From contig CALLRW010000002.1 in NCBI GenBank assembly GCA_938014215.1, positions 8,904-72,903 on the forward strand: DNA of 64,000 nucleotides. Reading direction: 5' to 3'. Below are positions 1 to 64,000 of this stretch, piece after piece. Both the position numbers and the translations under genes were made by a program. Source of the DNA: an uncultured Alistipes sp. Lineage in GTDB: Bacteria; Bacteroidota; Bacteroidia; Bacteroidales; Rikenellaceae. How positions within the stretch are numbered: position 1 is the stretch's first letter; every line of letters begins with the position of its first letter. The notes beneath the pieces were generated by a model. It searched no databases. It was given only the letters and a program-made list of their open reading frames with translations, and was not told the DNA's origin.

Positions 1-1518
1 ATCCCGCTGCGCGAGGCGCTCTACAACATCCACTTCCCGCAGTCGCAGGAGCTGCTCCGGCAGGCACAGTACCGGCTGAAGTTCGACGAACTGCTCGGCG
101 TGCAGCTCAACATCCAGCAGCGCCGCACGGCCCGCCTCTCGAAGAGCAACGGCTTCCTCTTCCCGAAGGTCGGCGGCGTCTTCAACACCTTCTACAACGA
201 AAAGCTCCCCTTCCCGCTGACCGGCGCCCAGAAGCGCGTGATCCGCGAAATCCGCCGCGACACCGTCTCGGGATTCCAGATGAACCGACTGCTGCAGGGC
301 GACGTCGGCAGCGGAAAGACCCTCGTGGCACTGATGTCGATGCTGCTGGCCGTCGACAACGGCTACCAGGCCTGCATGATGGCCCCCACGGAGATCCTCG
401 CCCGGCAGCACTTTGCAACCATCAGCAGGATGCTCGACGGACTGCCCGTCCGGGTGGCCATCCTCACCGGCGCCTCGAAAACCCGCGAACGCCGCGAAGC
501 CCTCGAGGGGATCGCCTCGGGCGAGGTCCATATCCTGATCGGCACCCACGCCCTGATCGAGGACCGCGTGCAGTTCGCGAACCTCGGCTTCGTGGTCATC
601 GACGAGCAGCACCGTTTCGGCGTCGAGCAGCGCGCCCGCCTCTGGACCAAGAACGCCCAGCCGCCCCATATCCTCGTGATGACCGCCACGCCGATCCCCC
701 GCACGCTGGCCATGACCCTCTACGGCGACCTCGACGTCTCGGTGATCGACGAGCTGCCCCCCGGACGCCGCCCGATCAAGACCTACCACTATACGGATGC
801 CGCACGGCTGAAACTCTTCGGATTCATGCGGCGCGAGATCGCCAAGGGGCGCCAGGTCTACGTCGTCTACCCGCTCATCAAGGAGTCCGAGGCGATGGAC
901 TACAAGGACCTCACGGACGGTTACGAGGCCATCTCACGCGACTTCCCGCTGCCGCAGTACGTCACGGCGATCTGCCACGGAAAGATGAAACCCGCCGACA
1001 AGGAGGAGTCGATGCGGCAGTTCAAGGAGGGCGAGGCGCAGATCCTCGTCGCCACGTCGGTCATCGAGGTGGGGGTCGATGTCCCGAACGCCACGGTCAT
1101 GGTCATCGAATCGGCCGAGCGCTTCGGCCTCTCGCAGCTGCACCAGCTGCGCGGACGCGTCGGGCGCGGCGGCGAACAGTCCTACTGCATCCTCATGTCG
1201 GGCGAAAAGCTCTCGCGCGAATCCCGGGCCCGGCTCGACGCCATGTGCGAGACGAACGACGGATTCCGCCTGGCGGAGCTCGACCTCAAGCTGCGCGGCG
1301 CCGGCGACATCAACGGCACGATGCAGAGCGGCATGGCCTTCGACCTGAAGATCGCCAGCCCGACGGCCGACGTGCAGATCCTCACCGTCTCGCGTGAAGC
1401 CGCCGCCGCGGTGCTCGCCGCCGACCCGACCCTCTCCGAGCCCCCCAACCGCGGCCTCGAAGCGCTGCGCCGCCGCTATTCGGGCCGCGAAGAGATCGAT
1501 TTCTCACGCATTTCGTAA
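1..1518 (+). CDS. recG: ATP-dependent DNA helicase RecG, C-terminal ~505 aa (5' end lies outside the window; the reading frame is open from position 1)
   Basis: Walker A motif GDVGSGKTLVA; helicase motifs VVIDEQHRFGV and TATPIPRT; C-terminal QLHQLRGRVGRG; frame continuous with the ORF starting at 100. Confidence 0.85.
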   Translation: MPLREALYNIHFPQSQELLRQAQYRLKFDELLGVQLNIQQRRTARLSKSNGFLFPKVGGVFNTFYNEKLPFPLTGAQKRVIREIRRDTVSGFQMNRLLQGDVGSGKTLVALMSMLLAVDNGYQACMMAPTEILARQHFATISRMLDGLPVRVAILTGASKTRERREALEGIASGEVHILIGTHALIEDRVQFANLGFVVIDEQHRFGVEQRARLWTKNAQPPHILVMTATPIPRTLAMTLYGDLDVSVIDELPPGRRPIKTYHYTDAARLKLFGFMRREIAKGRQVYVVYPLIKESEAMDYKDLTDGYEAISRDFPLPQYVTAICHGKMKPADKEESMRQFKEGEAQILVATSVIEVGVDVPNATVMVIESAERFGLSQLHQLRGRVGRGGEQSYCILMSGEKLSRESRARLDAMCETNDGFRLAELDLKLRGAGDINGTMQSGMAFDLKIASPTADVQILTVSREAAAAVLAADPTLSEPPNRGLEALRRRYSGREEIDFSRIS

Positions 1519-1562
1519 TATTCCGCACGACCGATACGTTATTCGTTAAACACCTGCTCACG

Positions 1563-2366
1563 ATGAAGATCAAACAACTGCTGTTCAGCATACTCCTGCT
1601 TGCGGCGGCATCGCCCCTCGCCGCACAGCTCTACCATCCGGGCGAAGCGCTCTACTACCGGGTGAGCTACAAGGCCAAGATGTTCCCCAACACGGAGGTC
1701 GGCAGCGTCGAGGTCTGCACCTACGACGACCGTTCGGAGGGCACGCCCCGCTACCGCGTCGAGGGAATCGGCCGCACGCTGCCCACCTACCGCTGGTTCT
1801 TCAACCTGGAGGATATCTACCGCGTGTGGATCGACCCGCAGGAGCTGCGCCCCGTCCGCTTCGAGAGCGACCTCCACGAGGGCGACTACACCTTCCAGAG
1901 CTACTACACCTACCTCTGGGCCGATTCGACGATCCACACCCGCTGGCGGAGCCGGCAGCGCCCCTTCCGCGAAAAACAGATGACCCTCACCCGCGAGAGC
2001 ATGGACCCCATCTCGCTCTTCTTCACCCTGCGGTCAGCCGAAGCCGAGGATTTCCGCGTCGGCGAGCCCGGCACGCTGCAGATGGTCCTGCAGGACACCA
2101 TCAAGCAGATCCACTACCGTTACCTGGGCCGCGAAACCAAGAAGATCCGAAACATGGGCCGATTCCGCACGCTGAAGTTCGAATGCCAGCTCGGCACCAC
2201 CGAGGGATATTCGTTCACCGACGGCACGATCTTCACCATCTGGATCTCGGACGACGACAACAAGATCCCGCTCTACATCGAATCTCCGGTCAAGATCGGC
2301 AGCATCCAGGCCTATATCTCCGGCTACAAGGGGCTGAAATACCCGCTCACAAGCCTCGTCAGGTAG
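1563..2366 (+). CDS. exported hypothetical protein (DUF3108-like)
   Basis: N-terminal signal peptide MKIKQLLFSILLLAAASPLAAQ; GC3-rich codon usage; architecture typical of Bacteroidales DUF3108 proteins. Confidence 0.55.
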   Translation: MKIKQLLFSILLLAAASPLAAQLYHPGEALYYRVSYKAKMFPNTEVGSVEVCTYDDRSEGTPRYRVEGIGRTLPTYRWFFNLEDIYRVWIDPQELRPVRFESDLHEGDYTFQSYYTYLWADSTIHTRWRSRQRPFREKQMTLTRESMDPISLFFTLRSAEAEDFRVGEPGTLQMVLQDTIKQIHYRYLGRETKKIRNMGRFRTLKFECQLGTTEGYSFTDGTIFTIWISDDDNKIPLYIESPVKIGSIQAYISGYKGLKYPLTSLVR

Positions 2367-2549
2367 ACAGAGATCCCCCGAATGCAGGGCTTTCGCAAAG
2401 TATGACGCGCGACGGCTTCCGGATTCGCATTTTTTGACTATCTTTGCCAAACCAGACAACATCCCGGTGTCGAACACCGCCACCCACCCCCGCAGCCCGG
2501 CTGCTGCCGGCCGGTCCGGCCCGTACGTCACCGCTAAAACCAACCTCCT

Positions 2550-3485
2550 ATGGAAAACAAACAGGGATACGATCCTTCGGAATTCGAAGACGACGACTTC
2601 TCGACGCCGCAGCCCGATGCCGGAAAGTCCATCCGCGGCTATCGCATCGTCATCATCATCCTCTCGGTCATCCTGGTGGCTATCTCGGCCCTCTACTTCG
2701 GCATCCACCGCCAGCAGATGCTCGACAACGAACTGCTGCGCGCCGACCGCGACTCGATCCAGAACGATCTGGGCCGGCTGATGGAGGATTACGACAACCT
2801 CCAGATCTCGAACGACTCGATCTCCCGCGGCCTCGATATCGAACGCGAACGCGCCGACTCGCTCATGACCCGCCTGAAGAAGGAGCGCTCGTGGAACCTG
2901 GCCAAAATCAAACAGTACGAGAAGGAGGTCGGCACGCTGCGTACCATCATGAAGGGCTACGTCCGCCAGATCGATTCGCTCAATACGCTCAACAAACAGC
3001 TCATCAAGGAGAACGTCGGCTACCGCAAGGAGATCTCCACGGCCCGTCTGCGCGCCGAAATGGCCGAAGAGAAGGCCGCCGAACTCGACAACAAGGTCAA
3101 GGTCGGAGCCGTACTCCGCGCCCGCGACATCCGTCTGACGGCCCTCAACGACCGCAGCAAACCCGTCTCGCGCGTGAAGAACGCCTCGCGTCTGCGCGTC
3201 GACTTCGTCCTCTCGGCCAACGAACTGGCTACGCCCGGAAACCGTGCCGTCTACGTGCGGATCACCTCGCCCGACGGCTATGTGCTCACCACCGAACAGA
3301 TGCCGACCTTCGAATTCGAGGGCGAACGGCTCAGCTATTCGGCCATGCGTGAGGTCGACTACCAGAATCAGGACCTCGAGGTGGGCATCTACTTCAACTC
3401 GACGGGATTCGCCGCCGGAACCTACATCGTGGAACTCTACAGCGAAGGTCGTCTGATCGGCTCCACGCAGATCGTCATGAAGTAG
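2550..3485 (+). CDS. membrane-anchored coiled-coil protein (hypothetical)
   Basis: Acidic N-terminus, a single TM segment IVIIILSVILVAISALYFGI, then a long heptad-rich region; ends 13 nt before the eptA-like gene. Confidence 0.55.
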   Translation: MENKQGYDPSEFEDDDFSTPQPDAGKSIRGYRIVIIILSVILVAISALYFGIHRQQMLDNELLRADRDSIQNDLGRLMEDYDNLQISNDSISRGLDIERERADSLMTRLKKERSWNLAKIKQYEKEVGTLRTIMKGYVRQIDSLNTLNKQLIKENVGYRKEISTARLRAEMAEEKAAELDNKVKVGAVLRARDIRLTALNDRSKPVSRVKNASRLRVDFVLSANELATPGNRAVYVRITSPDGYVLTTEQMPTFEFEGERLSYSAMREVDYQNQDLEVGIYFNSTGFAAGTYIVELYSEGRLIGSTQIVMK

Positions 3486-3498
3486 TTCCCCGCAAGGC

Positions 3499-5313
3499 AT
3501 GAAGCTGCGACACCTGTGCTGTCGGCCCGAAAAGGTCGGCAGCACTTTTTCTCGACTGCTGCGCCCGATCGGCGAGAATCCCGGATTCTTCCTCTTCGCG
3601 GCCCTCGTCCCCACACTCCCCGACATCCTCTACGCCGTCAGCCGCGAGATGACCTTCTTCGTCTGGCGGAATCTGATTCTGGCCCTGTTGCTCTCGTTCT
3701 TCCGTGCCTATGTCCTCTCGGCCCCGCTCCTGCTGCTCCGCCGGCAAAGAGCCTCGGGCGAGGAGTCGACCGTGCGCCGGATCCTCCGCAACCTTTACGT
3801 CTCGGCCCTGCTGCTCATCCTCGGCGCGGCCTCCTATGCCGAGAGTTTCCTCCAGCTCCGGTTCGGAACCCTCTGCTCGGCATCGGTCATCCAGGTCCTC
3901 TGGGAGACCGACAGGCAGGAGAGCACCGAATTCCTGAAGACCTACTGCGCCTCGACAACCTTCGTGCTGCTGACGCTCTTCTTCGTCCTGCTCATCGCCG
4001 GATACGTGATGCTGCGGCGCCATGCCCCTCGTTTCCACCTCCGCAGCCGCGTGCTGCGCTCGACACTGGGAGTGCTGCTGCTCATCGGGCTCGGCATCTC
4101 CGTCAGCCGGATCCAGATCTTCGGCAAAATGCTGCTCACACGACACGACGCCCCCGCCATCTCGGCCCCGAGCACCCCGATCTCCACCTTCGAACGCATC
4201 CACACGGCCCTGGCGGCGAACAACTTCTCGCCCGAACGGGCCCAGCGGCTGCTGCAGATGCTCGAATCGGCCCGCGTGGAGAGCTGCTCGTTCCGTTCGC
4301 CGACGATCGTCGTGATCATCGGCGAGTCGTTCAACAAGCACCACTCGAGCCTCTACGGCTACGGAATGCCGACCAATCCGCGGCTCGCCGAACGGCTCGA
4401 ACGCGGCGAACTCTACCGGCTGAACGATGTCGTCTCACCCGCCAACCTCACCACCTCGGTCCTCAACCAGATCTTCTCGCCGGCCAGTCTCGACGCCGGG
4501 CAGCGCTGGGACGAGGCGCCGCTCTTCCCGGCCCTCTTTCTGAAGGCCGGCTACGAGACCTTCCATCTGGACAACCAGGCCGCCGGTACGGTGACCAATT
4601 TCCACGACCTCGGGCTGAAGAACCTCTTCAACGCCCGCAGCAACAGCCTCCTCTTCACGGGGGTCAATCCGCGGCGCTATCCGCTCGACATGGAGCTGAT
4701 CGGGGAGTATGACCGGATCGTTCCGACGGGCGTGAAGGCCGAGCTGACCCTCTTCCACCTGATGGGGCAGCACGTCCACTACAACAACCGCTTCCCGCCC
4801 GAAGAGGCCTTCTTCACCCCCGAATCCTACGACCGCCCCGATCTGAACAGCCGCCAGAAGCAGATCCTGGCCGACTACGACAACGCCACGCGTTACAACG
4901 ACCGGGTGGTCGACGCCATGATGGAGCGCTTCGCCGACCGCGAAGCCATCGTGATCTACCTCCCGGACCACGGCGAGGAGATGTTCGACTACCGCGACCA
5001 GTTCGGCCGCACCTACACGCCGCTTACGGCCGGCATCTGCCGCTATCAGTTCGAGATCCCGTTCCTGATCTGGATGTCGGACTCCTACCGCGAACGGCAC
5101 CCCGATGTCGTGGCTCAGGTCGTCCGGGCCGCCGACCGGCGCTTCTCGTCGGACGATCTGCCCCATCTGCTGTTCGATCTGGCCGGGATCCGCTGTCCGT
5201 GGTTCGACCCCACGCGGAGCCCCCTCAACGACCGTTTCGACAACACCCGGCCACGGCCCCTGCTGCTCGGATACGAACCCGCCGGCGACTACGACACGCT
5301 GATCCGCGAATAG
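3499..5313 (+). CDS. phosphoethanolamine transferase (EptA/sulfatase-family, lipid A/LPS modification)
   Basis: N-terminal multi-TM region followed by a sulfatase/alkaline-phosphatase-fold signature TIVVIIGESFNKHHSSLYGYGMPTNPRL; length ~600 aa. Confidence 0.75.
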   Translation: MKLRHLCCRPEKVGSTFSRLLRPIGENPGFFLFAALVPTLPDILYAVSREMTFFVWRNLILALLLSFFRAYVLSAPLLLLRRQRASGEESTVRRILRNLYVSALLLILGAASYAESFLQLRFGTLCSASVIQVLWETDRQESTEFLKTYCASTTFVLLTLFFVLLIAGYVMLRRHAPRFHLRSRVLRSTLGVLLLIGLGISVSRIQIFGKMLLTRHDAPAISAPSTPISTFERIHTALAANNFSPERAQRLLQMLESARVESCSFRSPTIVVIIGESFNKHHSSLYGYGMPTNPRLAERLERGELYRLNDVVSPANLTTSVLNQIFSPASLDAGQRWDEAPLFPALFLKAGYETFHLDNQAAGTVTNFHDLGLKNLFNARSNSLLFTGVNPRRYPLDMELIGEYDRIVPTGVKAELTLFHLMGQHVHYNNRFPPEEAFFTPESYDRPDLNSRQKQILADYDNATRYNDRVVDAMMERFADREAIVIYLPDHGEEMFDYRDQFGRTYTPLTAGICRYQFEIPFLIWMSDSYRERHPDVVAQVVRAADRRFSSDDLPHLLFDLAGIRCPWFDPTRSPLNDRFDNTRPRPLLLGYEPAGDYDTLIRE

Positions 5314-5346
5314 CCGCCCGCACAGCGGAGAGACCCCGACAAGAAA

Positions 5347-5381
5347 GGCCCCTGCAACCCGAACGTTGCAGGGGCCTTTTC
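5347..5381. terminator. bidirectional rho-independent terminator between convergent genes
   Basis: GGCCCCTGCAAC-ccgaa-CGTTGCAGGGGCC hairpin followed by TTTTC, with an A-run upstream for the opposite strand. Confidence 0.6.
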
Positions 5382-5413
5382 ATGAGCAGGGCGGGGCGGA
5401 CCCGCATCCGGAA

Positions 5414-6487
5414 TCAACGGATGCCGCACCGGTGCAGCACCTCCAGCAACTCGGGCTGGAGATTCTGCGCCCAGCGCCAGTAACCCAGATCCGACGGATG
5501 GGTGCCGTCGGCCGACGTGACGTGGTCGTTGCCCGTGAGGTTCTTCAGGTCGAGGAAGTAGACGTTGTCGAAGCGCTTCATCGCCTCGGCCATCATCTCG
5601 CGGGCCGCCTCACGCTTGGCCTCCTCGCGCCGACGCACCCCCAGGTTGAAGTTGCCGCTCTCGCGGTAGATCGTCTGCACGAAGATCAGCGGCGTCTCGG
5701 GCAGCTTCTCGCGGATGCGGGCGATGAAGGGGATCAGCCGCTCGCGGATCATCTTCGCATCGGGATTCGAGAAGCTGTCGAAAACCATCGCATCGGCATC
5801 CGTCACATCCCGCAGGTAGTCGGCAAAATAGGGCTGGAGCTTGCTGTTGCCGCTGCAGGCGATGCTGCAGAAGTAGAGCCCCGTGTTGCGCTCGATCTGC
5901 ATCGGGTAGCTCATCCCCGGCCGGCTCGTCGAGACGCCGTGGGTGTAGCTCGAGCCGAAGATCACGATCTTGTGGCGGAAGGGATTCTCCATCGGCTCGA
6001 TCGCGGCCCCCTCGTCCACACCAATCTCCAGCGAGAGCAGCTCGCTGTAGTTGGGCAGGTAGAGCAGGCACTCCTTCTCCGTGGAGTCCATCTCCTTGAT
6101 CAGCGTGAAGGTCTGGCCGCGTTTGCCTGCAGCCTGCGAGGCGGCATAGAGCCACTCGCCGTTGTGGCGGATATAGAGGTCGAAACCCTCCGAGGCAACC
6201 CGCGGCGTACTGGTCCCGCGGTAGACAAACGACGTGTAGAGGGGTTTGATGTCAATACGCGTGGAGTTGGTCCGGAAGACCAGCGCCAGCCCCGCCGAAC
6301 AGCGGACCTGCTGGTTCTCCGAACGCGTGAAGCCCTTGTAGCGGGTCGTATCGATACGGTGGTAGGGGTGTGAGGTCGGCAGCGCCTTGCCGATCAGCGT
6401 GAGTTGCGTGGCGTCGACAAAGCGCACCTGCGCCGCAGCCACAACGACCGTCAGCAGTGCGGCGGTCAACAAAATCAGTCGTTTCAT
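5414..6487 (-). CDS. SGNH/GDSL-family hydrolase, exported (esterase or acetylesterase-like)
   Basis: Signal peptide MKRLILLTAALLTVVVAAAQ; C-terminal SGNH-fold blocks (IVIFGSSYTHG ... DGTHPSDLGY). Confidence 0.7.
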   Translation of the reverse strand: MKRLILLTAALLTVVVAAAQVRFVDATQLTLIGKALPTSHPYHRIDTTRYKGFTRSENQQVRCSAGLALVFRTNSTRIDIKPLYTSFVYRGTSTPRVASEGFDLYIRHNGEWLYAASQAAGKRGQTFTLIKEMDSTEKECLLYLPNYSELLSLEIGVDEGAAIEPMENPFRHKIVIFGSSYTHGVSTSRPGMSYPMQIERNTGLYFCSIACSGNSKLQPYFADYLRDVTDADAMVFDSFSNPDAKMIRERLIPFIARIREKLPETPLIFVQTIYRESGNFNLGVRRREEAKREAAREMMAEAMKRFDNVYFLDLKNLTGNDHVTSADGTHPSDLGYWRWAQNLQPELLEVLHRCGIR

Positions 6488-6516
6488 TTGGTTATCTGTA
6501 AGTTTGAGGTTCGTTT

Positions 6517-6546
6517 AAAAACGAGCGGAGCCCGAAGGCTCCGCCC
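6517..6546 (-). terminator. rho-independent terminator for the ROK kinase gene (minus strand)
   Basis: GGCGGAGCC-ttcg-GGCTCCGCC hairpin followed by a T-run on the minus strand. Confidence 0.5.
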
Positions 6547-6569
6547 GTCATGCTTGCCGGTTGGATCGG

Positions 6570-7580
6570 CTATTTCTGGTGCTCGAGTTCCTGCCAGATC
6601 AGGGCCGAGGAGCCGAGGATGGCGGCATTCTTGCCCTGGATGCCGCTCGGCAGCAGTTTCACCTTGTTCTTGAAGACGAAGAGCATGTTCTCCTCCATGT
6701 ACCACTGCGTCGGCTCGAAGAGCAGCTTGCCCGCCTTCGACAGTCCGCCGAAGAGGAAGATCGCCTCGGGCGAGGTGACCGTCACGATGTCGGCCAGCGC
6801 CCGTCCCAGCATCTCGCCCGTGAAGCGGAAGGCCTCCTTGGCGATGGGGTCGCCCTGCTCGGCGGCGGCCGAGATCATCGAGGCGTCGAAATCGTCGAAG
6901 GCAATGCTGCGCAGCTTGCTCGGGACGTTCATCTTGGCCATCAGCTCGAAGGCCGTACGCTTGATACCCGTTGCCGAGACATAGGCCTCCAGGCAGCCCC
7001 GACGCCCGCATCCGCACTCGCGGCCGTTGCGCTCGACAATGACATGGCCGAACTCGCCGGCAAATCCGTCATGGCCGTAGATCATCTCGCCGTTGGCCAC
7101 AAAGCCCGAACCGAGACCCGTACCGAGCGTGATCATGATGAAGTCCTTCATCCCCTTGGCATTGCCGTAGATCATCTCGCCGATGGTGGCGGCATTGGCG
7201 TCGTTGGTCACCACGGTCTTCGCCCCGTTGAAGTGGCGCGAGATGTCCTCGGCCAGCGGGAAGATCCGGCGCGATTCGTCGAGATTGGTCTCCCCTTCGC
7301 GGAACTTCCACAGGTTGGCGGGCATCTCGATCGTCCCCTTGTGGAAGTTGGCGTTCGGAGCACCGATGCCGATTCCGGCCAGCTCGTACTCGAACGAGAG
7401 GCTCTGGGCCAGGGCCTGCAGCGAGTCGCAAAGCTCCTCGACATAGGCCGGATAGTCGTCGACATAGGGGTATTTCTTGGTCGAAATGACCGATTCGGCA
7501 TAGAGATCGCCATTTTCGTCTACCAGGCCGAAGGCGGTGTTGATACCACCGATATCGACACCGATCGCAAGTTTTTTCAT
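6570..7580 (-). CDS. ROK-family sugar kinase (glucokinase/N-acetylglucosamine kinase-like)
   Basis: N-terminal ATP-binding GVDIGGINTAFGLVD; ROK zinc motif CGCGRRGCLEAY. Confidence 0.85.
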   Translation of the reverse strand: MKKLAIGVDIGGINTAFGLVDENGDLYAESVISTKKYPYVDDYPAYVEELCDSLQALAQSLSFEYELAGIGIGAPNANFHKGTIEMPANLWKFREGETNLDESRRIFPLAEDISRHFNGAKTVVTNDANAATIGEMIYGNAKGMKDFIMITLGTGLGSGFVANGEMIYGHDGFAGEFGHVIVERNGRECGCGRRGCLEAYVSATGIKRTAFELMAKMNVPSKLRSIAFDDFDASMISAAAEQGDPIAKEAFRFTGEMLGRALADIVTVTSPEAIFLFGGLSKAGKLLFEPTQWYMEENMLFVFKNKVKLLPSGIQGKNAAILGSSALIWQELEHQK

Positions 7581-7655
7581 AGCTGTATTTCAGATTAAAG
7601 TTGATTTCGTATACTCAAAGTTACACGAAAATTCGGCCACTCCAAAGTTTTTTCG

Positions 7656-7663
7656 TATTTTTG
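7656..7663 (+). promoter_or_regulatory. Bacteroidetes-type -7 promoter element (TATTTTTG) for the polyprenyl synthase gene
   Basis: Matches the TAnnTTTG consensus 34 nt upstream of the ATG at 7698. Confidence 0.4.
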
Positions 7664-7697
7664 GGTCTGTTTTGATCCGAAAAAAACTTCCCGAGCC

Positions 7698-8669
7698 ATG
7701 CAAAATAACGAGCAACTGCTGCAAACCATCGAAAATTACCTGGCCCAGACCGAATTCCCGGCCGAGCCCGAACTCCTTTATGCGCCAATCGGATACTCGC
7801 TGGCCGGAGGAGGAAAACGCCTCCGCCCGATGCTGCTGATGCTCGCCTGCGGCATCTTCACCGACGACATCCAGCACGCGCTGCCCGCCGCCGCGGCCGT
7901 CGAGGTCTTCCACAACTTCACGCTCCTGCACGACGACATCATGGACAACGCCGCCGTCCGCCGCGGAAAACCCTCGGTCTATGCCAAATGGGGACAGAAT
8001 GTCGCCATCCTCTCGGGTGACGCCATGCTCATCTGCGCCTACCGCCTGCTGAGCGCCATCCCGTCCCAGACCCTGCCGCAGGTCCTCACGATCTTCAACG
8101 CCATGGCTCTCGAGGTGTGCGAAGGGCAACAGTACGACATGGATTTCGAACACAAGCCCAAGGTCTCGGTCGTCGAATACATGCACATGATCGAACTGAA
8201 GACCTCGGTGCTGCTGGCCGGTGCCGTCGCCATCGGTGCCACGCTCGGCGGCGCCTCCGAGGAGGACTGCCGCAAACTGCGCCGCTTCGCCATCGAACTC
8301 GGACTGGCCTTCCAGCTGCAGGACGACCTGCTCGACAGCTACGGGGACGAACGTCTCGGAAAGGCCATCGGCGGCGATATCCTCGAGGGGAAGAAGACCT
8401 ATCTGATGATCACGGCCATGAGCCATGCCGACGAACCCACGCGCGAAATCCTCCGCAAAACCTACCGCAATCCGGAACTCTCCGACCAGGAGAAGATCTC
8501 GATCGTGAAGGAGATCTACGACCGGCTCGACATTCCGCGTCTGACCGAACAGCAGATCTCGCTGCGGTTCGAACGGGCGCTGGCCCAACTCGATACCCTC
8601 ACGGCCAATCCCGAACGGACCCGCCAGATGCGGGACTTCGCCGCCGGACTGATGGGCCGCAAACACTGA
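7698..8669 (+). CDS. polyprenyl diphosphate synthase (IspA/GGPP synthase family)
   Basis: First aspartate-rich motif LLHDDIMDNAAVRRGKPS; second DD-motif region FQLQDDLLD. Confidence 0.85.
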   Translation: MQNNEQLLQTIENYLAQTEFPAEPELLYAPIGYSLAGGGKRLRPMLLMLACGIFTDDIQHALPAAAAVEVFHNFTLLHDDIMDNAAVRRGKPSVYAKWGQNVAILSGDAMLICAYRLLSAIPSQTLPQVLTIFNAMALEVCEGQQYDMDFEHKPKVSVVEYMHMIELKTSVLLAGAVAIGATLGGASEEDCRKLRRFAIELGLAFQLQDDLLDSYGDERLGKAIGGDILEGKKTYLMITAMSHADEPTREILRKTYRNPELSDQEKISIVKEIYDRLDIPRLTEQQISLRFERALAQLDTLTANPERTRQMRDFAAGLMGRKH

Positions 8670-8679
8670 CAACCCGGAA

Positions 8680-9924
8680 ATGAAACGATCCGACATAGAG
8701 ATCATGGCCCCGGTGGGGTCCTACGAATCGCTGGCCGCTGCCATTCAGGCCGGCGCCGACGCCATCTACTTCGGCGTCGGGAAACTCAACATGCGCTCGG
8801 CTTCGGCCGCCAACTTCACGCTCGACGACCTCGAACGGATCGTCGGTCTGGCCCGCAAGGCCGGCGTCAAGAGCTATCTGACGGTCAATACCGTAGTCTA
8901 CGAGGATGAGATCGACGACCTGCACGCCGTCATCGACCGCGCCCGGAAGGCCGGCGTCGACGCCATCATCGCTTCGGACATGGCCGCCATCCTCTACGCC
9001 CGCCAGATCGGACAGGAGGTGCACATCTCGACCCAGTGCAACATCTCGAATTCGGAGGCCGTGCGCTTCTACGCCCAGTGGGCCGACACGGTGGTGCTGG
9101 CCCGCGAGCTGACCCTCGAACAGGTGGCCGAGATCCATCGCCGCATCGAGGCGGAGCAGATCCGCGGCCCGCGCGGCGAACTGGTCGAGATCGAGATGTT
9201 CGCCCACGGCGCCCTCTGCATGTCGGTATCGGGACGCTGCTACCTCTCGCTCTACGAGACCGGATGCTCGGCCAACCGCGGCGCCTGCCGCCAGCTGTGC
9301 CGCCGCAAATACACCGTCACCGACAAGGAGACCGGCGCCCAGCTCGATATCGACGGACGGTATGTCCTCTCGCCGAAGGACCTCTGCACGATCGATTTCC
9401 TCGACAAGATGATCGCCGCGGGGGTGCGCGTGCTGAAGATCGAGGGGCGTGCCCGCGGGGCGGAGTATGTCAAGCGCGTGGTGGGCTGTTACGACGAGGC
9501 GCTCCGGGCCCTGGAGGCCGGCAGCTACACCCCGGAGTTCGCCGCAGGACTCAAGGAGCGTCTGCGCGAGGTCTTCAACCGCGGATTCTGGGAGGGTTAC
9601 TACGCCGGACGCCCCGTGGCGGAGCACAGTACCGCCTACGGTTCGTCGGCCACCAAGCGCAAGGTCTATGTCGGCAAGGTGGTGAACTTCTACAAGAAAC
9701 TCTCGGTGGCCGAGGTGGCCGTCGAGGCCTCGACCCTCGAGGTCGGGGAGGAGATCTTCTTCCTCGGTGCCACAACCGGTGTGGCCGAACAGCCCCTCAC
9801 CGAACTCCATGGTCCCGACGGAAAGCCCTGTGAAAAGGTGGTTCAGGGCGAACTCTGCGCCATCCATACCCCGGGTGTGATCCGCCGCGGCGACCAGCTC
9901 TACAAGTTCGTCGACGCCGAATAG
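8680..9924 (+). CDS. peptidase U32 family protein (collagenase-like / YhbU-like)
   Basis: U32 signature region EMFAHGALCMSVSGRCYLS ... CRQLCRRKY; typical ~410 aa length. Confidence 0.8.
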   Translation: MKRSDIEIMAPVGSYESLAAAIQAGADAIYFGVGKLNMRSASAANFTLDDLERIVGLARKAGVKSYLTVNTVVYEDEIDDLHAVIDRARKAGVDAIIASDMAAILYARQIGQEVHISTQCNISNSEAVRFYAQWADTVVLARELTLEQVAEIHRRIEAEQIRGPRGELVEIEMFAHGALCMSVSGRCYLSLYETGCSANRGACRQLCRRKYTVTDKETGAQLDIDGRYVLSPKDLCTIDFLDKMIAAGVRVLKIEGRARGAEYVKRVVGCYDEALRALEAGSYTPEFAAGLKERLREVFNRGFWEGYYAGRPVAEHSTAYGSSATKRKVYVGKVVNFYKKLSVAEVAVEASTLEVGEEIFFLGATTGVAEQPLTELHGPDGKPCEKVVQGELCAIHTPGVIRRGDQLYKFVDAE

Positions 9925-9988
9925 AATAGAAGGGGAGGGGGCGGAGTGAGGGTCGCCTCGAAAGACCGGCGATCAGGCTCGGGCGAAC

Positions 9989-10140
9989 GAGCCGGCACAG
10001 ACGGGGCCGGATGAACAGGACCAGGAAGGACGGGGCCGGATGAACAAGACCAGGAAGGACTGAGCCGGATGAACAGGACCAGGAAGACAGAGCCGGATGA
10101 ATAGGACCAGGAAGACAGAGCCGGATGAACAGGGCTGTCA
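9989..10140. repeat. non-coding tandem repeat, about 5 copies of a 28-29-bp unit (consensus GCCGGATGAACAGGACCAGGAAGGACNGR)
   Basis: Copies start at about 10006, 10035, 10064, 10093 and 10120; the period is not a multiple of 3 and the array sits between convergent or adjacent genes. Confidence 0.7.
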
Positions 10141-10215
10141 CGGAACAGAGAAAAATTCCCGCCCCGAAAAGTCCGGCCAGAAGAAACGTTTGCAGGGCAG
10201 GAGCTATCGCCCCAT

Positions 10216-10274
10216 AGATTTATCGAAAAACAATAAATTTAATTTGTTTTTCGATAAATCTATTTTTATATTTG
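10216..10274 (+). promoter_or_regulatory. 18-bp perfect inverted repeat overlapping a Bacteroidetes-type promoter (-33 TTTG at 10243-10246, -7 TATATTTG at 10267-10274)
   Basis: Left arm AGATTTATCGAAAAACAA (10216-10233), 10-nt spacer, right arm TTGTTTTTCGATAAATCT (10244-10261); AT-rich island in GC-rich DNA; the 20-nt -33/-7 spacing fits the Bacteroides consensus. Confidence 0.5.
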
Positions 10275-10304
10275 CGGTACGACAACCCCCAAACACGTCT
10301 CCTT

Positions 10305-10496
10305 ATGGACATCGACAAGGTTATCCGCATCCTGATCGTCTCGCTGATCATCATCGCCATCGCCATCCGGGCAGCCACCCGCCTGCTCTTCCCCGACTGC
10401 GAACCAACAGGAAACTTCCCCATCGCAGTCCTGCTGGCCATCGGACTGCTGAACATCTGTCATTCGTCGGTCCGCAACAACCGGTCCGATCAATAA
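10305..10496 (+). CDS. small hydrophobic protein (63 aa, two predicted TM helices), hypothetical
   Basis: ATG 31 nt downstream of the -7 box; strongly GC3-biased codons like bona fide genes here; sequence MDIDKVIRILIVSLIIIAIAIRAATRLL...IAVLLAIGLLNI. Confidence 0.4.
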   Translation: MDIDKVIRILIVSLIIIAIAIRAATRLLFPDCEPTGNFPIAVLLAIGLLNICHSSVRNNRSDQ

Positions 10497-10503
10497 GATA
10501 AAA

Positions 10504-10539
10504 GGTGCACCCCGCCAGGCGCACCTCTCGCTTTTTATT
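10504..10539 (+). terminator. hairpin plus T-run between the small ORF and the MFS gene (terminator or attenuator)
   Basis: GGTGCAC-cccgccag-GCGCACC followed by tctcgCTTTTTATT. Confidence 0.4.
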
Positions 10540-10555
10540 CGTACCTTTGCCGCCG

Positions 10556-11971
10556 ATGTACACGAATCCCCATATCTCCACACCCGCCGACGGTCTGCCC
10601 ATGCCCCGCCGGCTGGGTGCCATCCTCGCCGTCTCGTTCGGCGTCTCGCTCTCGGTCATCGACGGCTCGATCGCCAACGTCGCCCTCCCGACCATCAGCG
10701 CCCAACTCGGTATCTCGGCCGCCGACTCCATCTGGATCGTCAACGCCTATCAGCTGGCCATCATGGTCTCGCTGCTCTCGTTCTCGGCCCTGGGCGATGT
10801 CCTCGGCTACCGCAAGATCTACATCGGAGGGCTGGCCCTCTTCACCGTCGCCTCGGTCGGCTGCGCCCTCTCGGGATCGTTCCAAACCCTCGTCCTGGCC
10901 CGCGTCATGCAGGGTTTCGGAGCCGCCGCCGTCACCTCGGTCAACACCACACTGGTCCGGTTCATCTACCCCCGGGCCCGACTCGGACGCGGTCTGGGCA
11001 TCAACGCTACGGTCGTCGCCGTCTCGTCGGTCGCCGGCCCGACGATCGCCGCCGGTATCCTCTCCGTGGCCGACTGGCCCTGGCTCTTCGCCGTCAACAT
11101 CCCCGTCGGAGTGGCCGCCCTCACCCTCAGCCACCGATTCCTCCCCTCGAACCCCGTCAAGGACGCCGCCCACCACTTCAGCTGGCGCGACGCCCTGATG
11201 AATGCCCTGACATTCGGTCTGATGATGTCCTCCATCGAGGGATTCTCCCACGGTCTCGACCCGCGGATCCTCTCGCTCGGAATCGCCGCAATGCTCATCA
11301 TCGGATTCTTCTTCATCCGCTCCCAGCTGCGCGAAACCTATCCCATCCTGCCCTTCGACCTGCTGCGCATCCCGATCTTCTCGGTCTCGGTGCTCACGTC
11401 GATCTGCTCGTTCCTGGGACAGATGCTCGCCATGGTGGCGCTGCCCTTCTACCTGCAGCACACCTGCGGATACAGCGACGTCGAGACCGGACTGCTGCTC
11501 ACGGCCTGGCCCGCCATCATCATGATCGTCGCTCCGGTGGCCGGACTGCTCGTCGAACGCGTCCACGCGGGGCTGCTCGGCGGCGTCGGACTGACCGCCA
11601 TGGCCGCCGGACTCTTCCTGCTGGCCTGGTTACCCGAAAACCCCTCGCACGGCGACATCGTCTGGAGGCTGATGCTCTGCGGCGCCGGATTCGGATTCTT
11701 CCAGTCGCCGAACAACAGCATCCTGATCGCCTCGGCCCCCCCGACCCGCAGCGGTTCGGCCAGCGGCATGCTGGCTACGGCCCGGCTCGTCGGGCAGACG
11801 ACCGGCGCCGCCCTGATGGCCCTGCTCTTCCACCTTGTCCCCCAGAACAGCACCCACGCCGCCCTGATGCTCGCCGGGTGTTTCGCCATCGCCGCCGCCG
11901 TCGTCAGCTTCTCGCGCCTCTCGCTGCCCCTGCCCGAGGGTCTCACCCGCAAACACGCCCGACACGAATGA
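10556..11971 (+). CDS. MFS transporter, 14-TMS DHA2/EmrB-like
   Basis: TM1-loop motif VIDGSIANVALPTIS; about 470 aa with 14 hydrophobic segments; a TAccTTTG -7-like box at 10542-10549 (an alternative start is ATG 10601). Confidence 0.75.
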   Translation: MYTNPHISTPADGLPMPRRLGAILAVSFGVSLSVIDGSIANVALPTISAQLGISAADSIWIVNAYQLAIMVSLLSFSALGDVLGYRKIYIGGLALFTVASVGCALSGSFQTLVLARVMQGFGAAAVTSVNTTLVRFIYPRARLGRGLGINATVVAVSSVAGPTIAAGILSVADWPWLFAVNIPVGVAALTLSHRFLPSNPVKDAAHHFSWRDALMNALTFGLMMSSIEGFSHGLDPRILSLGIAAMLIIGFFFIRSQLRETYPILPFDLLRIPIFSVSVLTSICSFLGQMLAMVALPFYLQHTCGYSDVETGLLLTAWPAIIMIVAPVAGLLVERVHAGLLGGVGLTAMAAGLFLLAWLPENPSHGDIVWRLMLCGAGFGFFQSPNNSILIASAPPTRSGSASGMLATARLVGQTTGAALMALLFHLVPQNSTHAALMLAGCFAIAAAVVSFSRLSLPLPEGLTRKHARHE

Positions 11972-12978
11972 GACGCGTCGCGCTGCTGCTGGCAATCGTC
12001 GCAACGGGCGTGACGACGGCAATGGCCAGGCCGGCCGACTCGCTCGCTTCGCAGGACTTTATCCGTCCCCGCTGGCTGCGGGAGGGCGACACCGTAGCGC
12101 TGGTCTCACCCGCCGGAAAGCTCCCCAAAAAGATCGACACGGCCCGGATCCGGGAACGGATTGAAGGGTGGGGGCTTCACGTCCGATTCGGCCGCTACTG
12201 CGCCTGCCGCGAAGAGCCCTACTTCGCCGCCCGGGACTCGCTGCGTGCGGCCGATCTGCAACGGATGGTCGACGACCCCTCGATCCGCGCCATCATCGCC
12301 TGCCGCGGCGGATACGGGTCGGTCCGGCTGCTGCCGATGGTGGATCTCGAACCGCTGCGCCGGGATCCGAAATGGATCGTCGGGTTCAGCGACATCACCA
12401 CGCTCCACCTCGTCCTGCGACGCATGGGCATCGAGAGCATCCACGGACCGATGCCCGTCGGATTCCGCTTCGAGGAGGACGAGGAGGACTCCTCCGAATC
12501 GCTGCGCGAGGCCCTCTTCGGCCAGATCAGCCGCATCGACGTCGCACCCCATCCGCTCAACTGCCCGGGCGAGGCTCGCGGACGGCTGGCCGGCGGTAAC
12601 CTGACGGTGATCTGCGCCGCAAACGGCACGCCCGAGGCCCTGCGGTGCGACGGACCGACGGTGTTGTTCATCGAGGAGATCGGCGAATTCGCCTACCGCA
12701 TCGACCGCATGATGCAGAGCCTCGAACGCTGCGGCGTGCTGCGGCAGCTGCGGGCCGTCGTCGTGGGTCACTTCACGAAGACGATCGGCTGCGAAAAGTT
12801 CGGTGTCGAAAGCGCCGAATCGATCCTCGACGCCTATCTCCGTCCGCTGGGAATCCCGGTCGTCTACGGATTCCCGGCCGGCCACGACGAACCCAACCGG
12901 GCCCTCTATCTGGGCCGCGAGGTCACGGTCCGCGTCGACGAGGCGGGCGCCTCGCTCGATTTCTCCCCCGCAAATTGA
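11968..12978 (+). CDS. LD-carboxypeptidase (peptidase S66, LdcA-like)
   Basis: Start ATG overlaps the MFS stop (ATGA); S66 blocks IIACRGGYGS, GFSDITTLH, FIEEIGE...R, VVGHF. Confidence 0.8.
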   Translation: MRRVALLLAIVATGVTTAMARPADSLASQDFIRPRWLREGDTVALVSPAGKLPKKIDTARIRERIEGWGLHVRFGRYCACREEPYFAARDSLRAADLQRMVDDPSIRAIIACRGGYGSVRLLPMVDLEPLRRDPKWIVGFSDITTLHLVLRRMGIESIHGPMPVGFRFEEDEEDSSESLREALFGQISRIDVAPHPLNCPGEARGRLAGGNLTVICAANGTPEALRCDGPTVLFIEEIGEFAYRIDRMMQSLERCGVLRQLRAVVVGHFTKTIGCEKFGVESAESILDAYLRPLGIPVVYGFPAGHDEPNRALYLGREVTVRVDEAGASLDFSPAN

Positions 12979-13025
12979 CGCATCAACCGATTTTTTGCTA
13001 TTTTTGTGGAAAACACTACGCACTA

Positions 13026-14416
13026 TGTTTTCCGCAAAGACCTATACCGCGCGCCGTCGCGAGCTGCGCACCAAGATCGGACAGGGCATCATCCTGCTGC
13101 CCGGCAACAGCCTCGCTCCGAACAATTATCCCAACAACGCCTACTATTTCCGTCAGGACTCGACGTTCCGCTACTACTTCGGGCTGAACGTCCCCTCGGT
13201 CGTCGGCCTGATCGATGCCGATTCGGGCGAAGAGGCCCTCTACGGCGATGACTTCACCGTCGAGGACATCATCTGGACCGGTCCTCAGCCCACGCTCCGC
13301 GACATGGGTGCCGAGGTCGGCGTGACGGCCACCTTCCCGCTCGCCGATCTGGCCGCACGGCTGCGCCGCGCCATCGCCCTCGGCCGAAAGATCCACTATC
13401 TGCCCCCCTATCGCGGCGAAACAAAGCTGCTCCTCTCCGACCTGCTCGGCATCAAACCCGCCGCCCTGCACGACTACAAGTCGGTCGACCTGATGTTCGC
13501 CGTTGCCGAGATGCGCGAAAAGAAGAGCGCCGAGGAGATCGAAGCCATGGAGCGCGCCTTCCACATCGGATACGCCATGCACACGCTGGCCATGAAGATG
13601 TGCCGCCCGGGGGTCGTCGAACGCGAAATCGCCGGCGCCATCGAGGGCGTCGCCAAGTCGATGGGGCAGGGCGTCTCGTTCCCCTCGATCGTCTCGCAGC
13701 ACGGCGAAACGCTCCACAACCTCAACGCCGAAGGGGTTCTCGAAGAGGGCCGGCTGCTGCTCTGCGACGCCGGTGGCGAAAGCATCGAGGGGTACTGCTC
13801 GGACCATACCCGCACCTATCCCGTCAGCGGACGTTTCACCCAGAAACAGAAGGATATCTACAACATCGTGCTGGCGGCCCACGACCACGTCGCCCGCATC
13901 GTCAAACCCCACATGATGTACACCGAGGTCCACAACGCCGCCTATACGGTGATGGCCGAAGGGCTGGTCGGACTGGGGCTGCTGAAGGGCTCGCCCGCCG
14001 ATGCCGTCGCCTCGGGAGCCATGACGATGCTCATGCCCCACGGACTGGGGCACGGACTGGGCATGGACGTCCACGACTGCGAGGCCATGGGCGAACGCTC
14101 GTTCGACTTCTCGACGATCGCCGAACGCGCCGCCCAGTCGGGAACGTGCGTCTACCGCGCCGCCTGGCGCATCGAACCCGGTACGATCCTCACCGATGAA
14201 CCGGGACTCTACTTCATCCCCGCCCTGATCGACAAGTGCCGCGCCGAAGGGCTCTACAAGGGTATCGTCGATTACGACGCCCTCGAGGCCTACCGCGATT
14301 TCGGCGGCATCCGCATCGAGGACGACATCCTCGTCACCGAAACCGGCAGCCGCATCCTCGGCGACCGGAAGATCCCCGTGACGGTCGAGGAGCTGGAGGC
14401 CGTCGTCGGCAAATAA
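13026..14416 (+). CDS. Xaa-Pro aminopeptidase (M24B, PepP-like)
   Basis: N-terminal creatinase-like domain and C-terminal M24 metal-binding residues (HGLGHGLGMDVHD, GIRIEDDILV). Confidence 0.85.
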
Positions 14417-14427
14417 GAAGCACACCC

Positions 14428-15105
14428 ATGAAACGGATACTGATGATCGTGCTGGCCGCCATGCCGCTGCTGACGACCGCCCAGAACAGAGACTGGGCCG
14501 ACTACGGCCGCTATGCCGCCGCAAATGCCCAACTGACAAAGGCCCCCGAAGTGGTCTTCATGGGCAATTCGATTACGGACGGGTGGGACGATGCCCATCC
14601 GGAGTTCTTCACCGACAACAACTTCGCCTGCCGCGGCATCAGCGGCCAGGTCTCCTCGCAGATGCTCTGCCGATTCCGCGCCGACGTGATCAACCTCCAT
14701 CCCCGGATGGTCGTGATCCTCTCCGGCGTCAACGACCTGGCCCTCAACAACGGCCCGATCGAGATGGAACACATTGTCGAGAACATCGTCTCGATGGCCG
14801 AACTGGCCCGTGCGGCCGGGATTCAGCCCATCCTCTGTTCGCCGCTCCCCGCCGGACAGTTCCCCTGGCGGCCCGAGATCAAGGGGGTAGCCGAGCAGAT
14901 CCGTACGCTCAGGGATCGCCTCAAGGCCTATGCCGACGAGCAGCAGATCCCCTGGGTCGACTACTACTCGGCCATGGCGGCCGACGACGGCTCGATGCGC
15001 AGCGAGCTGACCCGCGACGGAGTTCACCCCCTGCGCGAAGGTTACGACATCATGGAGCGTGTCATCGTCCCGGTGATCGAAGCGTGTCGGTCGGCGAAAC
15101 GGTAG
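14428..15105 (+). CDS. GDSL/SGNH-family lipase/acylhydrolase, exported
   Basis: Signal peptide; GDS(L)-type block VVFMGNSITDGW; VNDL; DGVHP. Confidence 0.75.
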   Translation: MKRILMIVLAAMPLLTTAQNRDWADYGRYAAANAQLTKAPEVVFMGNSITDGWDDAHPEFFTDNNFACRGISGQVSSQMLCRFRADVINLHPRMVVILSGVNDLALNNGPIEMEHIVENIVSMAELARAAGIQPILCSPLPAGQFPWRPEIKGVAEQIRTLRDRLKAYADEQQIPWVDYYSAMAADDGSMRSELTRDGVHPLREGYDIMERVIVPVIEACRSAKR

Positions 15106-15127
15106 TTTCGGCCGGATCTCCCGAATG

Positions 15128-15155
15128 AAAATCGCCCCCTGCGGGCGATTTTTTC
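15128..15155 (+). terminator. rho-independent terminator after the peptidase/lipase operon
   Basis: ATCGCCC-cctg-CGGGCGAT hairpin plus TTTTTT. Confidence 0.6.
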
Positions 15156-15321
15156 GTTTACGGCCGTTGTTTTTCCCGATTATTTCGTATATTTATAGTC
15201 GCGCGCCAAAACGGGGTGGCCCCAAGCAAAACCGAAAACCGCAAACCTACAAAACCAAGGCTACCCGCAGAAGCGACGCAAACCAACCAAAACGAAACCA
15301 AAACCTAAAACTTTTCGGAAT

Positions 15322-17478
15322 ATGAAAAACTATTCAGCCAAAGAGATCAAGAACATTGTACTTATCGGTGCCCCGGGCACGGGTAAAACTACCCTTGCGG
15401 AAGCCATGGCCTACGAAGGGAAGGTCATTGACCGCAGGGGTAGTATCGAGACCAACAACACGCTCTCGGACAATACGGACATCGAGCACGAATACAAACG
15501 CTCGATCTACTCCACGATTCTCTTCACCGAATTCATGGACCGAAAACTCAACATCATCGACTGCCCCGGATCCGACGACTTCTGCGGAAACCTCTTCTCG
15601 GCATTCAAGGTCGGTGACGTCGGCGTATTCCTCTTCAACGCCCAGAACGGATGGGAGGTCGGCAGCGAAATCCAGGCCCGCTACGCCCGCCTGCTCAAAA
15701 AGCCCGTCATCGGCGTCATCAACCAGCTCGATGCCGACAAGGCCAACTTCGAGGCCGCATTCGAGTCGATCAAGGCCGCTTCCCGCGTAAAACCCGTCCT
15801 GGTGCAGTATCCCATCAACCAGGGTGCCGGATTCAACGCCTTCATCGATGTGCTGCTGATGAAGATGTACCGCTTCAAGGACAACGACGGCCACCGCGAA
15901 GAGCTCGAAATCCCCGCCGAGGAGATGGAACGCGCCATGGAGCTCAACAAGGAGCTCGTCGAGATGGCCGCCGAACACGACGAGGCCCTCATGGAGCTCT
16001 ATTTCGACAAGGGGACCCTCACGCAGGACGATATCCGCGCCGGACTGAAGATCGGCGTCTCGCGCCGCGAGGTGATGCCCATCTTCTGCGCCAGCGGAAA
16101 ACGCGATATCGGTACGAAACGTCTGATGGAGTTCATCATCAACGTCGCTCCCGGCCCGCTCAAGGCCCCCGCCTTCCTCTCCACCGAGGGCGAAGAGATC
16201 CTCGCCGACGAGACGGCTCCCGCCGTGGCTTTCGTCTTCAAGAGCCAGCTCGAACAGCATATCGGCGAGATCTCCTACTTCCGCGTCATCCGCGGCAAGA
16301 TCACCGAGGGCACCGAACTCGTTAACACCCGCACGGGCAACAAGGAGAAGCTCTCGCAGCTCTTCGCCGTGGCCGGCAAGAACCGCATCAAGGTGACCGA
16401 ACTCTCGGCCGGCGACATCGGATGCACCGTCAAGCTGAAGGGCACGCGCACGAACGACACCCTCTCGTCGCCCGCTGCCCCCGTGACGATCGAACCCATC
16501 GTCTTCCCCGAGCCCCGCTACCGCGCCGCCATCAAGTGCAAGGAGCAGGGCGACGAGGAGAAGCTCGGCAAACTGCTCAACGACGCCAAATACGAGGATC
16601 CGACCATTCTGGTCGAGTACTCCAAGGAGCTCAAGCAGACCATCATCCAGGGACAGGGCGAGCACCATCTGAACATCCTCCGCTCGCGCATCGAGAAGGA
16701 GAACAAGCTCCCCTACGAATACATCGCCCCGAAGATCCCCTATCGCGAGACGATCACCAAGGTCGCCCAGGCCGACTATCGCCACAAGAAACAGTCGGGC
16801 GGCGCCGGCCAGTTCGGCGAGGTGCACATGATCATCGAGCCCTACTACGAGGGAATGCCCGAACCGAAGAACTACAAGGTCCCCGGCAAGGGTGACATGG
16901 TGGTCAACATCAAGAACAAGGAGGAGTACGATCTGCCGTGGGGCGGAAAACTCCAGTTCTATTCGGCCATCGTCGGCGGCGCCATCGACGCCCGATTCAT
17001 GCCCGCCATCCTGAAGGGTATCATGGAGAAGATGGACCAGGGCCCGCTGACAGGCTCCTACGCCCGCGACATCCGCGTGATCATCTACGACGGAAAGATG
17101 CACCCGGTGGATTCGAACGAAATCTCGTTCAAACTGGCTGCCCGGAACGCCTTCAAGGAGGCATTCCGCAATGCCGGCCCGAAGATCATGGAGCCGATCT
17201 ACAACGTCGAGGTCCTCGTGCCGAGCGAGTACATGGGCGCCGTGATGAGCGACCTGCAGAACCGCCGAGCCATGATCGCCGGCATGGAGTCCGACAAGGG
17301 TTTCGACCGCCTGAACGCCCTCGTCCCGCTGGCCGAACTCTACCGGTACTCGACCACCCTCTCGTCGCTGACCTCCGGATCGGCCACCTACACCATGAAG
17401 TTCTCCTCCTACGAGCAGGTGCCCTCCGACGTGCAGGAGAAGCTGCTCAAGGCTTACACCGACACCGACGAGGAGTAA
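15322..17478 (+). CDS. elongation factor G paralog (EF-G2-like translational GTPase)
   Basis: G-domain motifs GAPGTGKTT, DCPG, NQLD; EF-G domains IV/V conserved; not embedded in an rpsL-rpsG-fusA context. Confidence 0.85.
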   Translation: MKNYSAKEIKNIVLIGAPGTGKTTLAEAMAYEGKVIDRRGSIETNNTLSDNTDIEHEYKRSIYSTILFTEFMDRKLNIIDCPGSDDFCGNLFSAFKVGDVGVFLFNAQNGWEVGSEIQARYARLLKKPVIGVINQLDADKANFEAAFESIKAASRVKPVLVQYPINQGAGFNAFIDVLLMKMYRFKDNDGHREELEIPAEEMERAMELNKELVEMAAEHDEALMELYFDKGTLTQDDIRAGLKIGVSRREVMPIFCASGKRDIGTKRLMEFIINVAPGPLKAPAFLSTEGEEILADETAPAVAFVFKSQLEQHIGEISYFRVIRGKITEGTELVNTRTGNKEKLSQLFAVAGKNRIKVTELSAGDIGCTVKLKGTRTNDTLSSPAAPVTIEPIVFPEPRYRAAIKCKEQGDEEKLGKLLNDAKYEDPTILVEYSKELKQTIIQGQGEHHLNILRSRIEKENKLPYEYIAPKIPYRETITKVAQADYRHKKQSGGAGQFGEVHMIIEPYYEGMPEPKNYKVPGKGDMVVNIKNKEEYDLPWGGKLQFYSAIVGGAIDARFMPAILKGIMEKMDQGPLTGSYARDIRVIIYDGKMHPVDSNEISFKLAARNAFKEAFRNAGPKIMEPIYNVEVLVPSEYMGAVMSDLQNRRAMIAGMESDKGFDRLNALVPLAELYRYSTTLSSLTSGSATYTMKFSSYEQVPSDVQEKLLKAYTDTDEE

Positions 17479-17520
17479 ACACCGGGGGGGGGAGAGAACA
17501 GCGCCTCCCGAATACACGCG

Positions 17521-17560
17521 GCGGAGCGGATCGCATGACGGCGGTCCGCTCCGCTGTTTT
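17521..17560 (+). terminator. rho-independent terminator after the EF-G paralog
   Basis: GCGGAGCGGA-tcgcatgacggcg-GTCCGCTCCGC hairpin plus TGTTTT. Confidence 0.65.
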
Positions 17561-17584
17561 ACGGCATCGGAACGCGCTGATTGG

Positions 17585-17670
17585 CGCCACAACTGCCATC
17601 AAGACCTGCCGCCACGATCTATAGCCATGACCCGTTGCCACGATCCGTCGCCACAACTGCCACCACGATC
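17585..17670. repeat. array of short direct repeats (GCCACAACTGCCA x2; GCCACGATC x3) upstream of the phosphate transporter
   Basis: GCCAC-initiated motifs at 17585, 17611, 17637, 17650 and 17662, spaced about 25-26 nt apart. Confidence 0.5.
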
Positions 17671-17779
17671 GGCCGCCGCCCGAAAACCCATACCCGCGCG
17701 GGAGATTCACACAGCGGGGGATCACGTTAAATAATTGTTAACAATCCGTTGCAAAACCGTTTCATCGGGAAATTTCCAG

Positions 17780-17787
17780 TAAATTTG
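17780..17787 (+). promoter_or_regulatory. -7 promoter element TAAATTTG for the PiT gene
   Basis: TAnnTTTG match 25 nt upstream of the ATG at 17813. Confidence 0.4.
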
Positions 17788-17812
17788 TTCACTGTTTGTA
17801 CTGAAACCTGCC

Positions 17813-20041
17813 ATGAGCGAAATCTACACCTTCATCGTCGGTATTCTGGGAATTCTCGCCATCTCCGGTCTCTTCGTCGGCGTGACGAACGACGCAGTCA
17901 ACTTTCTCAACTCCGCCATCGGTTCTAAAGCCGCCCCCATGCGAATCATCCTCGCCGTGGCCTCGATCGGCATCATCGTCGGCGTCGTCACCTCCAGCGG
18001 CATGATGGAGGTCGCCCGAAGCGGCATGTTCAACCCCGGACTCTTCACCTTCCACGAGGTCATGATGCTCTATCTGGGCGTCATGTTCGCAAACGTCATC
18101 CTGCTCGACCTCTACAACTCCTGGGGACTACCAACGTCGACCACCGTCTCGCTGATCTTCTGTCTGCTGGGGTCGGCCATCGCCGTCTCGATCTACAAGA
18201 TCTCGAACGACCCCGCGCAGGGAATCACCTCCATCGGGCAGTATATCAACACCTCGCGAGCCATGGGTATCGTCTCGGCGATCCTCCTCTCGGTGGTCAT
18301 CGCCTTCACGTGCGGAACCATCATCATGTACATCTCCCGCCTGATCTTCTCGTTCCGGTACACGGCCCTCTTCCACCGCTACGGCTCGCTCTGGTGCGGA
18401 GCCTCGCTCACGGCCATCGTCTACTTCGCCGTCTTCAAGGGGCTGAAATCCATCCTCGCAGGACATGCCTTCATCCAGTGGATCGACGCCCATCTGCTGG
18501 CGGCAATCTTCATCTGCTGGATCGTCTGCTCGCTGGTGCTCTTCTTCATCCAGCGCCTCAAGATCAATATTCTCCGCATTACGATCCTTTCGGGAACCTT
18601 CGCCCTGGCTCTGGCCTTCGCCGGAAACGACCTGGTCAACTTCATCGGTGTCCCCGTCGCCGGTTTCGACGCCTACTCGATCGCACGACACTCGGGTGAC
18701 GCCTCGATGCTCATGGAGCCCCTCAACGAAAACGTCCCGGCCAACTTCCTCATCCTGCTGGCCGCAGGCGTCATGATGATCATCACGCTCTGGACCTCGA
18801 AAAAGGCCATGCACGTCTCCGAAACGGAGATCTCGCTCTCGGCTCAGGGCGATGAGGCCCAACAGGAGCAGTACGGTTCGTCGCTCTTCTCGCGCACGAT
18901 CGTCCGCGCCGCCATCAACATCAATGCCGGCGTCGAACGCGTCATCCCGCCCAAGGTCCGACAGGCCATCTCGCGCCGCTTCGAATACGAAGATGTCGAG
19001 CACAGCGGCGCCCCCTACGACATGATCCGCGCTACGGTCAACCTGACCACCTCGGCCCTGCTGATCGCCATGGCCACGTCGCTCAAACTCCCTCTGTCGA
19101 CCACCTACGTCTGCTTCATGGTAGCCATGGGTTCGTCGCTCGCCGACCGCGCCTGGGGCCGTGAAAGCGCCGTATACCGCATCTCGGGCGTCATGACCGT
19201 CGTCGCCGGATGGTTCATCACCGCGCTGGGCGGGTTCCTCATCGCCCTGGTTGTCGGATTCGCCCTCATCTACGGCGGAACACCCGCCTTCATCGTCATC
19301 ACGATCCTCTGCGGCTGGATGCTCGTCCACAGCAACTTCCTCAAGAAGGACAAACCCAATGCCGCCGAACGTCAGCAGATCAAGACCAACGAGGACATCA
19401 TCACCGACCTGCGCGACGAGGTCTGCTCGACGATGGAGTCCGCCACGAAGATCTATGACCGTACGCTGATCGCCGTCTTCAAGGAGAACCGCAAGGTCCT
19501 GCGCGACATGGTCAAGGAGTCGAACGACCTCTTCTACCACTCGCGCGAACGCAAATACTCGCTGCTCCCCACGCTCAAGAAGCTCCAGGGCGAGGATGTC
19601 AATACGGCCCACTACTACGTGCAGGTGGTCGACTACCTCAACGAGATGACCAAGGCCCTGATGCACATCACCCGCCCGGCCTTCGAACATATCGACAACA
19701 ACCACGAGGGTATGTCGATGGATCAGACCCGCGACCTGATGTCGATCAACGACGATGTCGAGTCGATCTACCGCCGCATCAACCAGATGCTGCGCGAGGG
19801 CGACTTCTCGGAGATCGAGACCGTCCTGACGATGCGCGACCAGCTCTTCGAGTCGATCGCCGACGCCATCAAGTCCGAACTGACCCGCATCAACGAGGCC
19901 AAGTCCAACACCAAGGCCTCGATGCTCTACCTGACGATCCTCACCGAAACGAAGAACATGGTGCTCCAGTCGCGCAACCTGCTCAAGTCGCAGCAGTACT
20001 TCCTCAAGCACCTCTCCGGCCCCAAGAACTGGATCAAATAG
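17813..20041 (+). CDS. inorganic phosphate transporter (PiT/PHO4 family) with a long C-terminal regulatory (PhoU-like) extension
   Basis: PHO4 motifs GVTNDAVNFLNSAIGS and GNDLVNFIGVP; about 740 aa as in Bacteroidales PiT proteins. Confidence 0.8.
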   Translation: MSEIYTFIVGILGILAISGLFVGVTNDAVNFLNSAIGSKAAPMRIILAVASIGIIVGVVTSSGMMEVARSGMFNPGLFTFHEVMMLYLGVMFANVILLDLYNSWGLPTSTTVSLIFCLLGSAIAVSIYKISNDPAQGITSIGQYINTSRAMGIVSAILLSVVIAFTCGTIIMYISRLIFSFRYTALFHRYGSLWCGASLTAIVYFAVFKGLKSILAGHAFIQWIDAHLLAAIFICWIVCSLVLFFIQRLKINILRITILSGTFALALAFAGNDLVNFIGVPVAGFDAYSIARHSGDASMLMEPLNENVPANFLILLAAGVMMIITLWTSKKAMHVSETEISLSAQGDEAQQEQYGSSLFSRTIVRAAININAGVERVIPPKVRQAISRRFEYEDVEHSGAPYDMIRATVNLTTSALLIAMATSLKLPLSTTYVCFMVAMGSSLADRAWGRESAVYRISGVMTVVAGWFITALGGFLIALVVGFALIYGGTPAFIVITILCGWMLVHSNFLKKDKPNAAERQQIKTNEDIITDLRDEVCSTMESATKIYDRTLIAVFKENRKVLRDMVKESNDLFYHSRERKYSLLPTLKKLQGEDVNTAHYYVQVVDYLNEMTKALMHITRPAFEHIDNNHEGMSMDQTRDLMSINDDVESIYRRINQMLREGDFSEIETVLTMRDQLFESIADAIKSELTRINEAKSNTKASMLYLTILTETKNMVLQSRNLLKSQQYFLKHLSGPKNWIK

Positions 20042-20072
20042 CAAAAGCCGCGGCGGTCAAAAAACAACGAAA

Positions 20073-20651
20073 ATGGATATTGCAAAAGCCAAACGGCGGG
20101 AAAACATCGCCGAATACATTCTCTACCTCTGGCAGCTGGAGGATCTGCTGCGGGCCCTGCAGTTCAGCCCCGAGGCCATCTACTCGACGCTGATCGCCCC
20201 GCGAAAGGATATTGCCGAAGATCAGAAGTCCATCTTCCTGATGTGGTACCTCGACCTGGCCACCCTGCTCCAGCAGGAGGGCAAGGAGGAGAAGGGGCAT
20301 CTCGAACATACGCTCCACCTGATTCAGGATCTCCACGACCTGCATCTGCAGCTGTTGAAGCTCCCCGTCGGCGAACACTACCGCCGCACCTATGCCCGGC
20401 TCGAGCCCGAACTGCCGCGTCTGCGGGCCGTCATCGGGAATCCGGGCATGAGCGACACGGAGCTCTGTTTCCGGGCCCTCTACGCCGCCATGCTCTACCG
20501 CATCAAGGGCGAGGGGAACAAGTCCGCCGTGACCGATACGCTGGAGTTCATCTCCCCGGTGATCGCCGAACTGGCCGCCATGTACGGAAAGGTCGAGCGC
20601 GGCGAAATTGACCTCTACAAGAACGCTCCGGAGGCCTCCGACGAAAAATAG
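20073..20651 (+). CDS. hypothetical cytoplasmic protein (DUF4924-like)
   Basis: Clean ORF with genome-typical codon bias; no signal peptide; family assignment is tentative. Confidence 0.55.
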   Translation: MDIAKAKRRENIAEYILYLWQLEDLLRALQFSPEAIYSTLIAPRKDIAEDQKSIFLMWYLDLATLLQQEGKEEKGHLEHTLHLIQDLHDLHLQLLKLPVGEHYRRTYARLEPELPRLRAVIGNPGMSDTELCFRALYAAMLYRIKGEGNKSAVTDTLEFISPVIAELAAMYGKVERGEIDLYKNAPEASDEK

Positions 20652-20823
20652 CTCCCGAGCTGGACGGGAAGCGAGGAAGTGGGTCCTGGAGGCCGCAGGA
20701 TCGAACCTGGGGATGCCGCTGACTGCGGGCAAGGCGGCAGAGGTATCGAAATACAAGGAGGGGGGAGAGAGAGGAAGCGCGCGAAAGAGAGGAGGAAGAG
20801 AGAAAAAAATAAGAGTGAAAAAT

Positions 20824-20860
20824 AAAAAAACGGATCGCCACAAAGGTTGATCCGTTTTTT
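20824..20860. terminator. bidirectional rho-independent terminator
   Basis: AAAAAAA-CGGATC-gccacaaaggtt-GATCCG-TTTTTT. Confidence 0.65.
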
Positions 20861-20879
20861 CATGCAAGAGGCAAGCCCA

Positions 20880-21923
20880 TTACGCCAGATCCAGCCCCAT
20901 GATATAGTCATTCATGTAGAAGCCGCCGCCGATCGGGAAATCCCCCTCGCGCAGGCGCCGCATCCCCATGTGTTCGTAGAAGTGCAGCGCCCGGTTGTGA
21001 CGGTTGACATTGAGTTCCATGCGGCAGGGGCCCGAAGCGTTCCGCCGGACATGCTCCACGGCTTGCTGAAAGAGCCGACGTCCGACGCCAAGACCCTGTG
21101 CCTGCGGCAGGACGTAGATCTTCTGCAGATGGAAAAGCTGCTCCCCCTCCCGTTCCACCGAGACATATCCGCACGGACGGCCGTCGAGCAGCGCCAGGTA
21201 GAAGCAATGCCCCTCGCGGAACTGCCGGCGAAGACTCTCCTCGGAATACATCCACTCCATCATGTAGTCGAGCTGCTCCGGAGTGAGGATCTCGCGATAG
21301 GTGACCGGAAAGGCCACCGCAGCGACCTCGCGGATCTGCGGAATGTCGGCCTCCGTGGCCGGGCGGAGATAAACGCGCTGCAAAGTCAACCATTCATCAC
21401 GCGTCAGGCACAGGATCTCACCCGCTTGCGGCGAACCGCCAGCGAGACCCTGCAACCCGGATTCAGTCCGAAGGTAACGAAAGCCGCACTTTTCCATCAC
21501 GCGTCGCGAAGCAGCGTTACCAACAAAGCAACTGCCCCAGAGAGCCGTCAACTCCAGCTCCTCGAATGCGCGGCGAACCAACCCGCCCAAGGCCTCCGGC
21601 ATCAGTCCACGGCCACGCCACGACGTACCGATCCAATAACCGACCTCGGCTTCGGTCGCTCCGATCCGAAAATGACTCGACGACGGAAAGAGCAGTCCGA
21701 CGCAACCGACAGGCCGCCCCGTCTCCCGCAGCACCACGGCATAGGTTTCAGGGGAAGCAAAGACCGTACGGATCACCTCGGCACTCTCTTCAACACTGCG
21801 GTGAGGTTGCCAACCCGCCGCAGGTCCCACCTGCGGATCCCGCGCTATGGCGTACAGATCGGGCGCATCCTCCGCCCGCCATGGACGAAGCTCCAGCCGT
21901 CGTGTCATCAAGGATTCGATCAT
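20880..21923 (-). CDS. tandem GNAT-domain N-acetyltransferase
   Basis: Two acetyl-CoA binding motifs (WRGRGLMPEAL and LPQAQGLGVGRRL) in a single 347-aa protein. Confidence 0.8.
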   Translation of the reverse strand: MIESLMTRRLELRPWRAEDAPDLYAIARDPQVGPAAGWQPHRSVEESAEVIRTVFASPETYAVVLRETGRPVGCVGLLFPSSSHFRIGATEAEVGYWIGTSWRGRGLMPEALGGLVRRAFEELELTALWGSCFVGNAASRRVMEKCGFRYLRTESGLQGLAGGSPQAGEILCLTRDEWLTLQRVYLRPATEADIPQIREVAAVAFPVTYREILTPEQLDYMMEWMYSEESLRRQFREGHCFYLALLDGRPCGYVSVEREGEQLFHLQKIYVLPQAQGLGVGRRLFQQAVEHVRRNASGPCRMELNVNRHNRALHFYEHMGMRRLREGDFPIGGGFYMNDYIMGLDLA

Positions 21924-22000
21924 GATTGTTCGGATTTAAACAGGCCCAACGAAAGAAGGCCGACTCGAAAAAGCCGGCCTTAAATCTTTCCTGCGAAAAA

Positions 22001-22162
22001 CTAAGCGTACTTGAACGTCGACTCGTCCGATACGGTCAGCTTCTTGCGTCCCTTTGCACGACGCGCAGCCAGCACCTTGCGACCATTGGCCGTAGCCATG
22101 CGAGCACGGAAACCGTGCTTGTTGATACGCTTGCGACGCGAAGGCTGGTAAGTTCTCTTCAT
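22001..22162 (-). CDS. rpmH: 50S ribosomal protein L34 (53 aa; below the ORF-track length cutoff)
   Basis: The reverse complement translates to [53 protein letters not shown]; a -7-like CAAAAGTA (= TACTTTTG on the coding strand) lies at 22212-22219. Confidence 0.85.
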
Positions 22163-22389
22163 TGCCATAGCTCTATCTGTTTTTTATTGTTTCAGACATT
22201 TTTACGGATTGCAAAAGTACAACAAAAAACTGATCCACAAAAATTTTTCGCGAAAATATTTCGTCCCGCCGGGGAAAAAGCCCGTTTTTCGATTATCTTT
22301 GTAGTAAAACGGCAGGCTCCGGATCCCCCGACCTTTCACGTCGGCACCCCTTTTGCCTCCGGTTCCGAAAACCCTTAACACTCTTCGAA

Positions 22390-23715
22390 ATGGCTATCTT
22401 CAAGGTCGAAGGCGGTCACCGCCTCCACGGTGCCATAACCCCGCAGGGCGCCAAAAACGAAGCGCTCGAGATCCTCTGCGCCACGCTGCTCACCCCAGAA
22501 CGCGTCGTCGTCAGAAACATCCCCAGGATCCTCGACGTCATGCAGCTCATCGAACTGCTCCGACGCATGGGCGTCATCGTCGAACAGCTCGCCGACGATA
22601 CATACGCCTTCCAGGCCCGCGACATCGACTTCGAATACCTCCACAGCGAAGACTACCGTCAGCGCTGCACCCGCCTGCGCGGTTCGGTGATGATCATCGG
22701 CCCGATGCTCTCCCGGTTCGGCGTCGGGTATATGCCCAAACCCGGCGGCGACAAGATCGGCCGCCGACGGCTCGATACCCACTTCCTCGGATTCCAGAAG
22801 CTCGGCGCCACGTTCAACTTCGACATCGCCGACGAATTCTTCATGGTCGAGGGCCGTCAGCTCAAGGGTACCTACATGCTGCTGGACGAAGCCTCCGTAA
22901 CCGGCACGGCCAACATCATCATGGCCGCCGTTCTGGCCCACGGCACCACGACCATCTACAACGCCGCCTGCGAACCCTACGTGCAGCAGCTCTGCCGCAT
23001 GCTCAACCGCATGGGAGCCCGCATCTCGGGCATCGCCTCGAACCTGCTCACCATCGAAGGGGTCGACTCCCTCGGCGGAACCGAACATACGCTGCTGCCC
23101 GACATGATCGAGGTCGGCAGCTTCATCGGCATGGCCGCCATGAACCGCTCGGAGCTCACCATCCGCAACGTCTCCTACGAGAACCTCGGCATCATCCCCG
23201 CCCAGTTTGCCCGCATGGGCATCCAGTTCGAACAGCGCGGCGACGACATCTACATCCCCGAGCAGGACCACTACAGCATCGAAACCTTCCTCGACGGTTC
23301 GATCATGACCATTGCCGACGCCCCGTGGCCCGGCCTGACGCCCGACCTGCTGTCGATCTTCCTGGTCGTCGCCACCCAGGCCAAGGGAGCCGTGCTGATC
23401 CACCAGAAGATGTTCGAAAGCCGTCTGTTCTTCGTCGACAAACTGATCGACATGGGTGCCCAGATCATCCTCTGCGACCCCCACCGCGCCACGGTCATCG
23501 GCCATGACCACCGGATCTGTCTGCGCGCCACGCGCATGACCTCGCCCGATATCCGTGCCGGCGTCGCCCTGCTGATCGCCGCCATGTCGGCCGACGGCGT
23601 CTCGACGATCCAGAACATCGAGCAGATCGACCGCGGATACAAGGATATCGATGTCCGGCTCAACGCCCTCGGCGCCCGCATCACGCGCATCGACGAGTGC
23701 GAAATCCGCAAATAG
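22390..23715 (+). CDS. murA: UDP-N-acetylglucosamine 1-carboxyvinyltransferase
   Basis: EPSP-synthase-fold MurA motifs ([20 protein letters not shown], active-site region) over the full 441 aa. Confidence 0.9.
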
Positions 23716-23816
23716 AACCGCAGCCTGCTGCAAAAGTAACCAACCCGTCACCCGGCGGCCGCAGCCGTAAACCGGCCGGCGGCCGGGCCTGTTGTTCCAA
23801 ACCGCAAGAAAAACCT

Positions 23817-24401
23817 ATGTTTCTCGAAAATGCCAGCCGGAAGGGCTGGATCGAAGTGGTCTGCGGATCGATGTTCTCGGGAAAGACCGAGGAGCTCATC
23901 CGCCGGCTCAAACGGGCCCAGTTCGCCCACCAGCGCGTCGAAATCTTCAAACCCCGCATCGACGTCCGTTACTCCGAGGAGGAGGTCGTCTCGCACGACG
24001 CCAACGCCATCCGTTCGACCCCCGTCGAGTCGCCGCAGAACATCCTGCTGATGACCTCCGATGTCGATGTCGTGGGGATCGACGAGGCCCAGTTCTTCGA
24101 CGACAGCATTGTCGACGTCTGCCGGCAGCTGGCCGACAGCGGCGTGCGCGTCATCGTCGCCGGTCTCGACATGGACTACACCGGGAAGCCCTTCGGTCCG
24201 ATGCCGGCCCTGATGGCCACGGCCGAATACGTCACCAAGGTTCATGCCATCTGCGTGAGGTGCGGCAACCTGGCCCACCACTCCCACCGTCTGACCAGTG
24301 ACGACAAGCAGGTGATGCTCGGTGCCCAGGACAGTTACGAACCTATCTGCCGCCACTGCTTCCGCGAACTGCGGATGGCCGAGGAGAAGGGGCAGAAATG
24401 A
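23817..24401 (+). CDS. tdk: thymidine kinase
   Basis: P-loop [12 protein letters not shown]; DEAQFF; C-terminal Zn ribbon CVRCG...CRHC. Confidence 0.9.
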
Positions 24402-24430
24402 CCGCCGACCGGCTCTGCCCGAACGAAAGA

Positions 24431-24475
24431 GAAAAAGCGGGACGGACTCTTTGAAAAGGGTCCGTCCCGCTTTCG
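24431..24475. terminator. bidirectional rho-independent terminator
   Basis: AAAAA-GCGGGACGGAC-tctttgaaaag-GGTCCGTCCCGC-TTTCG. Confidence 0.65.
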
Positions 24476-24496
24476 TCAACCGATCCGCTTCTGGTA

Positions 24497-25189
24497 TCAG
24501 CGGGCAGCTCGCAGCGCCTCGATGAAGACCGGCCACAATGCCCACAGATTCTCGGTCTGCAGCCACAATTCACGGGCCTGCGCCTGCGCCGAGGGGCGTT
24601 CGCTCTCGATATCGCGCAGGTAGGCCTCGTCGGCCGGATGCTCCGCGGCGGTGAACTCCTCGAACCACGGGGCAAAATGTGTCCGGAAGCGCTTCAGCTC
24701 CCCCTCGGGAAGCTTGCCGTCGCGCCGGTAGGCCGACCACAGCAGCAACAGTTCGCGAGCCGCCGATTTGTCCGAAATATCGTTGATCACCTCGTCGAAG
24801 AGCTCATCCTCGCCCATGGCCAGGTAGTCGAAGGCCAGCAGCTGGCTCCCCTCGAGATGGTCCTCCGGATCGAGCTCCAGCAGCATCTCGAGCAGCGCCG
24901 CCGACATCTCGAAATCGTTGATCAGGAAATGGTCGATGGCCGAGGCCTGGATCAATTCGAGCGCCGCCCGCGAATTACGGTGGTTCCACTCGAGATTCAC
25001 CTCCTCGTCCTCGGGGATAAGCTCCGCAAGGCGCTGAAAAGCCTGAAAACGGGCGTTGCAGGCCCCCTCCACATCCCCCTCACGCTGCATCTGCCGCGTG
25101 CGGGCCAGCACCTTCTCGAAATCATAGGGCCCCTCGCCGATCACCTCGAAGGTCTGATCGGGCGTAGGTTCAAGCATTGCCTTTTGCAT
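24497..25189 (-). CDS. acidic all-helical hypothetical protein, overlapping the 3' end of cstA by 20 nt
   Basis: 230-aa ORF rich in E/D/L/A with genome-typical codon bias; no recognisable motif. Confidence 0.55.
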   Translation of the reverse strand: MQKAMLEPTPDQTFEVIGEGPYDFEKVLARTRQMQREGDVEGACNARFQAFQRLAELIPEDEEVNLEWNHRNSRAALELIQASAIDHFLINDFEMSAALLEMLLELDPEDHLEGSQLLAFDYLAMGEDELFDEVINDISDKSAARELLLLWSAYRRDGKLPEGELKRFRTHFAPWFEEFTAAEHPADEAYLRDIESERPSAQAQARELWLQTENLWALWPVFIEALRAAR

Positions 25190-26600
25190 ATTCGCGTCGT
25201 AATTTGAAAATCATCAATAAAAGTGTTCCCAGCGTCAGCACCCCTCCCAGCACGTAGGCCAGCAGGCGGTTTTCCATCCCGAAAAACTGCCCCGAAACAA
25301 AGAGAAACGAGGCACAGACGTAGGTCATGAAGATCGCCGGCAGCAGCGCCACCCAGACGTTCCACCGATGGCGGACAAGGTAGACGGTGATCGACCACAG
25401 CACGAGCGTGGCCAGCGTCTGGTTCGTCCAGGCAAAATAACGCCACACGATGTCGAAATTGACCGTCGTGATCCAGTATCCCACGACAAAGAGCGGGATG
25501 CAGATGGCAAAACGCTTCCAATAGCTTCGCTGTTCGAGGTGGAGCATGTCGGCAATGATCAGCCGCGCCGAGCGGAAAGCCGTATCCCCCGACGTGATCG
25601 GGGCCGCTACCACTCCGAGCAGGGCCAGAATCCCCCCGACAATCCCCAACATGCCGTTCGACACCGTATCAACCACCCAGGCCGCACTGCCGCTGTGTTG
25701 ACCCAGGGCCGTTGAAAGTTCGCCGGCTCCGCCGAAAAAGGCCATGGCTGCCGCCGCCCAGATCAGGGCAATGATCGATTCGGAGATCATCGCCCCGTAG
25801 AAGACCGAACGGCATTCACGTTCGTTGCCCACGCAGCGGGCCATCAGCGGCGACTGCGTGGCATGGAATCCCGAAATGGCTCCGCAGGCGATCGTGATGC
25901 AGAGCGTCGGGAAGATCGGCAGGCTCTGCGGATCGAGCTGGAAGTTGTGCAGCGTCGTCAGTTCGGGGATTCTCCAGCCTCCGAAAAGCAACGCCCCGAC
26001 CAGCCCCACGGCCATGGCGATCAGCGCCACGCCGAAGAGCGGATAGATCTTGCCGATGATCTTGTCGATCGGCAACAGGGTGGCAATGAAGTAGTAGATC
26101 AGGATGATCCAGACCCACGAAGGAATCGACACCGACGGTGCAAGGCTGTTCAGCAGCTGGGCCGGGCTGAGCACGAATACCGCCCCGACCAGGATCAGCA
26201 GCAGCACCGAAAAGAGACGCATGAACTGACGCATGCCTCCGCCCAGATAGCGGCCGACCACCTCGGGAATGCTCAGTCCGTCGTTGCGCACGAGCATTAC
26301 GCCCGACAGAAAATCGTGCATGGCACCCATGAAGATACCGCCCAGGGTGATCCAGAGAAAGGCCACCGGGCCGAACGAGGCACCGAGAATGGCCCCGAAG
26401 ATCGGGCCCGTACCGGCAATGTTGAGCAGTTGGATCAGGAAGACCCGCCAACGCGGCAGCGACACGTAATCCACACCGTCGTAGAGTCGGTGGCAGGGAG
26501 TCTCGGCCGACGGATCGACCTTGACCAGACGTTCCAGGAAACGTCCATAAGAGAAATAGGCTCCGATCAACAGCGCCAGGCAAACCAGAAAAGTAATCAT
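25170..26600 (-). CDS. cstA: carbon starvation protein A family transporter (CstA/BtsT-like peptide/pyruvate transporter)
   Basis: CstA N-terminal signature LLNIAGTGPIFGAILGA...; multi-TM; start ATG at 26600 (MITFLVCLALL). Confidence 0.8.
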   Translation of the reverse strand: MITFLVCLALLIGAYFSYGRFLERLVKVDPSAETPCHRLYDGVDYVSLPRWRVFLIQLLNIAGTGPIFGAILGASFGPVAFLWITLGGIFMGAMHDFLSGVMLVRNDGLSIPEVVGRYLGGGMRQFMRLFSVLLLILVGAVFVLSPAQLLNSLAPSVSIPSWVWIILIYYFIATLLPIDKIIGKIYPLFGVALIAMAVGLVGALLFGGWRIPELTTLHNFQLDPQSLPIFPTLCITIACGAISGFHATQSPLMARCVGNERECRSVFYGAMISESIIALIWAAAAMAFFGGAGELSTALGQHSGSAAWVVDTVSNGMLGIVGGILALLGVVAAPITSGDTAFRSARLIIADMLHLEQRSYWKRFAICIPLFVVGYWITTVNFDIVWRYFAWTNQTLATLVLWSITVYLVRHRWNVWVALLPAIFMTYVCASFLFVSGQFFGMENRLLAYVLGGVLTLGTLLLMIFKLRREYAKGNA

Positions 26601-26794
26601 AAAACAGCTATCCGGGGTCAGATTTACTGCGAATATAAAAATAAATGCGAAATTTTTCACCATTTTCTTGCATGAAAAAAAATTTTTGCTGATATTTGCA
26701 GTCCCAAAGCGAGAGGTAATCCTCTTACGAAGGGCGGGTGAGGGTCCCCGAAAGGGGCGAGAATCCCGGGGCCGGAAAGCCCGAAACCCTGCAG

Positions 26795-26866
26795 GCCGAA
26801 TTAGCTCAGCGGTAGAGCACTTCACTCGTAATGAAGGGGTCCCGAGTTCAAATCTCGGATTCGGCT
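26795..26866 (+). tRNA. tRNA-Thr (anticodon CGT)
   Basis: Manual cloverleaf: acceptor GCCGAAT/ATTCGGC, D-arm GCTC-AGCGGTA-GAGC, anticodon arm CTTCA-CTCGTAA-TGAAG (anticodon CGT), variable loop GGGTC, T-arm CCGAG-TTCAAAT-CTCGG; no encoded CCA. Confidence 0.85.
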
Positions 26867-26871
26867 CTCAA

Positions 26872-26909
26872 AGAGGAGAGGAGGTATCGAAAGAAGCCTC
26901 CTCTTTTTT
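26872..26909 (+). terminator. rho-independent terminator after the tRNA
   Basis: AGAGGAGAGGAGG-tatcgaaagaag-CCTCCTCT-TTTTT. Confidence 0.6.
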
Positions 26910-26923
26910 CGTATCTGAACCGT

Positions 26924-26949
26924 CTGCCGACGATCGGCAGGCGTTTTTT
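26924..26949 (+). terminator. second, back-up terminator after the tRNA
   Basis: CTGCCG-acga-TCGGCAG followed by gcgTTTTTT. Confidence 0.5.
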
Positions 26950-27125
26950 GTTGCCGGAGAGCGATCCGGACCGCAAAGTCTGCATTCCCGATCCCGAAAA
27001 GATGGAACGAACGGCCGTTCGCCTCAGAGACCGGATGCGACGCGGGCCCCGCCGGTCCGAACAGACAAGCCCTCCTTCCAACGCCGCTTCCGACCGGCCT
27101 CCCGAGACACAAAGCCTTCCCGAGA

Positions 27126-27165
27126 CAAAAAAGAGGCAGCGAGAAGTTCAACTTCCCGCTGCCTC
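27126..27165 (-). terminator. rho-independent terminator of the five-gene lipoprotein operon (minus strand)
   Basis: On the minus strand: GGAGGCAGCG-ggaagttgaacttct-CGCTGCCTC-TTTTTTG. Confidence 0.6.
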
Positions 27166-27185
27166 CATTTACGTGAAAGGGCAAC

Positions 27186-28067
27186 CTACATGGGCATGGA
27201 CGAGATCCGTGCCGAGGTTGTCGATGCCGCGGCGCGGTTCAGACGGATCTCGAACCGGTAGAAGCGGCCCCCTTCCAGCAAAAGCTCGCTGTCGGGAACA
27301 TACAGAAATGTTTCGCCCTCGAGCGCAATCTCGAACAGCGTCTCTCCCGCCGGGAGCGTCTGCGGAACGACAAGCAGCCGCATCGGTTCGGTCGCATTGC
27401 CCGCCACGACAGCTCCGTTGCCGGAGGGGATCATGTCGACAGGCGTGTCGGCCCGGCTAGTCAGACCACTGCCCAGATCGAATTCGCACGAACTCAGCAC
27501 CTGCTTCACCGTAACCGTCGCACCGGCCAGCTCATCCGCCGAGGTAAAGCCTTCGCCGGGCTGCAGCACCACGTCGAGACGCGACATGCGATGGGCAAAG
27601 GTCAAAACCACCGGATCATCCGTCGGCGAGACATTCTGCCGCACGGCACTCATCAGATCGCTGTTCGTATAGTTCCGTCCGACGCTCTGATCCGGCTCCA
27701 CAGTGAAGACAAAGCTCCGTCCCTGGGTGAAATCCTCCCGGTAGGGGTAATAGGCATAGAGATCGACCGCCTGCTCGGGATACTTCACCGTCGACATCTC
27801 GACCCCCTCGGCCGTCTGCGTACAGAGCCCGTTGTTGAAATAGCGCACCCCATCAAGCGACGGTGCTTCGTCCCCCGTACGGTTCAGTACGACCAGTCCG
27901 AACTGATCCCCCTGTTCAAAGGCAAGATCCGTAGCCCGGGTGGCTGCCTCGACACGCGTTGTCAGGCTGAGTGTCGGACGCCCGTCCATCAACGCCTCAT
28001 CTTCCCGGGAACAGCCGGTCGCCAACGCCAGCAGACCGACCCAACATAGTATAAGTCCGTTTTTCAT
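27186..28067 (-). CDS. fimbrillin-like (pilin-fold) surface lipoprotein, short paralog without a FISUMP domain
   Basis: Lipoprotein signal LLALATGCS; conserved LYAYYPY motif; 19 nt downstream of the preceding paralog. Confidence 0.65.
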   Translation of the reverse strand: MKNGLILCWVGLLALATGCSREDEALMDGRPTLSLTTRVEAATRATDLAFEQGDQFGLVVLNRTGDEAPSLDGVRYFNNGLCTQTAEGVEMSTVKYPEQAVDLYAYYPYREDFTQGRSFVFTVEPDQSVGRNYTNSDLMSAVRQNVSPTDDPVVLTFAHRMSRLDVVLQPGEGFTSADELAGATVTVKQVLSSCEFDLGSGLTSRADTPVDMIPSGNGAVVAGNATEPMRLLVVPQTLPAGETLFEIALEGETFLYVPDSELLLEGGRFYRFEIRLNRAAASTTSARISSMPM

Positions 28068-28086
28068 TGTTTTCTCGTTTTTCTGA

Positions 28087-29670
28087 TTAATCCTTTACGC
28101 AGCGTACCGAGCAACCGGTCTCCTTGCCCCACGAACTGCCTGTCGTCAGCGCCTGATCCGTAGCATCGAGACGTGCATAAGGTGCCGACAGCGGCGACAG
28201 CGAAGCCGTATTCGTCGTCCACCAGGTCGCCTTGGATCCCAGCGTCTCGAAGCCGTTCCACTTGCGGGCTCCGCCCGGCAGGGCCGTAAAACCGTAAGTG
28301 TCGGACCCCTGATACTCCGGTCGGGTGTCGCCCCACGTATCGCACCAGCCCTCGGTCGACTTCAGTACCACACCGGCATTGCCTCCCAGGTAGGTGTTCA
28401 GCACCTCCCACTCGGCCACCGAAGGCACGTGCCACCCCTCGGGGCAGAGCTTGCCCGTATGGGCCGCATGCCAGTTGTAGAGCAGGCCGTAGCGCTCGCC
28501 GTTCGCCGGATCGTTCTCATACATGCAGCAGGCCGGCTCCTCGGAGTTCTCGCAGGCCGCCCAGGCATCCTGATCCTCCAGCCAGGCGATGGGCGATCCG
28601 TCGTTGAAGTTCCGCACCCGCAGATTGGCCCCCAGCCACTGCTGCGAACCGATGCGTACAACGGGATACTCGTTGCCATCGATATCCCGGACAACGCGCG
28701 CATCCTCGTCCGGATCGATCTCCACGAGCGTCTCGTCCGACGAAGAGCCCGTCGTCCAATCCTCGATCACCGGCATGAGGGCAACCTCCTCGCCCTGGGA
28801 CGTACGGTTGATCGTCAGCGTAAAGGTGTAGCGCTTCCCCGGCTCGAAGGTCAGATCGCGCTCCGTCGTGCAGCGGAAGTTGCGCGTGCCGATCCGGACG
28901 TTGAACAGATAGGAGCGGGCTGCGACCTCCTGCGGCGGAATGATGGCCACGACGCCGACGGCCCGATCCTCCGTCGTGCGGAACGTGCCGTGGGGCTCGA
29001 TATTCACCGCAATCGAGGGTTGCGACACCTCGCCGCTCGCAAAATCGACCTGCGCCACCTGCGCCACATTCATGACGCGGACCTGCGCCCCGAGCAGCCC
29101 GGACGGATCGCTGTAGCCCGTACCGGGTTTCAGTTCGAAGTCGAGGCGGGACATCAGCCGCTTGAAATCGAGCCGGATCGCCTGCTCCGTACGGGCCGTC
29201 TGCGGCGCACGGGCCAGCATGCGGTCGCTCGTGCGGAAGGCCTCGTCGTCCCGCTGATCAATCGCCACGGAGATCTCGTAACTCGACTTGTCGGCACTCA
29301 GCCCCTTTTCGTCGTACGGGAAATAGGCGTAGAAATCCGAGGCCCCCGTATACTCCGTCGGCCAGAAACAAGGGGTGGATCCGGTGAGGGTGCCCATCGT
29401 CATGACCAGCTCCTTGTTGTTGATATACCGCGTTCCGACGAGGGCCGCCTGCGGATCGGAGGTCGACTCGACACAATACAGACCGACGGCATCCCCCTCC
29501 TCGAAGGCCGTATCCGTCGCCCGCGTACAGGGGACGATCGTCGGTTCGAAACGCAGTTCCAACTCCCCGGAGACATCGGGACGCCCCGTCGCATCGTCCG
29601 TTCCGTCGCATCCGGCCGCTCCGGCCAGCAGGGCGACACAGGCTGCATAAATCGCTATATTCGTTTTCAT
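28087..29670 (-). CDS. surface lipoprotein: fimbrillin-like N-terminal domain plus a C-terminal FISUMP (Fibrobacter succinogenes major paralogous) domain
   Basis: Signal LLAGAAGCDG; FYAYFPY; C-terminal DIDGNEYPVVRIGSQQWLGANLR...GLLYNW...LCPEGWHVPS...SVRCVKD. Confidence 0.75.
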   Translation of the reverse strand: MKTNIAIYAACVALLAGAAGCDGTDDATGRPDVSGELELRFEPTIVPCTRATDTAFEEGDAVGLYCVESTSDPQAALVGTRYINNKELVMTMGTLTGSTPCFWPTEYTGASDFYAYFPYDEKGLSADKSSYEISVAIDQRDDEAFRTSDRMLARAPQTARTEQAIRLDFKRLMSRLDFELKPGTGYSDPSGLLGAQVRVMNVAQVAQVDFASGEVSQPSIAVNIEPHGTFRTTEDRAVGVVAIIPPQEVAARSYLFNVRIGTRNFRCTTERDLTFEPGKRYTFTLTINRTSQGEEVALMPVIEDWTTGSSSDETLVEIDPDEDARVVRDIDGNEYPVVRIGSQQWLGANLRVRNFNDGSPIAWLEDQDAWAACENSEEPACCMYENDPANGERYGLLYNWHAAHTGKLCPEGWHVPSVAEWEVLNTYLGGNAGVVLKSTEGWCDTWGDTRPEYQGSDTYGFTALPGGARKWNGFETLGSKATWWTTNTASLSPLSAPYARLDATDQALTTGSSWGKETGCSVRCVKD

Positions 29671-29688
29671 AACTGTTCCGTTTGAAGA

Positions 29689-31269
29689 TTAAAAATCGTG
29701 CACGCAGCGAACCGAAAGCCCGCTGTGACGGTCTCCGACATACTGATCCAGCGCATCGCCCTGCGTCCGCAGACCGTAATAGTAGGTCATCTCGGCGGAG
29801 AAGTCACTGTCGCTCCACCAGTAGCCGTTCGTCCCGGCATAATAGAATTTCGCCACCGTGGGGTCGTTCGGATCCGCCCGCAGCGAACCGCCCGGAAGCC
29901 CTCCGAAGCCCGTCTCGTCGGTTGCCGACTCGCCGTCGGGCCATCCCTGAAGGGCCTTCAGCTGCGGAGCCACGCCGAGCCACGAACCGAAATCGTTCTG
30001 CGTGCCTCCCAGGGCGGCTCCCAGCGCATCCCAATCCTCAACGGTCGGGACATGCCACCCCTCGGGGCAGAGCTTGTGCGTACGGACCGCCGCCCGGTTA
30101 TAGAGCAGACCGTAGCGTTCGCCGTTCGCCGGATCGTTCCCGTACGCGCAGCAGGCCCCCTCTTCGGATGCCATCCAGACCGTGCCGTCGGAGATCTGCT
30201 GGATCGGCGTGCCGTCGTTGTAGCGGGTCGTCCGCAGGTTGGCATCCATCCAGTACTGACGGCCGATGTGCAGAATGCCGTAGCTGTTGCCGTCGCCATC
30301 CTCCACGCTCGTCCCCGACGGAGGCAGGATCTCGTCGCCGTTCAGCGACTCATCGCCGCCCGGCACCCAGTCGGTGACCGTGACGTCGGTCTGCACGGTG
30401 ACCCCCTCGAACGACTGGCTCAAAGTGAGGGTCAGCACGGCACGCCGGCCCCCCTGCAGATCCAGCTCCGAGGAGGGACGATAGTCAAACCGTTCGTCGC
30501 CCGCGAGGATCGAGACGAACGTCGTTCCGGCGGCGATCCGCTGCGGAATGACGATCGCGGAGAGCCCCGTCAGGAGACCGTCCTGCAACGTCAGTTCGCC
30601 ATGCGGCGTCACGTCGACGGCCGCACCGGAAGCGGTGCAGCTACCCGTCTCGAAGGAGCAGGCCCCCTCGGTCCGGATCCCCTGCAGGGTGACCTGCGCC
30701 GCGGCAAGGTCGTCCGCCGTATAGCCGTAACCGGCCTTCAGGGCGATGTCCACACGGCTCATCGCATGGGTGAACTCCATCGGCACACTCCCCCCGACGG
30801 CCTCATAATCGGTCACCTTGCCCAGCAGCAGGTCGCAGTCCGCAAAGTCGGCATCGGCTCGCTGGTCGGCGGCAAGCGTCAACGGAAGTTCAACCGAACC
30901 CGCCTCGAGGGCCGTCTCACGATACGGAGCGTAGGCATACAGATCGAACCGGCTCCCGCCGCCCGCCGGGAAGGTGATCTCCGGCGTCGAGAGGTAGAGA
31001 TCCCCCGAACGGGCAAATGCCACGTTCGAAAAGAGCCGTTCGCCGGCGAGCGCCTCCGCCCCCGCAGCCTCCTTCTGAACGACGTAAAGACCGAACGATT
31101 CGGGCGCAACGTCCGTCTGACCGCTCGCGGCCAACGGGCGGACGGCAATCCGGCCGGGTGCAACATCCGGAGCCGACGACTCCTCGTTCGTCTGGCATCC
31201 GCCGGCAAGCAGGAGCAGACTGAGGCTCCCGCTGCAAACTATTTGATGGATTCTCTTCATCTTGGTCAT
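29689..31269 (-). CDS. surface lipoprotein: fimbrillin-like N-terminal domain plus a C-terminal FISUMP domain
   Basis: Signal LLLAGGCQT; LYAYAPY; DGDGNSYGILHIGRQYWMDANLR...GLLYN...LCPEGWHVPT...SVRCVHDF. Confidence 0.75.
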   Translation of the reverse strand: MTKMKRIHQIVCSGSLSLLLLAGGCQTNEESSAPDVAPGRIAVRPLAASGQTDVAPESFGLYVVQKEAAGAEALAGERLFSNVAFARSGDLYLSTPEITFPAGGGSRFDLYAYAPYRETALEAGSVELPLTLAADQRADADFADCDLLLGKVTDYEAVGGSVPMEFTHAMSRVDIALKAGYGYTADDLAAAQVTLQGIRTEGACSFETGSCTASGAAVDVTPHGELTLQDGLLTGLSAIVIPQRIAAGTTFVSILAGDERFDYRPSSELDLQGGRRAVLTLTLSQSFEGVTVQTDVTVTDWVPGGDESLNGDEILPPSGTSVEDGDGNSYGILHIGRQYWMDANLRTTRYNDGTPIQQISDGTVWMASEEGACCAYGNDPANGERYGLLYNRAAVRTHKLCPEGWHVPTVEDWDALGAALGGTQNDFGSWLGVAPQLKALQGWPDGESATDETGFGGLPGGSLRADPNDPTVAKFYYAGTNGYWWSDSDFSAEMTYYYGLRTQGDALDQYVGDRHSGLSVRCVHDF

Positions 31270-31273
31270 AGGT

Positions 31274-32827
31274 TTAATTTCGGTAACGGATGCAGCGGAC
31301 CGAATATCCGGTGCGCTGTTGCGGCGAGGTAATCAGCACGGTCGGACGGTTGTAGTAGAGATAGAAGCCGTTGGCCTGCGAGGCGTTCACCGCCGTACTG
31401 CTCCACCAGTAACCGTAGGACTCGAAGTTCCAGTAGGTTCCGTCGTCCTCGCGCGAACCGCCGGGAAGGCCGTTGAAACCGCTGCTGTTTGTTCCCTGGT
31501 AGGCCGGGTTCTCATCGCCCTTGTACTTCCAGCCGGAGGTGCTCTTCAGCTTGTCTCCGGCCACGTCCTCGCCGCCCAGGAGCTCGATCATCATCTGAAT
31601 CTCCTCGACCGACGGCACGTGCCAACCCTCCGGACACAGCTGTCCGGTCGCCACCGCATAATAGTTATACAACAGTCCGAAACCGGCAATCTGCGCCGGG
31701 TCGTTGTTCTGGTAGCAGTAGGCGACCGTCTTGTCGGCGGCGTTCTCGCCCCAGACCGTCGCATCCTCGATGCACGTAATCGGGGTGCCGTCGTTCAGCT
31801 TCGTGGTGCGCAGATTCTCGGCCATCCAGTACTGCGTCCCGATCTTGACCACCGGATAGCTGTTACCCTCGATGTCCGTCACGTTCCCGGGCATGTCGTC
31901 CCCCGGCTCGACCGTCTCGTCGATCGTCAGGCCGTCCGTCCAGTCCCGTTCGGTAACCGTCACCGAGATCGTCGGCCCCTCGACCGTCACGGCCACCTCG
32001 TAGCGTTTGCCCGAGCGGAGCTCCAGCGCCTCGCCCAACGAGTAGGCGTTCGTCGAGTTCCCGAGCTGGAGGCGGATCACCTCGTCCGCAGCCTCGATCC
32101 GCTGCGGAACCGCAATCAGCGACAGTCCGGAGAGCCGTTCGCCGTCGGAGGTCAGCGTTCCGTAGGGCCGTATCTCCCGGGGATTCGACGAAGCCGTCAC
32201 ACGCCCCTCGGCGAAATCCACCTCCGCCGCGGTCCGAAGAAGCATCGTCACCCGGGCATCCGCCCATCCGGACAGCGCCTCTCCGTCCGCTCCGGCGAAG
32301 GAGAGATCGATGCGCGAGAACTGCCGCTGGAAATCCATCTCGACCGCTCCCTGCCTGCCGGCCTCGACACGTGCCGTCGCCACCATCAGGTCAGACGCGG
32401 CAAAGCGCGCAGCATCCGACTGATCCTCCGCCACGGAGACGGCCGCCACAGTCGTCCCGGAGCCAAGCATCTGCGCGGCATAGGGCGCATAGGCCACAAA
32501 GGTGCTCTCCGTATCCTGATACGTCAGGGTGGAGGGCCCTTCGAACAGTTGACCCGTGCAGGTCAGTCGGGCATTGTCAATATACCGGGGTGCATCGGCC
32601 GTGAAAGAGCCCTCGACGGCATATAGGCCCAGAGTGGCCCCCTCCTCAAAGCGATCCCCGGCGGTTGAACCGTCCCACGAGACCATCTTCCCTTCGATGC
32701 GGATCGGCTCGGCCGCGACAGGCTCTGTCGAATTGTCCGAACCGTCACCGCATGCCGTCACACCGACAAGCAGTGCGCCTGCACCCGCAAGGGCAAACAG
32801 CCGCTGATAGTTGTTATGTCGTTTCAT
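31274..32827 (-). CDS. surface lipoprotein: fimbrillin-like N-terminal domain plus a C-terminal FISUMP domain
   Basis: Signal LLVGVTACGD; FVAYAPY; DIEGNSYPVVKIGTQYWMAENLR...GLLYNY...LCPEGWHVPS...SVRCIRYRN. Confidence 0.75.
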   Translation of the reverse strand: MKRHNNYQRLFALAGAGALLVGVTACGDGSDNSTEPVAAEPIRIEGKMVSWDGSTAGDRFEEGATLGLYAVEGSFTADAPRYIDNARLTCTGQLFEGPSTLTYQDTESTFVAYAPYAAQMLGSGTTVAAVSVAEDQSDAARFAASDLMVATARVEAGRQGAVEMDFQRQFSRIDLSFAGADGEALSGWADARVTMLLRTAAEVDFAEGRVTASSNPREIRPYGTLTSDGERLSGLSLIAVPQRIEAADEVIRLQLGNSTNAYSLGEALELRSGKRYEVAVTVEGPTISVTVTERDWTDGLTIDETVEPGDDMPGNVTDIEGNSYPVVKIGTQYWMAENLRTTKLNDGTPITCIEDATVWGENAADKTVAYCYQNNDPAQIAGFGLLYNYYAVATGQLCPEGWHVPSVEEIQMMIELLGGEDVAGDKLKSTSGWKYKGDENPAYQGTNSSGFNGLPGGSREDDGTYWNFESYGYWWSSTAVNASQANGFYLYYNRPTVLITSPQQRTGYSVRCIRYRN

Positions 32828-32840
32828 AAACCGATCGTTT

Positions 32841-34997
32841 TTAGTTGACTTTTACACAACGAACATACATGCCCGAGGTCATGTAATAAGAGTCGATATA
32901 GGGCGAATTGCTCAGATACAGGTAATAGGGCGTGTCGCCGCTCTTGTAGGAGGTCCAGAACCCGGCTTCCGTCATATACCAGTAGTAGCAGGAAGCGATG
33001 CCTCCGGGCAGCGCCCCGAAGCCCGAAGCATTGGTCGGATTGTAATAATCCCACCGGCTGTCGGGGGCCATCAGATCCGCGGCCGAGGGCACGGCGTCAA
33101 GCAGCGACTGCGTCTGATCCCAGTCGGGAAGGCTCCAACCCTCGGGACAAAGTTTGCCCGTATCGACCGTATAGTAATTGTAGAGAAGGCCGTAGGTCGG
33201 ACGGTTATCCGGATCGTCCATGAAATCGCAGGCCGCCGGCGAAGTCTTCTCGTCCCACGACATATCGTTGCCCAGGGCTATCGGAATCTCCGTGCCGTCC
33301 GTCAGGTGGAGCGTCCTCAGATTGGCCGCCATCCATGTCAAACCTCCGATCTCGACAACGGGATACTCGTTGCCGTCGACATCCGTCACCGAGGTCGGAG
33401 CCGGATCCGGTTCCGGTTCGACGGCCGAGTCATCCTCCACACACCGTACCGACATGGCGACCCGCTTGTAATGGGTATCCATATAGGAGTACATGCTCAG
33501 ATAGAGGTAGGAGGCCGGGAAGCTCTGCGTATCGTCGAAGGTGGAGCTCCAAAAATAGGCGTCGCCGAACAACCAGCTGTTGTCGAACAGCATGCCCGCC
33601 GGCAGAGCGCTGAATCCGGTCGTATTGGTCGGTTCATACATGCTGCTCCAGTTTTCGTCGGGCGCCATCAGCGAATAACTCCCCTTCATCGTGGAGAAGG
33701 GCAGCGTCTCCAGCTCCTCGCGCGAGGGGACCTTCCACCCCTTCGGGCAGAGGTTGCCCGGCTCGACCGCATAGAAGTTGTAAAGCAGACCGTAACGGTC
33801 GCGGTAGTCGGCGTTGTTCTCCGGGGCGCAGGCCGCCGGCGAAGTCAATGCAATCCACTCCTCCGTACCTCCCTCAACAACCGGAATCTCCGTTCCATCG
33901 TTGTAATGCGTCGTGCGGAGGTTGGAGGTCAACCATCGTTTTCCCGCGATTTCGACTACCGAATACTCGTTTCCGTCGGCATCGAGAACCGTCTCACCCG
34001 ACGGTTCGGGACGATTGGCATCACCCACGATGACGTCCCCTTCCTGCCACTCTGCAATCTGGGTGCTCACACGAAGTGTCGGACCCTGGGATGTCATTCC
34101 GATCGTTGCGGTAAAGAGATGACTTCGACCCGATTCGAACGTAAAGTCCGAACCCGGTTTATAGGCCAATGTCTTCCCCCGGAATGTAAAATAGAGAACC
34201 GATTCACCAGCCAGGCGGGTCTGAGGAACCACGATGGCCGAAAGCCCCGAAAGCATGCCGTCACTCGCCTTCGACAGATGTCCGAAAGGCTGGATGTCGG
34301 ACACATCGGAAAGCTGATCGATCTGTCCTGCATCAACATCATAACGCGCTGTCGTTGAGAATGATTTCAGCTGCACATCCACATCAAGCAACTCATCGGC
34401 CGTAACCCCTTCACCCGCCTTCACCTGAATCAGCATCTGGCTCAGCACATGGCGAAAAGAGACTGGAACGGCCTCTCCGTCGGGTATTACCTCACGGGCA
34501 ACGGCTACCAGCCGGTCTGAGGTCATTCGGGCCTGCGCATCCCGTTGGTCCACAGCCACCCCGACTGCAAGCGTCGAGGAACCTGCATCAAAACCAACCG
34601 CATCATAGGGATAGTAGGCATAGAATGTATTGGGGGTCGTCGCATCCGGGAAATAGGCCGTGGCCGTCGCAATGAAACAACCGTCACGATATTCAAACTT
34701 CACGTTATCCTCCTAACGGACACCTGAAAGAGGCTGCTCTGCGCCGTTCTCCCATGGAACAACAGTCAATCCGATGGCGTCTCCCTGATCAAAAGCGGTT
34801 CCGGATACACGAGTCATGATACTCGGTGCCAACGTAATGCGGAGTTTCGAATCGAAATCCGCCACATCCGATTCCGCGGTTGTACACGACGGGGCCATCA
34901 GCAGGCCGACCGCCGACCAAAGCACAAAGCCGTACAGGGAGAGACGGGTTGTCGCTCGACACCTCGCTCTCCTGGGGTTTGGGTACAATTTATCCAT
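32841..34997 (-). pseudogene. fimbrillin-like lipoprotein with two tandem FISUMP domains, interrupted by a single in-frame TAG (34713-34715); either a pseudogene or a sequencing/strain variant
   Basis: The N-terminal fragment (34713-34997; signal LLMAPSCTT) and the C-terminal fragment (32841-34703, with no signal peptide of its own; FYAYYPY; two DxDGNEYxVVEI...VRCV modules) share one frame: ...PLSGVR-TAG-EDNVKFEY... Confidence 0.55.
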
Positions 34998-35221
34998 AGT
35001 TAATAAAAGATTATATGAGGTGTTTGATTAAAAGAGGCAAAGATTAAATACATTCTATCAGTTTATAATATATTATAACATTAAACCGATAAAACGAAAA
35101 CAAATTTATACAAAACCAGCTATTAAACAAATTTTTTTCTTGTAAAATTCCGCCTTTTTATATTTTTTTCATACATTTAAACTCGAATCAAGACACGAAT
35201 GCCACCCACAAATCCAATACT
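34998..35221. promoter_or_regulatory. AT-rich (~25-30% GC) divergent promoter region between the lipoprotein operon (-) and the M6 protease gene (+)
   Basis: 224 bp of A/T-rich sequence with homopolymer runs and TTATA/TATAA-type motifs, flanked by two divergently starting, secreted-protein genes. Confidence 0.45.
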
Positions 35222-37807
35222 ATGATTCGAACTGTCAGCCCCGCATGGCTTGTCATCGGCCTTCTCTTTGCAATGCTGTTAACCGTTCAACCAACTACGG
35301 CACAATCCAATACGGCTACCGTCAGGCTGCCCGACGGATCCTCCCTGCCGGTGCAGATCCATGGAGATGCACGGTTTCATTACGAAACGACGATCGACGG
35401 CTATCCCGTCGTTCAGGGACCCGACGGATTCTATTATTACCTGACTGACTCTCAGGGGCGCTCCGTTCGCAGTGCCGTCCGGGTATCCGCCCGCAACCGC
35501 CGAACCGCCGAAGAGCTCCGGCTGCTGGCAACACTCCCCCGCGGAGTCGCCGCATCGGCCCGGCTCCGCACCCCGCAAAGTCAAACCCGTGCCGGTCTGG
35601 AGACGGGGTTCCCCACGACCGGAGACGTACGGTCGCTGGTTATCCTGGTCAATTTCAACGACGTGACCTTCACTACAGCCGGCCCGCAGCGCGCCTTTGA
35701 ACGCATGCTCAACGAAAAGGGTTACAGCGACAACGGCGCCATCGGAAGTGCCCGCGACTACTATCTCCAGAACTCCGGAGAACGGTTCCGTCCGACCTTC
35801 GATGTCGTCGGCCCATTCACGCTGGACCACCCTGTCGCCTATTACGGCGCCAACACGGACTATAGAGATCCCAACGCCGAAAAGATGATTGTCGATGCCT
35901 GCCGCAAGGCCGCTGCAGCCGGGGTTGACTTCGCGCAGTATGATCTCGACAATGACGGGAAAATTGACAACGTCTTCGTCTATTATGCCGGATACAACGA
36001 ATCCGAAGGCGGCGGTTCGAATACCGTCTGGCCCCATCGGGGCGAAGTATCCGACTCGGGCGAAACCTTCAACGGGAAGACGCTCTGCGTCTATGCCTGC
36101 ACCTCGGAGCTGAGCGGCTCGGAAGGGTTTGACAGCCGCATGGCCGGCATCGGAACCTTCTGCCACGAATTCGGCCACGTCCTCGGATGGCCCGACTTCT
36201 ACGATACCGACGGCAGCGACTCCGGAACGGGCAGCGGCATCTTCAACTGGTCGCTCATGTGCCGCGGCAGTCTGAACGACGGCGGACGGATCCCGCCCGC
36301 CCTGACGGCCGTGGAGCGCATGCTGGCAGGATGGCTCACCCCGACCGTACTGAGTCGATCGGGCGATTACACGCTGCAGCCGATCCAGGAGAACGAGGCC
36401 TGTCTGATCAGAACCGACACGGAGGGGGAGTTCTTCCTCCTGGAGAACCGCCAACTGACGGGGTGGGACCAGGCCCTCAAGGGGCACGGGCTGCTGATCT
36501 ACCACGTCGACCGCTCCCAACGGCTGGTCGAAGGCTACACGGCTCTCGACCGCTGGATCTACAACATTCCCAACAACATCGCGGCCCACCCCTGTCTACG
36601 TCTGATCACGGCCCGACCCGATTCGGGAGAGGGGTACGAAGCCTTCATGCCCTATCCCGGCCAGACCGGCAACCGCGAATTCTCGGCCTCGAGCCGTCCG
36701 GCAGCCCGCAGCTGGTCCGGAGCCCCGCTCCCCGCCGAGGTGTACGACATCACCGAAACGACGGACGGAACCATCCGCTTCTCGGTGCGCATGGCCGCCG
36801 GCAGCATCGAAGAGCTCCGCATCGAGGGCCGCGAACGGGCCATCGTCGGGGATACGGTGCAGATGCGGGCCGTGATCTCGCCCGAAGGGGCATCCGGTGA
36901 TCTGGAGTGGAGCAGCGACAACGAAGCCGTGGCCACGATCGATGTCCGGAGCGGAACGGTTACCTGTCTGAAGAGCGGCGAGACGACCATTCGGGTCACC
37001 GCCCCCTCGACGGGTGCCTCTGCCGGATTCCAGCTCTCGGTCGTGGAGGGGACGCTGCTGCGCGGCCGCGTCTGGAACAGCGCGAAGAGTCCGCTGGAAG
37101 GGGTCCGCATCGAACTGAGCGACCAGTCCGGTGAGTGTCTGGCCACCTTCACGAGCGATGAAGAGGGGTGCTTCGCCAGTGGCGAAAACGAGGTGTCAGA
37201 AGGGAGTTATTCGCTGCAGCTTCGCGGAGAGGGGTATCCCGCACAGGCTGTCGCCGCACGGATCGGGGCGGGAACAACACGGCTTGATCTGACGCTGCAA
37301 CAGTTGGAGGAGATGGATCGCGGTGATGCCGATTTCGAGGTCTCCGTACAACCGTTCCAGAACTCGGTCTACATCGACTGGAGCAGCTCCGACGCAACCC
37401 GCTGGACGGTGGAGTGGCGCCCGATGGAGACGGCCTTCTACGCCGGATCCCGCAGCGTGGAAACGCCGCAGATCGATATCGACGGATTGTCGCCCCGGTC
37501 GGAATACGCCGTCCGGATCACCGAATCCGACGGAGCCGAATCAAAATACAGGATGGTCTACTTCTCAACGGCCGAGCCTCTGGGACGCTTTACCGGCATG
37601 GCCCTGCAGGCGGAGTACGAGACCGACACGCCGGTACTGCTGAAAGCCGTCAACATCCCGGACGGTGCCCGCCAGGAGTGGTTTATCGACGGAGAGGCCG
37701 TAAGCCAAAACAGCGTCCGACTCCCCGCCGGAGAGCATGAAGTCGAACTGCACATCTCGACCTCCGGCCACACCGAAATCATCACGAAATACATCACGGT
37801 AAAATAA
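35222..37807 (+). CDS. secreted M6-family (immune inhibitor A/InhA-like) zinc metalloprotease with Ig-like (Big_2) and beta-sandwich domains; possible T9SS cargo
   Basis: Signal peptide; HEFGHVLGWPDFYDTD (HExxH...D, InhA-like); Big_2-like block AVISPEGASGDLEWSSDNEAVATIDVRSGTVTCLKSGETTIRVTA; carboxypeptidase-regulatory-like LRGRVWNSAKSPLEGVRIEL; C-terminal beta-rich tail ending ...ITKYITVK. Confidence 0.8.
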   Translation: MIRTVSPAWLVIGLLFAMLLTVQPTTAQSNTATVRLPDGSSLPVQIHGDARFHYETTIDGYPVVQGPDGFYYYLTDSQGRSVRSAVRVSARNRRTAEELRLLATLPRGVAASARLRTPQSQTRAGLETGFPTTGDVRSLVILVNFNDVTFTTAGPQRAFERMLNEKGYSDNGAIGSARDYYLQNSGERFRPTFDVVGPFTLDHPVAYYGANTDYRDPNAEKMIVDACRKAAAAGVDFAQYDLDNDGKIDNVFVYYAGYNESEGGGSNTVWPHRGEVSDSGETFNGKTLCVYACTSELSGSEGFDSRMAGIGTFCHEFGHVLGWPDFYDTDGSDSGTGSGIFNWSLMCRGSLNDGGRIPPALTAVERMLAGWLTPTVLSRSGDYTLQPIQENEACLIRTDTEGEFFLLENRQLTGWDQALKGHGLLIYHVDRSQRLVEGYTALDRWIYNIPNNIAAHPCLRLITARPDSGEGYEAFMPYPGQTGNREFSASSRPAARSWSGAPLPAEVYDITETTDGTIRFSVRMAAGSIEELRIEGRERAIVGDTVQMRAVISPEGASGDLEWSSDNEAVATIDVRSGTVTCLKSGETTIRVTAPSTGASAGFQLSVVEGTLLRGRVWNSAKSPLEGVRIELSDQSGECLATFTSDEEGCFASGENEVSEGSYSLQLRGEGYPAQAVAARIGAGTTRLDLTLQQLEEMDRGDADFEVSVQPFQNSVYIDWSSSDATRWTVEWRPMETAFYAGSRSVETPQIDIDGLSPRSEYAVRITESDGAESKYRMVYFSTAEPLGRFTGMALQAEYETDTPVLLKAVNIPDGARQEWFIDGEAVSQNSVRLPAGEHEVELHISTSGHTEIITKYITVK

Positions 37808-37824
37808 AACAGTCTGCATCGAAC

Positions 37825-38262
37825 ATGAAACGATCCATCCTCCATATCCTCGCGCAACTCTTCGGAATCGTCCTCGTCGCAAGCCTTCCGACGGCCTGCG
37901 CCAACAACGGCGACATGGGCTCGAACTCTCCCGCCTGTGAAGCCTTCCTTGCCTCCGCCGTCCAATACGGCATCTACGGAGGCGGGACCCCGGTGCGGAT
38001 CTTCCAACGAACAGAAGATCAGATCGTCCGCGACAGCGAAGGAACCACGCTCCGCATTCAGGATACGGAGCAGATCAGCGTATTGAACTGTACCTTCTCG
38101 GCCCGTCCGCAGGTCGGAGCAGCCGTCACGGTACGATACGAAGGGGTGGGGATTCCGCTGACGGCCGGCAGCGCCGAATTTCAGGCTCTGAAGAGCGAAG
38201 GAACGCGAATCTGGCTCTGGAACGAAAAGTTGGGGATCGGTATCGTGGCCGACAACCGTTGA
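37825..38262 (+). CDS. small lipoprotein (hypothetical), 18 nt downstream of the protease gene
   Basis: Lipobox LVASLPTAC; 145 aa; codon bias typical of this genome. Confidence 0.6.
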   Translation: MKRSILHILAQLFGIVLVASLPTACANNGDMGSNSPACEAFLASAVQYGIYGGGTPVRIFQRTEDQIVRDSEGTTLRIQDTEQISVLNCTFSARPQVGAAVTVRYEGVGIPLTAGSAEFQALKSEGTRIWLWNEKLGIGIVADNR

Positions 38263-38316
38263 AACTTCCTGTCGGTCTCGGCACAAGGAAAGGGGAGAAC
38301 GGTTTCCAATCCACGA

Positions 38317-38361
38317 AACAAGCGGGCGCAGCATTCGGAAGAAGATGCTGCGCCCGTTGTT
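38317..38361. terminator. bidirectional terminator hairpin
   Basis: AACAAGCGGGCGCAGCAT-tcggaagaag-ATGCTGCGCCCGTTGTT (17-bp stem). Confidence 0.65.
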
Positions 38362-38448
38362 GGTAAGGCTGTCTCGGTCAGCGGAGGCAAATCGGAAGCG
38401 GATCAGAGGCAGGGCAGAAGCGGGTCGAAGGCAGACCGGATCTTCCCG

Positions 38449-39846
38449 CTACTTCTCCAACAGGGCATGACGATAGCCCTGGATCCGGTTCCAGTCGCCC
38501 CGCGTGAAGTCCGGGATCGCTACCGGCATGCTGTTGTGCTCGAGCGACAGTGCCGTCAGCGCCCCGATACACGACCATTCAGCCGCATCGTAGACATCCT
38601 GATCCGACGGCAAGCCGTTGCGCAGGCAGTAGATCAGCCGGTAGTCCATGATAAAGTCCATCCCGCCATGGCCGCCAACCTCACGGGCCTTCGCCTCCAG
38701 CTCCTTCGTGATCGGATGCTTGTATCGCTCCATCAGCGCCTTACGAACCTCCTCCGGCACGAAACTGTGCGCACTCAGGTTCTCGTGGTCCGGAACCTCC
38801 GAAGCCGTCAGCTGCTCCGGCTCGAAGGCATAGCCCTCGATCGGATACTTGTTGGCAAAACCCTTCGTCCCGGTCACCTGGTACATCCGGCTGTAGGGAC
38901 GCGGCGTATAGACGTTATGTTCGAGCAGGATCGTACGGCCCCGTTCGGTCTTGATCAGCGTCAGCGTATGGTCGCCGTTGGCAAAGCGGTCGGCCCCCAT
39001 CTTCTCCCGCGCAATCGCCAGCCCGTTGACCGACGGCGTATCCATCGAGACCAGGTAGTTCATCCGATCACCGCGATGGATATCAAGCAGTTGGCAGGCC
39101 GGACCCAGTCCGTGGGTGGCGTAGACATCGCCCCGGTGCTGCTGGTCGAACGACAGCCGCCAGTTCCCCTGGTAGTAGTCCCAGAAGGGCTCGAGGTTGT
39201 GGATATAAGACCCCTCGGCGTGGAGTAGCTCCCCGAAAAGCCCCTGCTGGGCCATGTTGAGCGTCGTCAGCTCGAAAAAGTCGTAGACGCAGTTCTCGAG
39301 CATCATGCAGTGACGGCGGCTCTTCTCGGCCGTGTTGACCAGCTGCCAGCACTCCTCGAGCGACGTGGCCGCCGGAACCTCCACCGCCACGTGCTTGCCC
39401 TGCTCCATGGCGTAGACCGCCATCGGAACGTGCAGCTGCCACGGCGTGCAGATATAGACCAGATCCAGATCCTCTCGCTCGCAGAGCGCCTTCCACCCGT
39501 CATCCCCGCTGTAGGAGGCCGCCGCCGGAAGACCGCGCCGCGTCAGGATGGCCTGCGCACTGTCGACCCGCTCGGGGTAGAGGTCGCACAAGGCCCGGAT
39601 CGACACGCCGTCGAGGTGGGTGAAGCGCTCGACCGCCCCCGGCCCGCGCATGCCCAGCCCGATGAAGCCCACGCGGACCGTATCCATCGGTTCGCACCGC
39701 AGCCCCAGCACCGACTGTTGGCCCGCTTCGCGTTCGGGAACTTCCGTTACGAGAATTCCATCCTCGATCCGGTACCCCTCCGTACCGCGGCACGCACTCA
39801 GCAGAAGCCCCACCGCGGCGCACCACAAAACAAGGTATCTCTTCAT
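38449..39846 (-). CDS. Gfo/Idh/MocA-family NAD-dependent glycosidase (GH109-like, alpha-N-acetylgalactosaminidase family)
   Basis: Signal peptide; Rossmann motif VGFIGLGMRG; GH109-typical length (~465 aa) and C-terminal blocks. Confidence 0.75.
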   Translation of the reverse strand: MKRYLVLWCAAVGLLLSACRGTEGYRIEDGILVTEVPEREAGQQSVLGLRCEPMDTVRVGFIGLGMRGPGAVERFTHLDGVSIRALCDLYPERVDSAQAILTRRGLPAAASYSGDDGWKALCEREDLDLVYICTPWQLHVPMAVYAMEQGKHVAVEVPAATSLEECWQLVNTAEKSRRHCMMLENCVYDFFELTTLNMAQQGLFGELLHAEGSYIHNLEPFWDYYQGNWRLSFDQQHRGDVYATHGLGPACQLLDIHRGDRMNYLVSMDTPSVNGLAIAREKMGADRFANGDHTLTLIKTERGRTILLEHNVYTPRPYSRMYQVTGTKGFANKYPIEGYAFEPEQLTASEVPDHENLSAHSFVPEEVRKALMERYKHPITKELEAKAREVGGHGGMDFIMDYRLIYCLRNGLPSDQDVYDAAEWSCIGALTALSLEHNSMPVAIPDFTRGDWNRIQGYRHALLEK

Positions 39847-39913
39847 TGTTCAGACAGTTTGGTTCGTTGTACGACAAATGTAGGAAATATTTTGAAATAT
39901 GCGCGCGTTTGAC

Positions 39914-39921
39914 TACTTTTG
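39914..39921 (+). promoter_or_regulatory. -7 promoter element TACTTTTG for lnt
   Basis: TAnnTTTG match 21 nt upstream of the ATG at 39943. Confidence 0.35.
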
Positions 39922-39942
39922 CGGTCATAAAAATCACCTTCC

Positions 39943-41535
39943 ATGTTGCGCAGATTTGCAGCGGTAATCCTTTCGGCCATCCTGCTCGCTCCGGGTTGGC
40001 TCGGACTCTCGGGCATGACGCTCTTTGCGGGTTTCGTACCCCTGCTGTGGATCAGCGACTCATACGGCCCCTCGCGCCGCGACTGGTGGCGCATGTTCGG
40101 GTGGGCAACCCTGGCGTTCGTCCTGTGGAACGCGCTGACCGTCTGGTGGATCTGGTACGCCACGCCCGTCGGGCCCGTGGCCGCCACGCTCGCCTCGACC
40201 ACCCTCAACCTGATTGCATTCATGCTCTTCCATACCGTCTCGAAGCGGGCCCACAAGGCACTGGCATACGTCACGCTCGTCGCCGCATGGATCACCACCG
40301 AGTACTGGTACACCGTCGGCGACTTCTCCTGGCCGTGGCTCATCCTCGGAAACGGCTTCTCGCACGAAGTCTGGGCCGTGCAGTGGTATGAATACACCGG
40401 CGTATTCGGCGGCTCGCTCTGGGTGCTGGTGGTCAACATCCTCCTCTTCGAGGCCTGGAAGGCCCGCCGAAACCTCCGCAAGTGGGGGAGCGTCGTGGCG
40501 GCCATCGCCCTGCCGATGATCCTCTCGGCGGTCGTCCGCGGCTGCTGGAAACAGCCCGGCGAAGGGGCGGTCCGCGTCAGCATCATCCAGCCCAATGTCG
40601 ACTGCTACGACAAGTTCCACGGCGACAGCGAATGGCAGGAGCAGAATATCCTCCAGCTGCTGGGCGAAGTCCCCGGCGACGCTCAATTCATCCTGCTCCC
40701 CGAAACCGCCGTCCCGGGATACTACAACGAACCCCTCCTGAGCGACTACCCCTGGGGAGCAGGCGATGAGGCCGGCCTCTTCTGGCAGCAGCTGCGCGAT
40801 TCGCTCTGTCGGAACCATCCCGGAGCCCTGCTCGTCACCGGAGCCAACACCCTGCGCCACTACGCCGCCGGAGCTCAGACCGAAACGGCCCGACGCGACC
40901 GGTTCGGAAACGGCTATTACGACGTCTTCAACTCGGCCGTGGGGCTCGATTCGACCGGCCGCATGCAGCTGCACCACAAGGGTCGGCTCGTCATCGGCGT
41001 CGAAAACACCCCGACGTGGGTCTTCGACGTGCTGCGCTTCCTGGTCATCGACCTGGGCGGCGTCGTCGGCCAGATCGGCAAGGGTCAGCACGGCACCGCC
41101 TTCGATCACGACGGCGTGAGCGTCGGCCCCGCCATCTGTTACGAGGGGCTCTACGGCGACTTCTACGGCGACTTCGTCCGCCGCGGCGCCCAGTTCATGG
41201 CCATCGTCTCGAACGACGGCTGGTGGGGCGATACCCCCGGGTACCGCCACCTCTTCTCGATCTCGCGCCTGCGCGCCATCGAACACCGCCGCGCCATCGC
41301 CCGGTCGGCAAACACCGGTCAGTCGGGATTCATCTCCCCGCTGGGCGACGTGGGCCAGACGATGGGCTGGGAAGAACGCGGCGTCCTCTCGGCCGAGGTG
41401 CCCCTCAACTCCCAGATGACCTTCTATACGCGCTACGGCGACTACGTGGCGCGCATCGCGGAATACGTCCTGCTGCTCTCGGTACTCTACTTCGTGGCCT
41501 ACCGGATCAAACGGCGAAACTATCTTGTGAAATAA
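39943..41535 (+). CDS. lnt: apolipoprotein N-acyltransferase
   Basis: N-terminal multi-TM domain; C-terminal CN-hydrolase domain with PAICYEGLYGDF (catalytic Cys) and downstream E/K residues. Confidence 0.85.
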   Translation: MLRRFAAVILSAILLAPGWLGLSGMTLFAGFVPLLWISDSYGPSRRDWWRMFGWATLAFVLWNALTVWWIWYATPVGPVAATLASTTLNLIAFMLFHTVSKRAHKALAYVTLVAAWITTEYWYTVGDFSWPWLILGNGFSHEVWAVQWYEYTGVFGGSLWVLVVNILLFEAWKARRNLRKWGSVVAAIALPMILSAVVRGCWKQPGEGAVRVSIIQPNVDCYDKFHGDSEWQEQNILQLLGEVPGDAQFILLPETAVPGYYNEPLLSDYPWGAGDEAGLFWQQLRDSLCRNHPGALLVTGANTLRHYAAGAQTETARRDRFGNGYYDVFNSAVGLDSTGRMQLHHKGRLVIGVENTPTWVFDVLRFLVIDLGGVVGQIGKGQHGTAFDHDGVSVGPAICYEGLYGDFYGDFVRRGAQFMAIVSNDGWWGDTPGYRHLFSISRLRAIEHRRAIARSANTGQSGFISPLGDVGQTMGWEERGVLSAEVPLNSQMTFYTRYGDYVARIAEYVLLLSVLYFVAYRIKRRNYLVK

Positions 41536-41550
41536 AAACCTTTTGCTGTC

Positions 41551-42840
41551 ATGAACTATAACCAGACTCTCGAATTCCTCTTCCAATCGTTGCCCGCCTT
41601 CGAAACCCAGGGCGCAACGGGTTACAAGCCGGGATTGGAGCGAATCTCCGCATTCTGCCGGCACATCGGAAACCCCCAGCGGAACTTCTTCACGATCCAT
41701 GTCGCCGGAACCAACGGCAAAGGCTCCGTGGCTCACATCATCGCCTCCGTCCTGCAGCAGGCCGGATACCGAACCGGACTCTTCACCTCACCCCATCTGG
41801 TCGACTTCCGCGAACGGATCCGTGTCGACGGCGAGATGATCCCCAAACAGAAGGTCGTCAACTTCGTCGACAAGCACCACGACAAGATGGTCGAACTCGA
41901 ACTCTCGTTCTTCGAAATGACCGCCGCCATGGCCTTCGACTACTTCGCCCAGAGCGATGTCGAGGTCGCCGTCATCGAAACCGGCCTCGGCGGCCGCCTC
42001 GATGCCACGAACATCATCGTCCCGATCCTGAGCGTCATCACCAACATCGGACTCGAACACACCGCCCTGCTCGGCGATACGCTCCAGAAGATCGCCCGCG
42101 AAAAGGCCGGCATCATCAAGAAGAGCATCCCGGTCATCATCGGCGAAGCCGACCCGCGCTACAACGAGGTCTTCGAACAGGTGGCCGCCGCCAACAAGTC
42201 GCGCGTCATCTATGCCGAACAGGAGTTCTCCTGCGAGGAGCACCACCGCGAAGGCGACCGGCAGTGCTTCCGCCTGCGCCGAAACCGCGACAACCAGGAG
42301 TTCGATGCCGAACTCGACCTGCAGGGCGACTACCAGTGCCGCAACATCGTCACCGCCTCGGCCGCCGTCGACTTCCTCCACGAGGAGACCCCGCTGACCA
42401 TCTCGCGCCGCGCCTATCTCGAGGGCATGCGCAACGCCGCAGCCAACACCTCGCTGATGGGCCGCTGGCAGAAGATCGGCGACGCCCCGCTGACGATCTG
42501 CGACACGGGACACAACGCCCACGGAATCGCCTGGGTGGCCGAACAGCTCAAGGCGACGCCCCACAAGGAGCTCTACTGCGTCATGGGATTCGTCCGCGAC
42601 AAGGATCTGGCCCACATTCTGCCGCTGCTCCCGCGCGAAGCCCACTATATCTTCACCCAGGCCCGTTCGGAACGGGCTCTGCCGGCTGCCGACCTGACCG
42701 CCAAGGCCGCCATCTACGGCCTGCAGGGCGAAACCGTCGAGCAGGTGGCCGATGCCGTACGGCGGGCCCGCGAACTGGCCGCGCCCGACGACATGATCTT
42801 CATCGGCGGCAGCACCTACGTCGTGGCCGAGGCCCTCTAA
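41551..42840 (+). CDS. folC: bifunctional folylpolyglutamate synthase / dihydrofolate synthase
   Basis: Mur-ligase-family P-loop HVAGTNGKGSVAH; FolC-specific blocks (TSPHLVDFRERI, ETGLGGRLDATN). Confidence 0.85.
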   Translation: MNYNQTLEFLFQSLPAFETQGATGYKPGLERISAFCRHIGNPQRNFFTIHVAGTNGKGSVAHIIASVLQQAGYRTGLFTSPHLVDFRERIRVDGEMIPKQKVVNFVDKHHDKMVELELSFFEMTAAMAFDYFAQSDVEVAVIETGLGGRLDATNIIVPILSVITNIGLEHTALLGDTLQKIAREKAGIIKKSIPVIIGEADPRYNEVFEQVAAANKSRVIYAEQEFSCEEHHREGDRQCFRLRRNRDNQEFDAELDLQGDYQCRNIVTASAAVDFLHEETPLTISRRAYLEGMRNAAANTSLMGRWQKIGDAPLTICDTGHNAHGIAWVAEQLKATPHKELYCVMGFVRDKDLAHILPLLPREAHYIFTQARSERALPAADLTAKAAIYGLQGETVEQVADAVRRARELAAPDDMIFIGGSTYVVAEAL

Positions 42841-42933
42841 CCCGCGCCCAATCCGCCCCGACCCGGGCACAATCCGCCCCGGGCTGCCTCTGACCCGCTC
42901 CCGACCCGGCAGCACGAAGATCCCGCCCCCCGG

Positions 42934-42976
42934 AAAAAAGAGACGTCCGGAACCTGTTCAGGTTCCGGACGTTTTC
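42934..42976. terminator. bidirectional rho-independent terminator
   Basis: AAAAAA-gag-ACGTCCGGAACC-tgttca-GGTTCCGGACGT-TTT. Confidence 0.6.
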
Positions 42977-42977
42977 G

Positions 42978-43283
42978 TCAGGCCTCTCCCATCTTGGGCC
43001 CCGTATCGGGTATCGGATTCGGAGTCGGAATTTCAATCTTGCCCACGTTGCTCTCGTAACGCACGATGTTGTCCTGCAACGAACGAAGCAGCCGCTTGGC
43101 ATGTTCCGGCGTGAGGATGATGCGACTCTTGACGCGCGCCTTCTGCACGCCGGGAAGCACCGTCGCAAAATCAATGATGAATTCCGAGGTGGAGTGCGAA
43201 ATGATCGCCAGGTTCGAATAGTTGCCCTGGGCCACCTCATCGTCCAGATCGAGGTCAATACCGAATTGTTTCATCTCTGCCAT
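42978..43283 (-). CDS. DUF3467-like small protein (101 aa)
   Basis: Start ATG at 43283 (MAEMKQFGIDL...); the six-frame ORF extends upstream only because there is no stop; a -7-like CAAAAATA (= TATTTTTG) at 43308-43315. Confidence 0.55.
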   Translation of the reverse strand: MAEMKQFGIDLDLDDEVAQGNYSNLAIISHSTSEFIIDFATVLPGVQKARVKSRIILTPEHAKRLLRSLQDNIVRYESNVGKIEIPTPNPIPDTGPKMGEA

Positions 43284-43478
43284 ATCCTTCGGAAGATTTG
43301 GTTTTTGCAAAAATAACGGCTTTATCCCCTCGATATGCAATCCCAAAGCCAAAGTTTTCGATTTTTTATCAACAGTTCCGACCCGACGACCAACCCGAAA
43401 TTCCCTTTTTTCGTTTTTCTTGCCGCGGATATTGCGCTTTTTCGTATCTTTGTCGTCTAAACCCCTGTATCCGGAAAT

Positions 43479-44156
43479 ATGGCATTCGAGATCGTTGAAA
43501 CCCTGTTCCGCGGGATCTGCGTGGGTGTCGCAGCTTCCATTACCGTCGGCCCCGTAGCCGTATTGTGCATCCAGCGGACCCTCTCCAAAAGCAGACGCTC
43601 CGGAATCGTCTCGGGCATCGGCGTAGCCTGTGCCGACACCTTCATGGCCATGGCCGCCCTCTTCTTCTACTCGATGCTCCAAACCCAGATCGAGCAGTAC
43701 AACACCCTCCTGAGGGTCATCGGCGGAATCTTCGTCGTCATCGTCGGCGTCTTCATCTTCGCCCAGAACCCCGTCCCGCAAATCCGCCGCAACCGCGCCG
43801 GAAAAACCTCCCTCTGGCAGGATTTCGTCTCCATCTTCGGACTGACGATCGCCAATTTCATCATGGTGGTCCCCTACATCCTCGCCTTCTTCGCCGTCTT
43901 CAAAATCTCAAGCGGCGAAATGACCGACCATACCGTCGGCGGATTCTTCCGCGCCCTGTTCGTCATCGCCGGATTCTTCTGCGGAGCCTCCGCCTGGTGG
44001 ACCCTGCTGGCCTGCGTCATCAACCTCTTCCGCCGCCGTTTCCGACCGCGCCACATGCTCACCATCAACCATGTGGCCGGCATCATCATCGGCGTGCTGG
44101 GCATCTATACCATATTATCCACCTTTTTTGACATCTTCCCCAATGTCGGACACTAA
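43479..44156 (+). CDS. LysE/RhtB-family amino-acid exporter
   Basis: ~225-aa six-TM protein with a LysE-family N-terminal signature; a -7 box TATCTTTG at 43445-43452. Confidence 0.7.
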   Translation: MAFEIVETLFRGICVGVAASITVGPVAVLCIQRTLSKSRRSGIVSGIGVACADTFMAMAALFFYSMLQTQIEQYNTLLRVIGGIFVVIVGVFIFAQNPVPQIRRNRAGKTSLWQDFVSIFGLTIANFIMVVPYILAFFAVFKISSGEMTDHTVGGFFRALFVIAGFFCGASAWWTLLACVINLFRRRFRPRHMLTINHVAGIIIGVLGIYTILSTFFDIFPNVGH

Positions 44157-44868
44157 CACCAACAAAAAGATCATAATCGCCGTCGACGGATTCTCCTCCT
44201 GCGGCAAAAGCACCTTCGCCAAGGCCATCGCCGCTCGGCTGGGCTACATCTTCATCGACACCGGCGCCATGTACCGCGCCGTAACCCTCTACGCCCTCGA
44301 ACACGGCGCCATCCGTTCGGGCATGGTCGACGAAGAGGCCGTCGTACGACTCCTGGACGATATCTCGATCACCTTCCGATTCAACCCCGAACGCGGCGCC
44401 AGCGACATCTATGTCAACGGCGATCTGGCCGAGGGCAAGATCCGCACGATCGAGGTCTCGAACTGCGTGAGCCAGGTCAGCGCCATCCCCCAGGTGCGCC
44501 ACAAGCTGGTGGCCATGCAGCAGGAGATGGGGCGTCAGCGCGGCGTGGTGATGGACGGCCGCGACATCGGCACGGTCGTCTTCCCCGATGCCGAACTGAA
44601 GCTCTTCATGACGGCCGACCCTGAGGTGCGGGCCCAGCGCCGATACAGGGAGCTCCGCGAAAAGGGCATGGAGGTCTCGCTTGAGGAGATCGAACGCAAC
44701 GTCCGCGAACGAGACAAGGCCGACATGAGCCGCGCCGTCTCGCCGCTGCGGCAGGCCGAAGATGCCGTCGTTCTGGACAACAGCCACATGACCGTCGACG
44801 AACAGATGAAGTGGTTCCTCGAACTCTTCACCCGCGTCACCGGTCAGCAGCCCAAATACGGAAAATAG
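44143..44868 (+). CDS. cmk: cytidylate kinase
   Basis: P-loop IAVDGFSSCGKST; CMP-binding YRAVT; lid region. Confidence 0.9.
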   Translation: MSDTNTNKKIIIAVDGFSSCGKSTFAKAIAARLGYIFIDTGAMYRAVTLYALEHGAIRSGMVDEEAVVRLLDDISITFRFNPERGASDIYVNGDLAEGKIRTIEVSNCVSQVSAIPQVRHKLVAMQQEMGRQRGVVMDGRDIGTVVFPDAELKLFMTADPEVRAQRRYRELREKGMEVSLEEIERNVRERDKADMSRAVSPLRQAEDAVVLDNSHMTVDEQMKWFLELFTRVTGQQPKYGK

Positions 44869-44870
44869 CC

Positions 44871-45749
44871 ATGCGCATCGAAATCGACGAAAAATCGGGA
44901 TTCTGCTTCGGCGTGGTCCGCGCCATCACCCAGGCCGAAGAGGCCCTCGCCGAAGGCGGCACGGTCTACTCGCTCGGCGACATCGTCCACAACCGCATCG
45001 AGGTGCAGCGCCTCGAAGAGCTCGGACTGCGGACCGTCACCCACGCCGAGATGCCTGAAATCGCCGGCAGCCGGCTCCTCATCCGCGCCCACGGAGAACC
45101 CCCGACCACCTATGCCGAGGCACGGAAGTTGGGGATTCGCGTCATCGATGCCACCTGTCCGGTCGTCGCCCGGCTCCAGCGCCGCGTCATGAAGGCCCAC
45201 GAGGAGATGCGCCCCGTCGGCGGACAGGTCGTCATCCTCGGAAAACGCGGACATGCCGAGGTCGTGGGGCTCACGGGGCAGGTCGACGCCCCGACCATCG
45301 TCATCGAACGGGCCGAGGATCTGCAGCTGATCGACTTCTCGCGGCCGATCCACTTCCTCTCACAGACCACCCAGAGCATCGCCCTCTTCGAGGAGCTCGG
45401 TGCCGAGATGAAGCGACGGGCAGCGGATCCCGACCGGGTGCGCATCGACGACACGATCTGCCGCCAGGTGGCCAACCGCGAGCAGTATCTCACGGAGTTC
45501 GCCGCACGGTTCGATGTCGTGATCTTCGTCTGCGGCCGCAAGTCCTCGAACGGAAAGGTCCTCTCGGAGGTGTGCCGCCGGGCAAACCCCAGAACCCATG
45601 TCGTCGAGGAGGCCGCGGAGATCGACGCCGAATGGTTCGACGGCGCCGGAAGCGTCGGAATCTGCGGCGCGACGTCCACCCCCAAGTGGCTCATGCAGGT
45701 CGTCGCCGAAGCCGTCGCCGAGAAGACCCGCCCGCAGAAAGAGGCATAA
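44871..45749 (+). CDS. ispH: 4-hydroxy-3-methylbut-2-enyl diphosphate reductase
   Basis: IspH/LytB blocks MRIEIDEKSGFCFGVVRAI, HNRIEV, DATCPVV. Confidence 0.9.
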   Translation: MRIEIDEKSGFCFGVVRAITQAEEALAEGGTVYSLGDIVHNRIEVQRLEELGLRTVTHAEMPEIAGSRLLIRAHGEPPTTYAEARKLGIRVIDATCPVVARLQRRVMKAHEEMRPVGGQVVILGKRGHAEVVGLTGQVDAPTIVIERAEDLQLIDFSRPIHFLSQTTQSIALFEELGAEMKRRAADPDRVRIDDTICRQVANREQYLTEFAARFDVVIFVCGRKSSNGKVLSEVCRRANPRTHVVEEAAEIDAEWFDGAGSVGICGATSTPKWLMQVVAEAVAEKTRPQKEA

Positions 45750-45777
45750 TACACGAAAACAACCAATACCGAAAACC

Positions 45778-46251
45778 ATGAAATACTTCATCCGTTCGTT
45801 AAAATATTTCTGCGCACTGTGCGTTCTATGTGCGGTGATCATGTACCTGAACCAGTTGGCCGGGACCGCCCGTCTCACCGTCGGAGAGACCTTCTACGTG
45901 ATGTTCCACACCACACGCGGCATGCTGCTGCCGGTGGTGATCGTCGTCCTGGCGGCCCTCTATCCCAAATTCGGGTTCATCGTGCGGCAGGTCGAGGGCG
46001 ACATCGACGAAAACCGCCAGCAGATCCTCAATGCCTTCCAGTCGGAGGGATACTCGCTCCGCAGCGATGAGGAGGGCGTGATGACCTTCCGGGCCGACAA
46101 CTGGAGCAAAAAACTCCTCCTGCTCGGAGAAGACGAACTGAAAGTTTCACAATACGGACAATGGATCCGCATCGAGGGGATTCGCCGCAGCGTCGCCCGC
46201 GTGCAGTATCGCCTCGATTCGTATCTGGAGATGTGCAAGCGCGATGAATAA
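45778..46251 (+). CDS. hypothetical membrane protein
   Basis: Two N-terminal hydrophobic segments; overlaps the downstream S41 gene start by 8 nt (coupled). Confidence 0.5.
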   Translation: MKYFIRSLKYFCALCVLCAVIMYLNQLAGTARLTVGETFYVMFHTTRGMLLPVVIVVLAALYPKFGFIVRQVEGDIDENRQQILNAFQSEGYSLRSDEEGVMTFRADNWSKKLLLLGEDELKVSQYGQWIRIEGIRRSVARVQYRLDSYLEMCKRDE

Positions 46252-47908
46252 CAGAAAATACCGCCCGCTGATCGTGACCGCTGCGGCCGTGGCCGTAGTC
46301 GTCCTGACGATCTTCGCCGCCCGAAACGACTTCGGGCTCGGCCGCAACATGGAGATCACCGTCAACATGATGCGCGAACTCTCGCTCAACTATGTCGACA
46401 AGGTCGATCCCGACAAACTCATGGAGGGGGCCGCCGCCGGCATGGTGAGCGATCTGGACCCCTACACGGAGTACATCCCCGAGAAAAACATGCAGGATTT
46501 CGAGCTGCTGACCACCGGCAAGTACGGCGGAATCGGCGCCCTGATCCGCCAGAAGGAGGATTACGTCCGCATCGCACAGCCCTATCAGGGCTCGCCGGCC
46601 GACCGCGCCGGGCTGCGAATCGGCGACAAGATCCTCGCCATCGACGGAAAGGATGCCCGCGGCTTCACCACCGAGGAGGTCTCCTCGCGGCTGAAGGGGC
46701 AGCCCGGCAGCAAGGTCCGCGTCACGGTCGAACACCTCGACGGCTCGCAGCAGACCGAAGCCATCCGCCGCGAACGTATCGCCATCCCCGGGGTCCCCTA
46801 TGCCGGATGGGTGGCCGACGGGATCGGTTACATCCGCCACAACGACTTCACCGAAGGGTGTTACGAGGAGATGCGCGCCGCCATCGAACGGCTCCGCAGC
46901 GAGGGCGAGCTGAAGGGGCTCGTGCTCGACTACCGCTCGAACGGCGGCGGAATCATGCAGGAGGCGGTCAAGATCGTCGGCCTGTTCGTCCCGAAAGGCA
47001 CCGAGGTGGTCAGCACCAAGGGCCGCACCGAAGATTCGAAACAGGTCTACCGTACGCAGTCGGAACCCGTACTGCCCGACCTGCCGCTCGTCGTGCTGGT
47101 GAACAGCGGGACGGCTTCGGCCGCCGAAATCGTCGCCGGATCCCTGCAGGACCTCGACCGCGCCGTGCTCATCGGCCAGCGCAGCTTTGGAAAGGGCCTC
47201 GTGCAGTCGACCCGCCCGCTGGGGTACAACACCATGCTCAAACTCACCACGGCCAAATACTACATCCCCTCGGGACGCTGCATCCAGGCCATCGACTACT
47301 CCCGCTCGCAGGAGGGGGCCGTCCGAACGGTGCCCGACTCGCTCATCTCGGAGTTCAAGACCCGCGCCGGAAGAAAGGTCTATGACGGCGGCGGAATTAT
47401 GCCCGACATCCGCATCGATCCGGAATACATCTCGCGTTTCGCCATGACGCTCTACGCCCTGGGATTCATCGAGGATTTCGGCGACGAGTACACCCGCCGT
47501 CACCCCGGACAGCAGATCGACATTCGCACCTTCTCGATCACGGACGACGACTACGCGGACTTCGCCGCCTTCATGAAGGACAAGAAGGTCCCCTACGAGT
47601 CGGATACGCGACAGGCCCTCAAGGCCCTGAAAAAGGCCGCCGAGGAGGATCGTTTCGCCGACCTGAAGGAGCGGTTCGAAAAACTCGAGGCCGAGCTGAA
47701 GGATGATACGCAGACCAATCTGGAGACCTATCGCGAACAGGTCGTGGAGACGATCAACAACGACATCGTGATGCGCCACGGCTATCAGGCCGGCGTCATC
47801 GAACACTCGCTGCCCGGCGACTCCGGCGTGCAGCGGGCCATCGAGGTGCTGAACGATGCCGCAGAGTATACGCGCATCACCTCGGAGCAGGATACCGCCC
47901 GGAAATAA
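46244..47908 (+). CDS. S41-family carboxyl-terminal processing peptidase (Ctp/Prc-like) with a PDZ domain
   Basis: PDZ block GSPADRAGLRIGDKILAIDG; S41 catalytic region VLVNSGTASAAEI...GKGLVQ. Confidence 0.85.
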   Translation: MNNRKYRPLIVTAAAVAVVVLTIFAARNDFGLGRNMEITVNMMRELSLNYVDKVDPDKLMEGAAAGMVSDLDPYTEYIPEKNMQDFELLTTGKYGGIGALIRQKEDYVRIAQPYQGSPADRAGLRIGDKILAIDGKDARGFTTEEVSSRLKGQPGSKVRVTVEHLDGSQQTEAIRRERIAIPGVPYAGWVADGIGYIRHNDFTEGCYEEMRAAIERLRSEGELKGLVLDYRSNGGGIMQEAVKIVGLFVPKGTEVVSTKGRTEDSKQVYRTQSEPVLPDLPLVVLVNSGTASAAEIVAGSLQDLDRAVLIGQRSFGKGLVQSTRPLGYNTMLKLTTAKYYIPSGRCIQAIDYSRSQEGAVRTVPDSLISEFKTRAGRKVYDGGGIMPDIRIDPEYISRFAMTLYALGFIEDFGDEYTRRHPGQQIDIRTFSITDDDYADFAAFMKDKKVPYESDTRQALKALKKAAEEDRFADLKERFEKLEAELKDDTQTNLETYREQVVETINNDIVMRHGYQAGVIEHSLPGDSGVQRAIEVLNDAAEYTRITSEQDTARK

Positions 47909-47932
47909 ACACCCGCAAAAACCGTAAAGGTC

Positions 47933-49108
47933 ATGAAATTCCATGCGCAGAAATTCTCGTTCCGGAACCGGGTCGTCGTCATCATCGTCGGCGTCCTGCT
48001 CGGAACCCTGTCGCTGCTCTACACCAACGACATGGCCCGAAAACTCAAGGGAAAGGAGCAGCACGACGTCGCCCTCTGGGCCCACGCCATGGAACGCGTC
48101 AGCCGCGATGTGCTCGGGACGATTCAGGATCCGCTGGTCGCCGACATCATGTCCAACGGAAACAACATCCCGTTCATCATCACCAACGAAAACCTCGAGG
48201 TGGTCAACTCGCACCTCGTCCCCGAAAAGATCATCGACCACCCCGACCGGCTCCGCAAACAGCTCGACAAGTTCATCTCCGAAAATCAGCCCATTCCCGT
48301 GCGCTTCCGGTTCTCGTCGGAGCACTACCTGCTGATCTTCTACGGAAAGTCGGCCCTGCTCAAGTCGCTCTACTACTTCCCCTACATCCAGATCCTCGTC
48401 ATCACGGCATTCATCGCCCTGGGATTCATCGCCTTCCGTTCGTCGAAACACGACGAGCAGAACCGCGTCTGGATCGGTCTGGCCAAGGAGACCGCCCATC
48501 AGCTGGGAACCCCGACCTCGTCGCTGCTCGGGTGGATCGAGTATCTCCGTTCGCAGGATATCGACCAGACGGCCGTCGAGGAGATGAACAAGGATCTGGC
48601 CCACCTGCTGAAGATCACCGACCGGTTCTCGAAAATCGGTTCAGAAACCCCGCTCACCCCCGAAAACATCAACGAGGTGGTCGGCGAGTCGGTCATGTAC
48701 TTTCGCAAACGCATCCCGCGGAACGTCACGCTCGACTACAACGGTCTGGCCATCGCCCCGGTGCAGGCCAACATCAATGCCGCCCTGTTCGAATGGGTGG
48801 TCGAAAACCTCATGAAAAACTCGCTCGACGCCCTGCAGGGCCACGGCGCCATCGAGGTCAAGATCTCGTCGGACGACAAACACGTGATGATCGACGTCAA
48901 GGATACCGGAAAGGGGATCCCCAAAAGCAACTGGAAGCGGATCTTTGAGCCGGGATTCACCACAAAGACCCGCGGATGGGGACTCGGCCTCTCCCTCTCG
49001 CGACGCATCGTCGAGGAGTATCACCAGGGTAAGATCGCCGTCATCGAGTCGGAGATCGGCAAGGGTACGACCATCCGGATCACCCTCAAACGCACCTTCG
49101 CGGCATGA
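47933..49108 (+). CDS. membrane sensor histidine kinase (orphan; no adjacent response regulator)
   Basis: H-box HQLGTPTSSLLGWIEYL; N, G1, G2 boxes (NLMKNSLDA, DTGKGIP, GWGLGLS). Confidence 0.8.
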   Translation: MKFHAQKFSFRNRVVVIIVGVLLGTLSLLYTNDMARKLKGKEQHDVALWAHAMERVSRDVLGTIQDPLVADIMSNGNNIPFIITNENLEVVNSHLVPEKIIDHPDRLRKQLDKFISENQPIPVRFRFSSEHYLLIFYGKSALLKSLYYFPYIQILVITAFIALGFIAFRSSKHDEQNRVWIGLAKETAHQLGTPTSSLLGWIEYLRSQDIDQTAVEEMNKDLAHLLKITDRFSKIGSETPLTPENINEVVGESVMYFRKRIPRNVTLDYNGLAIAPVQANINAALFEWVVENLMKNSLDALQGHGAIEVKISSDDKHVMIDVKDTGKGIPKSNWKRIFEPGFTTKTRGWGLGLSLSRRIVEEYHQGKIAVIESEIGKGTTIRITLKRTFAA

Positions 49109-50223
49109 TCGCAACGCATCCATACAGCGTCCCGGCTCAGACCTCCGCCGGGGCCGATACGCTGCACGGCAGCCCGGCAACAACCGCTGCGGGCCAACAT
49201 CGGGTCCCGCAACGGAACCGGACCGATACGCTGCACGGCAGCCCGGCAACAACCGCTGCGGGCCAACATCGGGTCCCGCAACGGAACCGGACCGATACGC
49301 TCGGAGCCATACGGAGTGATTCGCTCGCTGCCGGAGCCGACTCCGCCGCACGGATGCAGGGCGATACGCTCCGCCTGCGGGGCGATTCGGTCTGCTTCAT
49401 GCAGGGTGATTCGCTGGTCTACGCCCGGATCGGGGAGTGGCCGCACGAGGCCGATTCCATCCAGAAAGGCCCCTGGCGCGATACCACCGCAACGGCCCTC
49501 TTCGGCAGCGAGTCCTGCACGGTACAGCCCGCCGGAATCGAACGCCCCGTCGGCGAATCGCTCACCGACAACGCCGTCTTCCAGGGGTTCGTCCTGCTGC
49601 TGGCCGCCACCTACGCCACGCTCCTATACCGCAATCTGGGCGATGTCAAGACACTCCTGAGCCGCATCTTCCGCGATACGGCATCCAGCAAACGCATCGC
49701 CGAAGAGCCCGGCAGCAGCGGATTCTCCCGGTTCCTGAACGTCACAACGGCCATCGGCATGCTCTTCATGGGGGTCATCGTCGTCAAGTACGGCGACACG
49801 CTCCTCTCCGCCGAACTCGGCCGGGCCCTCTCTCACGGAGCCGTACTCGCACTGAGCCTGCTCGCCACGCTGGCCTGGTGCGGCGTGGTGATCTTCCAGG
49901 CCGTGATCATCCGCATCATCGCGGCCGTCACCCTCTCGCAGCCATTCATCGCCCAACTCTCCCTGCTGCGAAGAACCTACTTCGCCCTCGGGGTCATCAT
50001 CACCTCTCCCACGCTGCTCCTCTTCGCCCTCTGCCCCCGCGGAACCGGCGGCGCATGGTTCATCGTCGGAGCCGTCGAACTGATCATAACGGCCGTCCTG
50101 TACCTTCGGGAATCGCTGAATCTCTTTATTTCTAAAAAAATTTCGATTTTGCTCTGGATTTTGTACCTTTGCACCGTGGAAGTCTTCCCAATCAGCCTAT
50201 TATGGCTCCTTGCGGCAAGATGA
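49105..50223 (+). CDS. DUF4271-like multi-TM membrane protein with a repetitive N-terminal extension
   Basis: ATGA overlap with the kinase stop; the C-terminal ~220 aa is polytopic (typical DUF4271); the N-terminus contains a 23-aa perfect repeat. Confidence 0.6.
   Translation: MIATHPYSVPAQTSAGADTLHGSPATTAAGQHRVPQRNRTDTLHGSPATTAAGQHRVPQRNRTDTLGAIRSDSLAAGADSAARMQGDTLRLRGDSVCFMQGDSLVYARIGEWPHEADSIQKGPWRDTTATALFGSESCTVQPAGIERPVGESLTDNAVFQGFVLLLAATYATLLYRNLGDVKTLLSRIFRDTASSKRIAEEPGSSGFSRFLNVTTAIGMLFMGVIVVKYGDTLLSAELGRALSHGAVLALSLLATLAWCGVVIFQAVIIRIIAAVTLSQPFIAQLSLLRRTYFALGVIITSPTLLLFALCPRGTGGAWFIVGAVELIITAVLYLRESLNLFISKKISILLWILYLCTVEVFPISLLWLLAAR
49156..49293 (+). repeat. perfect 69-bp tandem duplication (2.0 copies plus a 9-bp partial third) inside the DUF4271 coding region
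   Basis: 49156-49224 is identical to 49225-49293 (GATACGCTGCACGGCAGCCCGGCAACAACCGCTGCGGGCCAACATCGGGTCCCGCAACGGAACCGGACC); in frame, 23 codons. Confidence 0.9.
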
Positions 50224-50257
50224 TATTACAAAGACAAAAACCTAAACATCCGCAACT

Positions 50258-51124
50258 TTGAAAGTAAAGAGTGTACTGGTTTCGCAGCCGAGGCCCGCAG
50301 TAATCGAAAAGTCCCCGTTCTACGAATTGTCCCAGAAATACCAGGTAGAGGTGGCCTACAAGCCATTCATCCGGGTAGAAGGCGTCTCCCTGAAGGAGTT
50401 CCGTGCCCAAAGGGTCGAGATACTCACGCACACCGCAGTCATATTCACCTCGCGGACGACGGTCGACAGCTTCTTCCACATCTGCGAAGAGGCCCGTATC
50501 ACCGTGCCGGAAACCATGAAGTACATCTGCCAGACCGAGGCCGTGGCCCTCTACCTGCAGAAGTACATCGTCTACCGCAAACGCAAAATCTCGTTCGCCG
50601 ACGGTTCGTTCACCTCGCTCGTCGAGCTCATCATCAAACACAAGGAGGAGAAGTTCCTCCTCGCCCTGAGCGAACCCCACAAACCCGAACTCCCCGAAAC
50701 ACTCGCCAAACTCAAACTGGCGGTCGACCCCGTAATCCTGGCCCGTACGGTAGCCAGCGATCTCGAGGCCCTGAAGATGGAGGAGTATGACCTGCTGGCT
50801 CTCTACTCCCCGTCGGATGTGAAGGCACTGGTCGAAAAGTTCGGAAACGAAGGTCTCCCGGCCGTCGCCGTCTTCGGCGAGGGAACCCTCAAGGCAGCTC
50901 TCGAAGCCGGTCTGACCGTCCTGGCAAACGCCCCGACTCCGGAGGCCCCCTCGATGGTCAAGGCCATCGACCTCTTCCTGCAGAAGGTCGAAAAGGGCGA
51001 GGAGATCTCCCCCGTCGAGCTCGTCACCGACGCCCGGAAGGAGGAGTTCATCCGCACGCAGCAGCACAAGCTCGCCAAAAAGAGCCGTGTCCGCCGTACT
51101 CCCGCCGCCGAAAGCCGCAAATAG
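50258..51124 (+). CDS. hemD: uroporphyrinogen-III synthase (HemD-like)
   Basis: HemD-fold length and profile (ILTHTAVIFTSRTTVDSF ... ). Confidence 0.65.
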   Translation: MKVKSVLVSQPRPAVIEKSPFYELSQKYQVEVAYKPFIRVEGVSLKEFRAQRVEILTHTAVIFTSRTTVDSFFHICEEARITVPETMKYICQTEAVALYLQKYIVYRKRKISFADGSFTSLVELIIKHKEEKFLLALSEPHKPELPETLAKLKLAVDPVILARTVASDLEALKMEEYDLLALYSPSDVKALVEKFGNEGLPAVAVFGEGTLKAALEAGLTVLANAPTPEAPSMVKAIDLFLQKVEKGEEISPVELVTDARKEEFIRTQQHKLAKKSRVRRTPAAESRK

Positions 51125-51153
51125 TGGCCGTACCCCTGAAAAAAACAAACAAC

Positions 51154-51525
51154 ATGTCCGCGCACTCGCTATCCCGCAACGAAAGACTTCGCTCGCTGGG
51201 GGCGGTGCGCCGACTTTTTGAGTCGGGGCAGAGCGGATTCATCTTCCCGTTCCGGTATGTCTGGTTCGCAGAACCCGACACCCGGCGCTCGGTCGAAGTA
51301 CTCTTCTCCGTCCCCAAAAAGTTCCACAAAAGGGCCAACAAGCGCAATCTCGTCCGCCGACGGACCAAGGAGGCTTATCGACTCCAGAAGCAGATCCTGA
51401 CCGACGGCGAAGCCCCGCTGAACCTCGATCTGGCCCTCATCTACTCCTCGAAAGAGGTCCTCTCCGCAAAAACCATCTCCCATGCCGTCCGACGGATTCT
51501 GGAATCGGTTGCCGAGCATCTTTAA
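51154..51525 (+). CDS. rnpA: ribonuclease P protein component
   Basis: RnpA RNR-type basic motif region ([18 protein letters not shown]). Confidence 0.8.
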
Positions 51526-51742
51526 GCGGATCTGCGCACTGCCGCTCATCCTATTGGTCCGCTTCTACCAGCTCTGCATCTCGCCCCTGACACCTCCATC
51601 GTGCCGGTTCACCCCCACCTGTTCGCAGTACGCCCTCGAGGCGCTGCGCAAGTACGGCCCCCTGAAGGGTCTCTGGCTGACAATCCGGCGGCTTGCGCGT
51701 TGTCATCCCTGGGGTGGCAGCGGGTATGATCCCGTTCCGTAA
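51482..51742 (+). CDS. yidD: membrane protein insertion efficiency factor YidD
   Basis: YidD signature [27 protein letters not shown]; overlaps the rnpA 3' end (an alternative TTG start is at 51509). Confidence 0.75.
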
Positions 51743-52274
51743 AGCGAGAAAAGAGGGCTGCGATCCGGGAATGCGCCAAAGAGGAGGCAAAACGGGTGGC
51801 TGAACGGGAGGCTGAACGGGAAATCCCGCAGCGCGAAGATGCCGGCAACACTCCAGGAGGGCCTTTTGCGGGCCGTCAGGCCGCGTGAACGTCCCGGAAA
51901 GGGTAGATACTGAAGAGGATCGGAAAGGCGGCAAAAAAGGGCCGATCCGTCACCGGACCGGCCTGAAAAAGTTGCGTCACTCACACGATTCGAATTCATC
52001 TGTTCCGAGCGCAAAGATCGTACCCTTTCCCCGCAAAAACAATCGCGACCCCAACTGTTCGGATCGCGATTTCAATTTTTACGCCCGAAAGGAACAGACA
52101 GCGATCCGTCAGAGGAGGAAAAGGGACGATGCCGTCGGAGGAGGCAGGGGCATAATCGGGCCCAATCCGGGATCCGTCAGGGGTGAAGACAGGACAATGC
52201 GGTCGGGAAAGGACAGTCGGGAAAGGACAAACGAGAAGGGCCGGTCGGGAAGGGCCGTCCGCTATACAGCCCGG

Positions 52275-53189
52275 TCAGTCGCTCAGATCGGCACACCGCT
52301 CGGCCGGAGTCTCGAACTCGAGCGTGGCATGCGAAATCCCCGCCTCGTGCAGCAGTGCCTTGAGCTCGTGTTTGATGCGCTCCTGCGACGCCAGGTCCGT
52401 CACCACAACGTGGGCCGTCAGAGCATTCTCCGTCGTACTGAGGGCCCAGACATGAATGTGATGCACCGCTTGCACCCCCTCGACGGAGGAGATCTGCCGG
52501 CCAAGCTCCGCAACATCGAGCCCCGCGGGAACCCCGTCGAGCGACAGGCGCAGGCTGTCACGCGTCAGCGACCAGACCGACACGACGATCACCCCGGCCA
52601 CGACCAGTCCGACAATCGGATCGATCAGCGTCCAGCCCGTCCACGAAATCACCACCCCCGAAAGCAGTACACCCACCGAAACCAGGGCATCGGCCGCCAT
52701 GTGGAGATAGGCGCCGCGTACGTTCAGATCGCGTCGGCGATCCTTCATGAAGAGCCAGGCCGTAAAGCCGTTGACCACGACGCCGATCCCCGCCGTCCAA
52801 GCCACCGCCCCGCCCACGACGGGCGTCGGATGGAGCATCCGGCCGATACTCTCGGCGATGATAACCCCCACGGCGATGAGCAGAATCACCGAGTTCAGCA
52901 GCGAAATAAGCACCGTGCTCTTCTTGTACCCGTAGGTATAGCGCGGCGTGGCGTGTGCCTGCGCCAGCCGGAAGGCGAGCATCGCCAGCAGCAGGCTCGC
53001 CACATCCGAAAGGTTGTGTCCGGCATCCGACAGGAGCCCCATCGACCCGTAGAACAGGCCGACGACAAATTCCACCGCGACAAAACCCGCATTGAGCGAA
53101 ATGCCCCACAGAAAGGCCCGGTTCAACGACGTGATGGCATGGGTATGCTGGTGGTGATGGGGATGCGGTTCAGAAGCGTGTGCTGTCAT
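52275..53189 (-). CDS. cation diffusion facilitator (CDF) family metal efflux transporter (CzcD/ZitB-like)
   Basis: His-rich N-terminus; CDF signature region; six TMs; C-terminal cytoplasmic domain. Confidence 0.85.
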   Translation of the reverse strand: MTAHASEPHPHHHQHTHAITSLNRAFLWGISLNAGFVAVEFVVGLFYGSMGLLSDAGHNLSDVASLLLAMLAFRLAQAHATPRYTYGYKKSTVLISLLNSVILLIAVGVIIAESIGRMLHPTPVVGGAVAWTAGIGVVVNGFTAWLFMKDRRRDLNVRGAYLHMAADALVSVGVLLSGVVISWTGWTLIDPIVGLVVAGVIVVSVWSLTRDSLRLSLDGVPAGLDVAELGRQISSVEGVQAVHHIHVWALSTTENALTAHVVVTDLASQERIKHELKALLHEAGISHATLEFETPAERCADLSD

Positions 53190-53222
53190 GGTTGTATGTG
53201 TTTAAGTTCAGGTTTTTCCGAT

Positions 53223-54149
53223 TCAGGGGTCGGGCAGCGTCTTCTTGATCTCGGAGAGCTCGACCAGCTTGTTTACGATGGCGTAGATCGTCAGTCCGGC
53301 CGCCGAGTGGATCTGCAGCTTCGCCGCGATGTTCCGGCGGTGGGTGATGACCGTATGGGCCGAGATGCAGAGCGCCTCGGCGATCTGTTTGTTGGTCATC
53401 CCCTTCACCACGCAGACGATGATCTCCTTCTCGCGGGCGCTCAGCGGTTCGGGTTTCTCGCCCCGGGGCCCCTGCGCCGCCAGCCGCTCCACAGCCGGGG
53501 CAAAGATCTCGTCCTCGACGGCGTTGTGCGACGCCAGCTCCTGCTCGCAGGTGAAGATGTCGAACAGCACGCCGTTCAGTTCGTTCGTACTCCCCGAAGG
53601 GTAGTACTTGATGATGATATTCTTCAGCTCGCGCAGCTTGGCATCCACCTGGTCGTGCTGCCGACGGAAGATCTCCATCGAATAGGAGGTATTCTTCTCC
53701 CCCGAGAGCAGCGACTCCACATAGGGAAAAACGGTCTTCTCCTCGTAGTTCATGTGGCGCTGGACCTCGGCTACATACTCGTCAAAAAAGCGCATGATGG
53801 CAAACGAAACGTCGCTCTGCGAGCAATCCACCGCCTCGATCAGCTTCCGGCGGATGGCCGGCAGCCGGAACTCCAGAAAATAGCCGTGCGAATTGTGCAG
53901 ATAGTCGGTCAGCGACCGCACCGAAACCTCGCGCGAGAGCTCCTCGCCGTTGCCGAAATTCATCAGCAGGTTCACCACCGCCAGGAAGGTCGCCGTATCG
54001 ACCTCGTTGTCGGCGCAGACCTCGGCGATCGTCTTGTCGCCGAACCCCAGCGCAATGCCGAAGCGGCTCATCACCTGCAGCACCGCATAGCGGTCACCTA
54101 CCAGGTCGCACATGCGGTCATCGCCGCCGTATCCTCCGGATTTATACAT
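53223..54149 (-). CDS. LuxR/GerE-type helix-turn-helix transcriptional regulator with an uncharacterised ~230-aa N-terminal domain
   Basis: C-terminal LSAREKEIIVCVVKGMTNKQIAEALCISAHTVITHRRNIAAKL; start ATG at 54149 (MYKSGGYG). Confidence 0.7.
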   Translation of the reverse strand: MYKSGGYGGDDRMCDLVGDRYAVLQVMSRFGIALGFGDKTIAEVCADNEVDTATFLAVVNLLMNFGNGEELSREVSVRSLTDYLHNSHGYFLEFRLPAIRRKLIEAVDCSQSDVSFAIMRFFDEYVAEVQRHMNYEEKTVFPYVESLLSGEKNTSYSMEIFRRQHDQVDAKLRELKNIIIKYYPSGSTNELNGVLFDIFTCEQELASHNAVEDEIFAPAVERLAAQGPRGEKPEPLSAREKEIIVCVVKGMTNKQIAEALCISAHTVITHRRNIAAKLQIHSAAGLTIYAIVNKLVELSEIKKTLPDP

Positions 54150-54222
54150 AGATTCAGGTATTTTTTCAGCCGCAAATATACGAGCGCAACCCCCGTGCCG
54201 CAATACCTAAAACAGGGGATTT

Positions 54223-56064
54223 TCAGCGCCGGCCGATATCCGTATAGGTCGTCTGGAGCATCGTCCGCCCGACGTCGAGCAGGTCGGGATTCGTCGCCAT
54301 GACCACCTGCCGGCCCGTCTCGTCCCACACTGCGGCCCCGAGCGAATCGACCACTCCGAAGCCGTCGTTGAAGGTGTAGTAGGCAAACTTGCGCGGCGGT
54401 GCCGGGGCGAAGATATCCTTGCTGTAGTCGAAATCCGAGTGCGGAAGGCCCAGCTGTCCGAGCAGTGTCGCCGCCAGGTCGATCTGCGAGGCGTAGGTCG
54501 TCACCACGCGCGGCGAAGCTACGGCTCCGCCCGTCCAGATCATCGGGATCCGGTGGCGCAGCGGCTCGTTGTAGGTCAGCGTCCGCGGGTAGGGGTAGCC
54601 GTGGTCGGCAACCAGCACCACCAGCAGGTTCTTCCACGCCGGCGAGGCCTTCAGCCGGTCGAGCATCCGGCCCACACACTCGTCCGAAAAGGCCATGGCG
54701 TTCAGCACCGGATCCTCGAATTTCGCGTAGGGAACGTCGAAGGGCTTGTGGCTGCTCAGCGTCAGCAGCCCCGCCAGGAAGGGACCTCCCGCCGCATCGA
54801 GCGAGATCACCCGGTCGGCAAACCAGTCGCACATCAGCGCATCGTCATAACCCCAGTCCGAGGGCTGCGCGTCGAAGTGCAGATCCTTCTGCCAGACGAG
54901 CTCCTGCCACCCCGTGGCGTACATGTACGACGACTGGTTCGTGAAGTTCAGGTCGCCGCCGTAGGAGAAGCTCGTCGCGTAGCCCGCCGCGGCCAGCGAC
55001 CGCGCCACCGACGGAAGATTGTGGCTCTTCGTCGGGAGCTTCATGATCGACATCCGGGTCTGCGCCGGGAAACCGCTCATGATCGCCACCTCGCCCCGGT
55101 CCGTGCGGTAGGAGTTGGCAAAGAAGTTCTCGAACCAGATGCCCTCCCGTTTCCAGCGCTGCATGTTGGGCATTACCGCCTCGCCGTCGACCGTCTCATC
55201 CATCACCGTGCGGGCGAAGCTCTCCAGGATCACCAGCACCACATTCGGGCGGTCGGTCGTCAGCACCCGTTCGGCCGTTGGGGCCGCTGCCGGGCCGTTA
55301 CCGCGCAGCGCCTCGAAACGCGACGCACGCTCCGATTCTTCGAAATAGGGATACTCCGATGCATAATCCACATTGTGGTCGCCCAGGCTCGAGAGGAACG
55401 AAAAGACCGGGTTGATCGCCGCGTGGTTCAGGAACATCGTCGAACTGAAGTAGACCTTCGAGACGTTGGCCGTCGAGGCCCCCAGTCCGCCGCGGATCGC
55501 CAGGAAATCGAGCCCCGCCAACAGTACCATGGCCAGGCTCCCGGCCGCGGCTGCACGCCACCCCACGGGTTCACCGTCGAAGAGCCGCACCACCCGCCGG
55601 TAGAGCCAGATCATCAGTCCGGCATAGACCGCGGCCAGCAGCGTCTGACGCACCCCGAGCCAGAAATCCACACTCGCCATCGCCTCCTTCGGGTCGGCCA
55701 GGTAGATCAGGATCGTCGAGTCGAGGCGGAAGCCCCAGTGTTCATACAGGGCCACGTCGACGGCAAAGATCACCGCCGTCAGCACGGCCACCAGCACGAA
55801 ATAGCCCGTCAGAATCCCGCGCCACAACCGCTCGGGAAGGCGCACCCACAGCGAAACAAGAATCACAAGCAGCGGCAGCGCCGTGACATACCCCGCCACG
55901 GTCAGATCGAGCGACAACCCGTGCCACAATACCGCCAACCATCCGCCCACGCCGGCTCCCGCCGACTCCACGGCGTACCACGCCATGAAAACCGGCTTCT
56001 GCACGGCCATCATCACCACCGTGGCGACAAACGTCGCAAGGACAAACCCGATCTTGCGCCGCAT
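54223..56064 (-). CDS. LTA-synthase-family (sulfatase-like) membrane protein, phosphoglycerol/phosphoethanolamine transferase-like
   Basis: Five N-terminal TMs; extracytoplasmic sulfatase-fold domain (VVLVILESFART..., SFSYGGDLNF, VVLVADHGYPYP). Confidence 0.8.
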   Translation of the reverse strand: MRRKIGFVLATFVATVVMMAVQKPVFMAWYAVESAGAGVGGWLAVLWHGLSLDLTVAGYVTALPLLVILVSLWVRLPERLWRGILTGYFVLVAVLTAVIFAVDVALYEHWGFRLDSTILIYLADPKEAMASVDFWLGVRQTLLAAVYAGLMIWLYRRVVRLFDGEPVGWRAAAAGSLAMVLLAGLDFLAIRGGLGASTANVSKVYFSSTMFLNHAAINPVFSFLSSLGDHNVDYASEYPYFEESERASRFEALRGNGPAAAPTAERVLTTDRPNVVLVILESFARTVMDETVDGEAVMPNMQRWKREGIWFENFFANSYRTDRGEVAIMSGFPAQTRMSIMKLPTKSHNLPSVARSLAAAGYATSFSYGGDLNFTNQSSYMYATGWQELVWQKDLHFDAQPSDWGYDDALMCDWFADRVISLDAAGGPFLAGLLTLSSHKPFDVPYAKFEDPVLNAMAFSDECVGRMLDRLKASPAWKNLLVVLVADHGYPYPRTLTYNEPLRHRIPMIWTGGAVASPRVVTTYASQIDLAATLLGQLGLPHSDFDYSKDIFAPAPPRKFAYYTFNDGFGVVDSLGAAVWDETGRQVVMATNPDLLDVGRTMLQTTYTDIGRR

Positions 56065-56069
56065 CGCCG

Positions 56070-56726
56070 TCAGATCTTTTCGCCGTAGGCCAGATCACCC
56101 GCATCGCCGATGCCGGGCACGATGTACGACCGCGAGGTCAGCTCCTCGTCGACCACCGCCGTCCAGATCGTCGTATTCTGGTGAGGCATGTTCTTCATCG
56201 CGTAGTCGACCCCCTGCTCGCTGGCAATCACCGCCGCAACGTGGGTGCAGGCCGGTACGCCGCCCCGCTCGCACAGCGCATTGTAGGTCAGCACCAGCGA
56301 CGACCCCGTCGCCAGCATCGGATCGACCAGCAGCAGCGTCTTCCCCTCGAGGCTGCCGCACGAAATGTATTCGACCTTCACCGTGAACTTGCCGTCCTTC
56401 GTGCTCTTGCGGTAGGCCGAGACAAAGGCATTCTGGGCATCGTCGAAGTAGTTCAGGAAGCCCTGGTGGAAGGGGAGACCCGCCCGCAGGATCGTGGCGA
56501 TCACCACCTGGTCGTCGATCATCTGAACGGTCGCCTCGCCCAGCGGCGTCTCGACCACCTGCGGACGGTAGTTCAGCGTCTTCGAGATCTCGTAGGCCGT
56601 GATCTCGCCGATCCGCTCCATGTTGCGGCGGAATCGCATCGAATCCTTCTGGATCCGTTTGTCGCGGATCTCGGCGATGAATTTGTTCAGAACGGTGTTC
56701 TCCTGCGAAAGTACGTGAAGTGTCAT
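56070..56726 (-). CDS. upp: uracil phosphoribosyltransferase
   Basis: PRPP-binding LLLVDPMLATGSS; UPRTase C-terminal YIVPGIGDAGDLAYG; start ATG at 56726 (MTLHVLSQ). Confidence 0.9.
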   Translation of the reverse strand: MTLHVLSQENTVLNKFIAEIRDKRIQKDSMRFRRNMERIGEITAYEISKTLNYRPQVVETPLGEATVQMIDDQVVIATILRAGLPFHQGFLNYFDDAQNAFVSAYRKSTKDGKFTVKVEYISCGSLEGKTLLLVDPMLATGSSLVLTYNALCERGGVPACTHVAAVIASEQGVDYAMKNMPHQNTTIWTAVVDEELTSRSYIVPGIGDAGDLAYGEKI

Positions 56727-56745
56727 AAATTCGGTGTATTGGTTC

Positions 56746-57966
56746 TCAATAAAGAAAATTGTTGAACGGATAGCGCCCGGCATGAATCTCACGCACCATG
56801 CCATACAGATCCGAGCGAAACTTCTCCAGATTGATCTTCTCAAGGGCCGAAAGGAAGATGCACGGCGTATTGGCCCGCGCAATCCAGCTCTGTTTCAGCT
56901 CGTCGAGCGAGCGGTTCTCCCGCGTCGCCGGCGTCAGGTCGTCCTCCTCCTTCTCGACCCAGCGGTAGGCATCCACCTTGTTGAAGACCAGGTAGACGGG
57001 TTTGTCCCCGGCGCCGATCTCCTGCAGCGTCTGCTTCACCACCGCAATCTGATCCTCGAACTGCGGATGCGAAATATCCACCACGTGGACCAGCAGGTCC
57101 GCTTCGCGCACCTCGTCGAGCGTCGACTTGAACGACTCGATCAGTTCGGTCGGCAGCTTGCGGATGAAGCCCACCGTATCCGACAGCAGGAACGGCAGGT
57201 TGTCGAAGACCACCTTGCGCACCGTCGTGTCCAGCGTCGCGAAGAGCTTGTTCTCGGCAAAGACGTCGCTCTTCGAGATGAGGTTCATCAGCGTCGACTT
57301 GCCGACGTTCGTGTAGCCCACCAGCGCCACACGGACCAGCGATCCGCGGTTCGATCGCTGTACGGCCATCTGGCGGTCGATCTTCTTGAGATCCTCCTTC
57401 AGTTTGGCAATGCGGTTGCGGATGATACGGCGGTCGGTCTCGATCTCGCGCTCGCCGGCTCCGCCTCGGGTTCCCGTACCGCCTCGCTGCCGCTCAAGGT
57501 GAGTCCACAGACCCGATAGCCGCGGCAGCATGTATTCGTAATTGGCCAGCTGGACCTGCGTCTTCGCATAGGCCGTCTGGGCCCGCGAAAGGAATATGTC
57601 CAGAATCAACCGCGTTCGGTCAAGCAGGCGGCAGGGGAGCTCCTTCTCGATGTTGCGCGTCTGCGACGGGCTCAGCTCATCGTCGAAGATCACCACGTCG
57701 ATCTCCTGCTCCTTGCAATACTCCGCGATTTCGGTCAGTTTGCCCGGCCCCACGTAGATCCGCGCCGACGGCTGAGGTAGCCGCTGCGTGAATCGCTTGA
57801 CGGCCCGGATATCGGCCGTCTCGGCCAGAAACTCCAGTTCGTCGAGGTATTCATCGGTCTGCCGGGCATCCTGGCCGTCGCGCACCACGGCAACCAGCAC
57901 GGCCCGTTCGCGGAGATCCCCGGCCGGGATCTCCTTCGGTTGAAGCGTTTGTCTGTTCTCTTCCAA
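56746..57966 (-). CDS. hflX: GTPase HflX
   Basis: HflX N-terminal domain plus G-domain motifs GYTNVGKST, DTVGF, NKVD. Confidence 0.9.
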   Translation of the reverse strand: MEENRQTLQPKEIPAGDLRERAVLVAVVRDGQDARQTDEYLDELEFLAETADIRAVKRFTQRLPQPSARIYVGPGKLTEIAEYCKEQEIDVVIFDDELSPSQTRNIEKELPCRLLDRTRLILDIFLSRAQTAYAKTQVQLANYEYMLPRLSGLWTHLERQRGGTGTRGGAGEREIETDRRIIRNRIAKLKEDLKKIDRQMAVQRSNRGSLVRVALVGYTNVGKSTLMNLISKSDVFAENKLFATLDTTVRKVVFDNLPFLLSDTVGFIRKLPTELIESFKSTLDEVREADLLVHVVDISHPQFEDQIAVVKQTLQEIGAGDKPVYLVFNKVDAYRWVEKEEDDLTPATRENRSLDELKQSWIARANTPCIFLSALEKINLEKFRSDLYGMVREIHAGRYPFNNFLY

Positions 57967-57997
57967 AATCTGCTGTTTCTATGTCTCCGGAATCCGT

Positions 57998-58029
57998 CCC
58001 GGCTCGCTCCTCGCCTCCCGGGGTGCGGA
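57998..58029 (+). repeat. left copy of a ~32-34-nt imperfect direct repeat flanking tonB (…CCCGGCTCGCTCCTCGCCTCCCGGGGTGCGG…)
   Basis: Shares a CCCGGCTC block and an exact 12-mer CCCGGGGTGCGG with 59023-59056. Confidence 0.5.
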
Positions 58030-58060
58030 TTCCGGCGTGACAACTCTCCCCCTCAGGCTG

Positions 58061-58093
58061 CAAAAAGGGTATCCTCCACGAAGCAGGATACCC
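58061..58093 (-). terminator. rho-independent terminator of tonB (minus strand)
   Basis: On the minus strand: GGGTATCCT-gcttcgtgg-AGGATACCC-TTTTTG. Confidence 0.6.
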
Positions 58094-58120
58094 TATATCT
58101 AAGATCCGACAATGTGCGGA

Positions 58121-58804
58121 TCAGTTCTGTACTCGGAAGTCTACCGGCAGCGTGTACTTCACACGTACCACCTGGTTACGCTGCTTGCCCGGGCTCCACT
58201 TCGGAGACTTGCTCAGCACGCGGATGGCCTCCTCCGACAGCGAACGGTCGGGGGTCTGAAGCACCTGAATGTTGGTCAGACGACCGTCCTTCTCGATCAC
58301 GAACGACAGAACCACGCGGCCCTGGATACCGTTCTCAAGAGCGATCTGCGGGAACTTGACGTTCTGCTGAACCCAGTTACGGAACGTATTCAGGTCTCCG
58401 CCCTGGAACGAAGGCATCGTCTCGGCGATCAGGAACGGCTGGTCATCCTCGACAACCTCCTCCTCAACGGGAACGGTCTGGACAACCTCGACATCCTCGT
58501 CGAACTCCGTAAAGTCAACTTCGGTGGTGATCTTGGTGTCGTTGGTCACGACCTGAAGCAGGTCGGCAATCACCTTCACCTCCACCTTTCTGGGAGCCTC
58601 GGGGGGTTTCTGATCCTGACGGGTGATCTCAACAATCTGCTCCTCGATGGGTGCTACCTGCAGGTCGATCTTCTCGACGCGCTTCTCCTTCGGAGTATAG
58701 GAGAAGGCGACAATCACGAGCAAGAGCGAAATAACAAGGCCGACTTCCAGCAAGAGGCCCCGCTTGTTCTTAAGATCTGCTTTGGGTGATTTCTTGATTT
58801 CCAT
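58121..58804 (-). CDS. tonB: TonB energy-transducer
   Basis: N-terminal TM anchor; Pro/Glu/Lys-rich spacer; C-terminal TonB domain (FPQIALENGIQGRVVLSFVIEKDGRLTNIQV). Confidence 0.75.
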   Translation of the reverse strand: MEIKKSPKADLKNKRGLLLEVGLVISLLLVIVAFSYTPKEKRVEKIDLQVAPIEEQIVEITRQDQKPPEAPRKVEVKVIADLLQVVTNDTKITTEVDFTEFDEDVEVVQTVPVEEEVVEDDQPFLIAETMPSFQGGDLNTFRNWVQQNVKFPQIALENGIQGRVVLSFVIEKDGRLTNIQVLQTPDRSLSEEAIRVLSKSPKWSPGKQRNQVVRVKYTLPVDFRVQN

Positions 58805-59022
58805 ATTTCAAGTTTTAATTGTTCCTTCGTTCGTTTCAAGTTTTCCGCACGGCTCCGACCGGAGATTCTGTCTCACACTCATTATTCATTCATCCCCAAA
58901 TCGTCTGCGTCCCGGATTTTCATCCCCGCCTTGTCCAAGCCTCAGCCAGACCTCTCTCCGGCCTTTTTCCAGCCCATTTTCAGACCTTGACCAGATCTCT
59001 GTCCGATCCCCGTCAGATCTCT

Positions 59023-59056
59023 GCCCGGCTCTCTCGCTCGGCCCCCGGGGTGCGGC
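59023..59056 (+). repeat. right copy of the imperfect direct repeat flanking tonB (…GCCCGGCTCTCTCGCTCGGCCCCCGGGGTGCGG…)
   Basis: See 57998-58029; this copy lies in the tonB/rlmN divergent promoter region, which also carries three CAGAyCTCTsyCCG direct repeats (58927, 58991, 59012). Confidence 0.5.
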
Positions 59057-59172
59057 GGACGCGCTATGCAGCACACAAATATAGAGATAAAAATCCAAAA
59101 ATGAACGTTCAAAGGGAAAAATCTTTATTTTTTGCCTACTTTTGCTCCCGAAATCAAACGATACACGCAAAA

Positions 59173-60204
59173 ATGACCGCCCAGGAGCCTCTTTACGGAA
59201 AAAATCTCGGGGAACTCACCGCCGTCTGCAACGAACTGGGACTGCCCCGTTTTGCCGCCCGGCAGATCGCCCGCTGGCTCTATGTCCGCCACACGGAGGA
59301 TCCCCTGTGCATGACCGATATCTCCGCCGCCAACCGACAGCGGCTCGCCGACCGTTTCGCGCAGGTTCTCGCCGCCCCCGAACACGAAACCCGCTCGGCG
59401 GACGGAACCAAAAAGTACCTCTTCCGAACTCTCCAGGGGTTCTTCATCGAGTCGGCCTATATTCCTGACGGCGAACGCGCCACGCTCTGCGTATCGTCAC
59501 AGGCCGGATGCCGAATGGGGTGCCGCTTCTGCGCCACCGGGCGTCAGGGCCTCCAGCAGTCGCTCTCCACGGCCGAAATCCTGAACCAGATCGTCTCGCT
59601 GCCCGAACGCGACCGCCTCACGAATCTCGTCTTCATGGGGATGGGCGAACCCCTCGACAATGCCGACAACGTCCTGCGGGCCCTCGAAATCCTCACCGCC
59701 GACTGGGGTTTCGCCTGGTCGCCGACCCGCATCACCCTCTCGACCTCAGGCGTCGTGCCGCAGCTGCGGAGGTTCCTCGATACGACGAAGGTCCATCTGG
59801 CCGTCAGCCTCCACAACCCCTTCCACGACGAACGCGCCGAAATCATGCCCGTCGAAAAGGCCTGGCCCATCGCCGAGGTCGTCGAGATCCTCCGCCAATA
59901 CGACTTCTCCCACCAGCGCCGCGTCTCGTTCGAGTACATCGTCATGAGCGGGCTGAACGACTCCCCGCGCCACATCCGCGAGCTGTCGCGCCTGCTGAAC
60001 GGCATCAAGTGCCGGATCAATCTGATCCGGTTCCACAAGATCCCCGATTCGCCCTACTTCTCGCCCGACGCCGAGGCGATGATCCGCTTCCGCGACGCCC
60101 TCACCGCCCGCGGCATTCAGACCACGATCCGGGCATCCCGCGGCGAGGATATTCAGGCCGCCTGCGGACTGTTGAGCACCTCGCGGCTGAAAGCCGGATT
60201 ATAA
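59173..60204 (+). CDS. rlmN: 23S rRNA/tRNA (adenine-C2)-methyltransferase, radical SAM
   Basis: Radical-SAM CxxxCxxC: SSQAGCRMGCRFCATG; RlmN-typical C-terminal GIQTTIRASRGEDIQAACGLL. Confidence 0.9.
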   Translation: MTAQEPLYGKNLGELTAVCNELGLPRFAARQIARWLYVRHTEDPLCMTDISAANRQRLADRFAQVLAAPEHETRSADGTKKYLFRTLQGFFIESAYIPDGERATLCVSSQAGCRMGCRFCATGRQGLQQSLSTAEILNQIVSLPERDRLTNLVFMGMGEPLDNADNVLRALEILTADWGFAWSPTRITLSTSGVVPQLRRFLDTTKVHLAVSLHNPFHDERAEIMPVEKAWPIAEVVEILRQYDFSHQRRVSFEYIVMSGLNDSPRHIRELSRLLNGIKCRINLIRFHKIPDSPYFSPDAEAMIRFRDALTARGIQTTIRASRGEDIQAACGLLSTSRLKAGL

Positions 60205-60370
60205 AAGGAGGGGCGGCAAGGCTTTCCCCGTTCCGAGAACCCGAAAAGAAGAGGTTCGCCCGCTGGGGGGGGGAGTGAATGTCTCCCGGCGCAGACAGCG
60301 GGGAAGATTTACAAGGTATCGGAGGTGAAGGATTGCCGGCAAAAGAGGAAGGGGAGTCGGCCAACGGAGG

Positions 60371-60540
60371 GGTGCCGACAAGAGGGAGAAGAATTCCACC
60401 AAAGGAAAGGCGCTGACAAAAGAGAGAAGGAGACCACCAAAGGAAAAGCGTTGACAAAAGAGAGAAGGAGATCACCAAAGGAAAGGCCGACAGGAGGGAG
60501 GAGAAACCCGCCAAAGAAAGAGGTGCCGACAAAAGAAACG
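60371..60540. repeat. purine-rich non-coding tandem repeat, about 4.5 degenerate copies of a 37-38-nt unit (…GCCGACAAAAGAGAGAAGGAGAYCACCAAAGGAAAG…)
   Basis: Units begin at about 60371, 60397, 60434, 60472 and 60507; the period is not a multiple of 3; lies between rlmN and the thioredoxin-like gene. Confidence 0.6.
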
Positions 60541-60580
60541 CAGGGCCCGGTTTTTGCTTCGGGCACAAAAAACTGCTCAC

Positions 60581-61063
60581 ATGAAAAGAGATCCGTTTTG
60601 GAAAAACGCGGGAAGGCGGCTGCTGCCGCTTTTGTGGCTGCTGATCGGAATAACACCACTGGGCGCCCAGGTCCGGTTCGAGACCGGATCAACCGACTCC
60701 CTCCACCAAAAAGCGCTCCAGACGGGGAAACCCGTCCTGATCGACCTCTATGCCGACTGGTGTCAGCCCTGCCGGATGATGGAACGCAAGGTATTTTCGA
60801 ACCGCGAGGTCGGGGAGTTCATCAACGACCGTTTCGTTGCCGCCCGCTACAACGTCGACCGGGCGACGGGCCGCAAACTGATGGACCGCTACGGCAGCGG
60901 ATCGATCCCCCTCCTGCTGATCTTCTCGCCGCAGGGCGAGCTGCTCGGACGCATCACCGGCGCCTCCTCGGCCGAAGCCCTTCTGAGAAATCTCCGAACC
61001 ATTCTCGACCGGCAGCCAAACCGGACAACGGATCGACTGTCCGGCGGACAAAAAGCGAAATGA
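60581..61063 (+). CDS. exported thioredoxin-fold protein (CxxC, thiol:disulfide oxidoreductase-like)
   Basis: Signal peptide; WCQPC active-site motif. Confidence 0.65.
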   Translation: MKRDPFWKNAGRRLLPLLWLLIGITPLGAQVRFETGSTDSLHQKALQTGKPVLIDLYADWCQPCRMMERKVFSNREVGEFINDRFVAARYNVDRATGRKLMDRYGSGSIPLLLIFSPQGELLGRITGASSAEALLRNLRTILDRQPNRTTDRLSGGQKAK

Positions 61064-61109
61064 AAGCGTTGAACGGCTGCTCCGTGTGGCGGAGTGCCGG
61101 CACGGCGCA

Positions 61110-61739
61110 TCAGCGCGGCGTATAGACCACCTTTTTGGTCTCGAAGAAGGGGTCGTCGAAGAAGTCCGAGATCTCGTAGATCGTCCACCGCTTGCCCGTG
61201 CGGGCCAGCTCCTCGGCCAGATCACCCCCCTTCAGGTAGAGAATGCCGTTGGGCAGCGTCCCCCGCTCGCCCCGCTCGATCTTCGACCAGATCCAGCCGA
61301 CAAACTCCGGCATCGCCGTTACGGCCCGCGAAACCACATAGTCGAAACGTTCGGTCAGGGTCTCGACACGCACGCAGCGCGGCGTCAGATTCTCCAACCC
61401 GAGGCTCCGCGAAACCCCTTCGACCACCGTGATCTTCTTGCGAATCGAATCCGCCGCCGTGAAGTGTACCCCCGGAAAGAGAATCGCCAGCGGCACCGAC
61501 GGAAAACCGCCGCCGCAACCCACGTCGAGAATCCGCGCCCCGTCGGCAAACCGGCACACCTTGGCTATGGCCAGCGAATGCAGCACGTGGCGCACGTAGA
61601 GCTGGTCGAAATCCTTGCGCGAGACGACGTTGATCTTTGCGTTCCAGTCGGCGTAGAGGTCGTACAGCGCCGCCAGCCGATCGCGCTGGACGGCGTCGAG
61701 TTCGGGGAAGTATCCGTAGATCTTTTCCAGGTCTGTCAT
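61110..61739 (-). CDS. rsmG: 16S rRNA (guanine527-N7)-methyltransferase
   Basis: SAM motif ILDVGCGGGFPSVPLAI; GidB-family blocks; start ATG at 61739 (MTDLEKIYG). Confidence 0.85.
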   Translation of the reverse strand: MTDLEKIYGYFPELDAVQRDRLAALYDLYADWNAKINVVSRKDFDQLYVRHVLHSLAIAKVCRFADGARILDVGCGGGFPSVPLAILFPGVHFTAADSIRKKITVVEGVSRSLGLENLTPRCVRVETLTERFDYVVSRAVTAMPEFVGWIWSKIERGERGTLPNGILYLKGGDLAEELARTGKRWTIYEISDFFDDPFFETKKVVYTPR

Positions 61740-61822
61740 CGTTTTTTTAGTTTTTCCCGGCCAGAGACCGGCTTCGTTAAGATTGGGGGTTGAGAGGCAG
61801 CTACGGTGCCTCGCGACAATGC

Positions 61823-62386
61823 TCAGCGGTTCTCCCCCTCGGCAATCAGGCGGCACATCTGCTCGCGAGCCCGGTGGATCTGCGTCTTCACCGTCCCGAG
61901 CGGAAGCGACAGCTTCGCCGCAATCTCCTCGTAGGAGTATTCGTCGAAAAAGCGCATCACGATCAGCTGCCGGTAACGCGGCGAAAGCTGCTCGAGATAG
62001 TGTTCGATCTGCGTCCGCTGCTGGAGGTTGATCACGCTCTCCTCCGGGGTCGGCGCACTCGACGCCGGCGCCGCAAAGCGATCGTCGATCGGAAGATCCT
62101 CCTGACGCCGGCGGACAAAGTCGATGAACGTATTGCGCGCAATCGTATAGACCCACTGTCCGAAGGTATAGCTGCGGTTGTAGCGGTGGAGGTTGATATA
62201 GACCTTGATGAAGGTCTCCTGCAGCAGGTCGTCGGCATCGTTCGTCCCCCCGAGACGCTGCACGAAGAGGCGGTGGATCGCATCCCGGTAGCGGTTGAAG
62301 AGGTACTCGAAGGCCGTATCGTCCCCCTTCAGGACCCGGTCAACCAGTTCGCGGTCATCGGCTACGATATAGTCGGCTATCTCCAT
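61823..62386 (-). CDS. ECF-family RNA polymerase sigma-70 factor (orphan; no adjacent anti-sigma gene)
   Basis: Region 2 (DDLLQETFIKVY) and region 4 HTH (EEIAAKLSLPLGTVKTQIHRAR); start at 62386 overlaps the upstream GT2 gene end by 10 nt. Confidence 0.85.
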   Translation of the reverse strand: MEIADYIVADDRELVDRVLKGDDTAFEYLFNRYRDAIHRLFVQRLGGTNDADDLLQETFIKVYINLHRYNRSYTFGQWVYTIARNTFIDFVRRRQEDLPIDDRFAAPASSAPTPEESVINLQQRTQIEHYLEQLSPRYRQLIVMRFFDEYSYEEIAAKLSLPLGTVKTQIHRAREQMCRLIAEGENR

Positions 62387-63531
62387 ACGCGTTCGTCGCG
62401 GCGCAGCAGCAGCACGCCCAGCGCCGCAGCCCACAGCGGACTCAGCAGGTCATACAGAAAGTAACGTCCGAGGATGCCCCCCTCGCCTACGCGGAGCGCC
62501 AGCCGCCGCACCTCGGCAACAACCACCCCATAGCGGATCAGCACCAGCACGGCGACACCCAGCTTGTACTCCAGCGGCAGGAAGAGCAGCGCACAGAGCG
62601 CCGTGAGGAAGAAGAGGCTCCGCGAACCCAGCTCCCAGCGGACGAAGCTCTTCACGTCGCGCGGGTAGAAGCGGAAGGCCGAACCGTAGTAGCGCAGCTG
62701 CTTCATCCACCAGCTCATGCCGCCCCAGGTCTTCTCGCGCAGCGTGGCCCGCGGCGAAAGAATCACGCTCACGTTCTCGCGCGTCATGATCCGCTGCATG
62801 AAGAGGTCGTCCTCGCCGATGTTCATGCTCAGGTGGTCGAAGCCGTTGACCCCGAAGTAGAGGCTCTTCGTGAAGCCCAGGTTGTGGAGCGTGCCCCGGT
62901 AGGGCCGGCGTCGCACGGCCCGCGCAATCCAGTCCGCCGAGTGCATCAGCCGCCACGTCCGCATCAGGTAGTTCGTAAAGCCCCGCCGGCGCTCGATGCC
63001 GCAGTAGCCCACGACGATATCCCCTCGCATGAAGCCCTTGGCCATCAGCGACAGCCACCGGTCGGTCTGCGGCACGGCATCCGTCGAGGTGAAGATCAGG
63101 TGTTCGTAGTGCGCCGACTTGATGCCGACGTTGAGCGCCATCTTGCGCGAAATCGGAAAGCGCGGATCAAGGTGGATCTTCGTCGTCGTGATCTGCGGAA
63201 ACGACTGCTTGAGCTGCGTCAGGTCGGCGTAGAAGTCCGTATCGTGCCCCACGTAGACGATCACCACCTCGAAATCGGGGTAGGCCTGCGCCAGAATCAG
63301 CGGCAGCCGCTCCTCGACAAACGTGTAGTCCTCGGCAAAGAGCGGAACAATCACCGAAACCGGCGGCTCGCGTTCGAGAATCACCTTGCGCAGGTTGTTC
63401 TTGTAGCCCGAGATCCGCCCGTAGACGAAGATATAGTAGTAGAGCTGTACGCCGAACATCAGTACGATGGCGCCCGCGAGAGCGACGCCCTCCCAGCCGT
63501 ACGAGACCAGAATTTGTTCGAAGAAACGCAT
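62377..63531 (-). CDS. family-2 glycosyltransferase (membrane-associated)
   Basis: GT-A N-terminal block VSVIVPLF...; DxD-like FTSTDAVP; C-terminal TM segments. Confidence 0.7.
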   Translation of the reverse strand: MRFFEQILVSYGWEGVALAGAIVLMFGVQLYYYIFVYGRISGYKNNLRKVILEREPPVSVIVPLFAEDYTFVEERLPLILAQAYPDFEVVIVYVGHDTDFYADLTQLKQSFPQITTTKIHLDPRFPISRKMALNVGIKSAHYEHLIFTSTDAVPQTDRWLSLMAKGFMRGDIVVGYCGIERRRGFTNYLMRTWRLMHSADWIARAVRRRPYRGTLHNLGFTKSLYFGVNGFDHLSMNIGEDDLFMQRIMTRENVSVILSPRATLREKTWGGMSWWMKQLRYYGSAFRFYPRDVKSFVRWELGSRSLFFLTALCALLFLPLEYKLGVAVLVLIRYGVVVAEVRRLALRVGEGGILGRYFLYDLLSPLWAAALGVLLLRRDERVWR

Positions 63532-63590
63532 ATTGACAAAATATGCGCAAAGATACGAATATTTTGTGTATTTTTGCCGAATAGATGCCT

Positions 63591-64000
63591 ATGAAATTTA
63601 CGCTGCAAAAGAAAGACTCCGCCTCGAAGGCCCGGGCCGGTGAACTCGTCACCGACCACGGCACGATCCGTACCCCGATCTTCATGCCCGTCGGTACAGC
63701 CGCTACCGTCAAGGGTATCTTCCACCGCGACGTGCGAAACGAGGCCCATGCCCAGATCATCCTGGCAAATACCTACCACCTCTACCTGCGTCCGGGTATG
63801 GAGATCCTCGAACGGGCCGGCGGCGTACACCGCTTCTCGACCTGGGACGGCCCGATGCTCACCGACAGCGGCGGATTCCAGGTCTTCTCGCTCGCCGACT
63901 GCCGCAAACTCCGCGAGGAGGGGTGTCACTTCCGGTCGCACATCGACGGATCGAAGCACCTCTTCACCCCGGAAAGCGTTATCGACACCGAACGCACGAT
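63591..64000 (+). CDS. tgt: queuine tRNA-ribosyltransferase, N-terminal ~136 aa (3' end outside the window)
   Basis: TGT signature TPIFMPVGTAATVKG, LANTYHL, LTDSGGFQVFSL. Confidence 0.85.
   Translation, partial: MKFTLQKKDSASKARAGELVTDHGTIRTPIFMPVGTAATVKGIFHRDVRNEAHAQIILANTYHLYLRPGMEILERAGGVHRFSTWDGPMLTDSGGFQVFSLADCRKLREEGCHFRSHIDGSKHLFTPESVIDTERT

Follow-up and report, generated by a model that had tools for sequence, protein, structure and literature searches.

A candidate type V pilus-type surface-display operon with lectin-like heads, adjoined by an M6 protease gene, in an uncultured gut Alistipes

In an uncultured gut Alistipes sp., five pilus-type lipoprotein genes form a minus-strand run (27186-34997) within the window, the whole stretch of 64,000 nucleotides analysed here. 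The genes are numbered along the coordinates, gene 5 being the first gene of the operon. The features of the locus are as follows.

27132..27166, minus strand: intrinsic terminator closing the pilin operon (16-bp stem with 9 G-C pairs, 3-nt loop, then TTTTTTG)
27186..28067, minus strand: gene 1 (p5), 293-aa headless Mfa_like_1 pilin lipoprotein with stalk-like features
28087..29670, minus strand: gene 2 (p4), 527 aa, pilin domain joined by a flexible linker to a FISUMP head
28090..28701, minus strand: FISUMP head within gene 2, modelled separately
29689..31269, minus strand: gene 3 (p3), 526 aa, pilin and FISUMP (PF09603 9e-41, PF13149 2e-35)
29692-30312, minus strand: FISUMP head within gene 3
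31274..32827, minus strand: gene 4 (p2), 517 aa, pilin and FISUMP (PF09603 3.5e-42, PF13149 2.7e-31)
31277-31894, minus strand: FISUMP head within gene 4
32841..34997, minus strand: gene 5 (p1), pilin and two FISUMP heads, 719-codon frame with one internal stop
33432-33977 and 32844-33398, minus strand: the two FISUMP heads of gene 5 (two PF09603 stretches)
34713..34715, minus strand: in-frame TAG in gene 5 (W96*), TGG (Trp) in strain L003
35101..35131, minus strand: Bacteroidetes-type promoter motif TTTG-N19-TAnnTTTG, perfect match
35222..37807, plus strand: M6 (InhA-like) metalloprotease gene, divergent from the pilin operon (TIGR03296 6.6e-59, PF05547)
37825..38262, plus strand: gene of a 145-aa lipoprotein (lipobox LPTAC), co-transcribed with the M6 gene

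An earlier note on this DNA had listed five minus-strand open reading frames with short gaps; the gaps and the coordinates of four of the frames (27186-28067, 28087-29670, 29689-31269, 31274-32827) were confirmed. Consecutive pilin genes, counted from gene 1 to gene 5, are separated by 19, 18, 4 and 13 nt, and the terminator is located 20 nt past the stop codon of gene 1. At the other end lies an intergenic hub (34998-35221) of 25% GC vs 61% for the window. It contains the promoter motif about 100 nt upstream of the ATG of gene 5. No second match of this motif was found within 27000-35000, while the window as a whole holds 6 matches vs 0.84 expected by chance. With one promoter motif in the AT-rich hub, short gaps of 4-19 nt and one strong terminator, the single-operon layout proposed before holds up, and the pilin genes are predicted to form a single transcription unit.

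All five products share the two-sandwich (transthyretin-like) pilin fold of the solved type V pilins. The Pfam family PF13149 (Mfa_like_1) matches each of them above its cut-off (E 1e-31 to 1e-44), and structure matches are available for genes 1 and 2. Gene 1 (PF13149 E 1.4e-42) matches PDB 4k4k already by sequence (E 3.7e-17). For gene 2 (PF13149 5e-44, PF09603 4e-34, TIGR02145 3e-31), an AF2 model with a pLDDT of 84 displays two confident domains, residues 36-306 and 324-527, connected by a disordered linker (307-323). Here, Foldseek matched 4k4k, 3ufi, 3sy6, 4eps, Mfa2/3/4 and FimA with a probability of 1.00 and E-values from 3e-16 to 1e-6. These HMM and structure results bear out the fimbrillin-like call of the earlier note, and the sequences quoted there for the lipoboxes and for the motif [LF][YV]AY[YFA]PY are present. 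By motif reading the lipoboxes are LATGC, GAAGC, LAGGC, GVTAC and MAPSC for genes 1 to 5; acidic residues follow the cysteine in every product, as a stretch in gene 1.

The Arg/Lys of the putative cleavage loop is conserved among the orthologs of gene 1 (R44/A45), gene 2 (R50/A51) and gene 5 (R63/V64). The spacing of Cys21 and R50/A51 in gene 2 is like that of Cys20 and R49/A50 in Mfa1 (PMC13655056). In gene 1, both the T-R44/A45 site and the C-terminal tail ..ARISSMPM, which has an alternating pattern, are kept in orthologs of 38-68% identity. According to the alignments, genes 3 and 4 lack the conserved residue; gene 3 reads ..RPLAASGQT.. at the place of the T[RK]A seen in the others, and in the ortholog group of gene 4 W[DN]G..A replaces T[RK]A. 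Genes 2-5 display a conserved ..V.L.P.I.DW.. strand pair, which is followed by the linker and then by the head.

The assignment of these heads to the FISUMP family, also made earlier, was verified by HMM search. Genes 2-5 score 119-189 bits for PF09603 (cut-off 33.9) and 106-147 bits for TIGR02145 of NCBIfam (curated cut-off 41.65), and the two modules claimed for gene 5 were both found. The sequence blocks described as invariant are only approximately so, since gene 3 has DGDGNSYGILHIG and gene 4 has DIEGN. The domain had been listed as one of unknown function, which in terms of structure no longer applies, since the model superposes on C-Lec proteins and shows a C-type-lectin/FGE-like fold. 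Foldseek alone did not place the head; among the structures nearest to the model are variable proteins of diversity-generating retroelements (DGRs) and the head domain of 4EPS, a tip pilin of B. ovatus. The sugar- and Ca2+-binding motifs EPN, QPD and WND are missing from all five heads. Therefore, "lectin" refers to the fold only, and the heads do not qualify as canonical Ca2+-dependent C-type lectins.

The secreted protease, previously noted next to the operon, does adjoin it, yet it is part of a conserved module and not a mere neighbour. It scores 200 bits for TIGR03296 (cut-off 110.8), carries HEFGH at residue 315, matches InhA (4yu5, E 1.4e-12) and has a type I signal peptide as well as additional Big_2, CarboxypepD_reg and weak fn3 modules. 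No Por_Secre_tail or TIGR04183 match was obtained, not even when the last 139 residues were searched at E <= 10. Without a detectable sorting domain of the type IX secretion system (T9SS), the surface location of the protease is only putative. The 145-aa lipoprotein has no match in Pfam or NCBIfam, and its homologs are found directly downstream of the M6 gene in all five lineages.

This module of about 11 kb, comprising five pilin genes, the M6 gene and the small lipoprotein gene, has the same gene content in each of five lineages, which have unrelated flanking genes and 43-61% GC. The earlier note had proposed a search of related genomes; the module was found in four other lineages in differing genomic contexts, the M6 gene adjoining the orthologous operon at loci L052/53/60/63, L054/55, L056/57 and L062. 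A related locus, L058, contains neither the M6 gene nor gene 1. The five paralogs are only 25-37% identical to one another, confirming the strong divergence reported before. They are not five variants of one protein, as had been thought, since each gene has its own positional ortholog in the four other lineages. This strict positional orthology despite the low paralog identity suggests that the roles of the five genes are probably distinct and non-interchangeable. The block had also been called the least housekeeping-like of the window, and it is indeed accessory: no relative of the intact gene 5 product (P0001 / WP_308501150.1, an allele from another sample) above 30% identity is present in 185,579 species-representative genomes.

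Based on these data, we favor, with moderate confidence, the view that the block is a type V pilus-type surface-display operon for lectin-like heads, embedded in the module with the M6 protease and the small lipoprotein. From the genes we infer polymerisation, a ligand and a role of the protease. The pilins would be exported by Sec, lipidated at the lipobox cysteine and flipped to the cell surface; the acidic residues after the cysteine resemble the Bacteroidetes lipoprotein export signal. In genes 1, 2 and 5, an N-terminal anchor strand precedes the Arg/Lys loop, and cleavage there may open the groove as in FimA/Mfa1. The headless product of gene 1 could donate its conserved C-terminal strand and thereby act as stalk or adaptor, and the headed products would be tip-type adhesins, whose static lectin-like heads would face ligands of the gut, either glycans or proteins. 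The products of genes 3 and 4, which lack the cleavage Arg/Lys, may stay lipid-anchored. The M6 protease might either mature the pilins or act on material captured by the heads.

Several observations speak against this view. Gene 1 is the only headless pilin of the operon and four of the five subunits are headed, genes 3 and 4 lack the Arg/Lys, and L058 lacks the M6 gene and gene 1. None of the five subunits combines a donor strand with the absence of both cleavage site and head, as a classic anchor pilin does. The missing sugar-binding motifs, the failure of Foldseek alone to place the head, the missing T9SS sorting domain of the protease and the clostripain reported for Bacteroides (see below) also count against it.

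Alternatively, the products could be stand-alone, non-polymerising lipoproteins, in which the pilin fold serves as a rigid spacer and which together with the M6 protease capture and degrade a glycoprotein or peptide-bearing polymer. This is a possible though less probable reading. The heads on four of the five subunits, the missing cleavage residues in genes 3 and 4, the lack of a separate anchor/stalk pair and the conserved protease linkage would fit to it, as would the GH123 and SusC/SusD genes adjoining the module in L054. However, the predicted anchor strand, the Arg/Lys of the loop and a spacing of the strand-exchange type are retained in genes 1, 2 and 5 (PMC13655056), and it is not obvious what a headless gene 1 product with a conserved C-terminal strand would do as a spacer. 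Furthermore, the flanking genes differ in every lineage, so that there is no conserved polysaccharide-utilisation context.

A bolder extension of the display-operon reading would be that the seven genes represent a sub-type of type V pilus which is complete in itself and has not been described so far. Here, the M6 protease would replace gingipain or clostripain in maturation, or would be delivered to the target of the heads, and the gene positions would correspond to fixed, non-redundant subunits of a multi-headed tip. We consider this speculative and rather unlikely. The module of such a sub-type would consist of one headless pilin, four or five lectin-headed pilins, the M6 metalloprotease and the small lipoprotein.

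In this strain, the first gene of the operon (gene 5) is knocked out by a nonsense mutation. It had been taken as one open gene (32841-34997), yet the TAG at 34713-34715 splits the frame into a 94-codon fragment with the signal peptide and a 620-aa ORF without one. The codon is TAG in the window and in three other assemblies (L001, L002 and L004) and TGG in a fourth, L003, which results in an intact 718-aa gene. The exact 620-aa product is recorded on at least eight contigs, and the 90% cluster of gene 5 also holds other shortened forms (125 + 561 aa, 658 aa and 531 aa); in addition, some related Mfa-only proteins resemble frameshifted Mfa+FISUMP genes. These findings could point to a decaying, pseudogenised remnant without current function, which is nevertheless improbable: the whole module is retained gene for gene in five lineages, the intact 718-aa form is the majority among the 15 cluster members listed, and genes 1-4 are intact. 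Against L003, pN/pS is 0-0.16 (0-0.10 for genes 1-4), which argues that the pilin genes are real and constrained.

That the heads are targets of a DGR and the locus is a hypervariable adhesin system is hardly conceivable, and a DGR variable protein is largely refuted, since the window contains no template-like repeat (its sole repeats are paralogous coding segments) and no ORF in which a YxDD-type motif of reverse transcriptases stands in a plausible context, and since the variation, compared over 10-15 natural alleles of each gene, is even along the sequence and low in the last ~50 residues, the usual place of variable regions (VRs). Of the "variable adhesin" envisaged at the outset, the surface-adhesin reading holds up.

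The block does not represent a system of a new kind. It is part of the Mfa_like_1 branch of the type V pilus (FimA/Mfa) superfamily, and RefSeq has already assigned the family names "fimbrillin family protein" and "FISUMP domain-containing protein", so that the system is not an unplaced one. In 45 Bacteroidales loci, short and long Mfa_like_1 genes are as a rule arranged in tandem. The tip pilins of type V pili typically have at their C-terminus a domain that binds a ligand and is in some cases a lectin (PMC12632263; 10.1101/2024.11.15.621889), and the Bacteroides tip adhesins composed of pilin and C-Lec are surface-exposed (10.1101/2024.11.15.621889). For Bacteroides, the protease reported to mature the pilins is a clostripain of the cell surface and does not belong to M6 (PMC12632263).

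The Fim1 locus of Bacteroides ovatus (BACOVA_04980 = 3UFI; BovFim1C / BACOVA_04982 = 4EPS) has about 11-19% sequence identity to the Alistipes proteins, and the head of 4EPS is, judged by the model, of the same fold as the FISUMP head. Unlike Fim1, the Alistipes operon has four headed pilins in a row, heads of the FISUMP family, a disordered linker and an attached M6 protease gene. BfrT, BthT and BunT, DGR-diversified type V tip adhesins of Bacteroides, share with the Alistipes proteins the lipobox, the Arg of the (in Alistipes putative) cleavage site, the N-terminal pilin part and the C-Lec head, and BfrT and BthT also the three-part build with a connecting region (10.1101/2024.11.15.621889). 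Their heads are carried on an ICE or prophage and their genes lie downstream of anchor and stalk genes. In contrast, the Alistipes heads are static and chromosomal, with no DGR in the window searched, no VR and no hypervariability, and the headed genes precede the headless one in the operon.

Like mfa1-5 and fimA-E of Porphyromonas gingivalis, the Alistipes genes form a five-gene operon of paralogous lipoprotein pilins with, probably, fixed positional roles, and the anchor strand and Arg cleavage loop of the former have predicted counterparts in the latter (Mfa1 Cys20/R49; gene 2 Cys21/R50). Assembly in P. gingivalis needs a protease and, judging from the genes, would do so in Alistipes; the former uses an Arg-gingipain (C25) encoded elsewhere, whereas the M6 gene adjoins the operon. 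The P. gingivalis operons begin with the stalk gene and have accessory pilins alone at the tip, whereas in Alistipes the headless gene comes last. P. gingivalis pili carry no C-Lec heads, Mfa5 having a vWA domain, while four of the five Alistipes subunits bear heads, unlike fimA-E or mfa1-5.

With the FISUMP (Fib_succ_major) family (TIGR02145, PF09603), genes 2-5 have the lipoprotein signal and conserved cysteines in common (PMC5758913). In most family members, the domain either is combined with further modules, such as fn3 or T9SS sorting, or is repeated up to ~15 times; the fusion with Mfa_like_1 is a small subset, about 6 of the best 150 representatives (50% identity) matching over the full length. 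Finally, Bacillus InhA (M6; PDB 4YU5) shares the M6 catalytic domain with HEFGH, whereas the Alistipes enzyme, from the Bacteroidales, has additional Big_2, CarboxypepD_reg and fn3-like modules and is genetically tied to a pilin operon.

The five pilin genes lie on the minus strand and are probably transcribed from gene 5 to gene 1, divergently from a gene for an M6 metalloprotease (35222-37807, plus strand), which is followed by a 145-aa ORF for a small lipoprotein (37825-38262, plus strand).

Features of the probable pilin operon (positions in the window)
27166->27132, minus strand: terminator, a 16-bp stem followed by TTTTTTG, 20 nt past the gene 1 stop
27186-28067, minus strand: gene 1, 293-aa ORF
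28087-29670, minus strand: gene 2, 527-aa ORF
29689-31269, minus strand: gene 3, 526-aa ORF
31274-32827, minus strand: gene 4, 517-aa ORF
32841-34997, minus strand: reading frame of gene 5, with an internal stop in the window
35131->35101, minus strand: perfect match to the Bacteroidetes promoter motif TTTG-N19-TAnnTTTG, in the hub
34998-35221: hub between operon and M6 gene, GC 25% versus 61% for the window

The intergenic gaps along the five genes amount to 19, 18, 4 and 13 nt. The promoter motif occurs six times in the window with at most one mismatch, compared to 0.84 matches expected by chance, and the scan revealed no further match within the five-gene block. Phase variation via promoter inversion was rejected, since inverted repeats flanking the promoter hub are absent and there is thus no sign of an invertible switch. 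A single operon would be the simplest reading of the gaps, the sole promoter motif of the block and the terminator after gene 1. About 320 nt past the gene 1 stop a tRNA-Thr(CGT) is present (26795-26867, plus strand), which has its own terminator-like hairpin (26921-26943). Elsewhere, the window contains a 69-nt unit present as a tandem pair (49151-49288, 99% identical) and a 59-nt purine-rich unit in three overlapping copies with 38 nt spacing (60353-60487, 73-75% identity).

In RefSeq, the identical proteins are consecutive entries of uncultured Alistipes sp. (WP_308501146-WP_308501152) named 'fimbrillin family protein', 'FISUMP domain-containing protein', 'M6 family metalloprotease domain-containing protein' and 'hypothetical protein'; the block is therefore already annotated, by family name. 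A literature search returned no study of the block, none on 'FISUMP' and none tying M6 proteases to fimbrillins in Alistipes. Among GTDB species representatives, the best match of the intact gene 5 product is 30% identical. A 267-aa 'variant' of gene 1 in another assembly (L006) was traced to the start choice of the gene caller, the DNA being identical.

The earlier note described five genes, and for genes 1-4 this holds, as they are intact. Gene 5, on the other hand, is broken by a TAG at 34713-34715 (minus strand; translation …LSGVR*EDNVKFEY…), which represents W96* (TGG->TAG). The 94-codon fragment 5' of the stop keeps the signal peptide and lipobox, and the 620-aa ORF 3' of it starts anew from a GTG, without a signal peptide. 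Three further assemblies of the locus (L001, L002 and L004) share this TAG; a fourth (L003) has TGG (Trp) at this codon and an intact 718-aa gene. Since exactly the same 620-aa product is recorded on 8 contigs, the TAG reflects an allele in circulation rather than an error of sequencing. Furthermore, the 90% cluster of gene 5 contains additional truncated forms, namely a 125 + 561 aa pair split exactly after codon 125 and other shortened ORFs beginning at Met61 or Met188. This hints that the first subunit has been inactivated repeatedly across natural populations. Five relatives of genes 2 and 5 (P0249, P0251, P0254, P0255 and P0012) of ~400 aa appear as 'Mfa_like_1-only', matching up to the linker and continuing out of frame; these represent either pseudogenes with a frameshift or indels introduced by metagenome assembly.

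The domain calls made earlier, a fimbrillin-like part and a FISUMP C-terminus, were confirmed. In a Pfam profile search Mfa_like_1 (PF13149) matches all five products with E-values of 1e-31 to 1e-44, and PF09603 as well as NCBIfam TIGR02145 match genes 2-5 well over the curated cut-offs, gene 5 with two stretches. In every product the lipobox is followed by acidic residues, which would resemble the signal that directs Bacteroidetes lipoproteins to the surface. Gene 2 was modelled with AlphaFold2 from an alignment of 33 sequences; the model has a mean pLDDT of 84 and displays two confident domains (~36-306 and 324-527) connected by a disordered linker (307-323). Foldseek matches its N-terminal part to 4k4k (E 3e-16), 3ufi, 3sy6, 4eps, Mfa3, Mfa4, Mfa2 and FimA, and the model thus places this part among the solved type V pilins. 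Gene 1 matches 4k4k directly by sequence (E 3.7e-17).

For the FISUMP head, a profile search among PDB sequences gave no true relative. The structural comparison yielded the following scores.

Structural comparison of the FISUMP head
Treponema TvpA: 9.8
PvdO: 9.5
FGE paralogue: 8.4
Legionella Lcl C-terminal domain: 7.8
TaqVP: 6.8
4EPS (B. ovatus tip pilin BovFim1C), the superposing region being its head: 6.8
Mtd: 6.6
intimin, invasin and dozens of animal C-type lectin domains: about 5

Structures of this C-type-lectin-like (C-Lec) fold bind proteins as well as glycans. The EPN/QPD/WND motifs are absent from the heads of genes 2-5, so that 'lectin' names the fold and not a proven sugar specificity.

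In Bacteroides, diversity-generating retroelements (DGRs) diversify tip adhesins that combine a pilin part and a C-Lec part, and BovFim1C (4EPS) is described as a tip pilin whose head is static (10.1101/2024.11.15.621889). Domains of the Fib_succ_major/DUF1566 type count among the recognised DGR targets (PMC5758913). Therefore, a DGR was considered here. Across the window no template-like repeat was found, the only repeats returned being paralogous coding segments, and no plausible ORF of the window contains a reverse-transcriptase motif. The natural allele variation is evenly spread and low toward the C-terminal end, the site of DGR variable regions. With all three lines negative for the window and the natural alleles, the DGR hypothesis was rejected, and the heads of this locus are, on this basis, static.

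The block recurs in other lineages as a module. A related lineage (L052/L053) shares ~70% nucleotide homology with the window, limited to 27234-38194 (gene 1 to the 145-aa ORF), and its flanking genes are unrelated to those of the window. The layout, small lipoprotein <- Peptidase_M6 <- -> four Mfa+FISUMP -> headless Mfa (~294 aa), is also present in L056/57, L054/55 and L062, where the gene 2 ortholog is 58%, 41% and 38% identical, respectively. The flanks differ in each lineage, and the GC of the locus ranges from 43% to 61%. L054 contains an extra gene (3283-5034) for a 583-aa TPR protein between M6 and the pilin operon, which the window lacks and which may encode a regulator or assembly factor; a gap of similar size is found at this position in L062 (about 3400-5280).

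A best-hit analysis revealed strict positional orthology, genes 5, 4, 3, 2 and 1 corresponding to positions p1, p2, p3, p4 and p5. The positional orthologs are 34-70% identical, whereas the paralogs inside the window share only 25-37%. This argues against five interchangeable variants and indicates an old, ordered set with probably distinct roles.

The number of FISUMP heads in p1 varies: none in L058 (330 codons), one in L054, L056 and L062 (about 520), two in the window (719) and L063 (729) and three in L052 and L060 (926). It differs even among strains of one lineage, as in L060 (three) and L063 (two). L058 consists of three headed genes and the headless p1 ortholog and has neither M6 nor a gene 1 ortholog. 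In 45 Mfa_like_1 loci from species-representative genomes, short and long Mfa_like_1 genes are as a rule arrayed in tandem, and none of these loci contains the M6 or small-lipoprotein genes.

That module contexts differ from lineage to lineage would leave room for horizontal acquisition. A recent event is not indicated: the GC of the block (61.5%) equals that of the window; no integrase was found at the module, and the 3' end of the tRNA-Thr is not repeated at the far border. L052 has a tRNA-Gly ~3 kb away from the opposite module end.

Between the window and L003, pN/pS is 0-0.16 in the five genes and 0.12 in M6; these are constrained coding genes, and W96* in gene 5 is probably a recent change. 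Synonymous divergence is uneven, with a pS of 0.005-0.01 in genes 1-2 versus 0.045-0.07 in genes 3-5, roughly ten-fold lower in the former, which suggests inter-strain recombination within the operon.

[quoted passage not shown] For genes 1, 2 and 5 a strand is predicted near the N-terminus, and the loop behind it contains T-R|A or T-R|V (R44, R50 and R63, respectively). The loop Arg/Lys is conserved among their orthologs; it is missing in the groups orthologous to genes 3 and 4. The distance from Cys21 to R50 in gene 2 parallels that from Cys20 to R49 in Mfa1 (PMC13655056). Gene 1 is the sole headless subunit and ends in ..ARISSMPM, and the alternating pattern of this tail, kept in orthologs of 38-68% identity, would suit a donor strand. 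On the model of type V pili, we infer that gene 1 would resemble a stalk or adaptor pilin, whereas cleavable tip-type subunits would be encoded by genes 2 and 5, and genes 3 and 4 may remain lipid-anchored. None of the five carries the classic anchor signature.

The M6 product contains a type I signal peptide, an InhA-related M6 catalytic domain with HEFGH and then Big_2, CarboxypepD_reg and fn3-like modules. Export by the type IX secretion system was rejected, as its sorting domain was not detected in the M6 product. The frame is open for 43 codons upstream of ATG 35222 (35093-35221), and gene calls for many members of the cluster give 899 instead of 861 aa; the 899-aa version would extend into the promoter hub of the pilin genes, and ATG 35222 yields a normal signal peptide. 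The conserved linkage suggests that M6 is functionally coupled to the operon, where it might either mature the pilins or act on material captured by the heads.

Gut and oral Bacteroidales adhere mainly by means of type V pili, and, to our knowledge, their ligands are almost wholly uncharted outside Porphyromonas. Here, four static lectin-like heads represent a compact, conserved set, for which ligands could be screened, and the linked protease could be tested directly for a part in maturing pilins or processing substrates. Alleles in which the first subunit is naturally knocked out circulate among human-gut populations, and the FISUMP family (>50,000 representative proteins) can be placed in a defined structural and functional context. 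Should the link to the protease be incidental, the locus would be one more uncharacterised fimbrial operon among dozens per Bacteroidales genome.

The reading as a surface adhesin system is supported. The system can be classified: it is identifiable as a variant of the tip-adhesin loci of type V pili, with static C-Lec heads. New with respect to the literature searched are the architecture of five fixed positions, four of which hold headed subunits, the conserved coupling of the operon to M6 and a small lipoprotein, and the natural knock-out alleles of gene 5. In P. gingivalis the pilin-cleaving enzyme is Arg-gingipain and in Bacteroides maturation is reportedly carried out by a surface clostripain (PMC12632263), a published maturation protease from which M6 differs in family.
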